Positions 1 to 64,000 of a stretch of 64,000 bases of DNA are shown in pieces. Position 1 is the first letter of the stretch, and each line of letters begins with the position of its first letter. The notes beneath the pieces were generated by a model. It was not told the origin of the DNA and searched no databases. It was given only the letters and a program-made list of their open reading frames with translations. Source of the DNA: Heteronotia binoei (taxonomy: Eukaryota); assembly GCF_032191835.1 (NCBI RefSeq), contig NC_083232.1:92752001-92816000 (forward strand), read 5' to 3'. The position numbers and the translations under genes are program-made.

Positions 1-120
1 GCTCAGGAAGGATGACCCCAGAGCAAAGTAATCTATGCAGTAGCTCACAGCTTTAATGCCAACAGCTCACAACGTAGAATTTTTGCTCACAAGACTCTGC
101 AACTTAGAGGGAAACATTGG
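1..120 (-). mobile_element. End of a non-autonomous DNA transposon (hAT-like MITE), cut by the window edge
   Basis: Terminal motif CTTAGAGGGAAACATTG. The reverse complement matches the related copy at 40725-40874 (GTGAGCTACT...GCATTAAAG...GAGGGAACACTG). Confidence 0.6.
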
Positions 121-179
121 GTGAGACTGCAGGCACATTTGGAATTCTAACATAAATCTAACATAAGCTCTCTTAGATA

Positions 180-450
180 CCAGTTAATGTTGCCTGTTTT
201 TCCAGTCTATATATATATGTTATATGTATTTTTAAACTTCTTAGAAATGAATTATGGCACTTCAACACTACTGAACCCATAAGTGTAAAAGACGGTCCCC
301 TTGAAGAAGGGTTCTCTTGAAACGAAATTGGACCGGTTCTTTAATTATTCATTGGGACTACAGTAATGATGCATGGTTCTTTGGACAGTAGCGTGTTTGT
401 GCAATAGATGGTTTTTTGTCTATATCATTGTTTAATATTTAAAGAAGACA
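180..450 (+). mobile_element. Penelope-like pLTR remnant with a degenerate hammerhead-like core
   Basis: AT-rich segment containing CGGTCC-CC-TTGAAGA...GAAAC...GGACCG (293-335), resembling the minimal hammerhead motif of Penelope pLTRs. Confidence 0.4.
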
Positions 451-883
451 CATGTTGTGGATTACACAGTATTATTTTCTACATGGAGTGAGCGTGTCAT
501 TATTCTTCAGCTCTGTTTACCTCCATGGTCTCCATTCTTTGCTGACATTTGGAATTCTGGCACAGCGTGGCGGGCACAGCCAAAGAATGATTGCGCAAGA
601 GACACAGCCAAGCACAAAATGGCTCTGCCACAGCTTCCGTCACACACTGAAGATAGCAACTGGTAGCAGCTGCTAGCAAAGTACATTTTTAAAATCTGCA
701 CAGCCTATGAAATCTCCAGTGACCAATCAGAAGCTTTTCTGGGTAACCAGGGCCAGCCCTAGACTGTCTGGCACCCTAGGAAAGGCTAAATTCTGGCACC
801 TCCCTGCACTGATAACATTCCTGAGTCACATTGGCGGGGGGGGGGGGGCAATTTGACTCCCCTGGAAAGCCAGCGCTGTAGGC

Positions 884-1021
884 CAGGAGTGGCCAACAGT
901 AGCTCTCCAGATGTTTTTTTTTTGCCTACAACTCCCACCAGCCCAGCCATTGGCCATGCTGGCTGGGGTCGATGGGAGTTGTAGGCAAAAAACATCTGGA
1001 GAGCTACCATTGGCCACCCTG
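884..1021. mobile_element. Palindromic hAT-like MITE nested in another MITE (751-1050)
   Basis: Inverted arms CAGGAGTGGCCAA..GTAGCTCTCCAGATGTTTTT / AAAAAACATCTGGAGAGCTACC..TTGGCCACCCTG. Flanks CTGTAGGC and CCCTAGGC resemble a decayed 8-bp TSD. Confidence 0.7.
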
Positions 1022-2176
1022 CCCTAGGCAATTGCTTAGTTCCCTAGTGGCAGGAAGGGCCCTGTGGGTAACAGCCCCCACTGGGCCATGCCCACTTTCT
1101 AAATGCATTTGGCAAGCACCAGGAAAGGTGTTGGGGGGGGGGTCCCACATTGAGGACCCCTGATCTAAATTAGATATGCTAATCAGTTCTACAGGTGCCA
1201 CTTCGGAAGGCAATATATCTTTTCACTGGTACAGGCAATCCACTGGCCCCAGCCAACTATTAAAGCTCAATAATATGCAGTTCCCCACTGTACTACATCC
1301 TCTGACCTTGACACGACATGGAGGTGGGGGGGGGGTTGTTACCAATCACTGCCACCACTCTGGTTTCAGGGTCCCCCTTGAGAAGGCCCAGAATACCCTC
1401 CCAAGCCCTTCAGGTCTCCTTTAACTTAGATTAATTAGATTTATATCCCGCCAAAGCAGGCTCAATAAGAGGTGTGAGGACCAGGCAGAGCGCACAAGGT
1501 TTATTTAAAAGATCAGTTCAGTGCAATATAAACAAACAAGGTGCATTAAATAGTAAAAGAGGCATTTGGTATTCTGTTTTATAGCAATAAAAACGGTGTT
1601 CTTTGGGGGGGCGGAAACAGTAAAAGAGGCGAAGGGAAAATAAAGAAATGCCCTAACGCGTTTGGACTTATTGTCCCTAGACTGTCTCAGTCAGACCTGG
1701 GGCCTACTCACCCTTCCTCTCAGGGCAAGGGGCTCTTCCCTCGGCTCTGCCTCCTAGGAAAGGAACAAAGGCTTCCACCTCCCAGGCCTTTTATTCCAGC
1801 TCTCCTCTTTCTCTGTTTGGCCCAAAATGGCACCAAAACCTTACAGGGCTTCTGGGAGTTGTAGGCCCTTTCTGCTACCACTCAGGCTTTCCTGGGCCCA
1901 CAGGCCTCTAAGGCACAGCCCAGATAATGACAGACCTAGAATATCCGAAAATTTGAAGCTTGGGAAAAAAACCACATTTTTTTCTGGTTTTTTTTTCGGG
2001 GGGGAAAAGGAAATTTTCAGAAAAATTGAAAAAAAAAATCTACGTTAGCACTTCTTTTTTTCTTTTCCAGATTGAAAGGCACTCTGTTACTTTAGAAACA
2101 TAAAATATGATTATGGACAATTTTACTTGGCATGAAATTATCACAACTAGCATGTTAAAAATATAGTCGTAATCCG

Positions 2177-2193
2177 GTGCTCGCTTCGGCAGT

Positions 2194-2224
<31 letters not shown>
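2177..2224 (+). pseudogene. RNU6: U6 snRNA retropseudogene, first 48 nt only (3'-truncated)
   Basis: GTGCTCGCTTCGGCAGTACATATACTAAAATTGGAACGATACAGAGAA equals vertebrate U6 nt 1-48 with one substitution. It is flanked by similar A-rich direct repeats, and no U6 3' half or T-terminator follows. Confidence 0.95.
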
Positions 2225-2607
2225 AAATAGTGTGTATCCAAACAATTATTACAAACAGAATTTACTTTATAAATAATATTTATTTGCAATTGTAACAAAT
2301 GGAGCAACTATCTCACTGAACTGTTTACAAGTTTATGTGGAACAGACATTTCCTCTCCACAGTATTAAATAAAAATAAAAAAAACTAATTCTCATAAAAA
2401 GAATTGAAGAGGGGGGAAATGTATAGAAGGAAGTGTAGGGACTAAGTTTCAGTGAATGGGCATAACCTAGGACTTGCTTGTCCTCAGTGCACAGAAATTA
2501 GAATAATCTTATACCATACATACTTTTTAGAAATGATTTGGAAAATATTTGAACACCTTGTCTTAAAATATTTTATTCAGCATGTTAAAATAAAACATTC
2601 CATAATC

Positions 2608-2628
2608 AATTTTTTTCTTTTTTTCTTT

Positions 2629-2673
<45 letters not shown>

Positions 2674-2700
2674 TTTCTTTCTTTCTTCTTTTTCAATTTT
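2608..2700. repeat. (TTTC)n microsatellite
   Basis: Direct reading of the tandem TTTC run; it explains the F/S/L and K/E/R ORF artefacts. Confidence 0.95.
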
Positions 2701-2994
2701 TCCAATTTTTTTGGGGGGGGAAAGGCTTCAGGAAAAAAAAATGGGAAAAAACAGTCCCCCCCCCCCCCCCCCCCCAATTTTTCTGGTTTTTTTCCGGGCC
2801 TTCACATCTCTAGACAAACCAACATGGCTTTTGTAGATGGAGTTCCCATGATTCTCAGCATAGCCATTTTTGGTGGCCCAAAGACGACACCTTTCTACCC
2901 CTTTTTCACCCGCAGAAAACCTGGCTGTCTCCAACCCAATTATTACCAGCTTACCATCTACTCAGTTCTTTCTTTCTTTCTTTTTTTAGGTATT

Positions 2995-3222
2995 TGTGTG
3001 TGTGAGCGTTTGTGTGTGTGCGTGCTTGCGTGCCTGGAAGTCATAGTTGAATTCTGGCAACTCCTAGTGGGGCTTGGACATTCAGAGAGGTGGCTTGTTA
3101 TGTCCTGCCCCCGTGTCCTGGCCCTGGTATTCCTTGGAGGTCTCCTATCCAAATACTTGCCAGGGTTGGCCCCTGCTTAGCTTCTGAGATTAGACAGAAT
3201 CGGGCTGGTCTGAACTATCTAG
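2995..3222 (-). mobile_element. 5S rRNA-derived SINE (SINE3 type)
   Basis: The minus strand reads ...CCCGATTCTGTCTAATCTCAGAAGCTAAGCAGGG..CCCTGGCAAGTATTTGGATAGGAGACC, matching the 5S internal promoter region. A non-5S body and a CA-rich tail follow. Confidence 0.8.
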
Positions 3223-4477
3223 GTTCTTACACAGAGAAAGAAAGCTTACTGATGGTTGAATGTGTAACGATGCACTTGAGTGCGTATCCAGAGGCAGATG
3301 ATGCCCACTGCATTCACTGAAATGTAGATACAGATATGCCTTCTTTTGAAAACATGGGATATCACATCACCAGGCCTCTGTTTCAGTGGGAGTTCGCAGG
3401 AGCTCCTGAACCTTTTTGAGAGTTTCACCTCCTCCTGAGAATTCCACTTCCTTGTCCATTGAATAGTAGGTGCAGCTGCATAACAATCCCTGGATGAGCT
3501 CCACCACCTATTTTTCTACAAAACCACCCCTGCACATCACCAACATCTTAGTGTGTAGTTAAATGACACACACAGTTCCCAAAAACATGGGAGTGTGGAA
3601 ATCTGAGACCAGGAAGTAGAAAAGCTGAGAACTCCACAAGATAAAGGAGCAGGCCTCATTTTGGGCAGGAGGTCACAGGACTGGAGCTCTGGAACCTCTA
3701 CATTTTACTGTACTCTTTCCTTCTTACCCCCCCCCCACCCAAAAAAAAATACTTGCTTCTGGGCTCCATTGTTCAACCTCCCTGTGAGAATTTTGCTGAG
3801 CTCTAAGATTTGACAAACTTTCTAATATTTTTTCCCCACAAAAGAAAGGAAAATAACCAAACCATATAAAGTAGACAGATGGAAAACTTCATCATGCCAC
3901 TGTGACCACACAGTAGAAAGTAATTTTTAAAGCATGGGAGTAATTCTAGAAGCATTTTACGGTAAGATGCTGAGGCGATATAATTTAGCACACCTTTGGG
4001 TGATGTCAGGGGTAGTGCGGCAAATGCAAATGAGTTGTTCTAATGAGTTCCGGCACCTTTTTTTCCTATGAAATGACCCTGTAAAAAGGAGGGGGCAGTT
4101 TGTGCACACAACTAGTTTAAAGCAACAAAATGAATAGTGATCTATATTAAAGGTTTTATCCAACTGTCATCCCCTACACCAGGGACCCCCCAAAACCTTT
4201 TTGCCCCTGAGGGCACCTTTGGAATTCTAACACAGCGTGGTGGGTGGAGGCACAAATGGCTGCTGTAGCAGGCAGAGAAAGCCGTCAACTGACTGATGTA
4301 GCTGACCTTCAGTTACACAGTAAAGAAACCTTGTACTGTAGTGGCTGCTGCTGCTAAGGTAGGATCGCCACGTCCAATTCAAGAAATAACTGGGGACTTC
4401 CCTCTTTCTGAAGCCCCATATAATATCGTGGGTTCAACGCATGGAAGAGGCAAGGTGGTATTGATAATCAGCTCTTT

Positions 4478-5559
4478 ATTAGATTTGTTGTTCAGTCGCA
4501 CAGTTGAGTCCGACTCTTTGCGACTCCGTGGACAAAGTCACGCCAGGCCTCCTGCCTTCCACCATCCTCCGAAGTCTGCTCAAATTAATGTTTGTTACAT
4601 CAGTAACACTGTCCAGCCATCTCCTCTTTTGCCGTCTCCTTCTTCTTTTGCCTTCTGTCTTTCCCAGCATCAGGATCTTCTCCAGGGAGGTGCTCTCTTC
4701 TCATTTGCTGGCCAAAATATTTCAGCTTCAGCATCTGACCTTCCAGGTAACAGTCTGGGTTGATTTCCCTTAGGACTGACTGACTTGATCTTCTTGCAGT
4801 CCAAGGGACTCTCAAGAGTCATCTCCAGCACCACATCTCAAAAGCATCTATTCTTCTGCACTCGGGTCTTCCTTATGGTCCAGCTCTCACAGCCATACAT
4901 TACTACTGGGAAATACCATCGCTTTGACTATATGGACTTTTGTTGGCAGGGGTGATGTCTCTACTTTTTATTATACTGCCCAGGTTCGCCATAGCTGTCC
5001 TCCCAAGGAGCAAACGTTCTTTTAATTTCATGGCTACAGTCACCATCTGCAGTGATCTTGGATCCCAGAAATGTGAAGTCTGTCACTACTTCCATAACTT
5101 CCCTTCTATTTACCAAGTGTGATGAGGCCAGATGCCATGATCTTAGGTTTTTTGATGTTGAGTTTCAAGCCTACTTTTGTGCTCTCCTCTTTTACCCTCA
5201 ACAAGAGGTTCTTTAGGTCCTCCTCGCTTTCTGCCATTAGAGTGGTATCATCTTAATGTCTGAGGTTGTTGATGTTTTTCCCGGCAATCTTAATTCCAAT
5301 TTGTGCTTCATCCAGGCCAGGCATTCCGCATGATGTACTCCGCATACAAATTAAATAAGCAGGGTGACAATATACATCCTTGTTGAACTCCTTTTCCTAT
5401 TCTAAACCAATAAGTTGTTCCATATCCCGTTCTGACAGTTGCTTCTTGACCCTTACACAGGCTTCTTAGGAGACATGTGAGGTGGGTCTGGTACTCCCAT
5501 CTCTTTAAGGACTTGCCACAGTTTGTTGTGATCCACACAATCAAAGGCTTTCACATAGT
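4478..5559 (-). mobile_element. RTE-BovB LINE, 5'-truncated 3' fragment
   Basis: Minus-strand peptides KAFDCVDHNKLWQVLKEMGVPD, GKGVQQGCILSPCLFNLYAEYIMR and MLGKTEGKRRRRRQKRRWLDSVTD, plus a BovB-like 3' end. Confidence 0.92.
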
Positions 5560-7110
5560 GTGTTTTTATTAGATTCAGCATAGTATAGGGCTGCACTATA
5601 AGACTGAAGACTGGGCCAAAGAGGTCAACTATATACAACTCAGAGTTCCCGTGCAAGCACGTTATTGGGTCATTCAAATATCAGCCAGGGGCCTGTGATT
5701 GGAGCAGGGCAGCAGGGATTTGGATCCTGCTGCCCATTGTTCCCGAGTTCCCGAGCTCCATTCTAATGACTCCAATGAGCCAGGCAGGAACACCCAACTA
5801 AGTCTTCACTTGAGTCCACATACACAACACCCCACCTCCATGAATTTCCCAATGCAAAGTTGGCAGCCTTGCTTTGATCAAAAGTGGTTCTGCTGCTTAG
5901 AGCAGACAATTTGTACTGAGTGATGGGTAATGCAACTTCGCAACTAACGTCCACTCCCGGGTCCTCACACCTTCTGTGGGCTTCTCTGGCCAGGGCAAGA
6001 GCAGCATTTCCAATTCATGATTTCTACCTGAATTCCCTCCTGACCGGCTGTACCTCTTTCACTTTTCCTAGGGCAAACCTGGCTTATACCTGTGGAGAAG
6101 AACCGGGAGCTCGTCTGACTTATCATCTTAAGCAAGAAAAGAAAAATTCAAAGCAGGTTGGCAGGGCACAGCATGCAAGGGGGGAGGGGGCAAAGCTTGG
6201 GGGTGGTGGGGGGGGAGGTTTTTCTTCTGAACTCCAGCCCTCTAAGAAGAGCTGCCAGCTCAAACCGAAAGGAAAGGGCTGTGATGCTCTTCCCTTTCCC
6301 CCCCTAAGCAGGGCTTTACTTTCATTTGCAAACCTCCATCTGGAGCAATTAAAGGGAGCCGGCTTCCGTTCTCCTAAATGAAGGCTCTTGTCAGATCTTC
6401 CCAGCAAGCTCCAGAGGGCTGCTGAGGGGCTGGAGAGCAGCAGGGGAGGTCGGAATGTTCCAGCTGCCCTTTGCTACTGAGGCAGGTACAAGCGGATTTC
6501 AAAGGAACGGAAAAATATAAGACTGGAAGCCATTGGGCTTCTCTGTTCCTAGGGTTAAGTTAGGAGCTCCAGTATGGGGTTTTCACCCTCTGTTAACTGC
6601 CTAGCCTACACAACCTTCGCAGTTCATTGGCGGGGTTAGGCTTTCGGATTTGGTCGATATACCTTCATATACTGGAAACGCTGGTCTGCGGAAGAGCAAG
6701 ATTCGTCCAGTAGCACCTTAGAGACCCAAAAAATCATACACCCCCCCCCCCCCCGCAATCTTTAAGATGCTACTGAACTAGAATCCAGCTATTCTATGTA
6801 TTTTGTTTTAACCTATTATGTATGCAAAAACTGTCCCCCATATATAAAGAAAAATAAATGCACAAAGCCACATCTGCATTATGACCTAGCAGCATCAGGT
6901 GAGCTCTTCCACCATGACCCAGGGGTTTGTTGGCAGTCAGACCCCTCTTGCTTACAGCTAGAAAACCATAAACACCTTTCTTAATATATCTTCTCAACTA
7001 TCATAGAGCATACACTGCCAAGTCCAAAATAATACAACATGGATCCCAGCCAGAAACAAATCCGGACTTATAGTGTGGCTAGCTAGCTAAGGACCACCTC
7101 CATGTCCTGG

Positions 7111-7405
7111 GAAGAAGAAGAGGAGGAGGAGGAGGATAGATTGGATTTATACCCTGCCCTTCACTACCTGAAGTAGTCTCAGAGTGGCTTACAATCTCAT
7201 TTCCCTTCCCCGCCATAGACAACCTGTGAGGTAGGTGGAGCTGAGAGAGCTCTGACAGAAGCTGCTCTTGAGAGGAACAGCCCTGTGAGAACTTGTGAGT
7301 GACTCAAGGTCACATCAGCAGCTGCACGTGAAGGAGTGGGGGAATCAAACCTGGTTCCCCCAGAGAAGAGTCCATGCACTTAACCACTACACCAAACTGG
7401 CTTTC
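7111..7405 (-). mobile_element. Squam3 (Squam3C-like, gecko-type) tRNA-derived SINE
   Basis: Reverse complement of AGCCAGTTTGGTGTAGTGGTTAAG...GGTTTGATTCCCCACTCC...ATAAATCCAAT with a (TCT/TCC)n tail. Confidence 0.85.
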
Positions 7406-7989
7406 TAGGACAATGGACCTCCTATTGTCTCACCTTGGACTAATCTCATCAACACCCAGCCTCACTTCCCTGCACCCATTTACTCTAATTAAGCAACACT
7501 TGACACTATTAACCAAACCTGGTAGCTTTTACCATCCAATACTTACAGGATCATCAAGCACCATTTGCACCTATAGTCCACCTCAGAAAAACCCATCAAG
7601 CTTCTCCCAAATCACTGTCCACCTCTGAAAAACTCATCAAGTTAAGTTTGGGGGGGGGGGGGGGCGAATACATCAGCTTGTCCCAGGGAGCATTTTGCCC
7701 TATATCGAGAATCAATAGTCACCAGGGGACATGGGGATGCACATGACATTATGTTTATTTGAGGGGGTTCCTCCCATTGGCCCTTGCAATGGGCAATGGG
7801 GCTTGCTGGCAGCTGGCCTCTCTCCATAGCAGGAGCCTGGTGAACGTAATAGGAACCTTTATAGGGGATTTGTAGGACTGAAGTGAGTTTTATAGCTCTC
7901 TATCACATTTCTGGGGAAAATTCAAAGTGCTGTTTTTTGAAGTTCAAATCCCTGAATTATTTTGGGTCAGGGCTAAGATATTCCTCACA

Positions 7990-8200
7990 ATCCCTGTCCT
8001 CTTTGCCTGTCTTCAGAAGTGAGGCACATGGCAGCCAATGTAGGTCTTTTTCATTCATGGCAGCTTGTTCGTGGAATGCCCTAGGCTCACCTGGGGCCTG
8101 CACTACACTATACCATGGCAGGCCAAACCATTTCTCTTTACTTAGGCTTTTAACTAAGGGGTTGATGTCTTAACGCCATTTTTGTGTGGGTTTAGCTTGA
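7990..8200 (+). mobile_element. Decayed L2-like LINE 3' fragment
   Basis: RSFSFMAACSWNALG resembles the L2 'RAFSVAAPxLWNxLP' motif; a T-rich tail follows. Confidence 0.5.
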
Positions 8201-8699
8201 AAGCTAAAATTCTATTCAAGCTGTTCGGTGGTTTGTTTTGATGCTTGGGATGGGGTTTTAATGCTGGGTTTCATGCCAAAGCCACACATGGGAGGGGGGG
8301 GACACAATACACACACAAACACTCTCTCTCTCTCACTCACACGCACTCCTCTTATGATTCTCTGTGGCAGGCTTTAATTATGGCAAATAAGTACTAATGA
8401 AGCCCAGGAAGTGGAATAAAAATCAGTGTATAAATGCCATAGAAACTGATTAAGTATTATTAATAAGGACGCCAGTATTAAAGTTTTCCTTTTTTTGCAA
8501 AGGAAGCTTTCTGCATTTTTACTGAATTTCAAATTATTTCATTTGCTCACTCTTAAAATATTCACACAGCCATTTCCCAAATCCTCTTCTCATTAGTCCG
8601 TTGTAGCTGGCAGATTATTTGAAAGGGAAACTCCCTCCTACCCACAACGCCACAGAAGTGTTCTGTTTTTAGGAGAAGAAATGGGGTTGCCAGCATCCA

Positions 8700-9290
8700 A
8701 GAGATGAAATACAGAACTCATAACTAGCACATACAAACATTTATAACAATACATTCATTGACACCAGAAGTCCATACAACCATTTATCACAACAAAGTGC
8801 TAGTGCAAAAAGTGCTTGTCCAATAAAGTGCTAAACAATCCATGATGAAAGTCCATTCTGGTATATAGCCGTTCTCGTAGATTCCCCACAGCCACCTCTG
8901 ACGGAGTCAGAAGCCGGCTTAATTCTTGCCACGCCGTTTCTTCAACTTTATCAAAAAGGGGTCTTCAGAGTTCTCTCATAAATTCACAATGTCCCTTACC
9001 ACAGAAGTCTCAATATAAACAGAGGAACAAGCACTCCAGTTTTCAAAGGAGAATCACTTTATTTATTTGGTGCACTTTTTGCACTAGCACTTTGTTGTGG
9101 TAAATGGCTGTGTGGACTTTTTGTGCCAATGAATTTATTGTTATAAATGTTTATATGTGCTAATTATGAGTTCTGTATCTCACCCTACTATGAATACTGT
9201 GGTTGGTGTGTGAAATTACTATTTATGAGCGGCAGATAAATTGTTTATATTGTATTTGTTAATTTTTCATGGTGTTCAATTTTGGCTTAT
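8700..9290. mobile_element. Penelope-like remnant with inverted pLTR copies
   Basis: 8703-8830 is the reverse complement of 9058-9182. The spacer has a degenerate CTGAAGA...GAAAC core on the minus strand. Confidence 0.55.
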
Positions 9291-9454
9291 CAGTCTATCC
9301 GTGATTCTCCCGTGTTGTGCTGGGTGAGCATCCAAGAGGTGGCTGAAAATCTTCTAGAATTACAACTGCTCTCTAGGCTACAGAGGCCAGTTTCCCTGAA
9401 GAAAATGGCTGCTTTGGAAAACGGACTCTACTGAAGTAGAGTCTCTACCTAAAG

Positions 9455-9655
9455 GCGTCTCAAAGCAGCTTACAATCACCTTCCCTTCCTCTCCCCACGA
9501 CAGGCACCTTGTGAGGTAGATGGGGCTGAGAGAGCTCTGAGTGAGCCATGGCCAGCCCAAGGTCACTCAACTGGCTTCATGTGGAGGATGGGGGAATCAA
9601 ACTCAATTCCCCAGATTAAAGTCCGCTGCTCTTAACCACTTCACCATGCTGAACT
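9455..9655 (-). mobile_element. Squam3-like SINE
   Basis: Same body as 7111-7405, diverged. Confidence 0.7.
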
Positions 9656-9724
9656 CTATCGCATTATACCATGCTCAGGTCTCCTCCTCAAACTCCACCC
9701 CCCCCGAGCTCCACCCCCACGGGA

Positions 9725-10000
9725 GAGAGCCAGTTTGGTGTAGTGGTTAAGTGCGTGGACTCTTATCTGAGAGAACTGGGTTTGATTCCCCACTCCTCCA
9801 TTTGCATCTGCTGGAATGGCCTTGGGTCAGTCATAGCTTTCGCAAGAGTTGTCCTTGAAAGGGCAGATGCTGTAAAAAGCTCTCTCAGGCCCACCTACCT
9901 CACAGGGTGTCTGTTGTTGGGGGGGGGGGGAGGTAGAGGAGATTGTGAGCCACTCTGAGATTCAGAGTATAGGGTGGGATATAAATCCATTATCTTCTTT
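9725..10000 (+). mobile_element. Squam3C-like SINE
   Basis: GAGAGCCAGTTTGGTGTAGTGGTTAAGTGCGTGGACTCTTATCTG (A box) ... GGGTTTGATTCCCC (B box) ... GGGATATAAATCC tail. Confidence 0.88.
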
Positions 10001-11558
10001 TTCTTCCTAGATTTCCCAACCAAGAGCCGGTAACCCTAAAAGAAAGCAGGAGCGGGGAATTATGGGAAGATGACTGCCGCCAAGTTGTAAAATCCAGGCT
10101 GATTCTCTCTTCTGTGACAGGTATGTCAATCCTGGGCGTGGCCAGCAGCACTTTCGGTAGCAACTGGGATTTGGAAACAGAAGATGGACAATTTGACAAA
10201 TCCAGATTGCATCTCCCCTGTCCCCTGGCAACCATTCATGGCTTTGAAATGAACTAAAGGTTAGGACCCTAAAGGTTCTTGGCCTTTGGCTCTTAGTCCT
10301 TGGCCTAGATGAACTAACTTGGTGCACACCAGCCTGGGATATTTTGTGTTCCTTGGGTTCGTGAGGGGTGGGGGTTATAATATTCAATTCAATTTGAAAT
10401 TTTGTTCTGTATTTTGTAAGCCATTTTGGGTCCCCACCAACAAGAAAAGTGAGATCAAAGTGTACTTAAATAAATAACGACTTTGTTTTTCCCTTGTATA
10501 CGTCTCTCCTTTCGCAACCAGCAACTACTGGTCACAATCCAAGTCAATATTAAGCGCTTTGAACTCTTGTACATTTCAAGAGAGTAGTCACAATCTACTT
10601 TATGGTAATCGGGAAGTGGGGGGGGGGGAACCACATTTCACTTTGGCTGGATAGTACCTATTCTCTGTAAGTCAATATTGCTGGTGTGATAAGTGTCCCT
10701 GTGTGATCGTAATGTCTACAAACACAGGTTTATTGCATTCACACTTTTCAAGTATACCTTTAAAACATTTTAGTTGTATGTTAAAAAGCATCGTGTGAAG
10801 TAGGTTCCTTTTGACAACCATGTTTTATTAGTCCAAATAACTACTTACTGTATCTTTGTATCTGTTATCAGTAAATGTGGGGCTTCACTTGAGGTAGGAA
10901 GGTCCTTCTTTTCAATTTGCTTTTTAAAGACTTGTAAAAAGCTTGAGCAGAATTTGTAGAGATGCTTCTTTAAAAGTGCTTTTTAAGCGTTCAGGGATTT
11001 CTTGGGGCTCTTAACACAACCTCTTCCGAACAACCCGTCTCATTATAGATATTTTGATCAAAAGGATCATATTTTCTCTTTTGTGGAGGAACCAAACTAA
11101 AAACACACCATTAGCTCAAAAAACTATGATGTATCTCAACACTTGCCCTTTTGCTATCGGGCTGCACATTTTTCATGCGTATTCAGAGTATTCTTTTAAA
11201 GCAAATAGAAAAATAAGTATAGAATATTATTTCTCTGATAAATCCTATATATATAAAAGCCCAGGAGTTTTGAGGACGACAAACCTTCCCTCCCTTTCGC
11301 TCAGCTGCATGTCACTCAATCTTGACAGAAGCAACCCCACCCTCCAGCCCCAGGACAGATGAGGAATGGGCCACTGGGAAAGCTGCCTTCATATTCTATT
11401 GGTCTGTCCCACCAGGTCCTCCATTTTTCCTCAATGGCTGTTGCTAGGCAACCATAGTATACCAAGCTTGGTTCTTTCAGTAAAAGCCAGGGGAACGAGG
11501 CCATTTCCAGGCCTATTTTGGCCTTTGAGGGAGAACTCATTGGGGGCCAATCCTGACT

Positions 11559-11782
11559 AGGGTTGCCAGCTCCAGGTTGGTGTGAAATTCCTGGGGATTT
11601 TGTGGTGGAGTCTACAAAAGCCAGAGTTTGGGGAGGGGAGAGGCCTCAGCTGAATATAATGCTACAGAATCCATCCTCTAAAGCAGTTATTTTCTCCAGG
11701 GGAAGAGAGACCTGTTGTCTGGAGTTCAATTGTGATACCAGGATATCTTCAGGCTTCACTTGGAGGTTGGCTACCCTAGGCC
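11559..11782. mobile_element. MITE with TAGGGTTGCCA...TGGC(T)ACCCTA ends (related partial copies near 9330, 12170, 20810, 32080)
   Basis: Terminal inverted repeats are visible directly. Confidence 0.65.
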
Positions 11783-12899
11783 TGGCAGCACCCTCTGGGT
11801 GACTTGATGCCACCTGACTGGCATGATTTAACTAGGCCTGACTGCTTGCTACTGTTCAGCAGCAGCCCCCCTATGACAGCCAGTGTCATAGAAGTTAGAG
11901 CTTCAGAGCAGGGTCTGACAGACCCAGGTTCTTGCTGTAGAAATGGACTGGATGATTTTTCACCAGTTACAGACTTTTATCCTAAACTATCACACTGGGG
12001 TTTTGTGCAGATCAAAAGGGCGAGAGGAGAATGATGTAAGCTGTTTTGGTCCTCACTGCAGAGAAAGACTGTACTTTTTCTCACTAGAGGCTGCAGGGGA
12101 GAGGAGGTGGAAAGCTGAAGTCAGGGGGGGGGGGGCTGATAAAGGTAGGTTGATGGTTGGCTGGAAGGAAGAGGGTAGCCAAGTTCAGGTTGGAAAATTC
12201 CTGGAGATTTGAGGGATGGAGCCTGGAGACAGTGGGTTTGAGGAGGGGTGGGACCTCAGACAGGTACAATACCATAGATTCCACCCTCCAAGCCAGCCAT
12301 TTCCTCCCGGGGAACCACTGCTGCCAACCTCTAAGCGAGGGCTGGGGATTATTCAGAATTACAACTGCTCTCCAAATGGCAGAGATCAACTCCCTGGGGT
12401 AAAATGGCTGTTTTACAGGGTGGACTTTGGGTCATTATACCCTGCTGAGGTCACTTCCCTACAGCTTTGGTCCCCACTGTGGGGAAAGACTGTATTTTTC
12501 CTAGGTAGAGACTGAAGGGATGGGGAAGGAGATGGAAAGCTGAAGTCAGAACAGTTCCCTTACAGAAAACAGTTGCCTTGAGGCGCATACGCTATGCTAT
12601 ACCATAACACAACAAGGCCAGGCCAAAAAAACCCAGGTAACACCACAAGCTCAAGCTGATGCTAAATGACACAAGACTGAATATGATAGAAAAAGGCAGC
12701 AACAATGCAAACAAAAGGAATTCTGAGCTTCAGCATCTGTGTGACTATCATCATACTCCCTGTATTCCCCATAATTATTCTTATCTCCAATCTGTGCCTC
12801 TTTCAGGGCTTTGAGCCACCACAAACATGGGGACACACACACATACATTGGGGGGGTGGGGAGAGCTGGCATCTGTTTCAACTGCAAGGGGGTGAGTGA

Positions 12900-13110
12900 A
12901 TGCCAAGGACTGGGGGAGGGTGGGAAGACAGCAAGGGTGGGGGGTGAGTAAACGTCATGGGTGGGAGGAGTAACGGAGTGCCAAGAGTGTGGGGGTAGTT
13001 GAGAGGAAGAGGTGGTTGGGGGTGGGTGGTAGTTGGAGGGGGGTGTGGGGTGGGAAGTTGGGGTGAGGGGTGGGAAGACACCAAGGGTAAGGAGGAGTGA
13101 ATGCCTTCAC
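12900..13110 (+). repeat. G-rich low-complexity tract
   Basis: Many GGG/GGGG runs (GGGTGGGGGGTGAGT-like). Confidence 0.8.
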
Positions 13111-14065
13111 TTGGTTGGGTGGTAATACAGCAAAGGTTGGGTGGGCACTCATCCAGAGCCTCTTTTTAGACCCCGTTGTCTTTTTCCCTACAACAGGCCT
13201 TATTCTTAGTCTGTTCCTTAAACTGCAGATATATTTTCCTTCTTTTGATTATCAAGTTGGGTGCTTGTGCTGTAAGAATGTCTGTGTACTGTACTGTTGA
13301 GACTTCATCAAATTATGACATTTATACTATATATGGTTTTCTTGACCTATATAAGCAGTGGAGTTGAGCTAAGGGAAATATAAGCAAAGGGGATACCGTG
13401 CTTTATCTCTAATACAAGGCGTATTTTAGCACATGCATGTATTCTGGGCTCTGCAAATAGAGAAAGAATGCCTCTTGGACATATATCCATGCCGAATGTG
13501 ACAACCATGGATGAGTTGTGTCCACAGCGCACAGGTCCATCCATTGACCTCACTCATGAGTCAAGGGAAGGCTGGATTACTGGGGTATCATATATGGACA
13601 AATACTAGAAAAGAGCAAGAGTTCAATAGCATTTTAAAGACTAGCAAAATTTGTGTCAGGGGATGACACAAAATTTGTGTCACTCTCTAGGGATTTTGTT
13701 CATCTTTAAGGTGCCATAGGACTCTTGCTCTTTTCTACTGCTACAGACAAACACGGCTACCTGTCTTGATCTATGAACAAGTGGTATGGATTTGCATTTA
13801 ACATCCTGCCCAGTCAACTATGCCTCTAGGCAACCAGGCCAAAAAGAAAAAAGAAAAGCTTGAAAACTTTAAGAAAAATGTTCTTTCCTTTGTTGCAAGC
13901 TCTCAGTGTAGGTGAGTGATGCTCCTGGGATGCATCTCTAAAACTGGGATATGCCATTCAAGGGGGAAAAAAACGACGTTTAAATCTGCGTGCCCAAAGG
14001 AGAATCATCCCAAGAAACCAAATAACAGAGAAGTCTAGATGTGCCAATGAGACCAATATATGCAA

Positions 14066-14325
14066 CAGAAGAAGAAGATGATGATGATGATGATGATATT
14101 GGATTTATATCCCGCCCTCCACTCCGAATCTCAGAGCGGCTCACAATCTCCTTTATCTTCCTCCCCCACAACAGACACCCTGTGAGGTGGGTGGGGTTGA
14201 GAGGACTTTCACAGCAGCTGCCCTTTCAAGGACAACCTCTGCCAGAGCTATGGCTGACCCAAGGCCATCCCAGCAGGTGCAAGTGGAGGAGTGGGGAATC
14301 ATACTCGGTTCTCCCAGGTAAGAGT
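14066..14325 (-). mobile_element. Squam3C-like SINE
   Basis: Reverse-complement match to the 9725 copy, with a (GAA)(GAT)n tail. Confidence 0.88.
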
Positions 14326-15462
14326 CCACACTCTGGTTTGCATTTGTGTAATATGTGAAATGGCCCTACTTTTCTGTACTGCAGCAGCTGCTGTGTTTCA
14401 ACCAGAAGGCATTTTCAAATGGCCTCATCAAACCCATTCATATAGCTTGGCCATCAACCAAACCATGGTTTGGCCATAAAGTCTCACTCAAAGAACACTG
14501 ATACCAAGTTTAGAGACTAGCAGGTGTTGGTATTTATATTATAGGTGGGGACACAATCCAAAATACACTCACTAGGGATTTACATCTAAGTCTATGTGCT
14601 TAGGATTGCACTGTACTATGTACTATGGACTTTCATGGGGTTTAGCCATAGCAATAATGAATAGAGAGCCCAATTCAGGTTCAGAACCTCTATAGCAGTA
14701 CCCTTCCATTGGTGAAACCGGCTGTTCATCTCTCTAGCTGTTCAGTGTCGTTTCAAAAGCACAAAATCAAGGTAACAATGAAACATACTTACTGATGCGG
14801 CAAGACTTAAGCTGAGACAGATGTCCTTAAGCTCACTTTTCCCCCCAACAGTTTGGAAGATAAATTTTCAACTTTTAGCCTTCGAACACTAATAAACAGT
14901 GCTTCAAACTAAGGAGGCGACAGGGAGAATATATGGCTGTACCGTTCTGTACTAGCAGCACGCATTTCAGCCAGTAGTTGGCCTGTTATCTTATTACCCC
15001 CCAAATGTCTATAAATTGTCGAGGCATAAACTATACCGAAAGTTATTCCTTGTACGCTTTTCAGCAACCAATACAAAACAACATGTAGGGGCACTCTTCA
15101 GAGACACCCATATCTTAGCATGATGGTAGCTCTGAGCCACCTTTCAGGTGATGATTCACAACCAAGAGCCAAAGACTGTACACCGCATAAAAATGTGGGC
15201 CTGTTTATTGGTGGCCTGGATTTACAAAGAGGCTTTAAACCTTCTTGATGTTATCCTTTGCTGCCAGGCCACAAAAACGGACACTGCTCATTAAATTCGT
15301 ACAAACATACAGTCATATGCAGGGCTAGCCCTGCCACTAGGCAATTGCCTAGGGTGCCAGCCTTCCGGGGGCACTGAATTGGGTGCCCCCCCCATTGTGA
15401 CAATGACATTTTCAGGGGGGGGCACCAGAAGTTGGCCTTGCTTAGGGTGCCAGACAGTCAGG

Positions 15463-15745
15463 GAGCCAGTCTTGTGTAGCGGTTAAGTGTGCGGACTCTT
15501 ATCTGGGAGACCCGGGTTTGATTCCCCACTCCTCCACTCGCAGCTGCTGGAATGGCTTTAAGTTAGCCATAGCTATCTCAGGAGTTGTCCTTGAAAGGGC
15601 AGCTACTGTGAGAGCCCTCCCAGCCCCACCCACCTCACAGGGTGTCTGTTGTGGGGGGAGAAGATATAGGAGATTGGAAGCTGCTCTGAGTCTCTGATTC
15701 AGAGAAGGGTGGGGTATAAATCCGCAGTCGTCTTCTTCGGTCTTC
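15463..15745 (+). mobile_element. Squam3C-like SINE
   Basis: GGGAGCCAGTCTTGTGTAGCGGTTAAG...GGGTTTGATTCCCCACTCC...GGGTATAAATCC. Confidence 0.88.
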
Positions 15746-17082
15746 TTCTATGGCTGGTCCTAGTCATATGTATGGACTGTGGCTTACCGGTAGGCCGCGC
15801 ACTTTACATGCACAAGAGCCCAGTAAGATGCTTTCTAGGGAAGACAGTGAAATCCTATGTGATCCCATTTCCTGGTCAAGTCATGGTGTCTCCCTCTCCT
15901 TTCAAATTGACTCAGTTGGGTAGCCATGTTGCTCTGAAGCAACAGAACAAAGTCTGAGTCCAGTGGCACCTTTAAACCCAACAAAATTTAATTCTGGGTA
16001 CAAGCTTTTGTGCGCATGGAAATGCAAACTGTGCTCCTTTCAGGCTGCCCATCATACTAAATATACTAAATAATACAAAGTTTCCCCCAGTGTCTGTGAA
16101 ATCCATGGTCACTAGATGAGAATATATATATTTCTCACTTCCAAGATACTGCAGTTTAGAAACACAGATGAGGTTACTCCTTGGGCTTTGCCACCTAATA
16201 ATCAATCAATTACACTTTAATCTCATCCTTCCATCAAACAGATAACCATAGACAATGGGGAAAATGTCTCCGGGGTTCCCGGCTGCACTTTTTCATGATT
16301 ATAGTATCTCTGGGAAAATGTGTCCAAGGACTCGGTAAGAATCTCTAATGCAAATGAGATAATTCCCTAATGTGATATAGTTTTAAGATCACATTAGAAA
16401 GTCACAGATGTGAGATTTTTGAATAGAAAATACAGAATTCTCAATTAGAGTCTCATGCTCATGACTCTCTAATGTGATATTAAAACCATGTCACATTTGT
16501 GCATTTCCCCATTGACATTAGAGCCTTACTGAACCATTGCGTACGCTTTCCCAGAGGTTCCCTGAATCACCAAAAACTGCAGCCAGAGACCTTGGCAGTG
16601 GTGGAGAATTCACTAATATCTGTTCCTGAGCGACACTGAGATACCATAGGAAAGCCACTGAGCACTTTTCTGTGATCCTTACATCACTGGATATTGGAAG
16701 CGTATATCCATAGCACATTACACAATTTCAGACTAGAAAATTCACTCTCCAGTGCCTGAAATCTCTGTGGATGCTGAGAAAGAAAAATCAGTTTTAAAAG
16801 TCTGATGGAGGAAAGAGAGGGGAGATGACAGGGGGCTGTTCTCTTCTTAGAGCAGAGCCCCAGGACTATAAAGATCGAATCCTGGTGGGAACAGAAACAG
16901 AGAAATCCTATTATTCCCCATTCTTTCCATCCATTCTGAACACCATCAAGTTCAAAGCAGTCATTTTCGTGAGAAGAGGGCATACTGAAACCATATGCTG
17001 CTTTTCTAGGAACTTGTTTATATATTAATTTATGGGTCATTCAACAAACTCACACTCATCATTAAGTACTAGTATGTTTTTG

Positions 17083-17255
17083 CAGGGCTTTATTTGTAAC
17101 AGGAATCCCTTTGCATATTAGACTACACCCCCCCCCTCCCCAACATAGCCAATCCTCCAAGAGCTTACAGGGCTTTTCTTACAGGGCCTACTGTAAGTTC
17201 CAGGAGGATTGGCTACATCAGAGGTGTGTGGCCTGATATGCAAAGGAGTTCCTGC
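17083..17255. mobile_element. Palindromic hAT-like MITE (copies also at 27355-27535, 51530-51715, 57265-57462)
   Basis: CAGGGCTTT..GTA(A/G)CAGGAA..CCTTTGCATATTAG / CTAATATGCAAAGGAGTTCCTG inverted arms. Confidence 0.8.
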
Positions 17256-17774
17256 ATTTTTGAGGCTGGGTGTCTTGAGGAGTCTGAAAGACCTATTGCA
17301 ATGTTCTATTTTCCTGAGACACCAGATAGGTGATGAAGGGCTGGTAGGAAAGGTTTCTTAACCACCTGAAATCTCTCTCTCTTGGAATGTCATGGCCTAT
17401 AGCTGGGGAGGGGGGGGGGAGAATGCAGTCTGAACAGGGGCAGAGAGAGACAGAAAGCTGGGAGTTTAGCTGGAATGGACTGAACAGAACGTACCTTTGG
17501 GAAGGAGATTGCAGGGGGTTTTATCCTGTTGCTCTTCGTGATCTTATGAAGAACTAGCCTGGTGCTGCCTGCTTCAAGAGCAGTGTAGCATCCATAACGT
17601 TTCAGTGATGATACTGGTTTTAAATGTTTTTATGTTATTAATTGCCGCCTGGGCTGTAAGCTACACTGAGCCTGCTTTGACAGGGAGGGCAAGGTATACC
17701 CCTAATAAACGAACAAACAAATAAAATAAGCGCTTGTTTGCTTACGGTATGTTCTACTATTATGTTTGCAAATG

Positions 17775-18345
17775 AAGTTAAAGGTAGTCCCCTTTGCAAG
17801 CACTGAGTCATTACCGATCCACGGGGTGATGTCACATCATGACTTTTTCTTGCCAGACTTTTTTTTTTTAACGGGGTGGTTTGCCATCGTCTCCCCCAGT
17901 CATCTACACTTTACCCCCAGCAAGCTGGGGACTCATTCTACCGACCTCGGAAAGATGGAAGGCTGAGTCAACCTTGAGCCAGCTACCTGAACCCAGCTTC
18001 CACTGGGATCGAGCTCAGGTCACGAGCGGAGCTTGGACTGCAGCACTGCAGCTTACCACTCTGAGCCATAGGGCTCCTTAAGGTAAAGGTAGTTCCCTGT
18101 GCAAACACCGAATCATTACCGACCAATGGGGTGACAACACATCATGTTTTCTTGGCAGACTTTTTACAGGGTGGTTTGCCACTGCCTTCCTCAGTCATCT
18201 ACACTTTGCCCCCAGCAAGCTGGGCAATTTTACCAACCTCAGAAGGATGGAAGGCTGAGTCAACCTTGAGCCAGCTACCTGAACCCAGCTTCCGCTGGGA
18301 TCAAACTCAGGTCATGAGCAGAGCTTGGATTGCAGTATAGCAGTA
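17775..18345 (-). mobile_element. Two adjacent Sauria SINEs (17775-18079 and 18080-18345)
   Basis: AAAGGTAGTCCCCT tail and CCTTCCGAGGTCGGTA / GGTTGACTCAGCCTTCCATC body, on the minus strand. Confidence 0.88.
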
Positions 18346-18377
18346 CTGTAGCACACACACACACACACACACACACA

Positions 18378-18821
18378 CTGTGGCTAATAGCCACTGATGG
18401 ACCTCTGCTCCATATTTTTATCTAACCCCCTCTTGAAGGTGGCTATGCTTGTGGCCGCCACCACCTCCTGTGGCAGTGAATTCCACATGTTAATCACCCT
18501 TTGGGTGAAGAAGTACTTCCTTTTATCCATTTTAACCTGTCTGCTCAGCAATTTCATCGAATGCCCACGAGTTCTTGTATTGTGAGAAAGGGAGAAAAGT
18601 ACTTCTTTCTCTACTTTCCCCATCCCATGCATTATCTTGTAAACCTCTATCATGTCACCCCGCAGTCGACGTTTCTCCAAGCTAAAGAGCCCTAAGCATT
18701 TCAGCCTTTCTTCATAGGGAAAGTGTTCCAGCCCTTTAATCATTCTAGCTGCCCTTCTCTGGACTTTCTCCAATGCTATAATATCCTTTTTGAGGTGCGG
18801 CGACCAGAACTGCACACACAA
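18378..18821 (-). mobile_element. CR1 LINE 3' fragment
   Basis: CVQFWSPHLKKDIIALEKVQRRAARMIKGLEHFPYEERLKCLGLFSLEKRRLRGDMIEVYKIMHG, followed by a (TG)n tract. Confidence 0.95.
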
Positions 18822-19774
18822 AGTTCATTCTCCCGTTTGTTTGTTTCCTCTCACGACCTCTTTCACTCTCTGGCTGTTTGTTTCCTCTCACGACCTCTTT
18901 CACTCACTTCCAGTGCACTTTCCAGCTGGATTTTACTGTGTGAACTGGCAAAACCCAGTTGGAAAGTGCATTGAAAGTGGATAGAAAGTGCTTTAGTTAG
19001 TGTGTGTGATCACAGCCTCTATGTAACAGATCAGTATAGAAGCAAACTCTGGAATTTCCTACCCCACAGGAAAGCAGAATGAGTCCCCTTTGTTGTTAAT
19101 AGCATCATATCCGAGACCAATTCTGTAATGTCAATGGATGGAGACGCTCACCCTTCCGCAATGGAACTTTTAACGTGCTCGTTCCTGTTTTAGTAGCATG
19201 CTCAGAAGGTAAATGTTCTGCCACTTCGAGAGATAAGCCCTTGAACGAGGGATGCTGCTGAAATCATTAATGCCTTTACGCCCTGAATGGAAGTTTATAA
19301 GTTCATCCTCCGTACATGACAGCTGAACACTAATGAGAACACAGTTAGGTTTGATGTCAGGTTGAGCAGATAAAAAGGGAAAGACAGCTTTATGCCTTTT
19401 TTTGCTGTACAGACAGTAATAATAAAGGAGAAACTGCATTCTATATATCTGCCCATTTGCATTTAAGTAATCTATGGAAATGGGACAGACGTGTGGGGCT
19501 TTTATTTCAGGTGCTCTCAGACTGAAAAATGGTACTCGGCTAATAGTGAGATCTTTCACTGCAGAAAGTGATGCATGTCAAAAACAAAAATGCTATCCAC
19601 CCAGTGCTCACACATATATGCATCAAAGTAATAAAATAAACTACAGCAAACGTTAACGCTTCACCAGCACCAACCCTGACCTCTCTAGAACTTATCTTAA
19701 TACTTGGAACACCGATGGAAGAAGAAGACCAAAGATTTATACCCCGCCCTACTCTCTGAATCAGTTACACAGAG

Positions 19775-20062
19775 TCTCAGAGTTTGGTGAAGTGGTTAAG
19801 TATGCGGACTCTTATCTGGGAGAACCGGGTTTGAGTCCCCACTCCTCCACCTGCATCTCCTCGAATGGCCTTGGGTCAGCCATAGCTCTTGTAGGAGTTC
19901 TCCTTGAAAGGGCAGCTGCTGTGAGAGTTCTCTCAGCCCCACCTACCTCACAGGGTGTCTGTTGTGGAGGGGAGAGGAAGGTAAAGGAGATTGTCACTGC
20001 TCTGAGACTGAGATTCAGAGTATAGGGCGGAATATACATCCAATATCATCATCATCATCATC
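19775..20062 (+). mobile_element. Squam3C-like SINE
   Basis: AGTTTGGTGAAGTGGTTAAG...GGTTTGAGTCCCCACTCC...CCAATATCATC. Confidence 0.85.
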
Positions 20063-20134
20063 TCACAATTTCCTTTATCTTCTTCCCCTACAACAGACAC
20101 CCTGGGAGGTAAGTGGGGCTGAGAGAGCTCTCAC

Positions 20135-20492
20135 ATCTGGGGCTGGATCCAGGCCTAAAGGAATGGGGCATACATTATTTGACTGATGCTATCTCTCAGG
20201 AAGCAATTGCTTGTCAACATGAAGCAATCAGAAAGGCCTGTTTGCTTCAGCTGTTGAAAAGCCTCTTCCTTTTGTTTTGTGGGTTAGCAGAGCAGCACCT
20301 GAAGGGATGGATTTTCCACAAGGGGAAAACTCAAGAACCCATTCGGATGCTGGCTCGGAACCTGGCCGGGCTTTTCAGTTGGGAGCCTCGCCCACGGCCA
20401 ACTGTCGTTTTGACGCCAGAGCATTCTCTGTTAAAGAGCATATACTTTCTCTAGTCTAGAACAGACAGTCTGGTGTTATGGATGGGAAACAG
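20135..20492 (+). pseudogene. Degenerate coding-like block of the tandem gene unit (paralogs 31290-31646, 55500-55811)
   Basis: Between paralogs, substitutions are mostly synonymous or conservative: GLDPGLKEWGIHYLT vs GLSPGPKDWGVHYFT; GMDFPQGENSRTHSDAGSEPGRA vs GVDSPQVENSRTHCDAASEPGRA. There is a CAG|GTAAAA donor at 20492. Frameshifts and a stop are present. Confidence 0.5.
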
Positions 20493-21282
20493 GTAAAAAT
20501 GACCTCCTCTCTCTTTCTATCACTGGGGAGACTTGAGGGTGCATATAAAATCCATTGCAGAGACAGAAGGGGAGAGAAATTTTGGGGAAATGAGTTCTAA
20601 TGATGGGAGAAACCATCCCAAGGAGAGCCCTGCTGGGTCAGACCAAGAAGGCCCATCGAGCTCAGCCTCCTGTTTCTGAGAGAGACCGGCCAGATGTCAC
20701 TTAAGAAGCCGGCAGGCAGGGCAGAGAAAGGAGATCCACCTCTCTTCCTTCTCTCTAGCGTTTCAAACTCAGGGCAAGACTGCCCGGTGCCATCACAGGC
20801 AGGATAGAAGGCAGGTGCCCAACAACTGGGTAGGGAAAGACTTGGAGATTTGGGGGATGTAGCCCATAAAAGATAAGGAGAGACCTCCACCTTCCTAAGT
20901 CACTATTTTCTACAGGGGAACTGATTTCTGTAGTCTAGAGACCACTTGTAATTCCAGGAGATTTATACACACATGCAACTACAAGCACACACACACAAAC
21001 CCTGGAGACAGCCAACCCAGCCACGTTGACATGTGTGTGTGTGGGGGGGCAAGTTTCCTTTCCCACAGATTTCTTTCTGGGAGCCCCTTTCCTGGCTCTT
21101 CTCCTCCAACTCCTGGTACTCAAAGGCAGACTGTTTCTGAACCTGGAGGTGCCACTCAAGTTATTAGTTCCTTGGGTCAATGCTTTGCATCCTGTGGATG
21201 CCATGGGGGGAAAGAGAATATGCTCTTGCCCCTATAGATGATATTATTATTGTTGTTGTTATTGTTATTATTATTATTTCAG

Positions 21283-21368
21283 ACTCATCTTCAAATGTAA
21301 AAGGCCTCTGGCATGATATAGTGAAGAATGACCTCTTTGTCGAAGATCTGCAGGAGGTCTCCAGTGAG
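21283..21368 (+). CDS. Exon B of an unidentified tandem gene family (unit 1)
   Basis: TTTCAG|...GAG|GTAAGT, 86 nt, reading (D)SSSNVKGLWHDIVKNDLFVEDLQEVSSE. It differs from the paralogs by a one-codon indel and by synonymous changes. Confidence 0.6.
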
Positions 21369-21719
21369 GTAAGTCTTCCAAGGAAAGAAGGAAGTTAGAC
21401 AGAGTCCCAGAGACTCATGGAGGTTTAGGGGTCAGAGGGACCAAGAGAGGAATTCAGACCCACAGACAGGCAGTGAGAACCTGTTGGCGCCTGGAAATGA
21501 GTCAGGGAGGGGGGGGGGGGAAGGCAAAACAGAAGTCGTCTTGTGTCAGCTGTCGATGGAGAAGAAGGCCTGGGAACACAGCGGAAATAAACATTCTAGA
21601 ACCATTCTTTAATAATAAAGAAAAACACCAGAGATACTTTTTAGGATGACCACCTCTATTGAACATTCTTTGTGCTAATGCTGTGTCCCATCGGTGAATG
21701 AGAGGAACTTCCACAAACA

Positions 21720-21890
21720 TATCAAGCTGCCTTTAGTAGAGTGAAACACTTGGTTTGATGCTTTAGTTTCGCTTAACTTTGACTGGCTGTAGCTCTCCAG
21801 GACCCTGATGCCTGAGATTTCTTTAAGTGGAAATTGAACAGGGGGCCTCCTGCATGCCAATCAGGGACTCTAACTATTGAGCCCTCCTAC
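21720..21890 (-). mobile_element. Squam2-like tRNA-derived SINE (paralogs ~34860-35045, ~38785-38965; an older head at ~21990-22075)
   Basis: The minus strand has a tRNA-like head (..TTGGCATGCAGGAGGCC..GTTCAATT) and the tail AAGGCAGCTTGATATGTT. Confidence 0.65.
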
Positions 21891-22429
21891 CAACCAACCA
21901 TCCACTGTGAAACCAAATCAGCCTCTGGGGTTGCCTTAGGCAGAGTCAGATCGTCGTTCCCCACTAGCTCTCCTGGGCCTCTGGAGGAGAGAACTTTGAG
22001 ATCCTTCAAAGATGCCAGGAACTGAATAGGGGACCTTCCGTACATGCTCTGGTGCCGAGGTGCAGCCCTCCATGTTCTAAGCAGACTTCAGTGGTCCACA
22101 GCATGACTGGATGCGGGGTGGGGGCTGAATGTCTTCTCCAGAGCCACCTAAGAAGTTAATAGCCAAGACCAGAAGAGGTCTGTGACACCTCCTTGCAGGT
22201 AGCAACGCTTGCATGGAAATGACAGAGGGGTTCATGCTGTTCACTGTCTCAGAATATCTCTCTTGCAAAAAGTCTGAAGCTTTCCTCCCTCTCATCTGCC
22301 TGGCAAGAGTACTGCATGCGTCTTCCAGAACTGTGCCTCATTTCCTTCAGATAAACCCAGTTCCCAGAATTCCCTGCTCAGAAGCCTTCTTAGCACAGGC
22401 TCATTTGGTGGCCTCTCTTTTGATTTCAG

Positions 22430-22669
22430 ACCAAGCCTGCACCGGAGAGGCCCACGCCAGCACCACCTCGCCAGGAAACCAGCAGTGAGGGGGATCAGCC
22501 CACACCATCGGCTGATCCGCCAAATACCACCAGGCGCCCCTCCTGCTGGTCCTTTGTATCTCGCCTGGGGGGGTGGGTGGCCGGAAGATCTAGCGCCTCT
22601 CCGGGAAACATCTGCAGGCGGCTGAGGCGTTGGGCAGCCCGGCGAAGAGGTCGTGTGCACCCTCAATAA
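22430..22669 (+). CDS. Terminal exon A of the unidentified gene (unit 1)
   Basis: TTTTGATTTCAG| acceptor and 240 nt open to TAA: TKPAPERPTPAPPRQETSSEGDQ...RRLRRWAARRRGRVHPQ*. Confidence 0.55.
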   Translation, partial: TKPAPERPTPAPPRQETSSEGDQPTPSADPPNTTRRPSCWSFVSRLGGWVAGRSSASPGNICRRLRRWAARRRGRVHPQ

Positions 22670-22938
22670 GATCTGAGGTATTGTCCGAAGTCCTTTGTTT
22701 GTTTCTTCTGTTTGGAAATGTATGGATTTGATTTACATTTAACGCATGTTAATATGTTCATGTTTCTGGAGATGTTCAGTAATGATATGAACAATAGTTG
22801 TTTTAATAGCAAACTTTAACATATAGCAAATATTATAGCTTGGAGAAGTGATTTAAAGAGACAAATGCCTTCTCCATGACGGCCAATATCTGCTCTTGCA
22901 AAAAGTCTGAAGCTTTCCTTTGTTTCCTCACCTTCCAG

Positions 22939-23034
22939 ACCTCCTTGGTCAGCTGCTCAACAACCAGCCCCGTGGTCTCCAGCAGTGACTCCATCCAGGG
23001 ATCTGATGGAGTCCATGATACCATCCTGCTGGAG
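22939..23034 (+). CDS. Exon D of the unidentified gene (unit 1)
   Basis: Polypyrimidine tract TTCCAG| ... GAG|GTAGGC, 96 nt, phase 0-0: TSLVSCSTTSPVVSSSDSIQGSDGVHDTILLE. Confidence 0.55.
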
Positions 23035-23182
23035 GTAGGCCAGGCCCAGTCCCAACTCCTCATCCTGTCAGTGACTGCGAGGAGGCCAAGAGGGTTGGGA
23101 ACCTGCCCTCCTTGATGGTTTCTCCCCACCTTCTTTTACTCCTTCTGTGTGCAGAAGCTCTCCTGAGCCGTCCAGAGAGCCC

Positions 23183-23830
23183 AGTCTTCCACAAGTCCCT
23201 CTCATCCATGGGTCACTTCATGACTATGCGGGGCAGACCCACACTGATAATTCCTAGAAGGGTAAACAGTTTTGTCTCTAGTCAAAATCCAGGCCTAAAA
23301 ACTGCTCCATTTTCTTAAGATGCTGCCAGACTGCTTCTTGCACTGGGAGAGCCTTTGTTTTTTCGTGGGAGGCGCAAAATCTTGACGTCATCAGCTTTGA
23401 CGTAAAGCTGTGTCTGAAAGCTTGCCTAACATTGCATAGATGATGTGCAAATAGCAAGTCGCATTCTTTTGTAAGAACGCAAGAGAGGTTCTAGACATCA
23501 TGGCATACAGCTGCCTCTGAAATCTTCCCTAATCTTCCACAAGCCCCTCTCACCCATGGGTCACTTCATGACTATGCGGGGCAGACCCACACTGATAATT
23601 CCTAGAAGGGCAACCAGTTTTGTCTCTAGTCAAAATCAGGGCTTAAAACCTGCTCCATTGATTTAAGATGCTGCCAGACTGCTTCTTGCACTGGAGAACA
23701 TTTTTTGGGGTGTGGGGTGTGCAAAATCTTAACATCATCAGCTTTGACATAAAGCTTTGTTTGAAAGTTTGCCTAACATTGCACAGACAATCTGCAAATA
23801 GCAAGTCACATTCTTTTGATCCTGGATTTA
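23183..23830 (+). repeat. Local tandem duplication, period ~350 bp
   Basis: TCTTCCACAAG(T/C)CCCTCTCA..CATGGGTCACTTCATGACTATGCGGGGCAGACCCACACTGATAATTCC occurs near 23183 and again near 23535. Confidence 0.85.
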
Positions 23831-24510
23831 TAAATCTTGTCCAAATGAAAATGGATACATTTTTATATAAACAAAGCTGGTGTGCTCCCTTTGGTATCCT
23901 AAGGCCCTGCCCAATGGAGTCTTAATTGGTTGCCCCTTACAATGACCTCCAAGCCATCTCCTTGCCTCTGACCTGCCCGGCAGGAGTACTGCACGCATCT
24001 TCCAGAACTGTGCCCCATTTCCTTTAGATAAATCCAGTTCCCAGAATTCTCCGCACAGAAGTCTTATTAGCACAGCCTCATTTGGTGACCTCTCTTTTGA
24101 TTTCAGACACAGCCTGCACCGGAGAGGCCAACACCAGCACCACCCTCCCAGGGCTCTCCTTGGGATGGTTTCTTCCATCATTAGAACTCATTTCCCCAAA
24201 ACTTCTCTCCCCTTCTGTCTCTGCAGTGGATTTTATGCGCACCCTCGAGTCTCCACTAGGATAGACAGATAGATCGATAGACAGAGAGAGAGAGAGAAAG
24301 AATGTCATTCTTACAGGTTTCGCATCCATTTTGAATTTTCTTTGATGCCAGATAGAGTAGAAAATTCTCTGCTCGACAAAGCCCTGGCATCAAATGGCAG
24401 TCCCCCCCCCCCAGGCAAGATAGAAAGGACCAGCAGCAGGAGGGGCACCTGATGGTAACTGTCGAGTCAGCTGATGTTGTTCACTGCTCCCCTCAGCTGC
24501 TGGTTTCCTA

Positions 24511-24803
24511 AGTGAGCAAGGTTTTGCGGAGCTTTTGTGTTCTGTGCAGTAGCTGAGGGAATCACTGCCTGACGACTGACAGATGCTCAAGGAAGGGACG
24601 CTTGCTGAGAGGGAGAACAAGAGGAACTTCCCCAGCAAAAGGGACAAGCTCACTCATGAGAAGCGTATTTGTGTTGTAAACGTTGAGCGAGTTTTGACCT
24701 TGTAAACTTTGGGTTACATTGACTTTGTGAAGTAAATAAAACCTGTTTTCTCTTCACAAACTTGCATTTGCCTGCTGAAATTTAAAGAACTTGGGCATTT
24801 ACA
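24511..24803 (+). mobile_element. 3' half of an ERV LTR (truncated paralog of 48460-48969)
   Basis: AATAAA signal and a ...GCATTTACA terminus, nearly identical to 48679-48969. Confidence 0.7.
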
Positions 24804-24804
24804 C

Positions 24805-25445
24805 CCCTCTGCTTTCAAAGCTGCTTCCTCCCTGGCATCAGTCCTGCGATTGCCAAAATCTAGAGTCCAGCCAATAGAGCCCCTATGGCACATCTACAAG
24901 AACTGCCCCATAGTCAAAACTGATGCTGGAACAAAAGCTGAATCACCCAATTCCATGGTATTTCTACCTTCGATTAAATAATGTGAAGGCTCGCATGCAA
25001 ACTTTGAAAAACTTTAGTGCCCCCCACTTCTGAAACACTCATAGACAACATGGGACACAACTCCAAAGGTTTGACTTCCAATAGTTACAACATTTGAGTT
25101 CAACAAGATGCTGACAAAGCCTTACGTTTTTTCATGAGAATAGCAGGCAGATTATAAAACTATGATTACCAGTGACCAATGGAATAAAATTTGGTCTTCT
25201 CCAAATTTGGTTAAACTCTCCAATCATTATTACGATGAAACGGCAGTATTACAAAATCCTCACTCGTTGGTCCTTTACTTCCAAGAAACTGGCTTTAATC
25301 TCACCCGCTCCTTCTCCCTTGCGTTAGAAGCAATGTGGGTACTTAGGCTCCTGTGGCACATTGCTGGTGGGCTGCAAAGTTATAGAAAACTTTTGGCATG
25401 ACATTCTTCTACAAATGCAGCTGCTCATCACAGAATACAGGACTT
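24805..25445 (+). mobile_element. L1-clade LINE ORF2 C-terminal fragment (paralog 48970-49620)
   Basis: Frameshifted QWNKIWSS...KILTRWSFT..KLALISP..SPLC.KQCGYLGSCxHI..GCKVIENFWHDI, matching the L1 C-terminal Cys-rich domain. Confidence 0.7.
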
Positions 25446-25659
25446 CACTCTCACAAGAAGGGATCTTCCTAAACATCTGCCAGGATAAATCCGGACAATC
25501 AGGTGGGACTTAATACTGAGCCTTGTATAGACACGCACAAACATATATAGAGACTGAGTCCTTTTGGGTTGCAATGCCTGCTCCCGGGAGATTTCCCTGC
25601 AAAGGAGTCTTTGCAAGGTCAGATTTTTTTCCCTTTCAGAACAATATGGGCATAATCAG

Positions 25660-25870
25660 AAATGCCTCTGGCAATTACTTTTTTATAATAAGAGCTGTTC
25701 AACAGTGGAATCAGCTACCTAGAGAGGTCAGGAACTCCCCCTCACTGGCTGTCTTCAAGCAGCAGCTGGACAAACTCTTGTCAGGGGGATGCTCTAGGCC
25801 GATCCTTATTGAGCAAGGAGTTGGACTATTTGGCCTGTTTGGTCCCTTCCAACTCTGTGATTCTATGATC
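25660..25870 (+). mobile_element. CR1 3' fragment (paralog 49830-50040)
   Basis: FFIIRAVQQWNQLPREVRNSPSLAVFKQQLDK and a TTCTATGAT tail. Confidence 0.85.
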
Positions 25871-26244
25871 CCCAGAACAATATTCGAGCCCAGGAACGTC
25901 TTCTAGACCAACAAAAATGTTGTGAGTCAAAACTCACTTCATCCACTACCTATCCAGAGTATATCTCTTCTTAAAATTTGGATTCATAAAAGTTTATGCC
26001 CTGAAAAGTTTTGATCCTTTTTGAGGCAGCTGAATGGGCTTAAATTGTGTTCTGCTAACTCTGGATTCGCCAGCCTTTCTGAGCCTGCAGCCACCTCGGG
26101 AATCCCAGCACAGGGCAGCAGGAACAACCACAACATGGCTGTTGCAGGAGTCGAAGCCAGTCACAAAATAACAGACAGTATTGCAGTTATGTCTAACTAT
26201 AATAGTAAAAATGCAGCATTTCAAGCAAAAGCTCTATCCAGTTT

Positions 26245-26515
26245 GCTGCAGTGGTTAAATGCACGAACTCTTATCCCGGAGAACCGGGTTTGATTCCCCA
26301 CTCCCCCATTTGCAGCTCTTGGAATGGCCTTGGGTTCAGCCACAGCTTTTGTAGGAGTTGTTCTTGAAAGGGCAGCTGCTGTAAGAGCTCACTCTGCTCC
26401 ACCCACCACACAGGGTGTCTATTGTGGGGGGGGCAGGAAGGTAAAGGAGATAGTAACCGCTTTGAGACTGAGATTCAGAGTACAGGGCGGGATATAAATC
26501 CAATATCTTCTTCAC
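26245..26515 (+). mobile_element. Squam3C-like SINE (paralog 50418-50692)
   Basis: AGTTTGCTGCAGTGGTTAA...GGTTTGATTCCCCACTCC...GATATAAATCCAATATCTTC. Confidence 0.85.
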
Positions 26516-26539
26516 TCAAATTTTATCATGGCACCAAGC

Positions 26540-28110
26540 CAGTAAAAACAGTAACTATGACAACCAGTATGGACAAATTTGTTAAAATATAAAAACCATG
26601 GTCCAAGTTTAAATACTATTTTCTTTTTGGATGCAGTAATGAGATGCACAAAATTTAGTTACATGTTTGATAATCATCTGATTTTTACTTGATAGTGGAT
26701 AATTAGAATAAGCTACACTTTCCCCCCAGCAAACTGGGTACTCATTTTACTGACCTCGGAAGGATGGAAGGCTGAATCAACCTTGAGCTGGCTACCTGAA
26801 CCCAGCTTCCACTGGGATTGAACTCAGGTCATAAGCAGAGCTTGCACTGCAGTACTGCAGCTTTACCACTCTGCACCACCGGGGAAGGCAATGGCAAACC
26901 AACCCATTAAAAGGACAGCCACGAAAACCTCATGATGTGGCATCACCCCATGGGTCGGAAAGAACTTGATTCTTGCACAGGGGACTACCTTTATCTTTTA
27001 ATTGACATAATCAGAGTCCGTCAGACCAGGCATTACCTTAAGCAGGGGTAAAATATATTTGTCTCAAACCAACTTATACCCTGGGCACCTGAGGAACACA
27101 TATTGAATGGTTTCAACTTCCCCCAAATCACACTGACAAAGTCTCTGATTGAAAAGTATCTTCCTGTATCTCCCCTCAAGCACAGCCGAGGGAAGGGCAC
27201 CGGCTTGCTAGGGTGAAGGCTTTTCTCTTCTTGTGGTCCTCTGAGTTGGAAAGGTAAGCAGGAGAGACAAGTCAGTACCTGATTTGCTCAGGTGCTAAAT
27301 AGCCTGGGTGTTAAGCAAGACTGGAGTGTCTCTCAGTGTCCATTACTCTTTATTTTTTTTTTGTAGCAGGAGCTCCTTTGCATATTAGGCTACACCCAGC
27401 TAATGTAGTCCATCCTCCAAGAGCTTACAGGGCTCTTCTTACAGGGTCTATTGGAAGCTCTAGGAGGACTGGCTACATCAAAGCGGTGCAGCCTAATATG
27501 CAAAGCAGTTCCTGCTCCAAAAAAAGCCCTGGTTTCAGCACTGTCTTGGCCTGATCCCTGCTAAAGGCCAAAACAGCTTGGGGAGGAACTCCAAGAAAAT
27601 TTAGTTTCTTGTGGACTGCCTTCAACCACTTAGATTGAAAATCATCTAATATCAGAGTTGATGTTAAGCCAGTATCTAAGGGAAGGCAGGGTAACTCTAG
27701 CTTCTACCGTTTTCGGTCTGATCATGGCATTAGACACCCCTTGGGACCTGAAGAGCACCCCTTAAGGATTTAGCCCAAACCCATTTGAGAGGAAGAAACG
27801 ATGAAGATGAAGACGAGGGGTCCAGAAAAAACACCATAAAGCATTTGAGAAATTACTTTCGGCTGAAATAATCTTTGTGCTGCTGGTATGAAATGGGACT
27901 CTTTTGGGCATAGAAATTTATGTATCACATTTTGCAGCTCTTTCTCCTTGTACTGCTACAAATTCATTACGGGCGTTCCTTGCCCCAGAGGCTTCAAAGG
28001 CCATGCCCAGATATTAGTAGCTAGATGCCTGCTCCAATGGATGTCCATCAATAGCCCAGAATATCTTCTGTTGCCTATTTCCAAAAGCCATAAATTTGGC
28101 TGTTTCTAAT
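26540..28110 (-). mobile_element. Non-LTR retrotransposon ORF2 3' fragment, clade uncertain (RTE-X/Daphne-like; paralog ~50715-52280)
   Basis: Minus-strand WAIDGHPLEQ..Y.YLG..LEASG and LEGRYRKILFNQRLCQCDLGEVDTIEHVFLRCPGY (CCHC zinc finger). It is interrupted by a Sauria SINE and a MITE. Confidence 0.7.
26711..27000. mobile_element. Sauria SINE with inverted 5' half (paralog 50889-51171)
   Basis: Head on the minus strand (26711-26880) and tail on the plus strand (26881-27000). The paralog shows a 12-bp TSD. Confidence 0.8.
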
Positions 28111-28357
28111 TGATTTTCACCACAAAAGCTCTCTTAAGACCGACTGGTGTCCTAGCTAGGATCACCACGTCATCTGCACATAGGAGAATAGAGATGTGTG
28201 GTTGGTGTATTTTAGGAGGGTGNNNNNNNNNNNNNNNNNNNNNNNNNNNNNNNNNNNNNNNNNNNNNNNNNNNNNNNNNNNNNNNNNNNNNNNNNNNNNN
28301 NNNNNNNNNNNNNNNNNNNNNNNNNNNNNNNNNNNNNNNNNNNNNNNNNNNNNNNNN

Positions 28358-28645
28358 ACCTCTAGGGTCATCTAGTCCAACCCCCTGAATAAAGCAGGAA
28401 ACTCACAAACACTGCCCCCTAAATTCACAGGATCTTCATTGTCAGATGGCCATCTAGCCTCTGTTTAAAACCCTCCAAGGAAGGAGAGCCCACCACCTCC
28501 CCAGGAAGCCTGTTCCACTGAGGAATCGCTCTAACAGTCAGGAAGTTCTTCCTAATGTTGAGCCAGAAACTCTTTTGATTTCATTTCAACCCATTGGTTC
28601 TGGTTCTACCTTCCGGGGCCACAGAAAACAATTCCACACCATCCT
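28358..28645 (-). mobile_element. CR1 3' fragment (paralog 52543-52830)
   Basis: ELFSVVPEGRARTNRLKLNQKSLWLNVRKNFLTVKAIPQWNRLPGEVVGPPSLECFKQRLD in the paralog. Confidence 0.88.
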
Positions 28646-30574
28646 CTATAGGAAGAAAGGGAGGGAGGGAGGAAGGGAAAAAGGAAGGGAGAGAGGGAGG
28701 GAGGGAGGGGAGGCAGAAAGAAAGCAACTGCAACTTTAAATGCATTCTCCAAGCCATTGGTGGTGGGGACTGCGAGATCCACAAGATATGTGTGAAAGAA
28801 CCACACGTAGCTCCTGAGCCACAATATGGCCACCCCTGATGTAGTCAAGCATTCTCTTTACAACAACATCAAAGCAAGATGTCTTCATGGCCACAAAGTC
28901 CCTTCCTTGCTCTCTACCCTTAGCAATGAGGGTTCAGCAGAATATTGTTTCCATCCATGAGAGTTTCAGTTATGATAACTAATACCAGATACATCTTTTC
29001 TCCGTGCATCTGTCAGATAAAACCATCTCTGCCATTGGACATCACCTCGACTCGGAGTAGGAAACAGCTTATTAAGTGATATAATATAAATTCTGGGAGG
29101 GGGAAGGGGGCTTTCTGCAAACAGTATTTATGACGAGGAACCATGTCAGGCCATTGAAATATTTCTGCCTCTGAAGAAGAAGCAGATCATGAAAGCGTTT
29201 CAGAAGGTGGGTGCAGGCTGCATCGGAGAACTGCGTGAAGATCTTCAGTTCCAGAAGCAGAAAGAGAAGGCAATAAAATTAAAGAGATTGGGGGAGGAGG
29301 GAGGTTTTCAAAAACATTCACTTGCTACATAAATTCATTGCAGAAAGTAACCCACAGCATCACCTCCTGCCAATCTCATTTGGTTTCACTCTTCCCAGGG
29401 ATGAGGCCAGGGAAACGGACACCATTAGCACACCTCTATAGTCCAAGGATAGGCAATCGATGAGCCCCCCACCCCTCCTACACACAAATACCATGGCTAC
29501 ATGACCATTTTGGTGGTCTAGGAAATAATGGAAAGAAATGACAGCTGTGCTTGGCCAAAGACAATGGGGGCAAGCCAACTCCCAGCTCATGCTCAACACA
29601 GCTGCTTCTGTGTGTGCCCAAAAGCCAGTGATGACCATAAGCTGCATCTGTCACCTTCTCCTAGGCCACTGTCCTCAGTGGTGCTCAGCTGGATTGCCCA
29701 AGAAGAGAACGAGCTCTGCTTGCGGAGAGGAATGGTCTGGTGTGCATCTCTTTGGAATTGGGTTGCCTGTTCCTGCTCTGGAAGTACATTTTACTCCTCT
29801 ACTCAAAGGTGTAGTCTCTGCTCCCCCACCACCACCACCAAATCAGCTGCCAGAACAATGGATAGGCAAGTTCCTTGCAACTGTAGAAGAACCCAGGACA
29901 TTACCCCAACATCTCCCCTCCTCTGCCTTTGCAGGGATGAAGGTCTAAGCTTTCTGGCAGTGGTCTATGTCAGGGGTGGCCAAGGGTAGCTCTCCAGATG
30001 TTTTTAGCCTNNNNNNNNNNNNNNNNNNNNNNNNNNNNNNNNNNNNNNNNNNNNNNNNNNNNNNNNNNNNNNNNNNNNNNNNNNNNNNNNNNNNNNNNNN
30101 NNNNNNNNNNNNNNNNNNNNNNNNNNNNNNNNNNNNNNNNNNNNNNNNNNNNNNNNNNNNNNNNNNNNNNNNNNNNNNNNNNNNNNNNNNNNNNNNNNNN
30201 NNNNNNNNNNNNNNNNNNNNNNNNNNNNNNNNNNNNNNNNNNNNNNNNNNNNNNNNNNNNNNNNNNNNNGGTGGAAAGAAAGGAATTTTAACTTTAAATG
30301 CATTCTCCAAGTCAGCGGCTGGCTTGGCATGTAGAAGCGATTTAAAGAGACAAATGCCTTCTCCAAGCTAGCCAATGGGGTTGTGGGAGCTTTGAGACTG
30401 GCTATTCAACATTACAAAATAAGAACTGCACGAGATTTTCAGCCTTCAATCATTAAGCCTTAAAACTGCTAAACATCTTTTGGTTCTGCCATCAAGCTGC
30501 AGCCACTTACAGCAACCCCCGTAGAATTTTCAAGGCCAGAGACACGTAGAAGCGGCTGCCTCTGTGTAGAGACC

Positions 30575-30890
30575 GTGGAATCCCTTGGTGGTCTCCATGC
30601 AAATACTAATCCTACCTGATCTGGCTTAGCGAATGAGATCTGGTAAGATGGGGCCAGCCTGGGCTATGCGGATCACAGCAAACCTCCTAGCGGAAAGGGC
30701 CATCATGTCAAAGCTGACTTAAGACGCCCCGTGGGGTTCTCAGGTCAAGAGACGCTGAGGGGTGGTTTGCTGCTGCCTGCCCCCACATCACACCCCTGGT
30801 ATGCCTTGGAGGTCTCCCATCCAAATACTAGCTGGCTTCGCTTCTGCGATCTGATGAGATCAGGCTACCGTGGGCTACCCAAGTCAAAGT
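30575..30890 (-). mobile_element. Two 5S-derived SINE copies (paralog 54785-55090)
   Basis: The minus strand reads GATCTCATCAGATCGCAGAAGCGAAGCC..TAGTATTTGGATGGGAGACC. Confidence 0.7.
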
Positions 30891-32489
30891 AAACATCCTT
30901 GTAAAGGGTGACCAAGATCTCTAGAATAACTCTCTTAATCTTATGGAATGAGACACCCACACACACACGCAGAAACACACACACACCCTCCCCGCTTAGC
31001 ATCGTGCTGCAGAGGATAAAAAACAACCCCAATCCAGGGGAGGGAATAGAGAGCAGCTCCAGGGCATGGCTCTTTTGGGTTCTTATCGCCTTAAGACTGC
31101 AATCACGCACGCTAAATAATGCAGCTTCAATCCACTTTTATTGCAATTTCCAACTGGATTTTGCCGTGTGAACTGGCAAGACCCAGTAAGAGACTGCACT
31201 GAAAGTGGATTGAAATGGCACTATTTAGCATGTGTGATGGCAGCCAAAGTTTCACTGTCCCCGTCAGGGGTTGTGGGGAAATAGGAGCAGGAGAGCTATC
31301 GCATCCTGGGCTGAGTCCAGGCCCAAAAGACTGGGGTGTGCATTATTTCACCAGCGACACCGATGGGGAAGGGATTCCTGGTCAGCATGAATCAATCTTC
31401 TGACCAAGATTCAGTGACTGAAAAGCCCCTTCCTTCCATTTTATGCTTCTGCAGCAGCAACGGACGGGGTGGATTCCCCACAGGTGGAAAACTCCAGAAC
31501 CCATTGTGATGCTGCCTCGGAACCTGGCCGGGCTGGGCAGATGGGAGATTCACCCACAGCCAACTGCCATTTGATGCCAGGGCTTTGTCGAGGAGACAGT
31601 TACATTTTCTGCTTTAGCTGGCATCAAAGCAAATTCAATATGGATGNNNNNNNNNNNNNNNNNNNNNNNNNNNNNNNNNNNNNNNNNNNNNNNNNNNNNN
31701 NNNNNNNNNNNNNNNNNNNNNNNNNNNNNNNNNNNNNNNNNNNNNNNNNNNNNNNNNNNNNNNNNNNNNNNNNNNNNNNNNNNNNNNNNNNNNNNNNNGC
31801 ACATAAAATCCACTGCAGAGATAAAAGGGGAGAGAAGTTTTGGGGAAATTAGTTCTAACGATGGGAGAAACCATCCCAAGGAGAGCCCTGCTGGGTCAGA
31901 TCAAGAAGGCCCCTCGAGCTCAGCCTCCTGTTTCTGAGAGAGACCGGCAAGATGTCACTTAAGAAGCCGGCAGGCAGGGCAGAGAAAGGAGATCCACCTC
32001 TCTTCCTTCTCTCTAGCGTTTCAAACTCAGGGCAAGACTGCCCGGTGCCATCACAGGCAGGATAGAAGGCAGGTGCCCAACAACTGCGTAGGGAAAGACA
32101 TGAAGATTTGAGGGATAGAGCCCATTAAGTGGAAGGGGAGTCCTCCACCTTCCTAAACTGCAATTTCCTACAGGGAAACTGATTTCTATAGTCTAGAAAC
32201 CACTTGTAATTCCAGGAGATTCACACACACACACACCCTGGAGACTGGTCTCAGTTGCCTTGTAGAGGAGGAGAGGAGAAGGCCCCTTTCCCATGGCTGG
32301 CTCTCTGGAAAAGAAACTGGCCTGCTGGTTATAGAAGAAAGACAAGGTGCCCCTCGCCTGGCTCTTCTCCTCCAACTCCTGGTACTCAAAGGCAGACTGT
32401 TTCTGAACCACTCGTTCTGATTTATGGCCCTTGGATCAATGGCTGCCATATTGTGGATGATTTCCATGGGGGGAAAGAGAAAAACAAAT

Positions 32490-33645
32490 CACCAAAGCTT
32501 GGGAGTAATGGAGTAAAAGGACGGGTCCTCTTGTGGATCAAAAACTGGCTGATTAATAGGAGGCAGTGAGTGAGTATAAATGAGCAGACTTCTCAGTGGA
32601 GGACGGTAAGCAGTGGGGTGCCGCAGGGCTCAGTACTGGGTCCCATGCTCTTTAACTTGTTCATAAATGATTTGGAGTTGGGAGTGAGCAGTGAAGTGGC
32701 CAAGTTTGCAAATGACACTAAATTGTTCAGGGTGGTGAGAACCAGAGGGGATTGTGAGGCACTCCAAAGGGCTGGGTTGAGGCTGGGTAAGTGGGCGTCA
32801 ACGTGGCAGATGAGGTTCAATATGGCCAAGTGCAAAGTAATGCACATTGGGACCAAGAACCCCAGGTACAAATACAAGTTGATGGGGTGTGAACTGGCAG
32901 AGACTGACCAAGAAAGACATCTTGGGGTCATGGTAGATAAGTCACTGAAAATGTCAAGACAGTGTGCGAATGCAATAAAAAAGGCCAACGCCACGCTGGG
33001 AATTAATAGGAAGCGAATTGATAACAAATCAGCCACTATCATAATGCCCCTTTATATACCGATGGTGTGGTCTCAATTGGAGTACCGTGTGCAGTTCTGG
33101 TCACCGCACCTCAAAAAGGATATTATAGCATTGGAGAAAGTCTAGAAAATGGCAACTACAACGATTGAAGGGTTGGAACACGTTCCCTATGAAGAAAGGT
33201 TGAAACGCTTGGGGCTCTTTGGCTTGGAGAAACGTCGACTGCGGGGTGATATGACAGGTTTACAAGATAATGTATGGGATGGAGAAAGTAGAGAAAGAAG
33301 TACTTTTCTCCCTTTCTCACAGTACAAGAACTCATGGGCATTCGATGAAATTGCTGAGCAGACAGGTTAAAATGGATAAAAGGAAGTACTTCTTCACCCA
33401 AAGGGTGATTAAAAGGTGGAATTCAGTGCCACAGGAGGTGGTGGCAGCTACAAGCATAGACAGCTTCAAGAGGGGGTTAGATAAAAATATGGAGCAGAGG
33501 TCCATCAGTGGCTATTAGCCACAGTTTGTTTGTGTGTGTGTGTGTATGTATATATAATTTTTTTTTTGGCCACTTTGTGACACAGAGTGTTGGACTGGAT
33601 GGGCCATTGGCCTGATCCAACATGGCTTCTCTTATGTTCTTACCA
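32490..33645 (+). mobile_element. CR1 LINE RT-containing 3' fragment inserted upstream of exon B in unit 2
   Basis: SSGVPQGSVLGPMLFNLFINDLELGVSSEVAKFANDTKLFRVV (FADD decayed to FAND). It is absent at the homologous site in unit 1 (~21215). Confidence 0.95.
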
Positions 33646-33721
33646 ATAGGTTCTTGCCCCTACAGATATTATGATTATGATTACTACTACTACTACTACT
33701 GCTACTGCTATTACTATTATT

Positions 33722-34495
33722 ACAGTGTGCGATTGCAATAAAAAAGGCCAACGCCATGCTGGGAATTATTAGGAAGGGAACTGAAAACAAATCAGCCACT
33801 ATCATTTTGCCCCTGCATAAATCGATGGTGCGGTCTCATTTGGAATACTGTGTATGATTCTGGTCACCGCACTTCAAAAAGGATATTATAGCACTGGAAA
33901 AAGTCCAGAAAAGGGCAACTAGAATGGTTCAAGGCTTGGAACACTTTCCCTATGAAGAAAGGTTAAAACGCTTGGGGCTCTTTGGCTTGGAGAAACGTCG
34001 ACTGCGGGGTGACATGATAGAGGTTTACAAGACTACGCATGGGATGGAGAAAGTAGAGAAAGAAGTACTTTTCTCCCTTTCTCACAATACAAGCATTCAT
34101 GGGCATTCAATGACATTGCTGAGCAGTCGGGTTATAACAGATAAAAGAAAGTACTTCTTCCCCCAAAGGGTGATTAACATGTGGAGTACACTGCCACAGG
34201 AGGTGGTGGTGGCGGCTACAAGCATAGCCAGCTTCAACAGGGGATTAGATAAACATATGGAGCAGCGGTCCATCAGTGGCTATTAGCCACAGCATAGTGT
34301 TGGAACTGTCTGGGGCAGTGATGCTCTGTATCCTTGGTACTCTGCGGGGGCGACAAAGTGGAAGGGCTTCTAGTCCCACTTCTGAACCTCCTGATGGCAC
34401 TTGGGGTTTCTTTTCTTTTTTTTTGGCCACTGTGTGTCACACAGTGTTGAACTGGATCGGCCACTGGCCTGATCCAACATGGTTTCTCTTATGTT
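33722..34495 (+). mobile_element. Second CR1 3' fragment inserted into a microsatellite upstream of exon B
   Basis: MVQGLEHFPYEERLKRLGLFGLEKRRLRGDMIEVYK. It is absent in unit 1. Confidence 0.95.
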
Positions 34496-34514
34496 TTTAT
34501 TATTTAGACTGCAG

Positions 34515-34597
34515 ACTCCAATCGATATGATGAAGTATGGCGTTACATCGTTGAAAACGACCTCATCGTCGAGGATCTGGAGGAGGTCTCCAGTGAG
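34515..34597 (+). CDS. Exon B (unit 2)
   Basis: CTGCAG|...GAG|GTAAGG, 83 nt: (D)SNRYDEVWRYIVENDLIVEDLEEVSSE. Confidence 0.6.
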
Positions 34598-35466
34598 GTA
34601 AGGGACCGAGAGAGGAATACAGACCCACAGGCAGGCAGTGAGAACCTGCTGGGGCCTGGAAATGAGTCAGGGAGGGGGGAAAGGCACAACAGAAGTCCTC
34701 TTGTGGAAGCTGTCGATGAAGAAGAATGCCTGGGAAGACAGCGGAAATATACATTCTTTGATAATAAACAAGAACACCAGAGATCCTTTTTGGATGAACA
34801 CCTCAACTGAACGTTCTTTGTGCTAATGCTGTGACCCATCAGTGTACTAAGGGAACTTCCACAAACATATCAAGCTGCCTTTAGTAGACTGAGACACTTG
34901 GTTTGATGCTTACCTTTCGTTTGACTTAACTTTGACTGGCTGTAGCTCACCTCTTCCCCTGTACCTGATGCCTGAGATCTCCTTAAGTGGAAAATGAACA
35001 GGAGGCCTCCTGCATGCCGAACAGGGGCTCTACCCATTGAGCCCTCCTACCAACCAACCATCCACTGTGAAACCAGATCAGCCTCTGGGGTTGCCTTAGG
35101 CAGAGTCAGATCATCGTTCCCCACTAGCACTCCTGGGCCTCTGGAAGAGAGAACTTTGAGATCCTTCAAAGATGCCAGGAACTGAATAGGGGACCTTCCG
35201 TACATGCTCTGGTGCCGAGGTGCAGCCCTCCATGTTCTAAGCAGACTTCAGTAGTCCACAGCATGACTGGATGCGGGGTGGGGGCTGAATGTCTTCTCCA
35301 GAGCCACCTAAGAAGTAAATAGCCAAGACCAGAAGAGGTCTGTGACACCTCCTTGGAGGTAGCAACGCTTGCATGGAAATGACAGAGGGGTTCATGCTGT
35401 TCACTGTCTCAGAATATCTGCTCTTGCAAAAAGTCTGAAGCTTTCCTTTGTTTCCTCACCTTCCAG

Positions 35467-35562
35467 ACCTCCATATCAAGCTGCTCAACGACCAGCCCCG
35501 TGGTCTCCAGCAGTGACTCCATCCAGCGATCTGATGGAGTCCATGATACCATCCTGCTGGAG
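35467..35562 (+). CDS. Exon D (unit 2)
   Basis: 96 nt, phase 0-0: TSISSCSTTSPVVSSSDSIQRSDGVHDTILLE. Confidence 0.55.
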
Positions 35563-36435
35563 GTAGGCCAGGCCCAGTCCCAACTCCTCATCCTGTCAGT
35601 GACTGCAAGGAGACCAAGAGGGTTGGGGACCTGCCCTCCTTGATGGTTTCTCCCCACCTTCTTTTACTCCTTCTGTGTGCAGAAGCTCTCCTGAGCCCTC
35701 CAGAGAGCCCAGTCTTCCACAAGTCCCTCTCATCCATGGGTCACTTCATGACTATGCGGATGAATATGTTTGGATACAGGCATAGCTGCTGTGCTCCCTT
35801 TGGTACCCTGTGCATAATTCTGGGCTCTCCACTTACAAAAGGAGCTCGCAGAGTGCAGCAGTGAAAAGTTCAGAAAGGACCAGCCATAAGAAGCCAAATG
35901 CTGGAACTCCTTCCCTACAGGAGAAGGCTAAAACGTTTAGGCTTTTCAGCTGAGGAGAAAGTGGAGTGAAAATGCATGGGAAGTAGCTAGCCCAAGTGTC
36001 TGCTTTGACTAGGCAGCTTCCCTGGGATCCCCTGTGGATCCTCCTGCTTTGGAGACAGACACAAGATCCAAAGAGATCTGAACCCTGCAGCGACAGCTTC
36101 TCCTCCTTTCCAGAAGAAGCTGCTGGTGCGAGGAACAGATTGTTCGGTCCAGGAGGGAATCCTCCCCGCTTTCCCAGCTGGCTGTGAGAATGCTGATTGG
36201 CTGGCCTGAGGGACAATCCTAAGGCCCTGCCCCCTTGGCTCGATGGAGTCTTGCTTGGCTGGCCTTTACAATGACCTCCAAGCCATCTCCCTGCCTCTCA
36301 TCTGCCTGGCAAGAGTACTGCATGCGTCTTCCAGAACTGTGCCCCATTTCCTTCAGATAAATCCAGTTCCCAGAATTCCCCGCTCAGAAGCCTTCTTAGC
36401 ACAGGCTCATTTGGTGGCCTCTCTTTTGATTTCAG

Positions 36436-36620
36436 ACCCAGCCTGCACCGGAGAGGCCCACGCCAGCACCCCTCCCCCAGGAAACCAGCAGTGAGGGGGA
36501 TCAGCCCACACCATCGGCTGATCCGCCAAATAACACCAGGCGCCCCTCCTGCTGGTCATTTCTATCTCGCCTGGGGGGGTGGGTGGCCGGAAGATCTAGC
36601 GCCTCTCCGAGAAACATCGT
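36436..36620 (+). pseudogene. Exon A (unit 2), truncated and fused to antisense DIRS sequence
   Basis: TQPAPERPTPAPLPQETSS...SASPRNIV, then a switch to sequence matching 43915 onward. Confidence 0.55.
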
Positions 36621-37615
36621 CAATGGCTCAGGCAAGCTTGCTCCTCTCAGGTTCCACTGGAGCTGAAACTGCCTTAATTCTCTTCCTAGGCTGGGGAAGG
36701 AGTGGGGAGGCTGAAGCTTTGGAAGAACTACCGTATTTTTCGCACCATCAGGCGCTCCGGACGATAGGACGCACCTTCCTGGGAGGGGGCGATCCGCTGC
36801 CTCCGATCCCGGGGCTCCCCCGCGCCTGCCTGCCTGGCTCCAGCTTTTTGCAGCAAGCGCTGGGATCGCTCCCTCCGCCCTCCGATCCCAGCGCTTGCTT
36901 TAAGAGTCACAGCTGAAGCCAGTCTGTCAGGCAAGGAGAAAGCACCCATCCCCTCCGCAAAGCCAGCGCTTCACCGCCGCGCACCAGCTCGATCACGGGC
37001 ACCGGCGCGGCAGGGGAGGGGGTGGCCCGCCGGTCTCCTTGGCAACCCCATAGAGCAAGGCCGACTCCCCCAGGAGCGCCATCCCCCCACACCGTCCCGC
37101 CTGGCCGCTGCGGCTGTTGCTGCTGCTGCCGGAACCCAAGCCCAAATCCGGCTCGCCGACGCCCTCTGCTCTAGCGCTGCGTGCTGCATCCCACGACGGG
37201 TCACTGGGGGACCTCTCCATCAGTATCCTGGCGAGAAAGCGGGGAGAGAAGACGGCTGAAAGAGGAGGCGGCGGCAGAGAGGGCACGCACCCAGCCAGCC
37301 AGACACTCGCTGCCGAGGGGAGGGGAGCCCAAGAGGAAGGGAAGGAGGCACGCCAGAGAGGAGGGGGGGCGGCAGGGAGAACGCCAGCGGAGAAATGCCC
37401 AATTGAGACACGCAGCCAGCAAGGGCTGGGCGAGGAGGGCGAGCCTCCCCACGGCCGGCTGGGCTGCCCTTCGGCCCGGGGGAAGCAGGGGGGGGGGAGG
37501 ATCTGGCGCAAGGATTTCCTGGCCCCTCGACCTGCGGCACCCTCACAGCCCGAGAGCTTCACCTGGGCCTCCTCCTCCTCCGCCTTCCTTCTTCGGCCAG
37601 CTCCTGGCCGATGCC
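36621..37615. mobile_element. Displaced copy of the DIRS ORF1 flank plus the left arm of the Tc2-like foldback element
   Basis: 36621-36950 matches 43915-44250, including TA+CCGTATTTTTCGCACCAT at 36729. About 36975-37615 is the reverse complement of ~45385-46010. Confidence 0.85.
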
Positions 37616-37644
37616 ACTACTACTGCTACTGCTATTACTATTAT

Positions 37645-38418
37645 TACAGTGTGCGATTGCAATAAAAAAGGCCAACGCCATGCTGGGAATTATTAGGAAG
37701 GGAACTGAAAACAAATCAGCCACTATCATTTTGCCCCTGCATAAATCGATGGTGCGGTCTCATTTGGAATACTGTGTATGATTCTGGTCACCGCACTTCA
37801 AAAAGGATATTATAGCACTGGAAAAAGTCCAGAAAAGGGCAACTAGAATGGTTCAAGGCTTGGAACACTTTCCCTATGAAGAAAGGTTAAAACGCTTGGG
37901 GCTCTTTGGCTTGGAGAAACGTCGACTGCGGGGTGACATGATAGAGGTTTACAAGACTACGCATGGGATGGAGAAAGTAGAGAAAGAAGTACTTTTCTCC
38001 CTTTCTCACAATACAAGCATTCATGGGCATTCAATGACATTGCTGAGCAGTCGGGTTATAACAGATAAAAGAAAGTACTTCTTCCCCCAAAGGGTGATTA
38101 ACATGTGGAATACACTGCCACAGGAGGTGGTGGCGGCGGCTACAAGCATAGCCAGCTTCAACAGGGGATTAGATAAACATATGGAGCAGAGGTTCATCAG
38201 TGGCTATTAGCCACAGCATAGTGTTGGAACTGTCTGGGGCAGTGATGCTCTGTATCCTTGGTACTCTGCGGGGGCGACAAAGTGGAAGGGCTTCTAGTCC
38301 CACTTCTGAACCTCCTGATGGCACTTGGGGTTTCTTTTCTTTTTTTTGGCCACTGTGTGTCACACAGTGTTGAACTGGATCGGCCACTGGCCTGATCCAA
38401 CATGGTTTCTCTTATGTT
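37645..38418 (+). mobile_element. CR1 3' fragment (duplicate of 33722-34495)
   Basis: Near-identical ORF at 37848-38210. Confidence 0.95.
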
Positions 38419-38437
38419 TTTATTATTTAGACTGCAG

Positions 38438-38520
38438 ACTCCAATCGATATGATGAAGTATGGCGTTACATCGTTGAAAACGACCTCATCGCCGAGGATC
38501 TGGAGGAGGTCTCCAGTGAG
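38438..38520 (+). CDS. Exon B (unit 3)
   Basis: 83 nt with AG|...|GTAAGG: (D)SNRYDEVWRYIVENDLIAEDLEEVSSE. Confidence 0.6.
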
Positions 38521-39389
38521 GTAAGGGACCGAGAGAGGAATACAGACCCACAGGCAGGCAGTGAGAACCTGCTGGGGCCTGGAAATGAGTCAGGGAGGGG
38601 GGAAAGGCACAACAGAAGTCCTCTTGTGGAAGCTGTCGATGAAGAAGAATGCCTGGGAACACAGCGGAAATATACATTCTTTGATAATAAAGAAGAACAC
38701 CAGAGATCCTTTTTGGATGAACACCTCAACTGAACATTCTTTGTGCTAATGCTGTGACCCATCAGTGTACTAGGGGAACTTCCACAAACATATCAAGCTG
38801 CTTTTAGTAGACTGAGACACTTGGTTTGATGCTTACCTTTCGTTTGACATAACTTTGACTGGCTGTAGCTCACCTCTTCCCCTGTACCTGATGCCTGAGA
38901 TCTCCTTAAGTGGAAAATGAACAGGAGGCCTCCTGCATGCCGAACAGGGGCTCTACCCATTGAGCCCTCCTACCAACCAACCATCCACTGTGAAACCAGA
39001 TCAGCCTCTGGGGTTGCCTTAGGCAGAGTCAGATCATCGTTCCCCACTAGCTCTCCTGGGCCTCTGGAAGAGAGAACTTTGAGATCCTTCAAAGATGCCA
39101 GGAACTGAATAGGGGACCTTCCGTACATGCTCTGGTGCCGAGGTGCAGCCCTCCATGTTCTAAGCAGACTTCAGTGGTCCACAGCATGACTGGATGCGGG
39201 GTGGGGGCTGAATGTCTTCTCCAGAGCCACCTAAGAAGTAAATAGCCAAGACCAGAAGAGGTCTGTGACACCTCCTTGCAGGTAGCAACGCTTGCATGGA
39301 AATGACAGAGGGGTTCATGCTGTTCACTGTCTCAGAATATCTGCTCTTGCAAAAAGTCTGAAGCTTTCCTTTGTTTCCTCACCTTCCAG

Positions 39390-39485
39390 ACCTCCATACC
39401 AAGCTGCTCAACGACCAGCCCCGTGGTCTCCAGCAGTGACTCCATCCAGCGATCTGATGGAGTCCATGATACCATCCTGCTGGAG
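39390..39485 (+). CDS. Exon D (unit 3)
   Basis: 96 nt, open: TSIPSCSTTSPVVSSSDSIQRSDGVHDTILLE. Confidence 0.55.
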
Positions 39486-40340
39486 GTAGGCCGGCCCAGT
39501 CCCAACTCCTCATCCTGTCAGTGACTGCAAGGAGACCAAGAGGGTTGGAAACCTGCCCTCCTTGATGGTTTCTCCCCACCTTCTTTTACTCCTTCTGTGT
39601 GCAGAAGCTCTCCTGAGCCCTCCAGAGAGCCCAGTCTTCCACAAGTCCCTCTCATCCATGGGTCACTTCATGACTATGCGGATGAATATGTTTGGATACA
39701 GGCATAGCTGGTGTGCTCCCTTTGGTACCCTGTGCATAATTCTGGGCTCTCCACTTACAAAAGGAGCTCGCAGAGCGCAGCAGTGAAAAGTTCAGAAAGG
39801 ACCAGCCATAAGAAGCCAAATGCTGGAACTCCTTCCCTACAGGAGAAGGCTAAAACGTTTAGGCTTGTCAGCTGAGGAGAAAGTGGAGTGAAAATGCATG
39901 GGAAGTAGCTAGCCCAAGTGTCTGCTTTGACTAGGCAGCTTCCCAGGGATCCCCTGTGGATCCTCCTGCTTTGGAGACAGACACAAGATCCAAAGAGATC
40001 TGAACCCTGCAGCGACAGCTTCTCCTCCTTTCCAGAAGAAGCTGCTGGTGCGAGGAACAGATTGTTCGGTCCAGGAGGGAATCCTCCCCGCTTTCCCAGC
40101 TGGCTGTGAGAATGCTGATTGGCTGGCCTGAGGGACAATCCTAAGGCCCTGCCCCCTTGGCTCGATGGAGTCTTGCTTGGCTGGCCTTTACAATGACCTC
40201 CAAGCCATCTCCCTGCCTCTCATCTGCCTGGCAAGAGTACTGCATGCGTCTTCCAGAACTGTGCCCCATTTCCTTCAGAATTCCCCGCTCAGAAGCCTTC
40301 TTAGCACAGGCTCATTTGGTGGTCTCTCTTTTGATTTCAG

Positions 40341-40580
40341 ACCCAGCCTGCACCGGAGAGGCGCACGCCAGCACCACCTCCCCAGGAAACCAGCAGTGAG
40401 GGGGATCAGCCCACACCATCGGCTGATCCGCCAAATAACACCAGGCGCCCCTCCTGCTGGTCTTTTATATCTCGCCTGGGGGGGTGGGTGGCCGGAAGAT
40501 CGAGCGCCTCTCCGGGTAACATCGTCAGGCGGCTGAGGCGTTGGGCAGCCCGGCGAGGAGGTCGTGTGCACCCTCAATAA
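40341..40580 (+). CDS. Terminal exon A (unit 3), intact to the stop codon
   Basis: 240 nt: TQPAPERRTPAPPPQETSSEGDQPTPSADPPNNTRRPSCWSFISRLGGWVAGRSSASPGNIVRRLRRWAARRGGRVHPQ*. Confidence 0.55.
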   Translation, partial: TQPAPERRTPAPPPQETSSEGDQPTPSADPPNNTRRPSCWSFISRLGGWVAGRSSASPGNIVRRLRRWAARRGGRVHPQ

Positions 40581-41699
40581 GATCTGAGGTATTGTCCGAA
40601 GTCCTTTGTTTGTTTCTTCCGTTTGGAAATGTATGGATTTGATTTACATTTAACGCATGTTAATATGTTCATGTTTGTGGAGATGTTCAGTAATGATATG
40701 AACAACAGTTGTTTTAATAGCAAACTTTGTGAGCTACTCGCATTAAAGTTGTGAGCTACTGCATAAATTATTGTGCTCTGGGGCCATTTTTCCTGACCTA
40801 AGACAAAAAGGTGTGAGCTGGAGGCTAAAATTCTGTGAGCTGCTTCATGCTAACTCAGCATCGAGGGAACACTGGTTGTGGGGGTGGTCATTCTTACTCT
40901 GGTGCCTGGGGGTTGACATGTTTGCATTGGACAGGGTCAGTGTGGATCCGGACATGATGGCACGGGTTCGTCAGGTGGTCTGCTTTGATCAGTACATGGT
41001 TCAGAGCACCACCCTCACTGGCAGCCACCAATTCAGAATCTTCCCTGCTTTGCTGGGTAAGGTTGATATTGTCAGTATCCAGTGCCGCAGTGCGGGTAGT
41101 ATCACCCGAATGTCACAGTTCCAGGGAGTTTACCGAACGTGCTGGTGTTTACAAGATTTGAGAGGTACCAACGTAGAGGAAGTTGGATCTGGAGGCAGGT
41201 GGAAGGTACCAGTGTAAGAACCACTAAGCCATGAGGCAGGCTCCTTGGTTTCTTCTTATCTAAGTATGATAATCTGTCTTCACTCAGCTTATGATGTTTT
41301 TCCTTCTTTCTCTTTTTTGCAGGAGATGTTGGTGGACGCCTTTTGGTGAAGTGCTAAACATTTATTCATAGTTTTAGTAATATGGTATAGTTTTTTGTAG
41401 TTTTTAGTATCTACTTACTTATTACTTAGGAATACATTTACTTGTTCTTGGGGGAAGGGAGGGGGGCTTGGGGGATAACTCTTAATACAGTTCAAAGCAT
41501 TTGTTAAACTTTAGCAATTTATAATAACTTTCATTACTACATTTTAGTAATTTCTCTTCATCAGGCAATGCTAAAAGCATTCAGCATTAGTTATGGAGAA
41601 AGTTTTGTATGCAAATCCTTTCTTTTCCCATACAGCCATAGTTTACTCTTTAACATCTATTCAGTAAACCTTCTCACCAAGAACTTTCACCCTACTGGT

Positions 41700-44019
41700 C
41701 TAACCACTGCTGAGGGCATCTAAAGCACTTCTGCGTTGTCCTCCCATCCTTTGGAGATCCTTTGCCCATGGCAAACAGATCCATCTTGCCATACCTGTGG
41801 CACAGGATCTAAAATGTCCAGCACGCACTCCGTCTGGTCTATCGTTTATCTGCTCAGCCAGTCTGCCAAGACATCGTCCTTCCCGGCTATAAGGACAGCT
41901 TTGACCGAAAGAAGAGTGTCCTCTGCCCAAGCCATCAGTGTATGAGCTTCCTGGAACAGGGACGTGATCCTGGTTCCTCCTTGTCCATTCGCATAGGATT
42001 TTGCCATCACACTGTCGCTTTTCACTAGTACGTGTTGAACTCTGAGCAAGTCTTGGAAATGCAGAAGGCCTATACGAATCGCCCATAGCTCTAGCAAATT
42101 TATGCTCCTCTTGGCTTCCTCCAAGTTCCACTGTCACTGTGTCATCAGGCCCTGGCAGTGTGCTCCCCTGGCAGTGTGCTCCCCTGAAAGACTGGCATCC
42201 ATCGTCATGGTGATTCTAAGTGGTTCCCGGATTGGTACACCCCGAACAAAGTGGGAGGGAGCTCTTCACCATTGAAGCCGAAGCTGGAGTTCTGTTGGCA
42301 GCTTCACCCACTTGGGCAGTTTGAAGACGATAATCCGTTGAAAGGGGATAAGAAAGTGCTGTAATGTCGAGTGTGAAAACATGCCCAGTGAAGCACATCC
42401 TGGCAAGATACCATCATGCCTAGAAGTTGGGCCAATGTCATCACCTGAAACCTTGGCAACAAAAGAACTTCATCCAGGAGAACTTGAAATCTCCCCAGTC
42501 TGTCGGCAGACAGGAACACTTTGTCCTGTTGGGTGTTTATTAGCACCCCCAGGTGAACCAACCGTTGTGATGGGACCAGGTTGCTCTTGGTCAGGTTGAC
42601 TAAGAAGCCATGGGCCTGCAGGGTCCCCACCATGAGATCGGTTGCCTCCTGGCTCTGTTGCCACAATGGAGCCCTGACCAGAATGAGGATGCACACGACC
42701 TCTTCACTTGGCTGCCCAACTCCTCAGCAGCCTACAGATGCTCCCCAAAGAGCCTTCAGATCTTCCGGCCATTTCCCCCTCCTCAGGCAAGAAAGAAATG
42801 GCCAGTAGCAGGAGGGATGCCTGATCTTACTGGGTGACTCAGCTGATGTTGTTGGTTCATCCCCTCCCCCCTGCTGCTGGTTTCCTGAGAGGGTGGTGCT
42901 TGCATTGGCCTCTCTGGTGCAAGCTGTGCCTGAAGTAAAAAGAGAGGTAACCAGATGAAGCCATGAGCCCGCAGGGTCTCCACCGTGAGTTCACTTGCCT
43001 CCTGGCTCTGTTACCACGATGGAACCCTGACCAGAATGAGAATGCACATGACCTTTTCGCTTGGCTGCCCAACTTTTCAGCCGCCTGCAGATGCTCCCCA
43101 AAGAGCCTTCAGATCGTCCGGACATTTCCCCCTCCTCAGGCAAGAAAGAAATGGCCAGTAGCAGGAGGGATGCCCGATTGTAATGGGCAACTCAGCTGAT
43201 GTTGTTGGCTGATCCCCTCCCTTCTGCTGCTGGTTTCCTGGGAGGGTGGTACTTGCGATCGCCCCTCCAATGCAGGCTGTGCCTGAAGTCAAAACAGAGG
43301 CCACCAAATGAAGCTGTGGGCCTGCAGGGTCTCCACTGTGAGTTTGGTTGCCTCCTGGCTCCGTTGCCACGATGGAGCTCTGACCAGAAGGAGGATGCAC
43401 ACGACCTCTTCGCTTGGCTGTCCAACTCTTTAGCTGCCTGAAGATGTTCCCCGGAGAGGCTCCAGATATTTCAGCCATTTTCCGTCTCAGGCAAGAAAGA
43501 AATGGGAAGCAGCAGAAGGGATGCCCGATGGTATAGGGCGACTCAGCTGGTGTTGTTGGCTGATCCCCCCCACCCCCCAGCTAGTGGCTGCCTGGGTGGG
43601 TGGTGCTTGCGTTGGCCTCTCCGGTGCAGACTGTGCCTCTGTTTGATTAATACCCATTTCAGGCTTCATTCTCTCCGATCCCGAAGAGAGGCTGGGGACT
43701 AAACCCTCATCCTCCTTGCGCGTGGTTGAAAAGTCCAGCTCCCAGAGCACCTTGGGCAGGAGTTCAGAAGAAACCTTTGCTGAGAAAAGCCTAGACTGTT
43801 CTATTGTAGTCACCTCCTCCTCCTCCTCTGATAGTTCCCCTTCCTCCCTCACCGAGGACTGGCTAGAGTCACCGGAATCATCCTCGTCCTGGGAACTGTC
43901 TCTGGGAGACTCAGTGGCTAAGGCAAGCTTGCTCCTCTCAGGTTCCACTGGAGCTGAAACTGCCTTAATTCTCTTCCTAGGCTGGGGAAGGAGTGGGGAG
44001 GCTGAAACTTTGGAAGAAC
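41700..44019 (-). mobile_element. DIRS-type retrotransposon, decayed: ORF1 part, RT C-terminus, RNase H, start of the methyltransferase-like domain
   Basis: ILVRAPLWQQSQEATDLMVGTLQAHGFLVNLTKSNLVPSQRLVHLGVLINT (RT); SINLLELWAIR...VLVKSDSVMAKSYANGQGGTR...WAE...IAGKDDVLADWLSR (RNase H); DLFA motif; acidic ORF1 EEGELSEEEEE...LFSAKVSSELLPKVLWEL. Confidence 0.88.
42610..43665 (-). repeat. Three tandem ~353-bp units of [exon A homolog + DIRS RT fragment]
   Basis: The marker C(T/C)GCAGGGTC(C/T)CCAC recurs near 42616, 42970 and 43322. Each unit contains ...KRRGRVHP-like exon A sequence. Confidence 0.85.
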
Positions 44020-44479
44020 TACCGTATTTTTCGCACCATAAGGCGCTCCGGACGATCGGACGCACCTTCCTGGGAGGGGGCGATCCGCTGCCTCCGCCTC
44101 CGATCCCGGCGCTTCCCCACGCCTGCCTGCCTGGCTCCAGCTTTTTGCAGCAAGCGCTGGGATCGCTCCCTCCGCCCTCCGATCCCAGCGCTTGCTTTAA
44201 GAGTCACAGCTGAAGCCAGTCTGTCAGGCAAGGAGAAAGCACCCACCCCCTGGCCCCTCGACCTGCGGCACCCTCACAGCCCGGGAGCTTCACCTGGGCC
44301 TCCTCCTTCCTTCTTCGGCCGGCTCCTGGTCGATGCCCCCCGGGCACCCCGGAGACTAACACCCCAGAGGAGCCCGACGGAGAGAAGGGGGAGGCCTCTT
44401 CCTTGCGGCCCCGGGAGGAAGCTGACAATCTGCTGGAGCCCTGAAGCGGTCTTCAGCCTCCCTGCCCCCCCCCCGCCAC

Positions 44480-45350
44480 CTTGACAAAGAGTGAGATGTC
44501 GTGCTCTTGCTTCTCTCCTCCCAAAGCCTTCCCCTGGCGCCGCGTCCTCCTCCTCCCCTCCCCGCACGTCGTTGACCCCCACAGCCGGCTCAGCTTCCCC
44601 TTCTACAGTCTCCTCCTCGAGGGGCTTCCGACACGGCGGCCTCCTGTTCCCACCCCATCGTAGCCCTGCTCCACTCGTTGGGCTCTTCTCTCAAGCCGGC
44701 AGCCTCCACCAGTTCTTCGCCACCCCAGGGCTGCTGCTGCTGGCTGGCTCCCCCTCGAGCTGTGCCCCCGCTGCGCTTCTCTCGCCGCCGACCTCTTCTG
44801 CCGCCTCCCCTCCTTCCCCCAGTCCATCTCGCCCGACAGCGGCGCTTGTCTCCTCTATAGCGCCTTCTCCCGGTCTGGGTGCACTCGACGGGCTTTCTGC
44901 CATCCTCGGCGGCTCTTCTGCTGGGGCAACCTCGGCGGCAGCCTCCTGTTCCCACCCCATCGTAGCCCCGCTCCACTCGCTGGGCTCTTCTCTCCCACCG
45001 GCAGCCTCCGCCAGCTCTCGCTCAGTGCGGGCTGCCTCCGAGGACTCCTCTGCTTCTGGAGGCCTCCCTCCGTCACCTGCCTCTTCCTTCTCTCCGTCGG
45101 GCTCCTCTGGGGCTCCTCTGCCCTTGTCGACCTCTCCTTCCGAGCTGCCCTCTAGGCTGTGCCCGGCCGCTGGGGTCGTCTAGCTCTTGGCGCGCTGCCG
45201 CGGGACTCCCCCCCCCACCCCCTCACCCGCCGGCTCCCCTGCCTTGAGTCCTCGGTCGGAGACTGCCAAGCCCCGAAGGGTAGCCACCTTGATCCTGGAG
45301 CTCTGCCCTCCTTCCCCGCCCGGTCCCACCCAAGGGCCTCTTCCCTCCCT
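44480..45350 (-). pseudogene. CLIC6: Captured fragment of CLIC6-like exon 1, with frameshifts
   Basis: A minus-strand Glu/Gly/Ala-rich reading ends ...VGVNDVRGGEEEDAAPGEG..GGEKQEHDISLFVK, followed immediately by GT at 44479-44478. As I recall it, human CLIC6 exon 1 ends RVNGRREDGEASEPRALGQEHDITLFVK. About three frameshifts are present. Confidence 0.75.
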
Positions 45351-46011
45351 CCAGTTAGTCTCCGGGGCGCCCGGGGGGCATCGGCCAAGAGCCGGCCGAA
45401 GAAGGAAGGCCGAGGAGGAGGAGGAGGCCCAGGTGAAGCTCCCCGGCTGTGAGGGTGCCGCAGGTCGAGGGGCCAGGAAATCCTTGCAACAGATCCTCCC
45501 CTCCCCCGCTTCCCCCGGGCCGAAGGGCAGCCCAGCCAGCCGTGAGGAGGCTCGCCCTCCTCGCCCAGCCCTTGCTGGCTGCGTGTCTCAATTGGGCATT
45601 TCTCCGCTGGCGTTTTCCCTGCCGCCCCCCCTCCTCTCTGGCGTGCCTCCTTCCCTTCCTCTTGGGCTCCCCTCCCCTCGGCAGCGAGTGTCTGGCCAGC
45701 TGGGTGCGCGCCCTCTCTGCCACCGCCGCCTCTTTCAGCCGTGTGCTCTCCCCGCTTTCTCGCCAGGATGCTGATGGAGAGGTCCCCCAGTGACACGCCG
45801 CGAGATGCAGCGCGCGGCGCTGGAGTAGAGGGCGTCGGCGAGCCGGATTTGGGCTTGGGCTCCGGCAGCAGCAGCAGCAGCGGCCATGCTGAGCAGCGCG
45901 GGGGGATGGCGCTCCCGGGGGAGCCGGCCTTGCTCTATGGGGTTGCCAAGGAGACCGGCGGGCCACCCCCTCCCCTGCCGTGCCGGAGCCCGTGATCGAG
46001 CTGGTGCGCGG

Positions 46012-46330
46012 CAGCTGCCCTATAAAAGGCAGGGAGACGCCGGCTGGAGCGAAGCAGAGCCAGCCGGGAGACAGCGGTAGCAGCAACAGAGCGCCCGCAG
46101 CCTTCACCTTCGCCACGGGCCCCCGGCACGCCTCCCACTGGCGGCAGCAGCAGCCACGACGCCCGCATGGTGCAGCTCAGCCCCGCCGCAGCGCCCGCCC
46201 TCCCGCTCCAGCCGCCCGGCAGAGCCATGCTCTACGGCCTCGGAGCCCCGCTCAGTGCCCCCAGCAGGTCCATTGCTCCCGCTCGCCAGCCGGCCTCTGC
46301 ACTCCGAGGCAAGGAGAAAGCACGCTCCCC
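46012..46330 (+). promoter_or_regulatory. CpG-rich promoter/first-exon-like segment inside the TIR element arm
   Basis: CAGCTG at 46012, TATAAAA at 46021, a GC-rich leader, and ATG at 46167 (MVQLSPAAAPALPLQPPGRAMLYG). Confidence 0.35.
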
Positions 46331-46623
46331 TCTCCACAGCCGGCGCTCATGAAGCACTGGCTTTGCAGAGGGGGTGGGTGCTTTCTCCTTGCCTGACAGA
46401 CTGGCTTCAGCTGTGACTCTTAAAGCAAGCGCTGGGATCGGAGGGCAGAGGGAGCGATCCCAGCGCTTGCTGCAAAAAGCTGGAGCCAGGCAGGCAGGCG
46501 CGGAGGCAGCGGATCACGCCCCCCCCTGGAAGGTACGTTCCTTTGCTCCATAAGATGCACCCACTTCCCCCTTCCCATTTTTTTTGGCGGAAAAGTGCGT
46601 CTTATGGTGCGAAAAATACGGTA

Positions 46624-47100
46624 AATCCCTTGGTAAGTTCTCCTTTTAGCCACTGCAGGAGATTGGCTTTGGCATCTTCCCCTATCAGGTCTGGATCAGA
46701 TTCACTGGCTCTCTGTCCCAAAGGAGCCCCCAATCGTCTAGGCATGCCTGGGTCATTGTAAGAATGTTCTAGCCCTTCAGCCATCTTGATAGAGGGAGGC
46801 TGCAAAAACCAAAGTAAAAGCAGCAGTGCAGGTATTAGTGAGACTAAGCCAGAAAAAGGTTGCCCCAGACTTATTTCTTCTTTCATCCCTCCAAAGGGAG
46901 AGGGGATACTCGTTCCCTTACCTCTCCATGCATTCACTATACACCTTCGAACCTGGGGCCTTCTGCAGGCCAAGTAGAGGCTCCTCCACTCAGACACAGC
47001 CTCTTTCCTCCCGGTTGCATTTTTCTCCAGTCCTCCCACCCAGACTATGGGGGGGGAGCTTTTCCGCTCTGGAGAAGCCCGTCCCCTCCTCCCTTCCCAC
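46624..47100 (-). mobile_element. 5' part of the same DIRS element (ORF1 start)
   Basis: ATG at 46784: MAEGLEHSYNDPGMPRRLG...LLQWLKGELTKGF joins in frame with 44021 and below across the empty TA site. The 5' boundary is uncertain. Confidence 0.7.
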
Positions 47101-47789
47101 CAGCCGCCGAAGCCTCTTACAGCTTCATACCATCTGAGCAGCTATGGCTGAGGCTGTTGGCGTCGCAGTCATCTGTGGAGCACTGCTAATGTGGTGCTGC
47201 GTAGAACCACGTGACAGGCTCCCCGCTTCCCGCTCAAACAATGAAGCGGGGGCAGGGGGAGAGGCCCGACTCCATGTAGGGCTCTGCACAGGAGTCCGTC
47301 TGCCAGCTGACCTTGTCAGGGCCAAACCTGATTGGAAAACCAATCCTGTGTAGGAGGAAGAGCCTAATCCCATCAGTGAGCAACTTTCCCACTTCTAAGA
47401 ACTACCGGAGAACTACTCGGGTGAGAGGAGTCTCTCCAACAGCTCCTCCAGAGGAAAGGAGGTCCTTATATCCAATGTGACCAGAGGGATGGGAAATCCC
47501 TATATCCTTAGACTAGGGGTGTGGCAAGTCTCCGGTGAGAAGGCTAATGAAGAGAGCTCTTCCCGGAGACCCTCACCCACGCATGCCCCTAAGTCAAGTC
47601 ACTTTGACTCCTCTCTTGTTTATTGCTCATTTTATTGTCATTATGATTTCAGGCCCTACAGAGGAGAGGTGCAGCAAGGTTGAACCACTGCAGGGGAACA
47701 TAGGCAATCCCAAGGATGGGAGACGGATCCAAAGAAAATACAGGGTCCTGCTCAACGGGGGTGGTAGGGGTTGGACCGGTCAGACATGT

Positions 47790-48200
47790 ACCTTAGAAAG
47801 TGCTGAATGTGATAGCTGCCTTACAGGCGCCTCCCTCCAAGAGTGAGGCACAACCTATCATTGGCTTGAGGGGCTTCTGGAGACACCCAACTTACCAGGA
47901 GGCAAGAGAGAAAGCTCAGCTGAAATGGGGGGAGCATCAGCAGGCAGCCCTAGCAGATGTGAAGTCTGCTGCAGAAGCTGCTATGCCCTCAGGTCCTTGA
48001 ATGAAAGGACTGCCAATTGAGCTACAAGTATCTCCTGATCAAGAGGGGGCTGTATTGAGTTCATGGCAGAAGGGACAGGGAGAAAAGCGTGTGCCATTAG
48101 GCTTTTGGTCACAGAGGCTGTGAGACACTGCGGAAAACTATTTTCCCTTTGAACCCCAATTGCTTGCATGCTACTGGGCTCCAGTTGAAACGGAGAGACG
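47790..48200 (+). mobile_element. Class III (ERV-L-like) endogenous retrovirus pol fragment
   Basis: LQAPPSKSEAQPIIGLRGFWR..TYQEAREKAQLKWGEHQQAAL...PLGFWSQRL.DTAENYFPFEPQLLACYWAPVETER parallels ERV-L 'PTTKKEAQRLVGLFGFWR...PLGFWSKAL...NYSPFEKQLLACYWALVETE'. Confidence 0.85.
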
Positions 48201-48459
48201 CCCGGTTGATCCCGGGACAGAAGGGATGGCTCCTGGATATCGAGTAAAGCACCAGGAGCTATTTATTGGGTGGCCATAACCGGACAACTTCTATAGGCTT
48301 AGAAGTAGCAAGGAAGAATAACACGTTTCTATGTATCTTTTTCAGATGGCGGAGCACCTCAATTCAATGTGTCAATATGTTTTCTTTGTCCATATGACTA
48401 TTTTTGTTGTTCATTGTAGCAGAACACAGGAAAGAATGGGCGATCACCAAGGGGTGGAA

Positions 48460-48969
48460 GGTAGTGGGAAATGCGGAAGATCTCTGTACATCGAGGAGAT
48501 AGGAGTGGTGACTCACTCATTCTGACCCCTGTGTCTCCAAATGACAGCACCAAGCTGCAAAGGGTTAATTGCCCTTATCTAGTCTTATGTTTCTTCAGCT
48601 GGTGATGCTGTGGAACCTCACAGATGAACCAGTCCCAGCTGAAGCTGATTATTCCAGGAAGTATCAATGCATCCTAAGTGAGCGAGGTTTGGGGGAGCTT
48701 TTGTGTTCTGTGCAGGAGCTGAGGGAACCGCTGCCTGACGACTGACAGACGCTCGAGGAACGGACGCTTGCTGAGAGGGAGAACAAGAGGAACCTCCCCA
48801 GCAAAAGGGACAAGCTCACTCGTGAGAAGCGTATTTGTGTTGTAAACGTCGAGCTAGTTTTGACCTTGTAAACTTTGGGTTAGATTGTCTTTGTGATGTA
48901 AATAAAACCTGTTTTCTCTTCACAAACTTGTATTTGCCTGCTGAAGTTTAAAGAACATGGGCATTTACA
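48460..48969 (+). mobile_element. ERV 3' LTR (~510 bp)
   Basis: It is preceded by the polypurine tract AAGGGGTGGA, starts (G/T)GTAGTGGG, contains AATAAA and ends TTACA. Confidence 0.7.
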
Positions 48970-51900
48970 CCCCTCTGCTTTCAAAGCTGGTTCCTCCCTG
49001 GCATCAGTCCTGCGATTGCCAAAATCTAGAGTCCAGCCAGTATAGCCAATACGGCACATCTAATGGCACAGCTACAAGAACTGCCCCATAGTCAAAACTG
49101 ATGCTGGAACAAAAGCTGCATCACCCAATTCCATGGTATTTCTACCTTCGATTAAATAATGTGAAGGCTCCCATTCAAACTTTGAAAAATTTAACGCCCT
49201 CCATTTCTGAAACACTCATAGACAACATGGGACACAACTCCAAAGGTTTGACTTCCAATAGTAACAACATTTGAGTTCAACAAGATGCTGACAAAGTCTT
49301 ACGTTTTTTCATGACAATGGCAGACAGATTACAAAACTATGATTACCAGTGACCAATGGAATCAAATTTGGTCTTCTCCAAATTTGGTTAAACTCTCCAA
49401 TCATTATTATGATGAAACGGCAGTATTACAAAATCCTCACTCGTTGGTCCCTTACGTCCAAGAAACTGGCTTTAATCTCACCCGCTCATTCTCCCTTGCG
49501 TTAGAAGCAATGTGGGTACTTAGGCTCCTGTGGCACATTGCTGGTGGGCTGCAAAGTTATAGAAACCTTTTGGCATGACATTCTTCTACAAATACAGCTG
49601 CTTATCACAGAATACAGGACTTCACTCTCACAGGAAGGGATCTTCCTTAACATCTGGCAGGATAAATCCGGACAATCAGGTGGGACTTAATACTGAGCCT
49701 TGTATATACACGCAAAAACATATATATAGAGGCCTTTTGGGTTGCAAGGCCTGCTCCCGGGAGATTTCCCTGCAAAGGAGTCTTTGCAAGGTCAGATTTT
49801 TTCCCCTTTCAGAACAACATGGGCATAATCAGAAATGCCTCTGGCGATTACTATTTTATAGTAAGAGCTGTTCAACAGTGGAATCAGCCACCTAGAGAGG
49901 TCGTGAGCTCCCCCTCACTGGCTGTCTTCAAGCAGCAGCTGGACAAACCCTTGTCAGGGGGATGCACTAGGCCCATCCTTATTGAGCAGGGAGTTGGACT
50001 AATGGCCTGTTTGGTCCCAACCAACTCTGTGATTCTATGATCTCCAGAACAAAATTCGAGCCCAGGAACGTCTTCTAGACCAACAAAAATGTTGTGAGTC
50101 AAAGCTCACTTCATCCAGTATCTTTCCAGAGTATAGCTCTTCTTCACATTTGGATTAATAAAAGTTTATGCCCTGAAAAGTTTTGATCCTTTTTGAGGCA
50201 GCTGAATGGGCTTGAATCTTGTTCTGCTAACTCTGGATTCGCCAGCCTTTCTGAGCCTGCAGCCACATCAGGAATCCCAGCACAGGGCAGCAGGAACAAC
50301 CACAACACGGCTGTTGCAGGAGTCGAAGCCAGTCACAAAATAACAGCCAGTAGTGCAGTTATGTTTAACTATAATAGTAACACTGCAACATTTCAAGCAA
50401 AAGCTCTATCCAGTTTGCTGCAGTGGTTAAGTGCACGGACTCTTTTCCCGGAGAACCAGTTTTGATTCCCCACTCCCCCATTTGCAGCTCTTGGAATGGC
50501 CTTGGGTTCAGCCACAGCTTTTGTAGGAGTTGTTCTTGAAAGGGCAGCTGCTATAAGAGCTCACTCTGCTCCACCCACCACACAGGGTGTCTGTGGTGGA
50601 GGGGGCAGGCAGGACGGTAAAGGAGGTAGTAACCGTTTGAGACTCTTGAGATTCAGAGTACAGGGCAGGATATAAATCCAATATCTTCTTCACTCAAATT
50701 TTATCATGGCACCAAGCCAGTAAAAACAGTAACTATGATAACCAGTATGGACAAATTTGTTAAAATATAAAAACCATAGTCCAAGTTTAAATAATGTTTT
50801 CTTTTTGGATGCAGTAATGAGATGCACAAAATTTAGCTACAGTTTGATTAGCATCTGATTTTTATTTGAAAGTGGATAATTGGCATAAGCTACACTTTCC
50901 CCCAGCAAGCTGGGTATTCATTTTACTGACCTCAGAAGGATGGAAGGCTGAATCAACCTTCAGCCGGCTACCTGAACCCAGCTTCCACTGGGATTGAACT
51001 CAGGTCATAAGCAGAGCTTGCACTGCAGTACTGCAGCTTTACCACTCTGCACCACCGGGGAAGGCAATGGCAAACCAGCCCATTAAAAAGACTGCCAAGA
51101 AAACATGATGTGGCATCACCCCATGGGTCGGAAAGAACGTGATTCTTGCACAGGGGACTACCTTTATCTTTTAATTGACATAATCAGAGTCCGTTAGACC
51201 AGGCATTACCTTAAGCAGGGGTAAAATATATTTGTCGCAAACCAACTTATACCCTGGGCACCTGAGGAACACGTGTTCAATGGTATCAACTTCCCCCAAA
51301 TCACACTGACAAAGTCTCTGATTGAAAAGTATCTTCCTGTATCTCCCCTCAAGCACAGCCGAGGGAAGGGCCGAGCAGCTTGCTAGGGTGAAGGCTTTTC
51401 TCTTCTTGTGGTCATCTAAGTTGGAAAGGTAAGCAGGAGGGACAAGTCAGTACCTGATTTGCTCAGGTGCTAAATAGGCTGGGTGTTAAGCAAGACTGGA
51501 GTGTCTCTGTGTGTCCATTACTCTTTAATTTTTTTTGTAGCAGGAGCTCCTTTGCATATTAGGCTACAGCCAGCTAATGTAGCCCATCCTCCAAGAGCTT
51601 ACACGGCTCTTCTTACAGGGTCTATTGGAAGCTCTAGGAGGAATGGCTACATCAAAGGGGTGTAGCCTAATATGCAAAGAAGTTCCTGCTCCTTTGCTCC
51701 AAAAAAACCCCCTGGTTTCAGCACTGCCTTGGCCTGATCCCTGCTAAAGGCCAAAACAGCTTGGGGAGGAACTCCAAGAAAATTTAGTTTCTTCTGGACT
51801 GCCTTCAACCACTTAGATTGAAAATCATCTAATATCAGAGTTGATGTTAAGCCAGTACCTAAGGGAAGCCAGGGTAACTCTAGCTTCTACCGTTTTCAGT

Positions 51901-54900
51901 CTGATCACAGCAATAGACACACCTCTTGGGACCTGAAGAGCACCCCTTAAGGATTTAGCCCGAACCCATTTGAGAGGAAGAAACGATGAAGATGAAGATG
52001 AGGGGTCCAGAAAAAACACCATAAGCATTTGAGAAATTACTTTCGGCTGAAATAATATTTGTGCTGCTGGTATGAAATGGGCATCTTTTGGGCATAGAAA
52101 TTTATGTATCACATTTTGCAGCTCTTTCTCCTTGTACTGCTACAAATTCATTACGGGCGTTCCTTGCCCCAGAGGCTTCAAGGGCCATGCCCAGATATTA
52201 GTAGCTAGATGTCTGCTCTAATGGATGTCCATCAATAGCCCAGAATATCTTCTGTTGCCTATTTCCAAAACCATAAATTTGGCTATTTCTAATTTCTTAA
52301 GGCTGATTGGTGTCCTAGCTAGGATCACCACGTCATCTGCACATAGGAGAATAGAGATGTGCTGTTGGTGTATTTTAGGAGGGTGTAAANNNNNNNNNNN
52401 NNNNNNNNNNNNNNNNNNNNNNNNNNNNNNNNNNNNNNNNNNNNNNNNNNNNNNNNNNNNNNNNNNNNNNNNNNNNNNNNNNNNNNNNNNNNNNNNNNNN
52501 NNNNNNNNNNNNNNNNNNNNNNNNNNNNNNNNNNNNNNNNNNCTCTAGGGTCATCTAGTCCAACCCCCTGAATAAAGCAGAAACTCACAAACACCGCCCC
52601 CTAAATTCATAGGATCTTCATTGTCAGATGGCCATCTAGCCTCTGTTTAAAACACTCCAAGGAAGGAGGGCCCACCACCTCCCCAGGAAGCCTGTTCCAC
52701 TGAGGAATCGCTTTAACTGTCAGGAAATTCTTCCTAACGTTGAGCCATAAACTCTTTTGATTTAATTTCAACCTATTGGTTCTGGCCCTACCTTCCGGGA
52801 CCACAGAAAACAATTCCACACCATCCTCTATATGAAGGAAGGGAGGGAGTAAGGAAGGAGAGAGGGAGGGAGGGGAGGCAGAAAGAAAGCAACTTTAACT
52901 TTAAATGCATTCTCCAAGCCATTGGTGGTGGGGACTGTGAGATCCACATGATATGTGTGAAAGAACCACAGGTAGCTCCTGAGCCACAATATGGCCACCC
53001 CTGATGTAGTCAAGCATTCTCTTTACAACAACATCAAAGCAAGATGTCTTCATGGCCACAAAGTCCCTTCCTTGCTCTCTACCCTCAGCAATGAGGGTTC
53101 AGCAGAATATTGTTTCCATCCATGAGAGTTTCAGTTATGATAACTAATACCAGATACATCTTTTCTCCATGCATCTGTCAGATAAAACCATCTCCGCCAT
53201 TGGCCATCACCTTGTCTTGGAGTAGGAAACCCCCATGAGCTAATTAAGTGATGTAATATAAATTCTGGGAGGGGGAAGGGGGCTTTCAGCAAATAGTATT
53301 TATGACGAGGAACCATGTCAGGCCTTTGAAATATTTCTGCCTCTGAAGAAGAAGCAGATCATGAAAGCGTTTCAGAAGGTGGGTGCAGGCTGCATCGGAG
53401 AACTGCGTGAAGATCTTCCGTTCCAGAAGCAGAAAGAGAAGGCCATAAAATTAAAGAGATTGGGGGGAGAGGGAGGTTTTCAAAAACATTCACTTGCTAC
53501 ATAAATTCATTGCAGAAAGTAACCCACAGCATCACCTCCTGCCAATCTCATTTGGTTTCTCTCTTCCCAGGGATGAGGCCAGGAAACGGAAACATTAGCA
53601 CACCTCTATAGTCCAAGGATAGGCAATCTATGCGCCCCCCCGCCCACCCCACACAGAAATACCATGGCTACATGACCATTTTGGTGTCTAGGGAATAATG
53701 GAAAGAAATGACAGCTGTGCTTGGCCAAAGACAATGGGGGCAAGCCAACTCCCAGCTCATGCTCAACACAGCTGCTTCTGTGTGTGCCCAAAAGCCAGTG
53801 ATGACCATAAGCTGCATCTGTCACCTTCTCCTAGGCCACTGTCCTCAGTGGTGCTCAGCTGGATTGCGCAGGAAGAGAACGAGCCCTGCTTGCGGAGAGG
53901 AATAGTCTGGTGTGCATCTCTTTGGAATTGGGTTGCCTGTTCCTGCTCTGGAAGTACATTTCACTCCTCTACTCATAGTCTCTGCTCCCCACCACCACCA
54001 CCAAATCAGCTGCCAGCACAATGGATAGGCAACTTCCTTGCAACTGTAGAAGAACCCAGGACATTACCCCAACATCTTCCCTCCTCTGCCTTTTGCAGGG
54101 ATGAAGGTCTAAGCTTTCTGGCAGTGGTCTATGTCAGGGGTGGCCAAGGGTAGCTCTCCAGATATTTTTAGNNNNNNNNNNNNNNNNNNNNNNNNNNNNN
54201 NNNNNNNNNNNNNNNNNNNNNNNNNNNNNNNNNNNNNNNNNNNNNNNNNNNNNNNNNNNNNNNNNNNNNNNNNNNNNNNNNNNNNNNNNNNNNNNNNNNN
54301 NNNNNNNNNNNNNNNNNNNNNNNNNNNNNNNNNNNNNNNNNNNNNNNNNNNNNNNNNNNNNNNNNNNNNNNNNNNNNNNNNNNNNNNNNNNNNNNNNNNN
54401 NNNNNNNNNNNNNNNNNNNNNNNNNNNNNNNNNNNNNNNNNNNNNNNNNNNNNNNNNNNNNNNNNNNNNNNNNNNNNGGTGGAAAGAAAGGAATTTTAAC
54501 TTTAAATGCATTCTCCAAGTCAGCGGCTGGCTTGGCGTGTAGAAGCGATTTAAAGAGACAAATGCCTTCTCCAAGCTAGCCAATGGGGTTGTGGGAGCTT
54601 TGAGACTGGCTATTCAACATTACAAAATATGAACTGCACAGAGATTTTCAGCCTTCAATCATTAAGCCTCAAAACTGCTAAACATCTTTTGGTTCTGCCA
54701 TCAAGCTGCAGCCACTTACAGCAACCCCCGTAGAATTTTCAAGGCCAGAGACACGTAGAAGCGGCTGCCTCTGTGTAGAGACCGTGGAATCCCTTGGTGG
54801 TCTCCATGCAAATACTAATCCTAGCTGATCTGGCTTAGCATCTGAGATCTAGTAAGATGGGGCCAGCCTGGGCTATGCGGATCACGGCAAACCTCCTAGC

Positions 54901-55811
54901 GGAAAGGGCCATCATGTCAAAGATGACTTAAGACGCCCCGTGGGGTTCTCAGGTCAAGAGAAGCTGAGGGGTGGTTTGCCGCTGCCTGCCCCCACATCAC
55001 ACCCCTGGTATGCCTTGGAGGTCTCCCATCCAAATACTAGCTGGCTTCGCTTCTGCGATCTGATGAGATCAGGCTACCGTGGGCTACCCAAATCAAAGTA
55101 AACATCCTTGTAAAGGGTGACAAAAATCTCTAGAATAACTCTCTTAATCTTATGGAATGAGACACCCACACACACACGCAGAAACACACACACACCCTCC
55201 CCGCTTAGCATCGTGCTGCAGAGGATAAAAAACAACCCTAATCCAGGGAGGGAATAGAGAGCAGCTCCAGGGCATGGCTCTTTTGGGTTCTTATCGCCTT
55301 AAGACTGCAATCACGCACGCTAAATAATGCAGCTTCAATCCACTTTTATTGCAATTTCCAACTGGATTTTGCCGTGTGAACTGGCAAGACCCAGTATGAG
55401 ACTGCACTGAAAGTGGATTGAAATGGCACTATTTAGCATGTGTGATGGCAGCCAAAGTTTCACTGTCCCCGTCAGGGGTTGTGGGGAAATAGGAGCAGGA
55501 GAGCTATCGCATCCTGGGCTGAGTCCAGGCCCAAAAGACTGGGGTGTGCATTATTTCACTAGCGACACCGATGGGGAAGGGATTCCTGGTCAGCATGAAG
55601 CAATCTTCTGACCAAGATTCAGTGACTGAAAAGCCCCTTCCTTCCATTTTATGCTTCTGCAGCAGCAACGGACGGGGTGGATTCCCCACAGGTGGAAAAC
55701 TCCAGAACCCATTGTGATGCTGCCTCGGAACCTGGCCGGGCTGGGCAGATGGGAGATTCACCCACAGCCAACTGCCATTTGATGCCAGGGCTTTGTCGAG
55801 GAGACAGTTAC
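48679..55811 (+). repeat. Segmental duplication, copy 2 (~7.1 kb)
   Basis: Colinear with 24511-31603; it ends at the N-gap 55812-55911. Confidence 0.95.
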
Positions 55812-55911
55812 NNNNNNNNNNNNNNNNNNNNNNNNNNNNNNNNNNNNNNNNNNNNNNNNNNNNNNNNNNNNNNNNNNNNNNNNNNNNNNNNNNNNNNNNN
55901 NNNNNNNNNNN

Positions 55912-57040
55912 CTTCTCTGAGAGGTACTCTATTTGTAGATCTTAGTATTTCATGATCTTCTCCTGTTCTTTCTTTTCTATTCTGCTGTCTCCTGGATTGC
56001 AATGTTAATGGCCCAAACCCTATTTCTCATTTTCCCCCCCCACAATTGAAATATCAGGGGTATTATGCTCCAGATGTTTATCTGGCGCAGAGCCCGTGGC
56101 ACAGAATGGTAAAGTTGCAGTACTGCAGTCTGAGTTCTCTGCTCGTGACCTGAGTTTGATCCCGACGGAAGGTGGGGTCATGTAGTCAGCTCGAGGTTGA
56201 CTCAGCCTTCCATCTTTCCGAGGTTGGTAAAATGAGGACCCAGCTAGCTGGGGGTGGGGGGGAAGTGTAGATGACTGGGGAAGACAAAGGCAAACCACCC
56301 CATAAAAAGTCTGCCGTGAAAACATTGTGACGCAACGTCACCCCAGAGTCAGAAACGACTGATGCTTGCACAGGGGACTACCTTTAGCTTTTTTGTTTAT
56401 CTGTTTGCTATTGGATGCCCCAAGGAATCTTGGTTTAATCATTCTCCATGATCTTATCTGGTTTGTGCTCCCATGGATTTCTGGCTGATGGTAAGCTGTA
56501 CTTCTTGCAAGGATTCCAGTGCAACACAGCTGCAATGCTATCATGACAGTTTGAGCAAATTTACTGCAGGCACTGACCACACGGCCAATTGTTTCATCCT
56601 TTGTCTTGCAAAATCAGCATTTGGTGTCATCACACGTCTTTTGAATCCTGTCTTTCATGCTTTTTTATTTTAAGTCCCCGTTCTTATGCAACTAGAATGA
56701 GTCTTCCTTCCATTTCTTTCAAGTGCCCATCTTGGAGCCACTTCCAAGTGTTTTCATTATCAACATTATCAATATTGCCCATACGAGTGCTTTTCCTTCC
56801 ATTTGTTAAAGTGAGTTCTGGTTGCAACCTTTTTGAAGATTTCTTTGCTTTCTGTAACCTTAAGTAAGTCTGCCTTGTACTCTTCAACCAGGAGGTTCTC
56901 CTTTTTTTTCTTGTTTTTCTTCTCCACCTGCTTGCTCATCTTTCAGGTGACCTCTGCCACCTTATTTTCTTGATAAGTAAAGACTATCAACATCACGTCT
57001 AGGGTGCAGCGAGTGATGCATCATCATTATCTTGTGAATT
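55912..57040 (-). mobile_element. R4/Dong-clade non-LTR retrotransposon 3' fragment with a restriction-like endonuclease region
   Basis: Minus-strand TWKWLQDGHLKEMEGRLILVA, SACSKFAQT..VLHWNPCKKYSLP..NPWEHKPDKIMEND, and INIAIQ/PGDSRIEKKEQEK..KY.DLQIE-like motifs. Confidence 0.85.
56088..56390 (+). mobile_element. Full-length Sauria SINE inserted in the R4 fragment
   Basis: AGAGCCCGTGGCACAGAATGGTAAAGTTGCAGTACTGCAG...GCACAGGGGACTACCTTT. Confidence 0.9.
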
Positions 57041-58304
57041 TGGGGGTCTGTTGCTTCTAATTCTGCTTGTTTCCAATTAATAATGCCAGCTTTCAAGGTT
57101 GTTTACGTTGTTGTTGTTATCGCCGTCATCTATATATTTTAAATTCTACTCTATTTCGTAATCCCCTCATTAAAAAAAATTAAGCTTTTCTTTCCACGTA
57201 GCTGCCGCTGAGAAGAAAAACGCATTCCCTAAATATAATCTGAGATTTTAAAAGCAGATTTACCCAGGCCTTCTTTTGTAGCAGGAACTCCTTTGCATAT
57301 TAGGCCACACATCCCTGATTTAGCCAATCCTCCTGGAGTTTACAGGGCTCTTAATTCAGGGCCTACTAAGCTCTTAATTCAGGGCCTACTAAACTCTAGG
57401 AGGATTGGCTACTTTGAGGGGGTGTGGCCTAATATGCAAAGGAGTTCCTGATACAAAAAAATGTCCTGGATTTACCACAGTTGCTGTTGCAGCACCCCCA
57501 GGCTTCTGCTTTTGTCAGATCAAGCAATGGATTCCCCACCAGTTGCTGTGAGAGCGCATTTTGACCTGCAGCTCCCTCCAATTCCCCACAAACCTTCCCA
57601 ATCTCGGGGAAAAAAAACACGATTGGAAAGTGCAGGGAGAACTGGAAGGAGGGATGGAATTTCAGGATGGCACAGAGTTCCCCCTTAGTTTCATAGTTCT
57701 TATAGGAGCTGTGTTTACTAACCTTGGTGTCAGGGGAAAAAGAGATTAATAATGATGCAAACATCAGTCAGTTATTTATGTGATACTTGTGTGTTTCCTT
57801 CTCCCACTGGTGCAAAAAACGTATTTAGAAGGTTCTAGATTGAATATCACCAACTCAACGACACCATCAGCTTGGCAATGCAGCAAAGGCCCATGGCATT
57901 AATGATTGTGAGTGTGTTACTGCAATTGTATGATTAGCTAATCTGTCTTTTCCAATAAAGGCCTATTGAATTTTAGCTCAGTTTCCTCACCTCATTTGGG
58001 ACTCTGGGGAATTCTGACTCCCATAGACATCGGTTGTTGATTCTGCCATAGTCAATTGCCTATTAATTTAATTCCCCAATTCGATCTCAGAGGTCTATTT
58101 GGCTAACAAAATAATGGGTTCACACCTGATCAGGGTATGAGGGCTAGCACTGTTGGCAATAGTAGGGGAAATATCACCAGGAGAACAATGAACACCTCTT
58201 TACCTGACCTTAAATAGTCCTTGGTGGGTAGTTAATGGGGGGTCTTTAGGAGACCATGGCTTCTGGCTCACACCTGAGCCATACTTTGGCCACCTTTGTT
58301 ATAG

Positions 58305-58695
58305 AAGAAGAAGATATTTGGATTTATATCCCACCCTCCACTCTGAATCTGAGTCTCAGAGCGGCTCACAATCTCCTTTACCTCCCCTCCTCCACACAAC
58401 AGACACCTTGTGAGGTAGAAGAAGATATTGGATTTATATCCCTCCCTCCACTCTGAATCTCAGAGTCTCAGAGCGGCTCACAATCTCCTTTATCTTCCTC
58501 CCCCACAACAGACACCCTGTGAGGTGGGTGGGGCTGGAGAGGGCTCTCACAGCAGCTGCCCTTTCAAGGACAACCTCTGCCAGAGCTATGGGCTGACCCA
58601 AGGCCATTCCAGCAGGTGCAAGTGGAGGAGTGGGGAATCCAACCCGGTTCTCCCAGATAAGAGCCCGCACACTTAACTACTACACCAAACTGACT
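58305..58695 (-). mobile_element. Squam3C-like SINE with a duplicated tail segment
   Basis: GAAGAAGATATT(T)GGATTTATATCCC..CTCCACTCTGAATCT occurs twice (near 58308 and 58418). Confidence 0.85.
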
Positions 58696-60341
58696 CTATA
58701 GTTGTTTAGGGGAGAAAAACGGGGTATAAATGAAGTAAAAACAATAGAAACTCTATGGCTATTAACCTCATTAGAAAAGTCCTCTTACCAATTAACCAGT
58801 CCAGTTTTCTGCATGAATAACTCATTCAGAATAATAGAACAGTTATAAGCAGAATGTGTGGACTGCGCCATGAATGTTTGAAAGGGTGCTAGGCTTGAAT
58901 CAGTGCCAGATTAAACCCTGTGGAGGTTTCTAGGCAGTTGAAATCTTGGGGGGGCCCTCACAAATTACCTCAGAGTCTGAGTGCCCACCCCGCTGCCCAT
59001 GGCCCCCGCTGCAGCCACCTTCTTAAAAGCCCCTTTTACTAAGCTGCAGGGGAGAGGCAGAGAGAGGCAAACTTGGTGACAACGCCAGCAGCAGCTGCAC
59101 CAGGCAAGTCAGGCGAAGAGCGGCTTAGTTGTTGGCTGTGCGTGCAGGCTGGGAGGGCTGCAAGCAGGGGGTGAAATGGGGGGAAAGCCAGCCTGGGGGC
59201 CCTGAGGGCATGGGGGCCCCTAAAGGCCAGTGCCTGCTTGGCCTAGTTGTTAATCCAGCCCTGGCTTCAAAAGAGACAGGATGCAAAAGAATGAGGTTGC
59301 CACATCTAACTTGAAAACACATTTGAAGGCATCAAGCGCCTTCCGTATTTTTACATTGTAAAGGAACCTCTGGCAAACTCTTCAAAATGGCTGCGCTCTG
59401 CCTTGGTTTCCTACAAAGCGCAAGGTATAACCTCATTTTTTTTAAGCAATTCAGAAGACCCATAGTTAGAACTCCCAGATTTTTTTGAGATGCAAAGTAG
59501 GATTCCCTTTTTCTCCTTCTACAAAAAATGACATTCAGGACTCATCAGTCGTGAGATATGCAGAGCGATGCTTCTTTAAGACGCCGAGAGCCAGCAAAAG
59601 AACGAACGTCGTGCTTTTCCAAGGCGCTTTTCAGAAGGAAGGCAAGGCAGAGAGATCACAGCCTTCTCGGATGCATCCGATGGCAGCTGACGCTCAGCAA
59701 AATCCTTTGCCGGAGTTAATCTGTTGGACTTTGCCTGTCACCCATTTCCCTTCACAAGTGCTTCTTAATTGGGCTGCTTGAAAGTTCATCTCTCTTTTTT
59801 TTTGCCTACAGAAAGAATCTGTAGCGTTCCCATCAAATGAACAGATTTTTCTCCCCCATCTCTCTCCCAGTGTGATCTCAATCAAAGCATGTCAAGATTA
59901 TTCTCCCTTCCTTCCCAAAGCTTCCTCTTGCTACTTTGCAGCGTATGTTTCATTTAAAAGAGAAAAACACACACACACACACACACATAGAAAATCAGAA
60001 TTCAGCAACTGGGACCTTCAGAAATCCCTTTGCCTGAGGTTCCCCCACCTCCGTAGACAGTCTCCCTCACATCCACCATCCCACCACCAAAGAGGACAAC
60101 TGGCCCACCAGCTGCAGAATTGGGACAGAGAGGGGGTTCCAGCACCATGGCCCTCTTCCATCCATAGTCCGGCTCTCTGTGCTCATGGTGGTCAGAGCAC
60201 TTCCTCTCCAGACAGGTGTGGTGCCTTCCCTTTTCTAAGATTCCTGGCCCCGCCGCCAACCTGGCCTCTCTCTGTGATATCCTCCTACTCTCAGCTCCTG
60301 AGTGTGCAGCAATAATCAGTCCTTTCTGATGATCAGCAGGG

Positions 60342-60886
60342 CCGGCCCTCCCACTAGGCAGATTAGGCATTTGCCTAGGGCGCTGGGCTGGGGAGGGCGC
60401 CAAATTGGGCCCTCCTAGCCCGGAGCTATAGGCAAATGCCCAGATTTTGCTGCCTGTGAGCCGGAGCCCAGTTCTGGCTCAGAGAGCGTTACAAAGACTG
60501 CATGCTAGCCATAAGCCCTCCCCACCCACTCTCTTATTATTCCGATCATCAGAGAGTGAGCGGTGAGCGGGCCTGGCTGGCACACAGTTTCTGTATCACT
60601 CTCTGAGCATCCTCTGCCTGGAGGATGCTCAGGGAGCGATACAGAGACTGTGCACTGACCTGGAGCCCATCCCACCCTTTTCTGATCATTCTGATCTTCA
60701 GAGAGCAGGCGGGGAGGGTGCCTGGCCAGCGCACGGTCTCTCTATCGCTCTCTGAGCATCCTCAGTTGTTGGTGGTGGGGGGCGGGCAGGGGCAGAGCAC
60801 AGATAAAAGGGGAGGGGGCAGCACCATGGAGGGGGCAAAGGGTGGCAAGTCTGCCTGGGCGCCACGCACCCTAGGGCTCGCCCTGA
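60342..60886. mobile_element. hAT-like MITE containing an internal hairpin
   Basis: Ends CAGGGCCGGCCCT / AGGGCTCGCCCTG. Confidence 0.6.
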
Positions 60887-60974
60887 TGGTCTGTAAAGTT
60901 TCATATTATTGATAGACACTTCCCAGCAGTATGACTCTCTCTGTCAGATCTGGCTCTTCCAGGAAGGGCCAGAT

Positions 60975-61022
60975 CTTTATACCCCACTTTATACCCCACT
61001 TTATACCCCACTTTATACCCCA
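60975..61022. repeat. 12-bp minisatellite (CTTTATACCCCA)x4
   Basis: Read directly; it gives the IKWG repeat in the ORF track. Confidence 0.95.
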
Positions 61023-61799
61023 CCCAAACTTATAGCCCAAAAGGCCTGCACAAAGCAAGCGTGAATGTGTCTTGCCCAGCCCCGCATCTGTGCATAGCAA
61101 ATGCCAAGACAGTCTCTGAGTGAGAGATATAATGTCCTTTAAGTTCAGGCACAGGCCTCTCCACCAGGGCAGAATGATTACTTGGTAAGTTACAGACAGA
61201 GGCAAAGTGAGCACAGCAACAGGGCTGGATTAACGATTAGGCCAAGTAGGGGCCCCAGGCCAGCTCCCCCTCATTTCCCCCCTGCTTGCAGCCCTCCCAG
61301 CCTGCGTGTGCAGCCAGCAATTGAGCTGCTCTTTGCCTGACTTGCCTCATGTGGCTGACGGCGGCATTCCCAAGTTTGCCTCTCTCTACTTCTCCCCCCA
61401 CAGCTTTGTTAAAGGGGCTTTTGAGAAGGTGCCTGCAGGCTGTAGCGGCAGCCATGGCACTGCACAGCAAGATAAAATAAAACTCCCCCAGACATTCCCA
61501 TAGCAGTTACAGAGGATAACAGGAATACAAAAAGACAATATCAGTGGCAAGGCCCCTTGACACCCACCTGGGGGACTATAAAAGGATAAGGAAGCCTTCC
61601 CTGCCCTCTGTTGCCTGCCTCACAGTCTCAGCCTTGCCCTCTGACCACACCCTTCCTACCAGCCATGCCACAAACTAGAGAGGTGCTGTCATAGCTGTCT
61701 ACAGGCAGAATCCACCCTGACTCTTCCTCTGCTTGGGTAGACTCCACCCCAGCTTCCCCCTGAGTTTCTTTCTTTGTTACTCAACGAAGAACCACTCTG

Positions 61800-62164
61800 T
61801 TATGTATTGTGTTGTACTGGGGTCTTGCTGCCAGAGCTTGGGACAGGCACTCCTTGCAAACCAGGATCCTGAAGCCTGGAAGAACTGGCCAATCAGGATG
61901 CTAGGCATGTACCAACTTGTAACAAAGAGATGCAAATGAAAGATTCTGGAGTAAGCCAATCAGGATGCTAGGCATGTAACAACTTGTAACAGAGATGCAA
62001 ATAAAGGATTCTGGAGTGAGCCAATAGGAGTAACTGTTGCCTGCTAGGGGGTGTCTGGGGCCATGGCCAGAGTGTATATCATGAGTGAAGTGCCTGTGCT
62101 GTTTCTTCTTGCAATAAAGTGTTCTTGGTTGAGTCACAGCTGGCTGAACTCACTTTATTTCACA
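61800..62164 (+). mobile_element. Solo-LTR-like element with a duplicated ~65-bp CCAAT-containing repeat
   Basis: GCCAATCAGGATGCTAGGCATGTA.CAACTTGTAAC occurs twice, followed by AATAAA and a TTCACA end. A second LTR-like TATA segment lies at ~61505-61680. Confidence 0.55.
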
Positions 62165-62560
62165 CCCTGATTCTTTCCTTGAACTGAGAGTTTCTTGTCC
62201 TGTCCATAGGGTGCTAAATTGCGAATTGTATGTCGCCAACCCAAATGGCAAGTAGATCTACTTTGCATCAATCAAGAATTGTGAAAATCGATTGCATTTG
62301 TTCTCCACAGCCATAACGGAGCCTAGCAAATCAGGTGCCTGATTCATTCCTGATTTGTTTTTTTCTTCCAAAAAAAAAAATCTATGCACCATTTTGAACT
62401 GATACAAGATGCATGCATTTTGTACTAAGCACATCCATGCCCGGGAGCAAAATGTGGAGGGAAGAAACAGCCCCAGGCAAAGATAGAAAAGGAAGGATGT
62501 GTAGTCATCGCATCCCCCCAGGCTGCTCTGAGATTGGATAGCTTGCATATTAGTCTAGTT

Positions 62561-63328
62561 CAGGGGTGTCAAACATGCCATCTGTGGGCTGAATCAGACC
62601 CTCGGAGGGCTCCTATCAGGCCCCCGAGCCGCTGGCTGTCATCTGATTCCTTCTCCCTCTCTCTTGCTTCCTTCTGCATAACAGCTTGCTTTGCAAGGCT
62701 TGCTCAATTGCACAGGAGCAATAGAGCAAAACCTCTATTTTCTCCATTGGCTGAGGGAGGAAAGGGGGAGGGGAGGCAGAGCTTATTTCCTTCTCCCTCT
62801 CTCTTGCTTCCTTCTGAGTAACAGCTTGCTTTGCAAGTCTTACTCAGTTGCACAGGAGCTACAGAGCAAAACCTCTATTTTCTCTATTAGCTGAGTCTTC
62901 TTCCTTGGGGAGGAAGTGGGAAAGCAGAGCTTGCTTTTCCAGGCTCTCTCAATTGCACAGTGGAGCTACTGAGCCAAGCCTCTCTTCCTTCTATTTGCTG
63001 AGGCTCCTCCCCCCCTTCCAGTCCCCTGGGGAAGGAAGGAAAGAGCCAGCCAAAGCTTCCTTTGCTCAGTTCCCCGGATCCCATGGGAGAAATACACCTT
63101 TAAGACCAATGAGTGCTAACATTTTAAGCATGTTTTAAGTTTTTTAAAATATATATATTTAATTATGTTTGTCCGTGTCCATAAAGTTTATATCTCTGCT
63201 ACCTAATCTGAAGTAAGTACACACATGGCCCAGCCCGACATGACCCGGCCTGACCCGACATGGCCGGCCCAACAAAGTCTCATTTATGTCAGATTCGGCC
63301 CTCATAACAAATGAGTTTGACATTCCTG
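62561..63328. mobile_element. Non-autonomous hAT transposon, 768 bp
   Basis: TIRs CAGGGGTGTCAAAC / GTTTGACATTCCTG, with a perfect 8-bp TSD GTCTAGTT at 62553-62560 and 63329-63336. Confidence 0.92.
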
Positions 63329-63336
63329 GTCTAGTT

Positions 63337-63823
63337 TGACATTCCTATATGGCCGAGGACCTGCCTACCTAAGGGACCGCCTCTCCCCATATGTTCCCCA
63401 GAGAGCACTGAGATCCAGCTCTCAAAATCTTTTAACAATCCCTGGGCCAAGAGAGGCTAGATTGAAGACAACCAGGGAGCAAGCCTTCTCAGCAATGGCC
63501 CCTCGATGGTGGAATCATCTTCCAGAGATGGTACGAGCCCTGCGGGACCTGAATCAATTCCGCAGGGCTTGCAAAACATTTCTTTTCCAGCTTGCCTTTG
63601 AAACAGAACCTGGCTAAACTGATGTGTAGCCACCCAGCCATCTTGTGGATATTATGACGCATAGTAATTTAGCACCTATTTTATCCATTTTAACTAATTT
63701 ATTATGTAATTGATTATTTAAAATTGTTGTTGTATTGTATTGTTTTATTGAACCATGGAATTCCATGCCTGTGAGCCGCCCTGAGCCCGCCTTTGGCGGG
63801 GGAGGGCGGGATATAAGAATAAA

Positions 63824-63892
<69 letters not shown>
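63337..63892 (+). mobile_element. L2-clade LINE 3' end with an (ATT)n tail
   Basis: YGRGPAYLRDRLSPYVPQRALRSS..LLTIPG...QAFSAMAPRWWNHLP...FRRACKTFLFQLAF. Confidence 0.9.
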
Positions 63893-63893
<1 letters not shown>

Positions 63894-64000
63894 GTTCCTT
63901 CAGCCCCACTTTGTAGAAACAGCCATGCAGTGCTGGAATGCCGCAGCTTTCATACTGTCCGGGTTCAAATGAGATGACTGGAAGTGAGCCATTCACCCGG

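Follow-up and report, generated by a model that had tools for sequence, protein, structure and literature searches.

A gecko Pack-TIR element with a broken copy of CLIC6 exon 1

The question raised by this locus is whether a 2.6-kb element with transposon termini, lying in a gecko window of 64,000 nt (the whole stretch of DNA that was analysed), has taken up a fragment of a host gene and, if so, by what route and in what state. An earlier note on this DNA had read the element as a TIR-bounded, Pack-type capture of a CLIC6 exon-1 fragment, and this core reading is upheld, with the ends of a transposable element placed around sequence foreign to its family. We conclude that the element is a Pack-TIR with a broken copy of CLIC6 exon 1 (probability about 0.85), a reading that is backed by homology statistics, by four orthologous loci, and by an empty-site contig.

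Perfect 21-nt TIRs bound the element (23 nt counting the TA, and 27 nt if one mismatch is allowed), for which shuffles give a chance expectation of 0 matches, and a TA is found on both sides as a 2-bp target-site duplication (Table 1); both had been claimed from the sequence. No Pfam domain was detected in 12 ORFs of the element, indicating that a transposase domain is absent, as was also claimed. When Pfam was run on the cargo ORF plus 17 further ORFs, the sole match was to an unrelated RT fragment, and neither an exact look-up of ten element ORFs in the protein collection nor a literature search with the TIR string produced a match. A TA-flanked terminus related to that of the element is present in Gekko kuhli (L001:21649-21695). 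The element is non-autonomous, MITE-like, and of the Tc1/mariner type (TA-inserting), a class assignment that rests on the TA duplication and on the multi-copy TIRs; the Tc2/Kanga subgroup named in the earlier note is a candidate placement within it.

Table 1. Coordinates of the element, its internal blocks and the second copy (positions in the window).
Feature	Position	Strand	Basis or remark
Left TA target-site duplication	44020-44021	.	Sequence; joint of the empty-site contig shares 2 nt
Left TIR, 21 nt, perfect	44022-44042	+	5 contigs (run X2) with unlike flanks match from 44020
Arm A, family-typical subterminal region	44020-44251	+	Inner 135 nt 99% complementary to A'
Block B, matching B' in inverted orientation (87% over its length; outer 59 nt 98%)	44249-44360	+
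c1, inverted copy of 45079-45112 (27/27 perfect, 32/34 overall), sense CLIC6 exon 1	44362-44395	+
c2, second sense piece of the 3' end of CLIC6 exon 1	44386-44435	+	Local alignment
Palindrome centre/spacer, with CTGAAGcggtCTTCAG and a C11 run	44436-44479	.	Post-exon GT at 44479-44478 (minus)
Main cargo, codon ~118 through the final codon (K of LFVK) of CLIC6 exon 1	44480-45227	-	Pseudo-exon
83-nt internal direct duplication of 44936-45018 (90%), holds in-frame stop	44634-44716	-
u, filler between cargo and B'	45228-45353	.
B', mirror of B	45354-45477	-
X', GC-rich filler; inverted in copy 2 (92.5%)	45478-46012	.
Y', GC-rich filler; TATAAAA at 46021-46027 (+)	46013-46368	.
Arm A', including right TIR (46601-46621) and right TA (46622-46623)	46369-46623	-
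Copy 2, truncated	36620-37615	+	Left flank as in main copy (97%); no CLIC6 part

A search of sequencing runs with the right flank returned three runs, all of them RNA libraries, and the same search with the cargo listed no run. The terminal arms are multi-copy in the relative that supplied the empty site described below, and the five X2 contigs that begin at the left TA have differing flanks. Summed contig depth was 130-245 on the arms (130-180 on arm A) versus about 0 in the interior; by position, it was high on 44001-44200 and 46401-46800 and about 0 on 44201-46400. One X2 contig represents a short family member, in which 44071 is joined to 46502. The arms are close to other family contigs, and these are numerous, which suggests that the family has been active recently. 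Another X2 contig, of 218 nt, spans 45218-45438 at about 92% and hints at another copy of u and B'. No second copy with CLIC6 cargo and different flanks was seen, and no contig of the three RNA-library runs lies on 44401-45200, which is evidence on expression in neither direction. The empty site comes from run X1, an RNA library of a relative with a divergence of about 2-3%: a 315-nt contig links 44019 straight to 46622 and lacks the 2602 nt between them, retaining a single TA, with 2 nt common to both sides of the joint. It should be noted that this is one low-depth contig, which reaches just 25 nt into one of the flanks and was placed at 90% likeness, and that it could be derived from a paralogue and not from an allele or orthologue.

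The identity of the cargo, which had been claimed as CLIC6 exon 1, was confirmed at the protein and nucleotide levels. Among 1.84 billion proteins searched with phmmer, there were two matches only, both of them gecko CLIC6 exon 1 (E-values of 5.2e-20 and 2.6e-11), and the Pfam CLIC-like_N domain is present in one of these two proteins. When the cargo was compared to exon 1 of four gecko loci, those of G. kuhli (KAL8190552), P. picta (XP_077198760), E. macularius, and a Logan contig, the blastn identity was 68-77%, and the identity over aligned columns was 68-80%. Every blastn match stops at 44478, i.e., at the exon end, and the homology to CLIC6 stops within 2 nt of the exon 1/intron 1 boundary. 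On the minus strand, the cargo ends with GGEKQEHDISLFVK, a 14-residue string that is identical in the CLIC6 of Gekko kuhli and Paroedura picta, followed by GT. The last 27 cargo residues gave no match in a phmmer search of PDB, and a 10-residue match alone cannot be significant. The distance of the cargo to the other geckos is about the same as the distances among gecko genera; the number of gap columns is 133 for the cargo versus 12-24 among the three closest real genes. Searches of the protein collection with exon 1 of P. picta and of G. kuhli recovered the same five gecko proteins and no parent from the same species; the origin and age of the capture are thus judged from orthologues of other genera. 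In E. macularius, a calcipressin (RCAN-family) gene is located upstream of CLIC6 in head-to-head orientation. The interior is CpG-rich, in agreement with the earlier note (GC content 0.68, CpG o/e 0.71, the latter versus 0.86-1.02 in real exons). The expected absence of downstream exons was also found, with none of CLIC exons 2-6 anywhere in the window, where 44 kb lie downstream of the cargo and CLIC6 intron 1 is 23-24 kb long in two geckos.

The copy is decayed. The cargo has neither the ATG nor about the first 117 codons, carries two frameshifting deletions (5 nt and 14 nt), and contains an in-frame stop, TGA, at 44692-44694, inside the internal duplication. An acidic reading that ends directly before a GT had been described; the end and the GT are indeed there, but the reading is spread over three frames with stops and forms no single ORF. 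The second part of that description, a retained donor followed by intron bases, stands for the GT dinucleotide and fails for the sequence beyond it: the 117 nt past the exon have no detectable similarity to intron 1 of four geckos, although real gekkonid introns align strongly, and part of this stretch is the inverted second piece of CLIC6 exon 1 (c2). Nor was the splice donor found to be live, with a degraded context in the cargo (AAG/GTGGCG, compared to AAG/GTAAG(G/A) in all four gecko genes) and no RNA-library contig over the cargo. The missing ATG, two frameshifts, an in-frame stop, and the degraded donor context mark the exon copy as a dead passenger, and no activity was apparent. We found no evidence that the element affects CLIC6, given the broken copy, the degraded donor, and the lack of a covering contig in three RNA libraries. 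A processed retrocopy was ruled out, as the exon is followed by sequence other than exon 2 and a poly(A) tail is lacking. A functional CLIC6 exon 1 was ruled out as well, with the ORF broken, the donor not conserved, and exons 2-6 unlinked.

The cargo had been treated as a single clean insert, and this does not hold: the element is a decayed large palindrome, in which a short left arm mirrors a long right arm, and about 1.1 kb more of GC-rich filler (u, X', Y') accompanies the cargo. The mirror blocks are monotonic, pairing 44020-44046 with 46623-46597, 44060-44097 with 46538-46500, 44110-44251 with 46511-46369, 44249-44360 with 45477-45354, and 44362-44395 with 45112-45079, with c2 in addition; the A/B junction has a 3-nt overlap. 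Outward from about 44436-44479, the right arm runs from the 3' end of the exon to codon ~118, and then through u, B, X, Y, and A to the TIR, and the left arm keeps this order in reverse orientation, as c2, c1, B, A, and the TIR, with three large stretches deleted. The piece c2 retains 14 nt that are missing from the main cargo. Its local alignment score with the exon end of G. kuhli, 46, was reached by 0/500 shuffles, and its scores with the other three geckos were reached in 1-3/500 shuffles. Within Y', positions 46307-46347 repeat the inner end of A' in inverted orientation. When u, X', and Y' were compared with the upstream and 5' exon regions of CLIC6 from four geckos, no convincing similarity emerged, and the scores reflect composition. 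Instead of host filler, blocks B, u, X, and Y could come from the interior of a long but rare member of the family.

A second, truncated copy in the window has the shared left flank, arm A, 19 nt of the end of Y, and mirror-oriented X and B, and it is cut at 37615; Y' is missing from it apart from these last 19 nt, and A-X-B are arranged on the left-flank side. Because its flank is the same as that of the main copy, this copy appears, from sequence comparison, to be a segmental-duplication copy of the same insertion. It can equally be a flipped isomer that arose when A recombined with A'. Sites in B that are diagnostic for copy 2 being the ancestral left arm or a flipped isomer give a mixed picture.

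Under the explanation that we prefer, the centre of the element is filled by about 2.1 kb of GC-rich, putatively host, DNA; about 750 bp of it, antisense to the plus strand, duplicate at the DNA level the 3' two-thirds of CLIC6 exon 1. During fold-back or template-switch repair synthesis, a transposon end and the adjacent filler would have been copied back onto themselves, and the resulting unstable palindrome would then have shed most of one arm; the element may have been mobilised in trans by a family transposase. We infer a fold-back or template-switch repair origin as the somewhat favoured route. That the cargo was gained before insertion at the present site is held at just short of even odds. 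In an unlikely form of this scheme, the element started out as a long and perfect palindrome, when a single transposon end with captured DNA underwent hairpin-primed fold-back synthesis, with one arm collapsing later. Since the homology runs out no more than 2 nt from the end of the exon, the break is proposed to have occurred at the 3' border of CLIC6 exon 1, which is strongly GC-skewed, perhaps at an R-loop or a transcription-associated lesion, and the fold-back step would have made the second TIR, rendering a one-ended fragment mobile again, cargo included. If true, such a hairpin-primed birth would be a Pack-TIR route distinct from central gap filling.

The strongest competitor, plausible at somewhat below even odds, differs from the preferred explanation solely in the order of events: a palindromic MITE inserted first, and a central break was then repaired by template-switching from CLIC6 exon 1 and other GC-rich DNA, so that the packed element never moved. 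Such in-situ gap filling agrees with the placement of the filler exactly between the two arms, with the detection of just one insertion and its segmental duplicate, with the lack of contigs over the cargo in three runs, and with the animal survey, in which most Pack-TIRs are single-copy and gap-filled, with breakpoints biased to the interior of the transposable element (PMC8277862). However, gap-filled Pack-TIRs usually copy from a distance of <15 kb, and there is no CLIC6 locus within 44 kb and 17 kb on the two sides; distal parents accompanied the transposed multicopy cases (PMC8277862), and the numerous close family contigs suggest recent activity of the family.

It is improbable that the CLIC6 piece was copied during repair from RNA, whether from a transcript not yet spliced or from exon 1 set free as a splicing intermediate. 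The end of the homology so close to the exon boundary, with no intron similarity beyond, would be accounted for in this way, but there is no exon 2 junction, poly(A), or hallmark of target-primed integration, the piece is truncated at the 5' end and embedded in a DNA-level mirror duplication, and a GT follows the exon, with the host intron start possibly lost among small deletions and the G/C run.

A genuine CLIC6 exon 1 caught between two independent inverted MITE copies is highly improbable: the exon end and GT are kept and the sequence looks like a CpG island, yet the 5' codons and ATG are gone, frameshifts and a stop are present, the 44 kb downstream exceed the length of intron 1 in two geckos with no sign of exons 2-6, no part of the element outside the exon piece matches gecko CLIC6 loci, and all 2602 nt are missing from the homologous single-TA site. 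Equally improbable is a chance likeness of a purine- or GC-rich stretch to acidic low-complexity protein, or a palindromic assembly artefact, since the acidic or Gly-rich look of all three minus-strand frames, the insignificant 10-residue match, the empty PDB search, and the capacity of fold-back chimeric reads to create palindromes are set against an E-value of 5e-20 with CLIC6 matches only, a colinear nucleotide alignment with four orthologues, and arms that are unequal and diverged, with unique flanks, a TA duplication, and ends supported by independent contigs.

Events of this kind are already well documented, and the CLIC6-carrying gecko element adds one case. In 100 animal genomes, 370 Pack-TIRs were found, 115 of them TcMariner (Tan et al. 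2021, Nat Commun 12:4280; PMC8277862); their formation is attributed to gap filling or fork switching, 13% contain exonic fragments, and 4 cases are multicopy (PMC8277862). In its main text, that paper uses none of the words "gecko", "lizard", and "anole" (PMC8277862). The element is a dissected squamate case for a catalogue of animal Pack-TIRs that is still small, and its value lies in the exonic cargo, the empty site, and a mirror architecture that would document the repair steps behind its formation. Should further copies with identical junctions be present elsewhere in the genome, it would join the small number of animal Pack-TIRs for which movement together with the cargo has been demonstrated.

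Compared to gecko CLIC6 itself (XP_077198760, E. macularius CLIC6, and KAL8190552), the cargo is homologous over codons ~118-355 and has the same exon boundary; unlike the real exon 1, it is truncated and frameshifted, with a stop, the 83-nt duplication, a GTGGCG donor context, and a lower CpG o/e. With animal Pack-TIRs, the element shares TIR ends around a duplicated host fragment, a TA duplication, an exonic, non-coding copy, short junction microhomologies, and signs of template switching. It differs from them in that its filler of about 2.1 kb is multi-source, in contrast to short captures (PMC8277862 compares these with the 305 bp of rice Pack-MULEs), and forms a decayed mirror duplication that includes the cargo, and in that the parent is not within 15 kb. 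Plant Pack-MULEs and Pack-TYPE elements are likewise non-autonomous TIR elements with gene fragments, often GC-rich 5' parts and often several per element; however, Pack-MULEs depend on Mutator transposase, with 9-10-bp duplications as opposed to the 2-bp TA, and are frequently multicopy and transcribed, whereas no contig from the three RNA libraries covers the gecko cargo. The long inverted arms, prone to rearrangement, resemble those of Foldback-type elements and of Drosophila Ssk-FB4, where the capture was ascribed to template switching at stalled forks, with transposition afterwards (PMC8277862). FB4 has repetitive TIRs of about 700 bp, 9-10-bp duplications, and a nearly complete, expressed gene, whereas the gecko element has arms of about 230-255 bp, a TA duplication, and a broken exon fragment.

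We found that the element (window positions 44020-46623, TA flanks included) starts with TA and CCGTATTTTTCGCACCATAAG; its other end is the reverse complement of CCGTATTTTTCGCACCATAAG followed by TA. The terminal inverted repeat (TIR) is perfect over 21 nt, or 23 nt with the TA, and reaches 27 nt if one mismatch is allowed; the window has three occurrences of the 21-mer, compared to none in 100 shuffles. A Pfam search of 12 open reading frames of the element returned no match; therefore, it has no transposase. The interior has a GC content of 0.66-0.73 and a CpG observed/expected ratio of 0.42-0.74, compared to 0.31-0.32 in the flanks. The perfect TIRs with TA on both sides, the absence of a transposase and the CpG-rich interior had been claimed in an earlier note on this DNA, and these results bear them out.

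The minus-strand frame of the cargo (44480-45227) that ends at 44480 reads ...GGEKQEHDISLFVK and is followed by GT at 44479-44478, in which the earlier note had recognized the end of exon 1 of CLIC6 and its donor. A 10-residue match to CLIC6 would not be significant by itself, and a phmmer search of PDB with the last 27 residues of this frame found nothing; all three minus-strand frames look acidic or Gly-rich because this strand is purine-rich. The query for a search of 1.84 billion representative proteins was the longest open stretch (160 aa, window:44700-45179:-), and only two proteins scored (E = 5.2e-20 and 2.6e-11), which confirms the assignment. One is an annotated CLIC6 of Paroedura picta, in which the CLIC-like_N domain comes straight after ...GGEKQEHDISLFVK/AGSDGESIGNCPF; the second, from Gekko kuhli and named a "hypothetical protein", consists of CLIC6 exon 1. 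The latter (KAL8190552, L001:10001-11065), labelled "UNVERIFIED_CONTAM: hypothetical protein", comprises exon 1 and read-through past the donor, and its label seems to be an annotation error and not a sign of contamination. For comparison, we used CLIC6 loci of G. kuhli (L001), a Logan contig (L002), Eublepharis macularius (L003) and P. picta (L004). In BLAST, window 44478-45212 matched exon 1 of all four, with nucleotide identity of 68-77%, and all matches stopped at 44478, i.e., at the exon end plus GT; the rest of the element had no match in these loci except a short transposon-terminus match at the end of L001. Counted over aligned columns, identity is 76-80% between the cargo and the three gekkonid sequences, 80-82% among these three sequences, and 68-72% between each of the four and Eublepharis. 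Therefore, the source is a gekkonid-type CLIC6, presumably the host's own.

The cargo as the CLIC6 gene itself was rejected, given the absence of exons 2-6 and of an ATG, the frameshifts and the stop. As the earlier note had stated, no later CLIC exon was found in the window by six-frame motif scans and tblastn, despite 44 kb of sequence downstream of the donor and an intron 1 of 23-24 kb in two geckos. In the orthologue-guided alignment, the cargo begins at ~codon 118, so that there is no ATG, and has one 5-nt and one 14-nt frameshifting deletion; an internal direct duplication of 83 nt (44634-44716, copied from 44936-45018) introduced a TGA at 44692-44694. There are 133 gap columns between the cargo and the gekkonid orthologues, compared to 12-24 among those three genes, and the CpG observed/expected ratio is 0.71, compared to 0.86-1.02 in real exons. 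A spliced-mRNA source was also excluded because no exon 2 follows the exon 1 piece. The proposal of a retained donor with intron bases holds in part. In the 117 nt past the exon end, nothing resembles intron 1 of any of the four geckos (scores 14-17, shuffle means 16-17; the positive comparison, G. kuhli vs P. picta intron 1, scores 92); therefore, only the GT dinucleotide is "retained", and the claimed intron bases find no support. The suggestion of a live splice donor is not supported: AAG is followed by GTAAG(G/A)CACG in all four real genes and by GTGGCGGGGG in the cargo, with the conserved +3, +4 and +5 positions lost.

The layout was derived from self-comparison of the element, in which blocks of the two arms stand in strict mirror order (see table); the element is apparently a decayed palindrome.

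Inverted blocks in the two arms of the element (window positions)
Feature	Left arm	Right arm (inverted)	Identity
Terminal repeat	44020-44046	46623-46597	
Mirror block	44060-44097	46538-46500	
Mirror block	44110-44251	46511-46369	97%; inner 135 nt 99%
B / B'	44249-44360	45477-45354	
c1 / within cargo	44362-44395	45112-45079	27/27 perfect

The palindrome centre (~44436-44479) holds CTGAAGcggtCTTCAG. From the centre outward, the right arm runs from the exon end to codon ~118, u (45228-45353), B', X' (45478-46012), Y' (46013-46368), A' (46369-46623) and the TIR, and the left arm runs through c2, c1, B, A (44020-44251) and the TIR, i.e., the block order is the same, the orientation is reversed, and deletions have removed ~620, 241 and 891 nt; the junction of A and B has a 3-nt overlap. 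The plus-strand stretch c2 (44386-44435) is a sense-oriented match to the 3' end of exon 1 in G. kuhli (score 46, reached by 0/500 shuffles); for the other three geckos, the observed score was reached by 1-3 of 500 shuffles. The 14 nt deleted from the main cargo are exactly present in c2. In the GC-rich filler Y' (46010-46200, plus strand), there is a promoter-like order of CAGCTG, TATAAAA (46021-46027) and ATG (46167), directed away from the CLIC6 piece.

In a second copy, the left flank (97%) and arm A recur at 36620-36954; after them come 19 nt of the end of Y and then, mirrored, X and B (92.5%), and the copy ends abruptly at 37615, with unrelated repeat sequence beyond. Because the left flank is common to both, this copy arose from the same insertion through segmental duplication. 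Direct duplicates of 2.9 kb (33692-36622 vs 37616-40527, 98.3% identical) lie on either side of it. Either the second copy is a left arm that still has X between A and B, which would support a once fuller palindrome, or it is an isomer flipped via A x A' recombination; diagnostic sites in B are mixed between these two readings. Divergence from the element is 2.7% for flank and A and 6.0% for X and B (3.9% without CpG transitions). The region as a whole is a patchwork of segmental duplications. A large duplication (24506-31603 vs 48672-55811, ~24.17 kb spacing) is 94-98% identical and has N-masked runs at equivalent places (28223/52390, 30011/54172 and 31647/55812). Just left of the element, at 42604-43638, a unit of ~353 bp is repeated in tandem about three times (82-84% identity), with inverted relatives at 22394-22665, 36400-36622 and 40305-40576. 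A retroelement remnant lies at 32570-33145 (plus strand): an open reading frame fragment that encodes part of a reverse transcriptase (domain RVT_1, E = 7e-12).

A search of sequencing runs with the cargo as query found no run, and the right flank found three, all metatranscriptomic RNA libraries, the Logan contigs of which we compared with window 43601-49600; contigs of an RNA library are no proof of transcription. Divergence of the flank contigs from the window is ~2-3%, and summed depth is 130-245 over 44001-44200 and 46401-46800 and ~0 between; the three runs have no contig at 44401-45200. Five contigs of run X2, with unlike upstream sequence, match beginning at 44020, and one contig, with the joint 44071 + CCT + 46502, represents a short family member. 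A 315-nt contig of run X1 passes straight from 44019 to 46622; the intervening 2602 nt are missing, and 2 nt are common at the joint. The contig represents an empty site with one TA, and this site is seen in a single contig (depth 4.5, 25 nt on one side, 90% likeness) that may originate from a paralogue. At 45218-45438, there is a 218-nt contig with ~92% identity; therefore, u and B' are present elsewhere. The G. kuhli locus has a TA-flanked related terminus (TCGTATTTTTGCTCCATAAGATGCACC...) at L001:21649-21695, ~10.6 kb past CLIC6 exon 1 on the downstream side; the element family or a sister family is present in a second gecko genus. In the right flank, 46622-49486 is near-continuously covered by low-depth X1 contigs (97-100% identity), which could be intronic/pre-mRNA signal or DNA carry-over. 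The high summed depth of many contigs of run X3 (organism B) over ~44 nt at 46947-46990 is probably due to a widespread short repeat.

These data show a TA-duplicating, multi-copy, transposase-less TIR element, the interior of which is foreign to the family and includes DNA of CLIC6 exon 1 in both orientations. We infer that the interior was built by template-switching or fold-back repair synthesis, a process that the mirror colinearity, the short junction overlaps and the patchwork fit. Gap filling and FoSTeST are the routes proposed for animal Pack-TIRs, i.e., TIR elements enclosing duplicated host DNA, and in in-situ cases the parent is typically <15 kb away (PMC8277862). The CLIC6 parent is not within this distance, which is a mild argument for capture at another site and later transposition, and against filling at this site. 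Tan et al. (2021) described 370 animal Pack-TIRs, including 115 TcMariner; 13% are exonic and nearly all are single-copy (PMC8277862). The element belongs to these animal Pack-TIRs and is itself a new case; compared to them, its large multi-source filler and palindromic layout are unusual.
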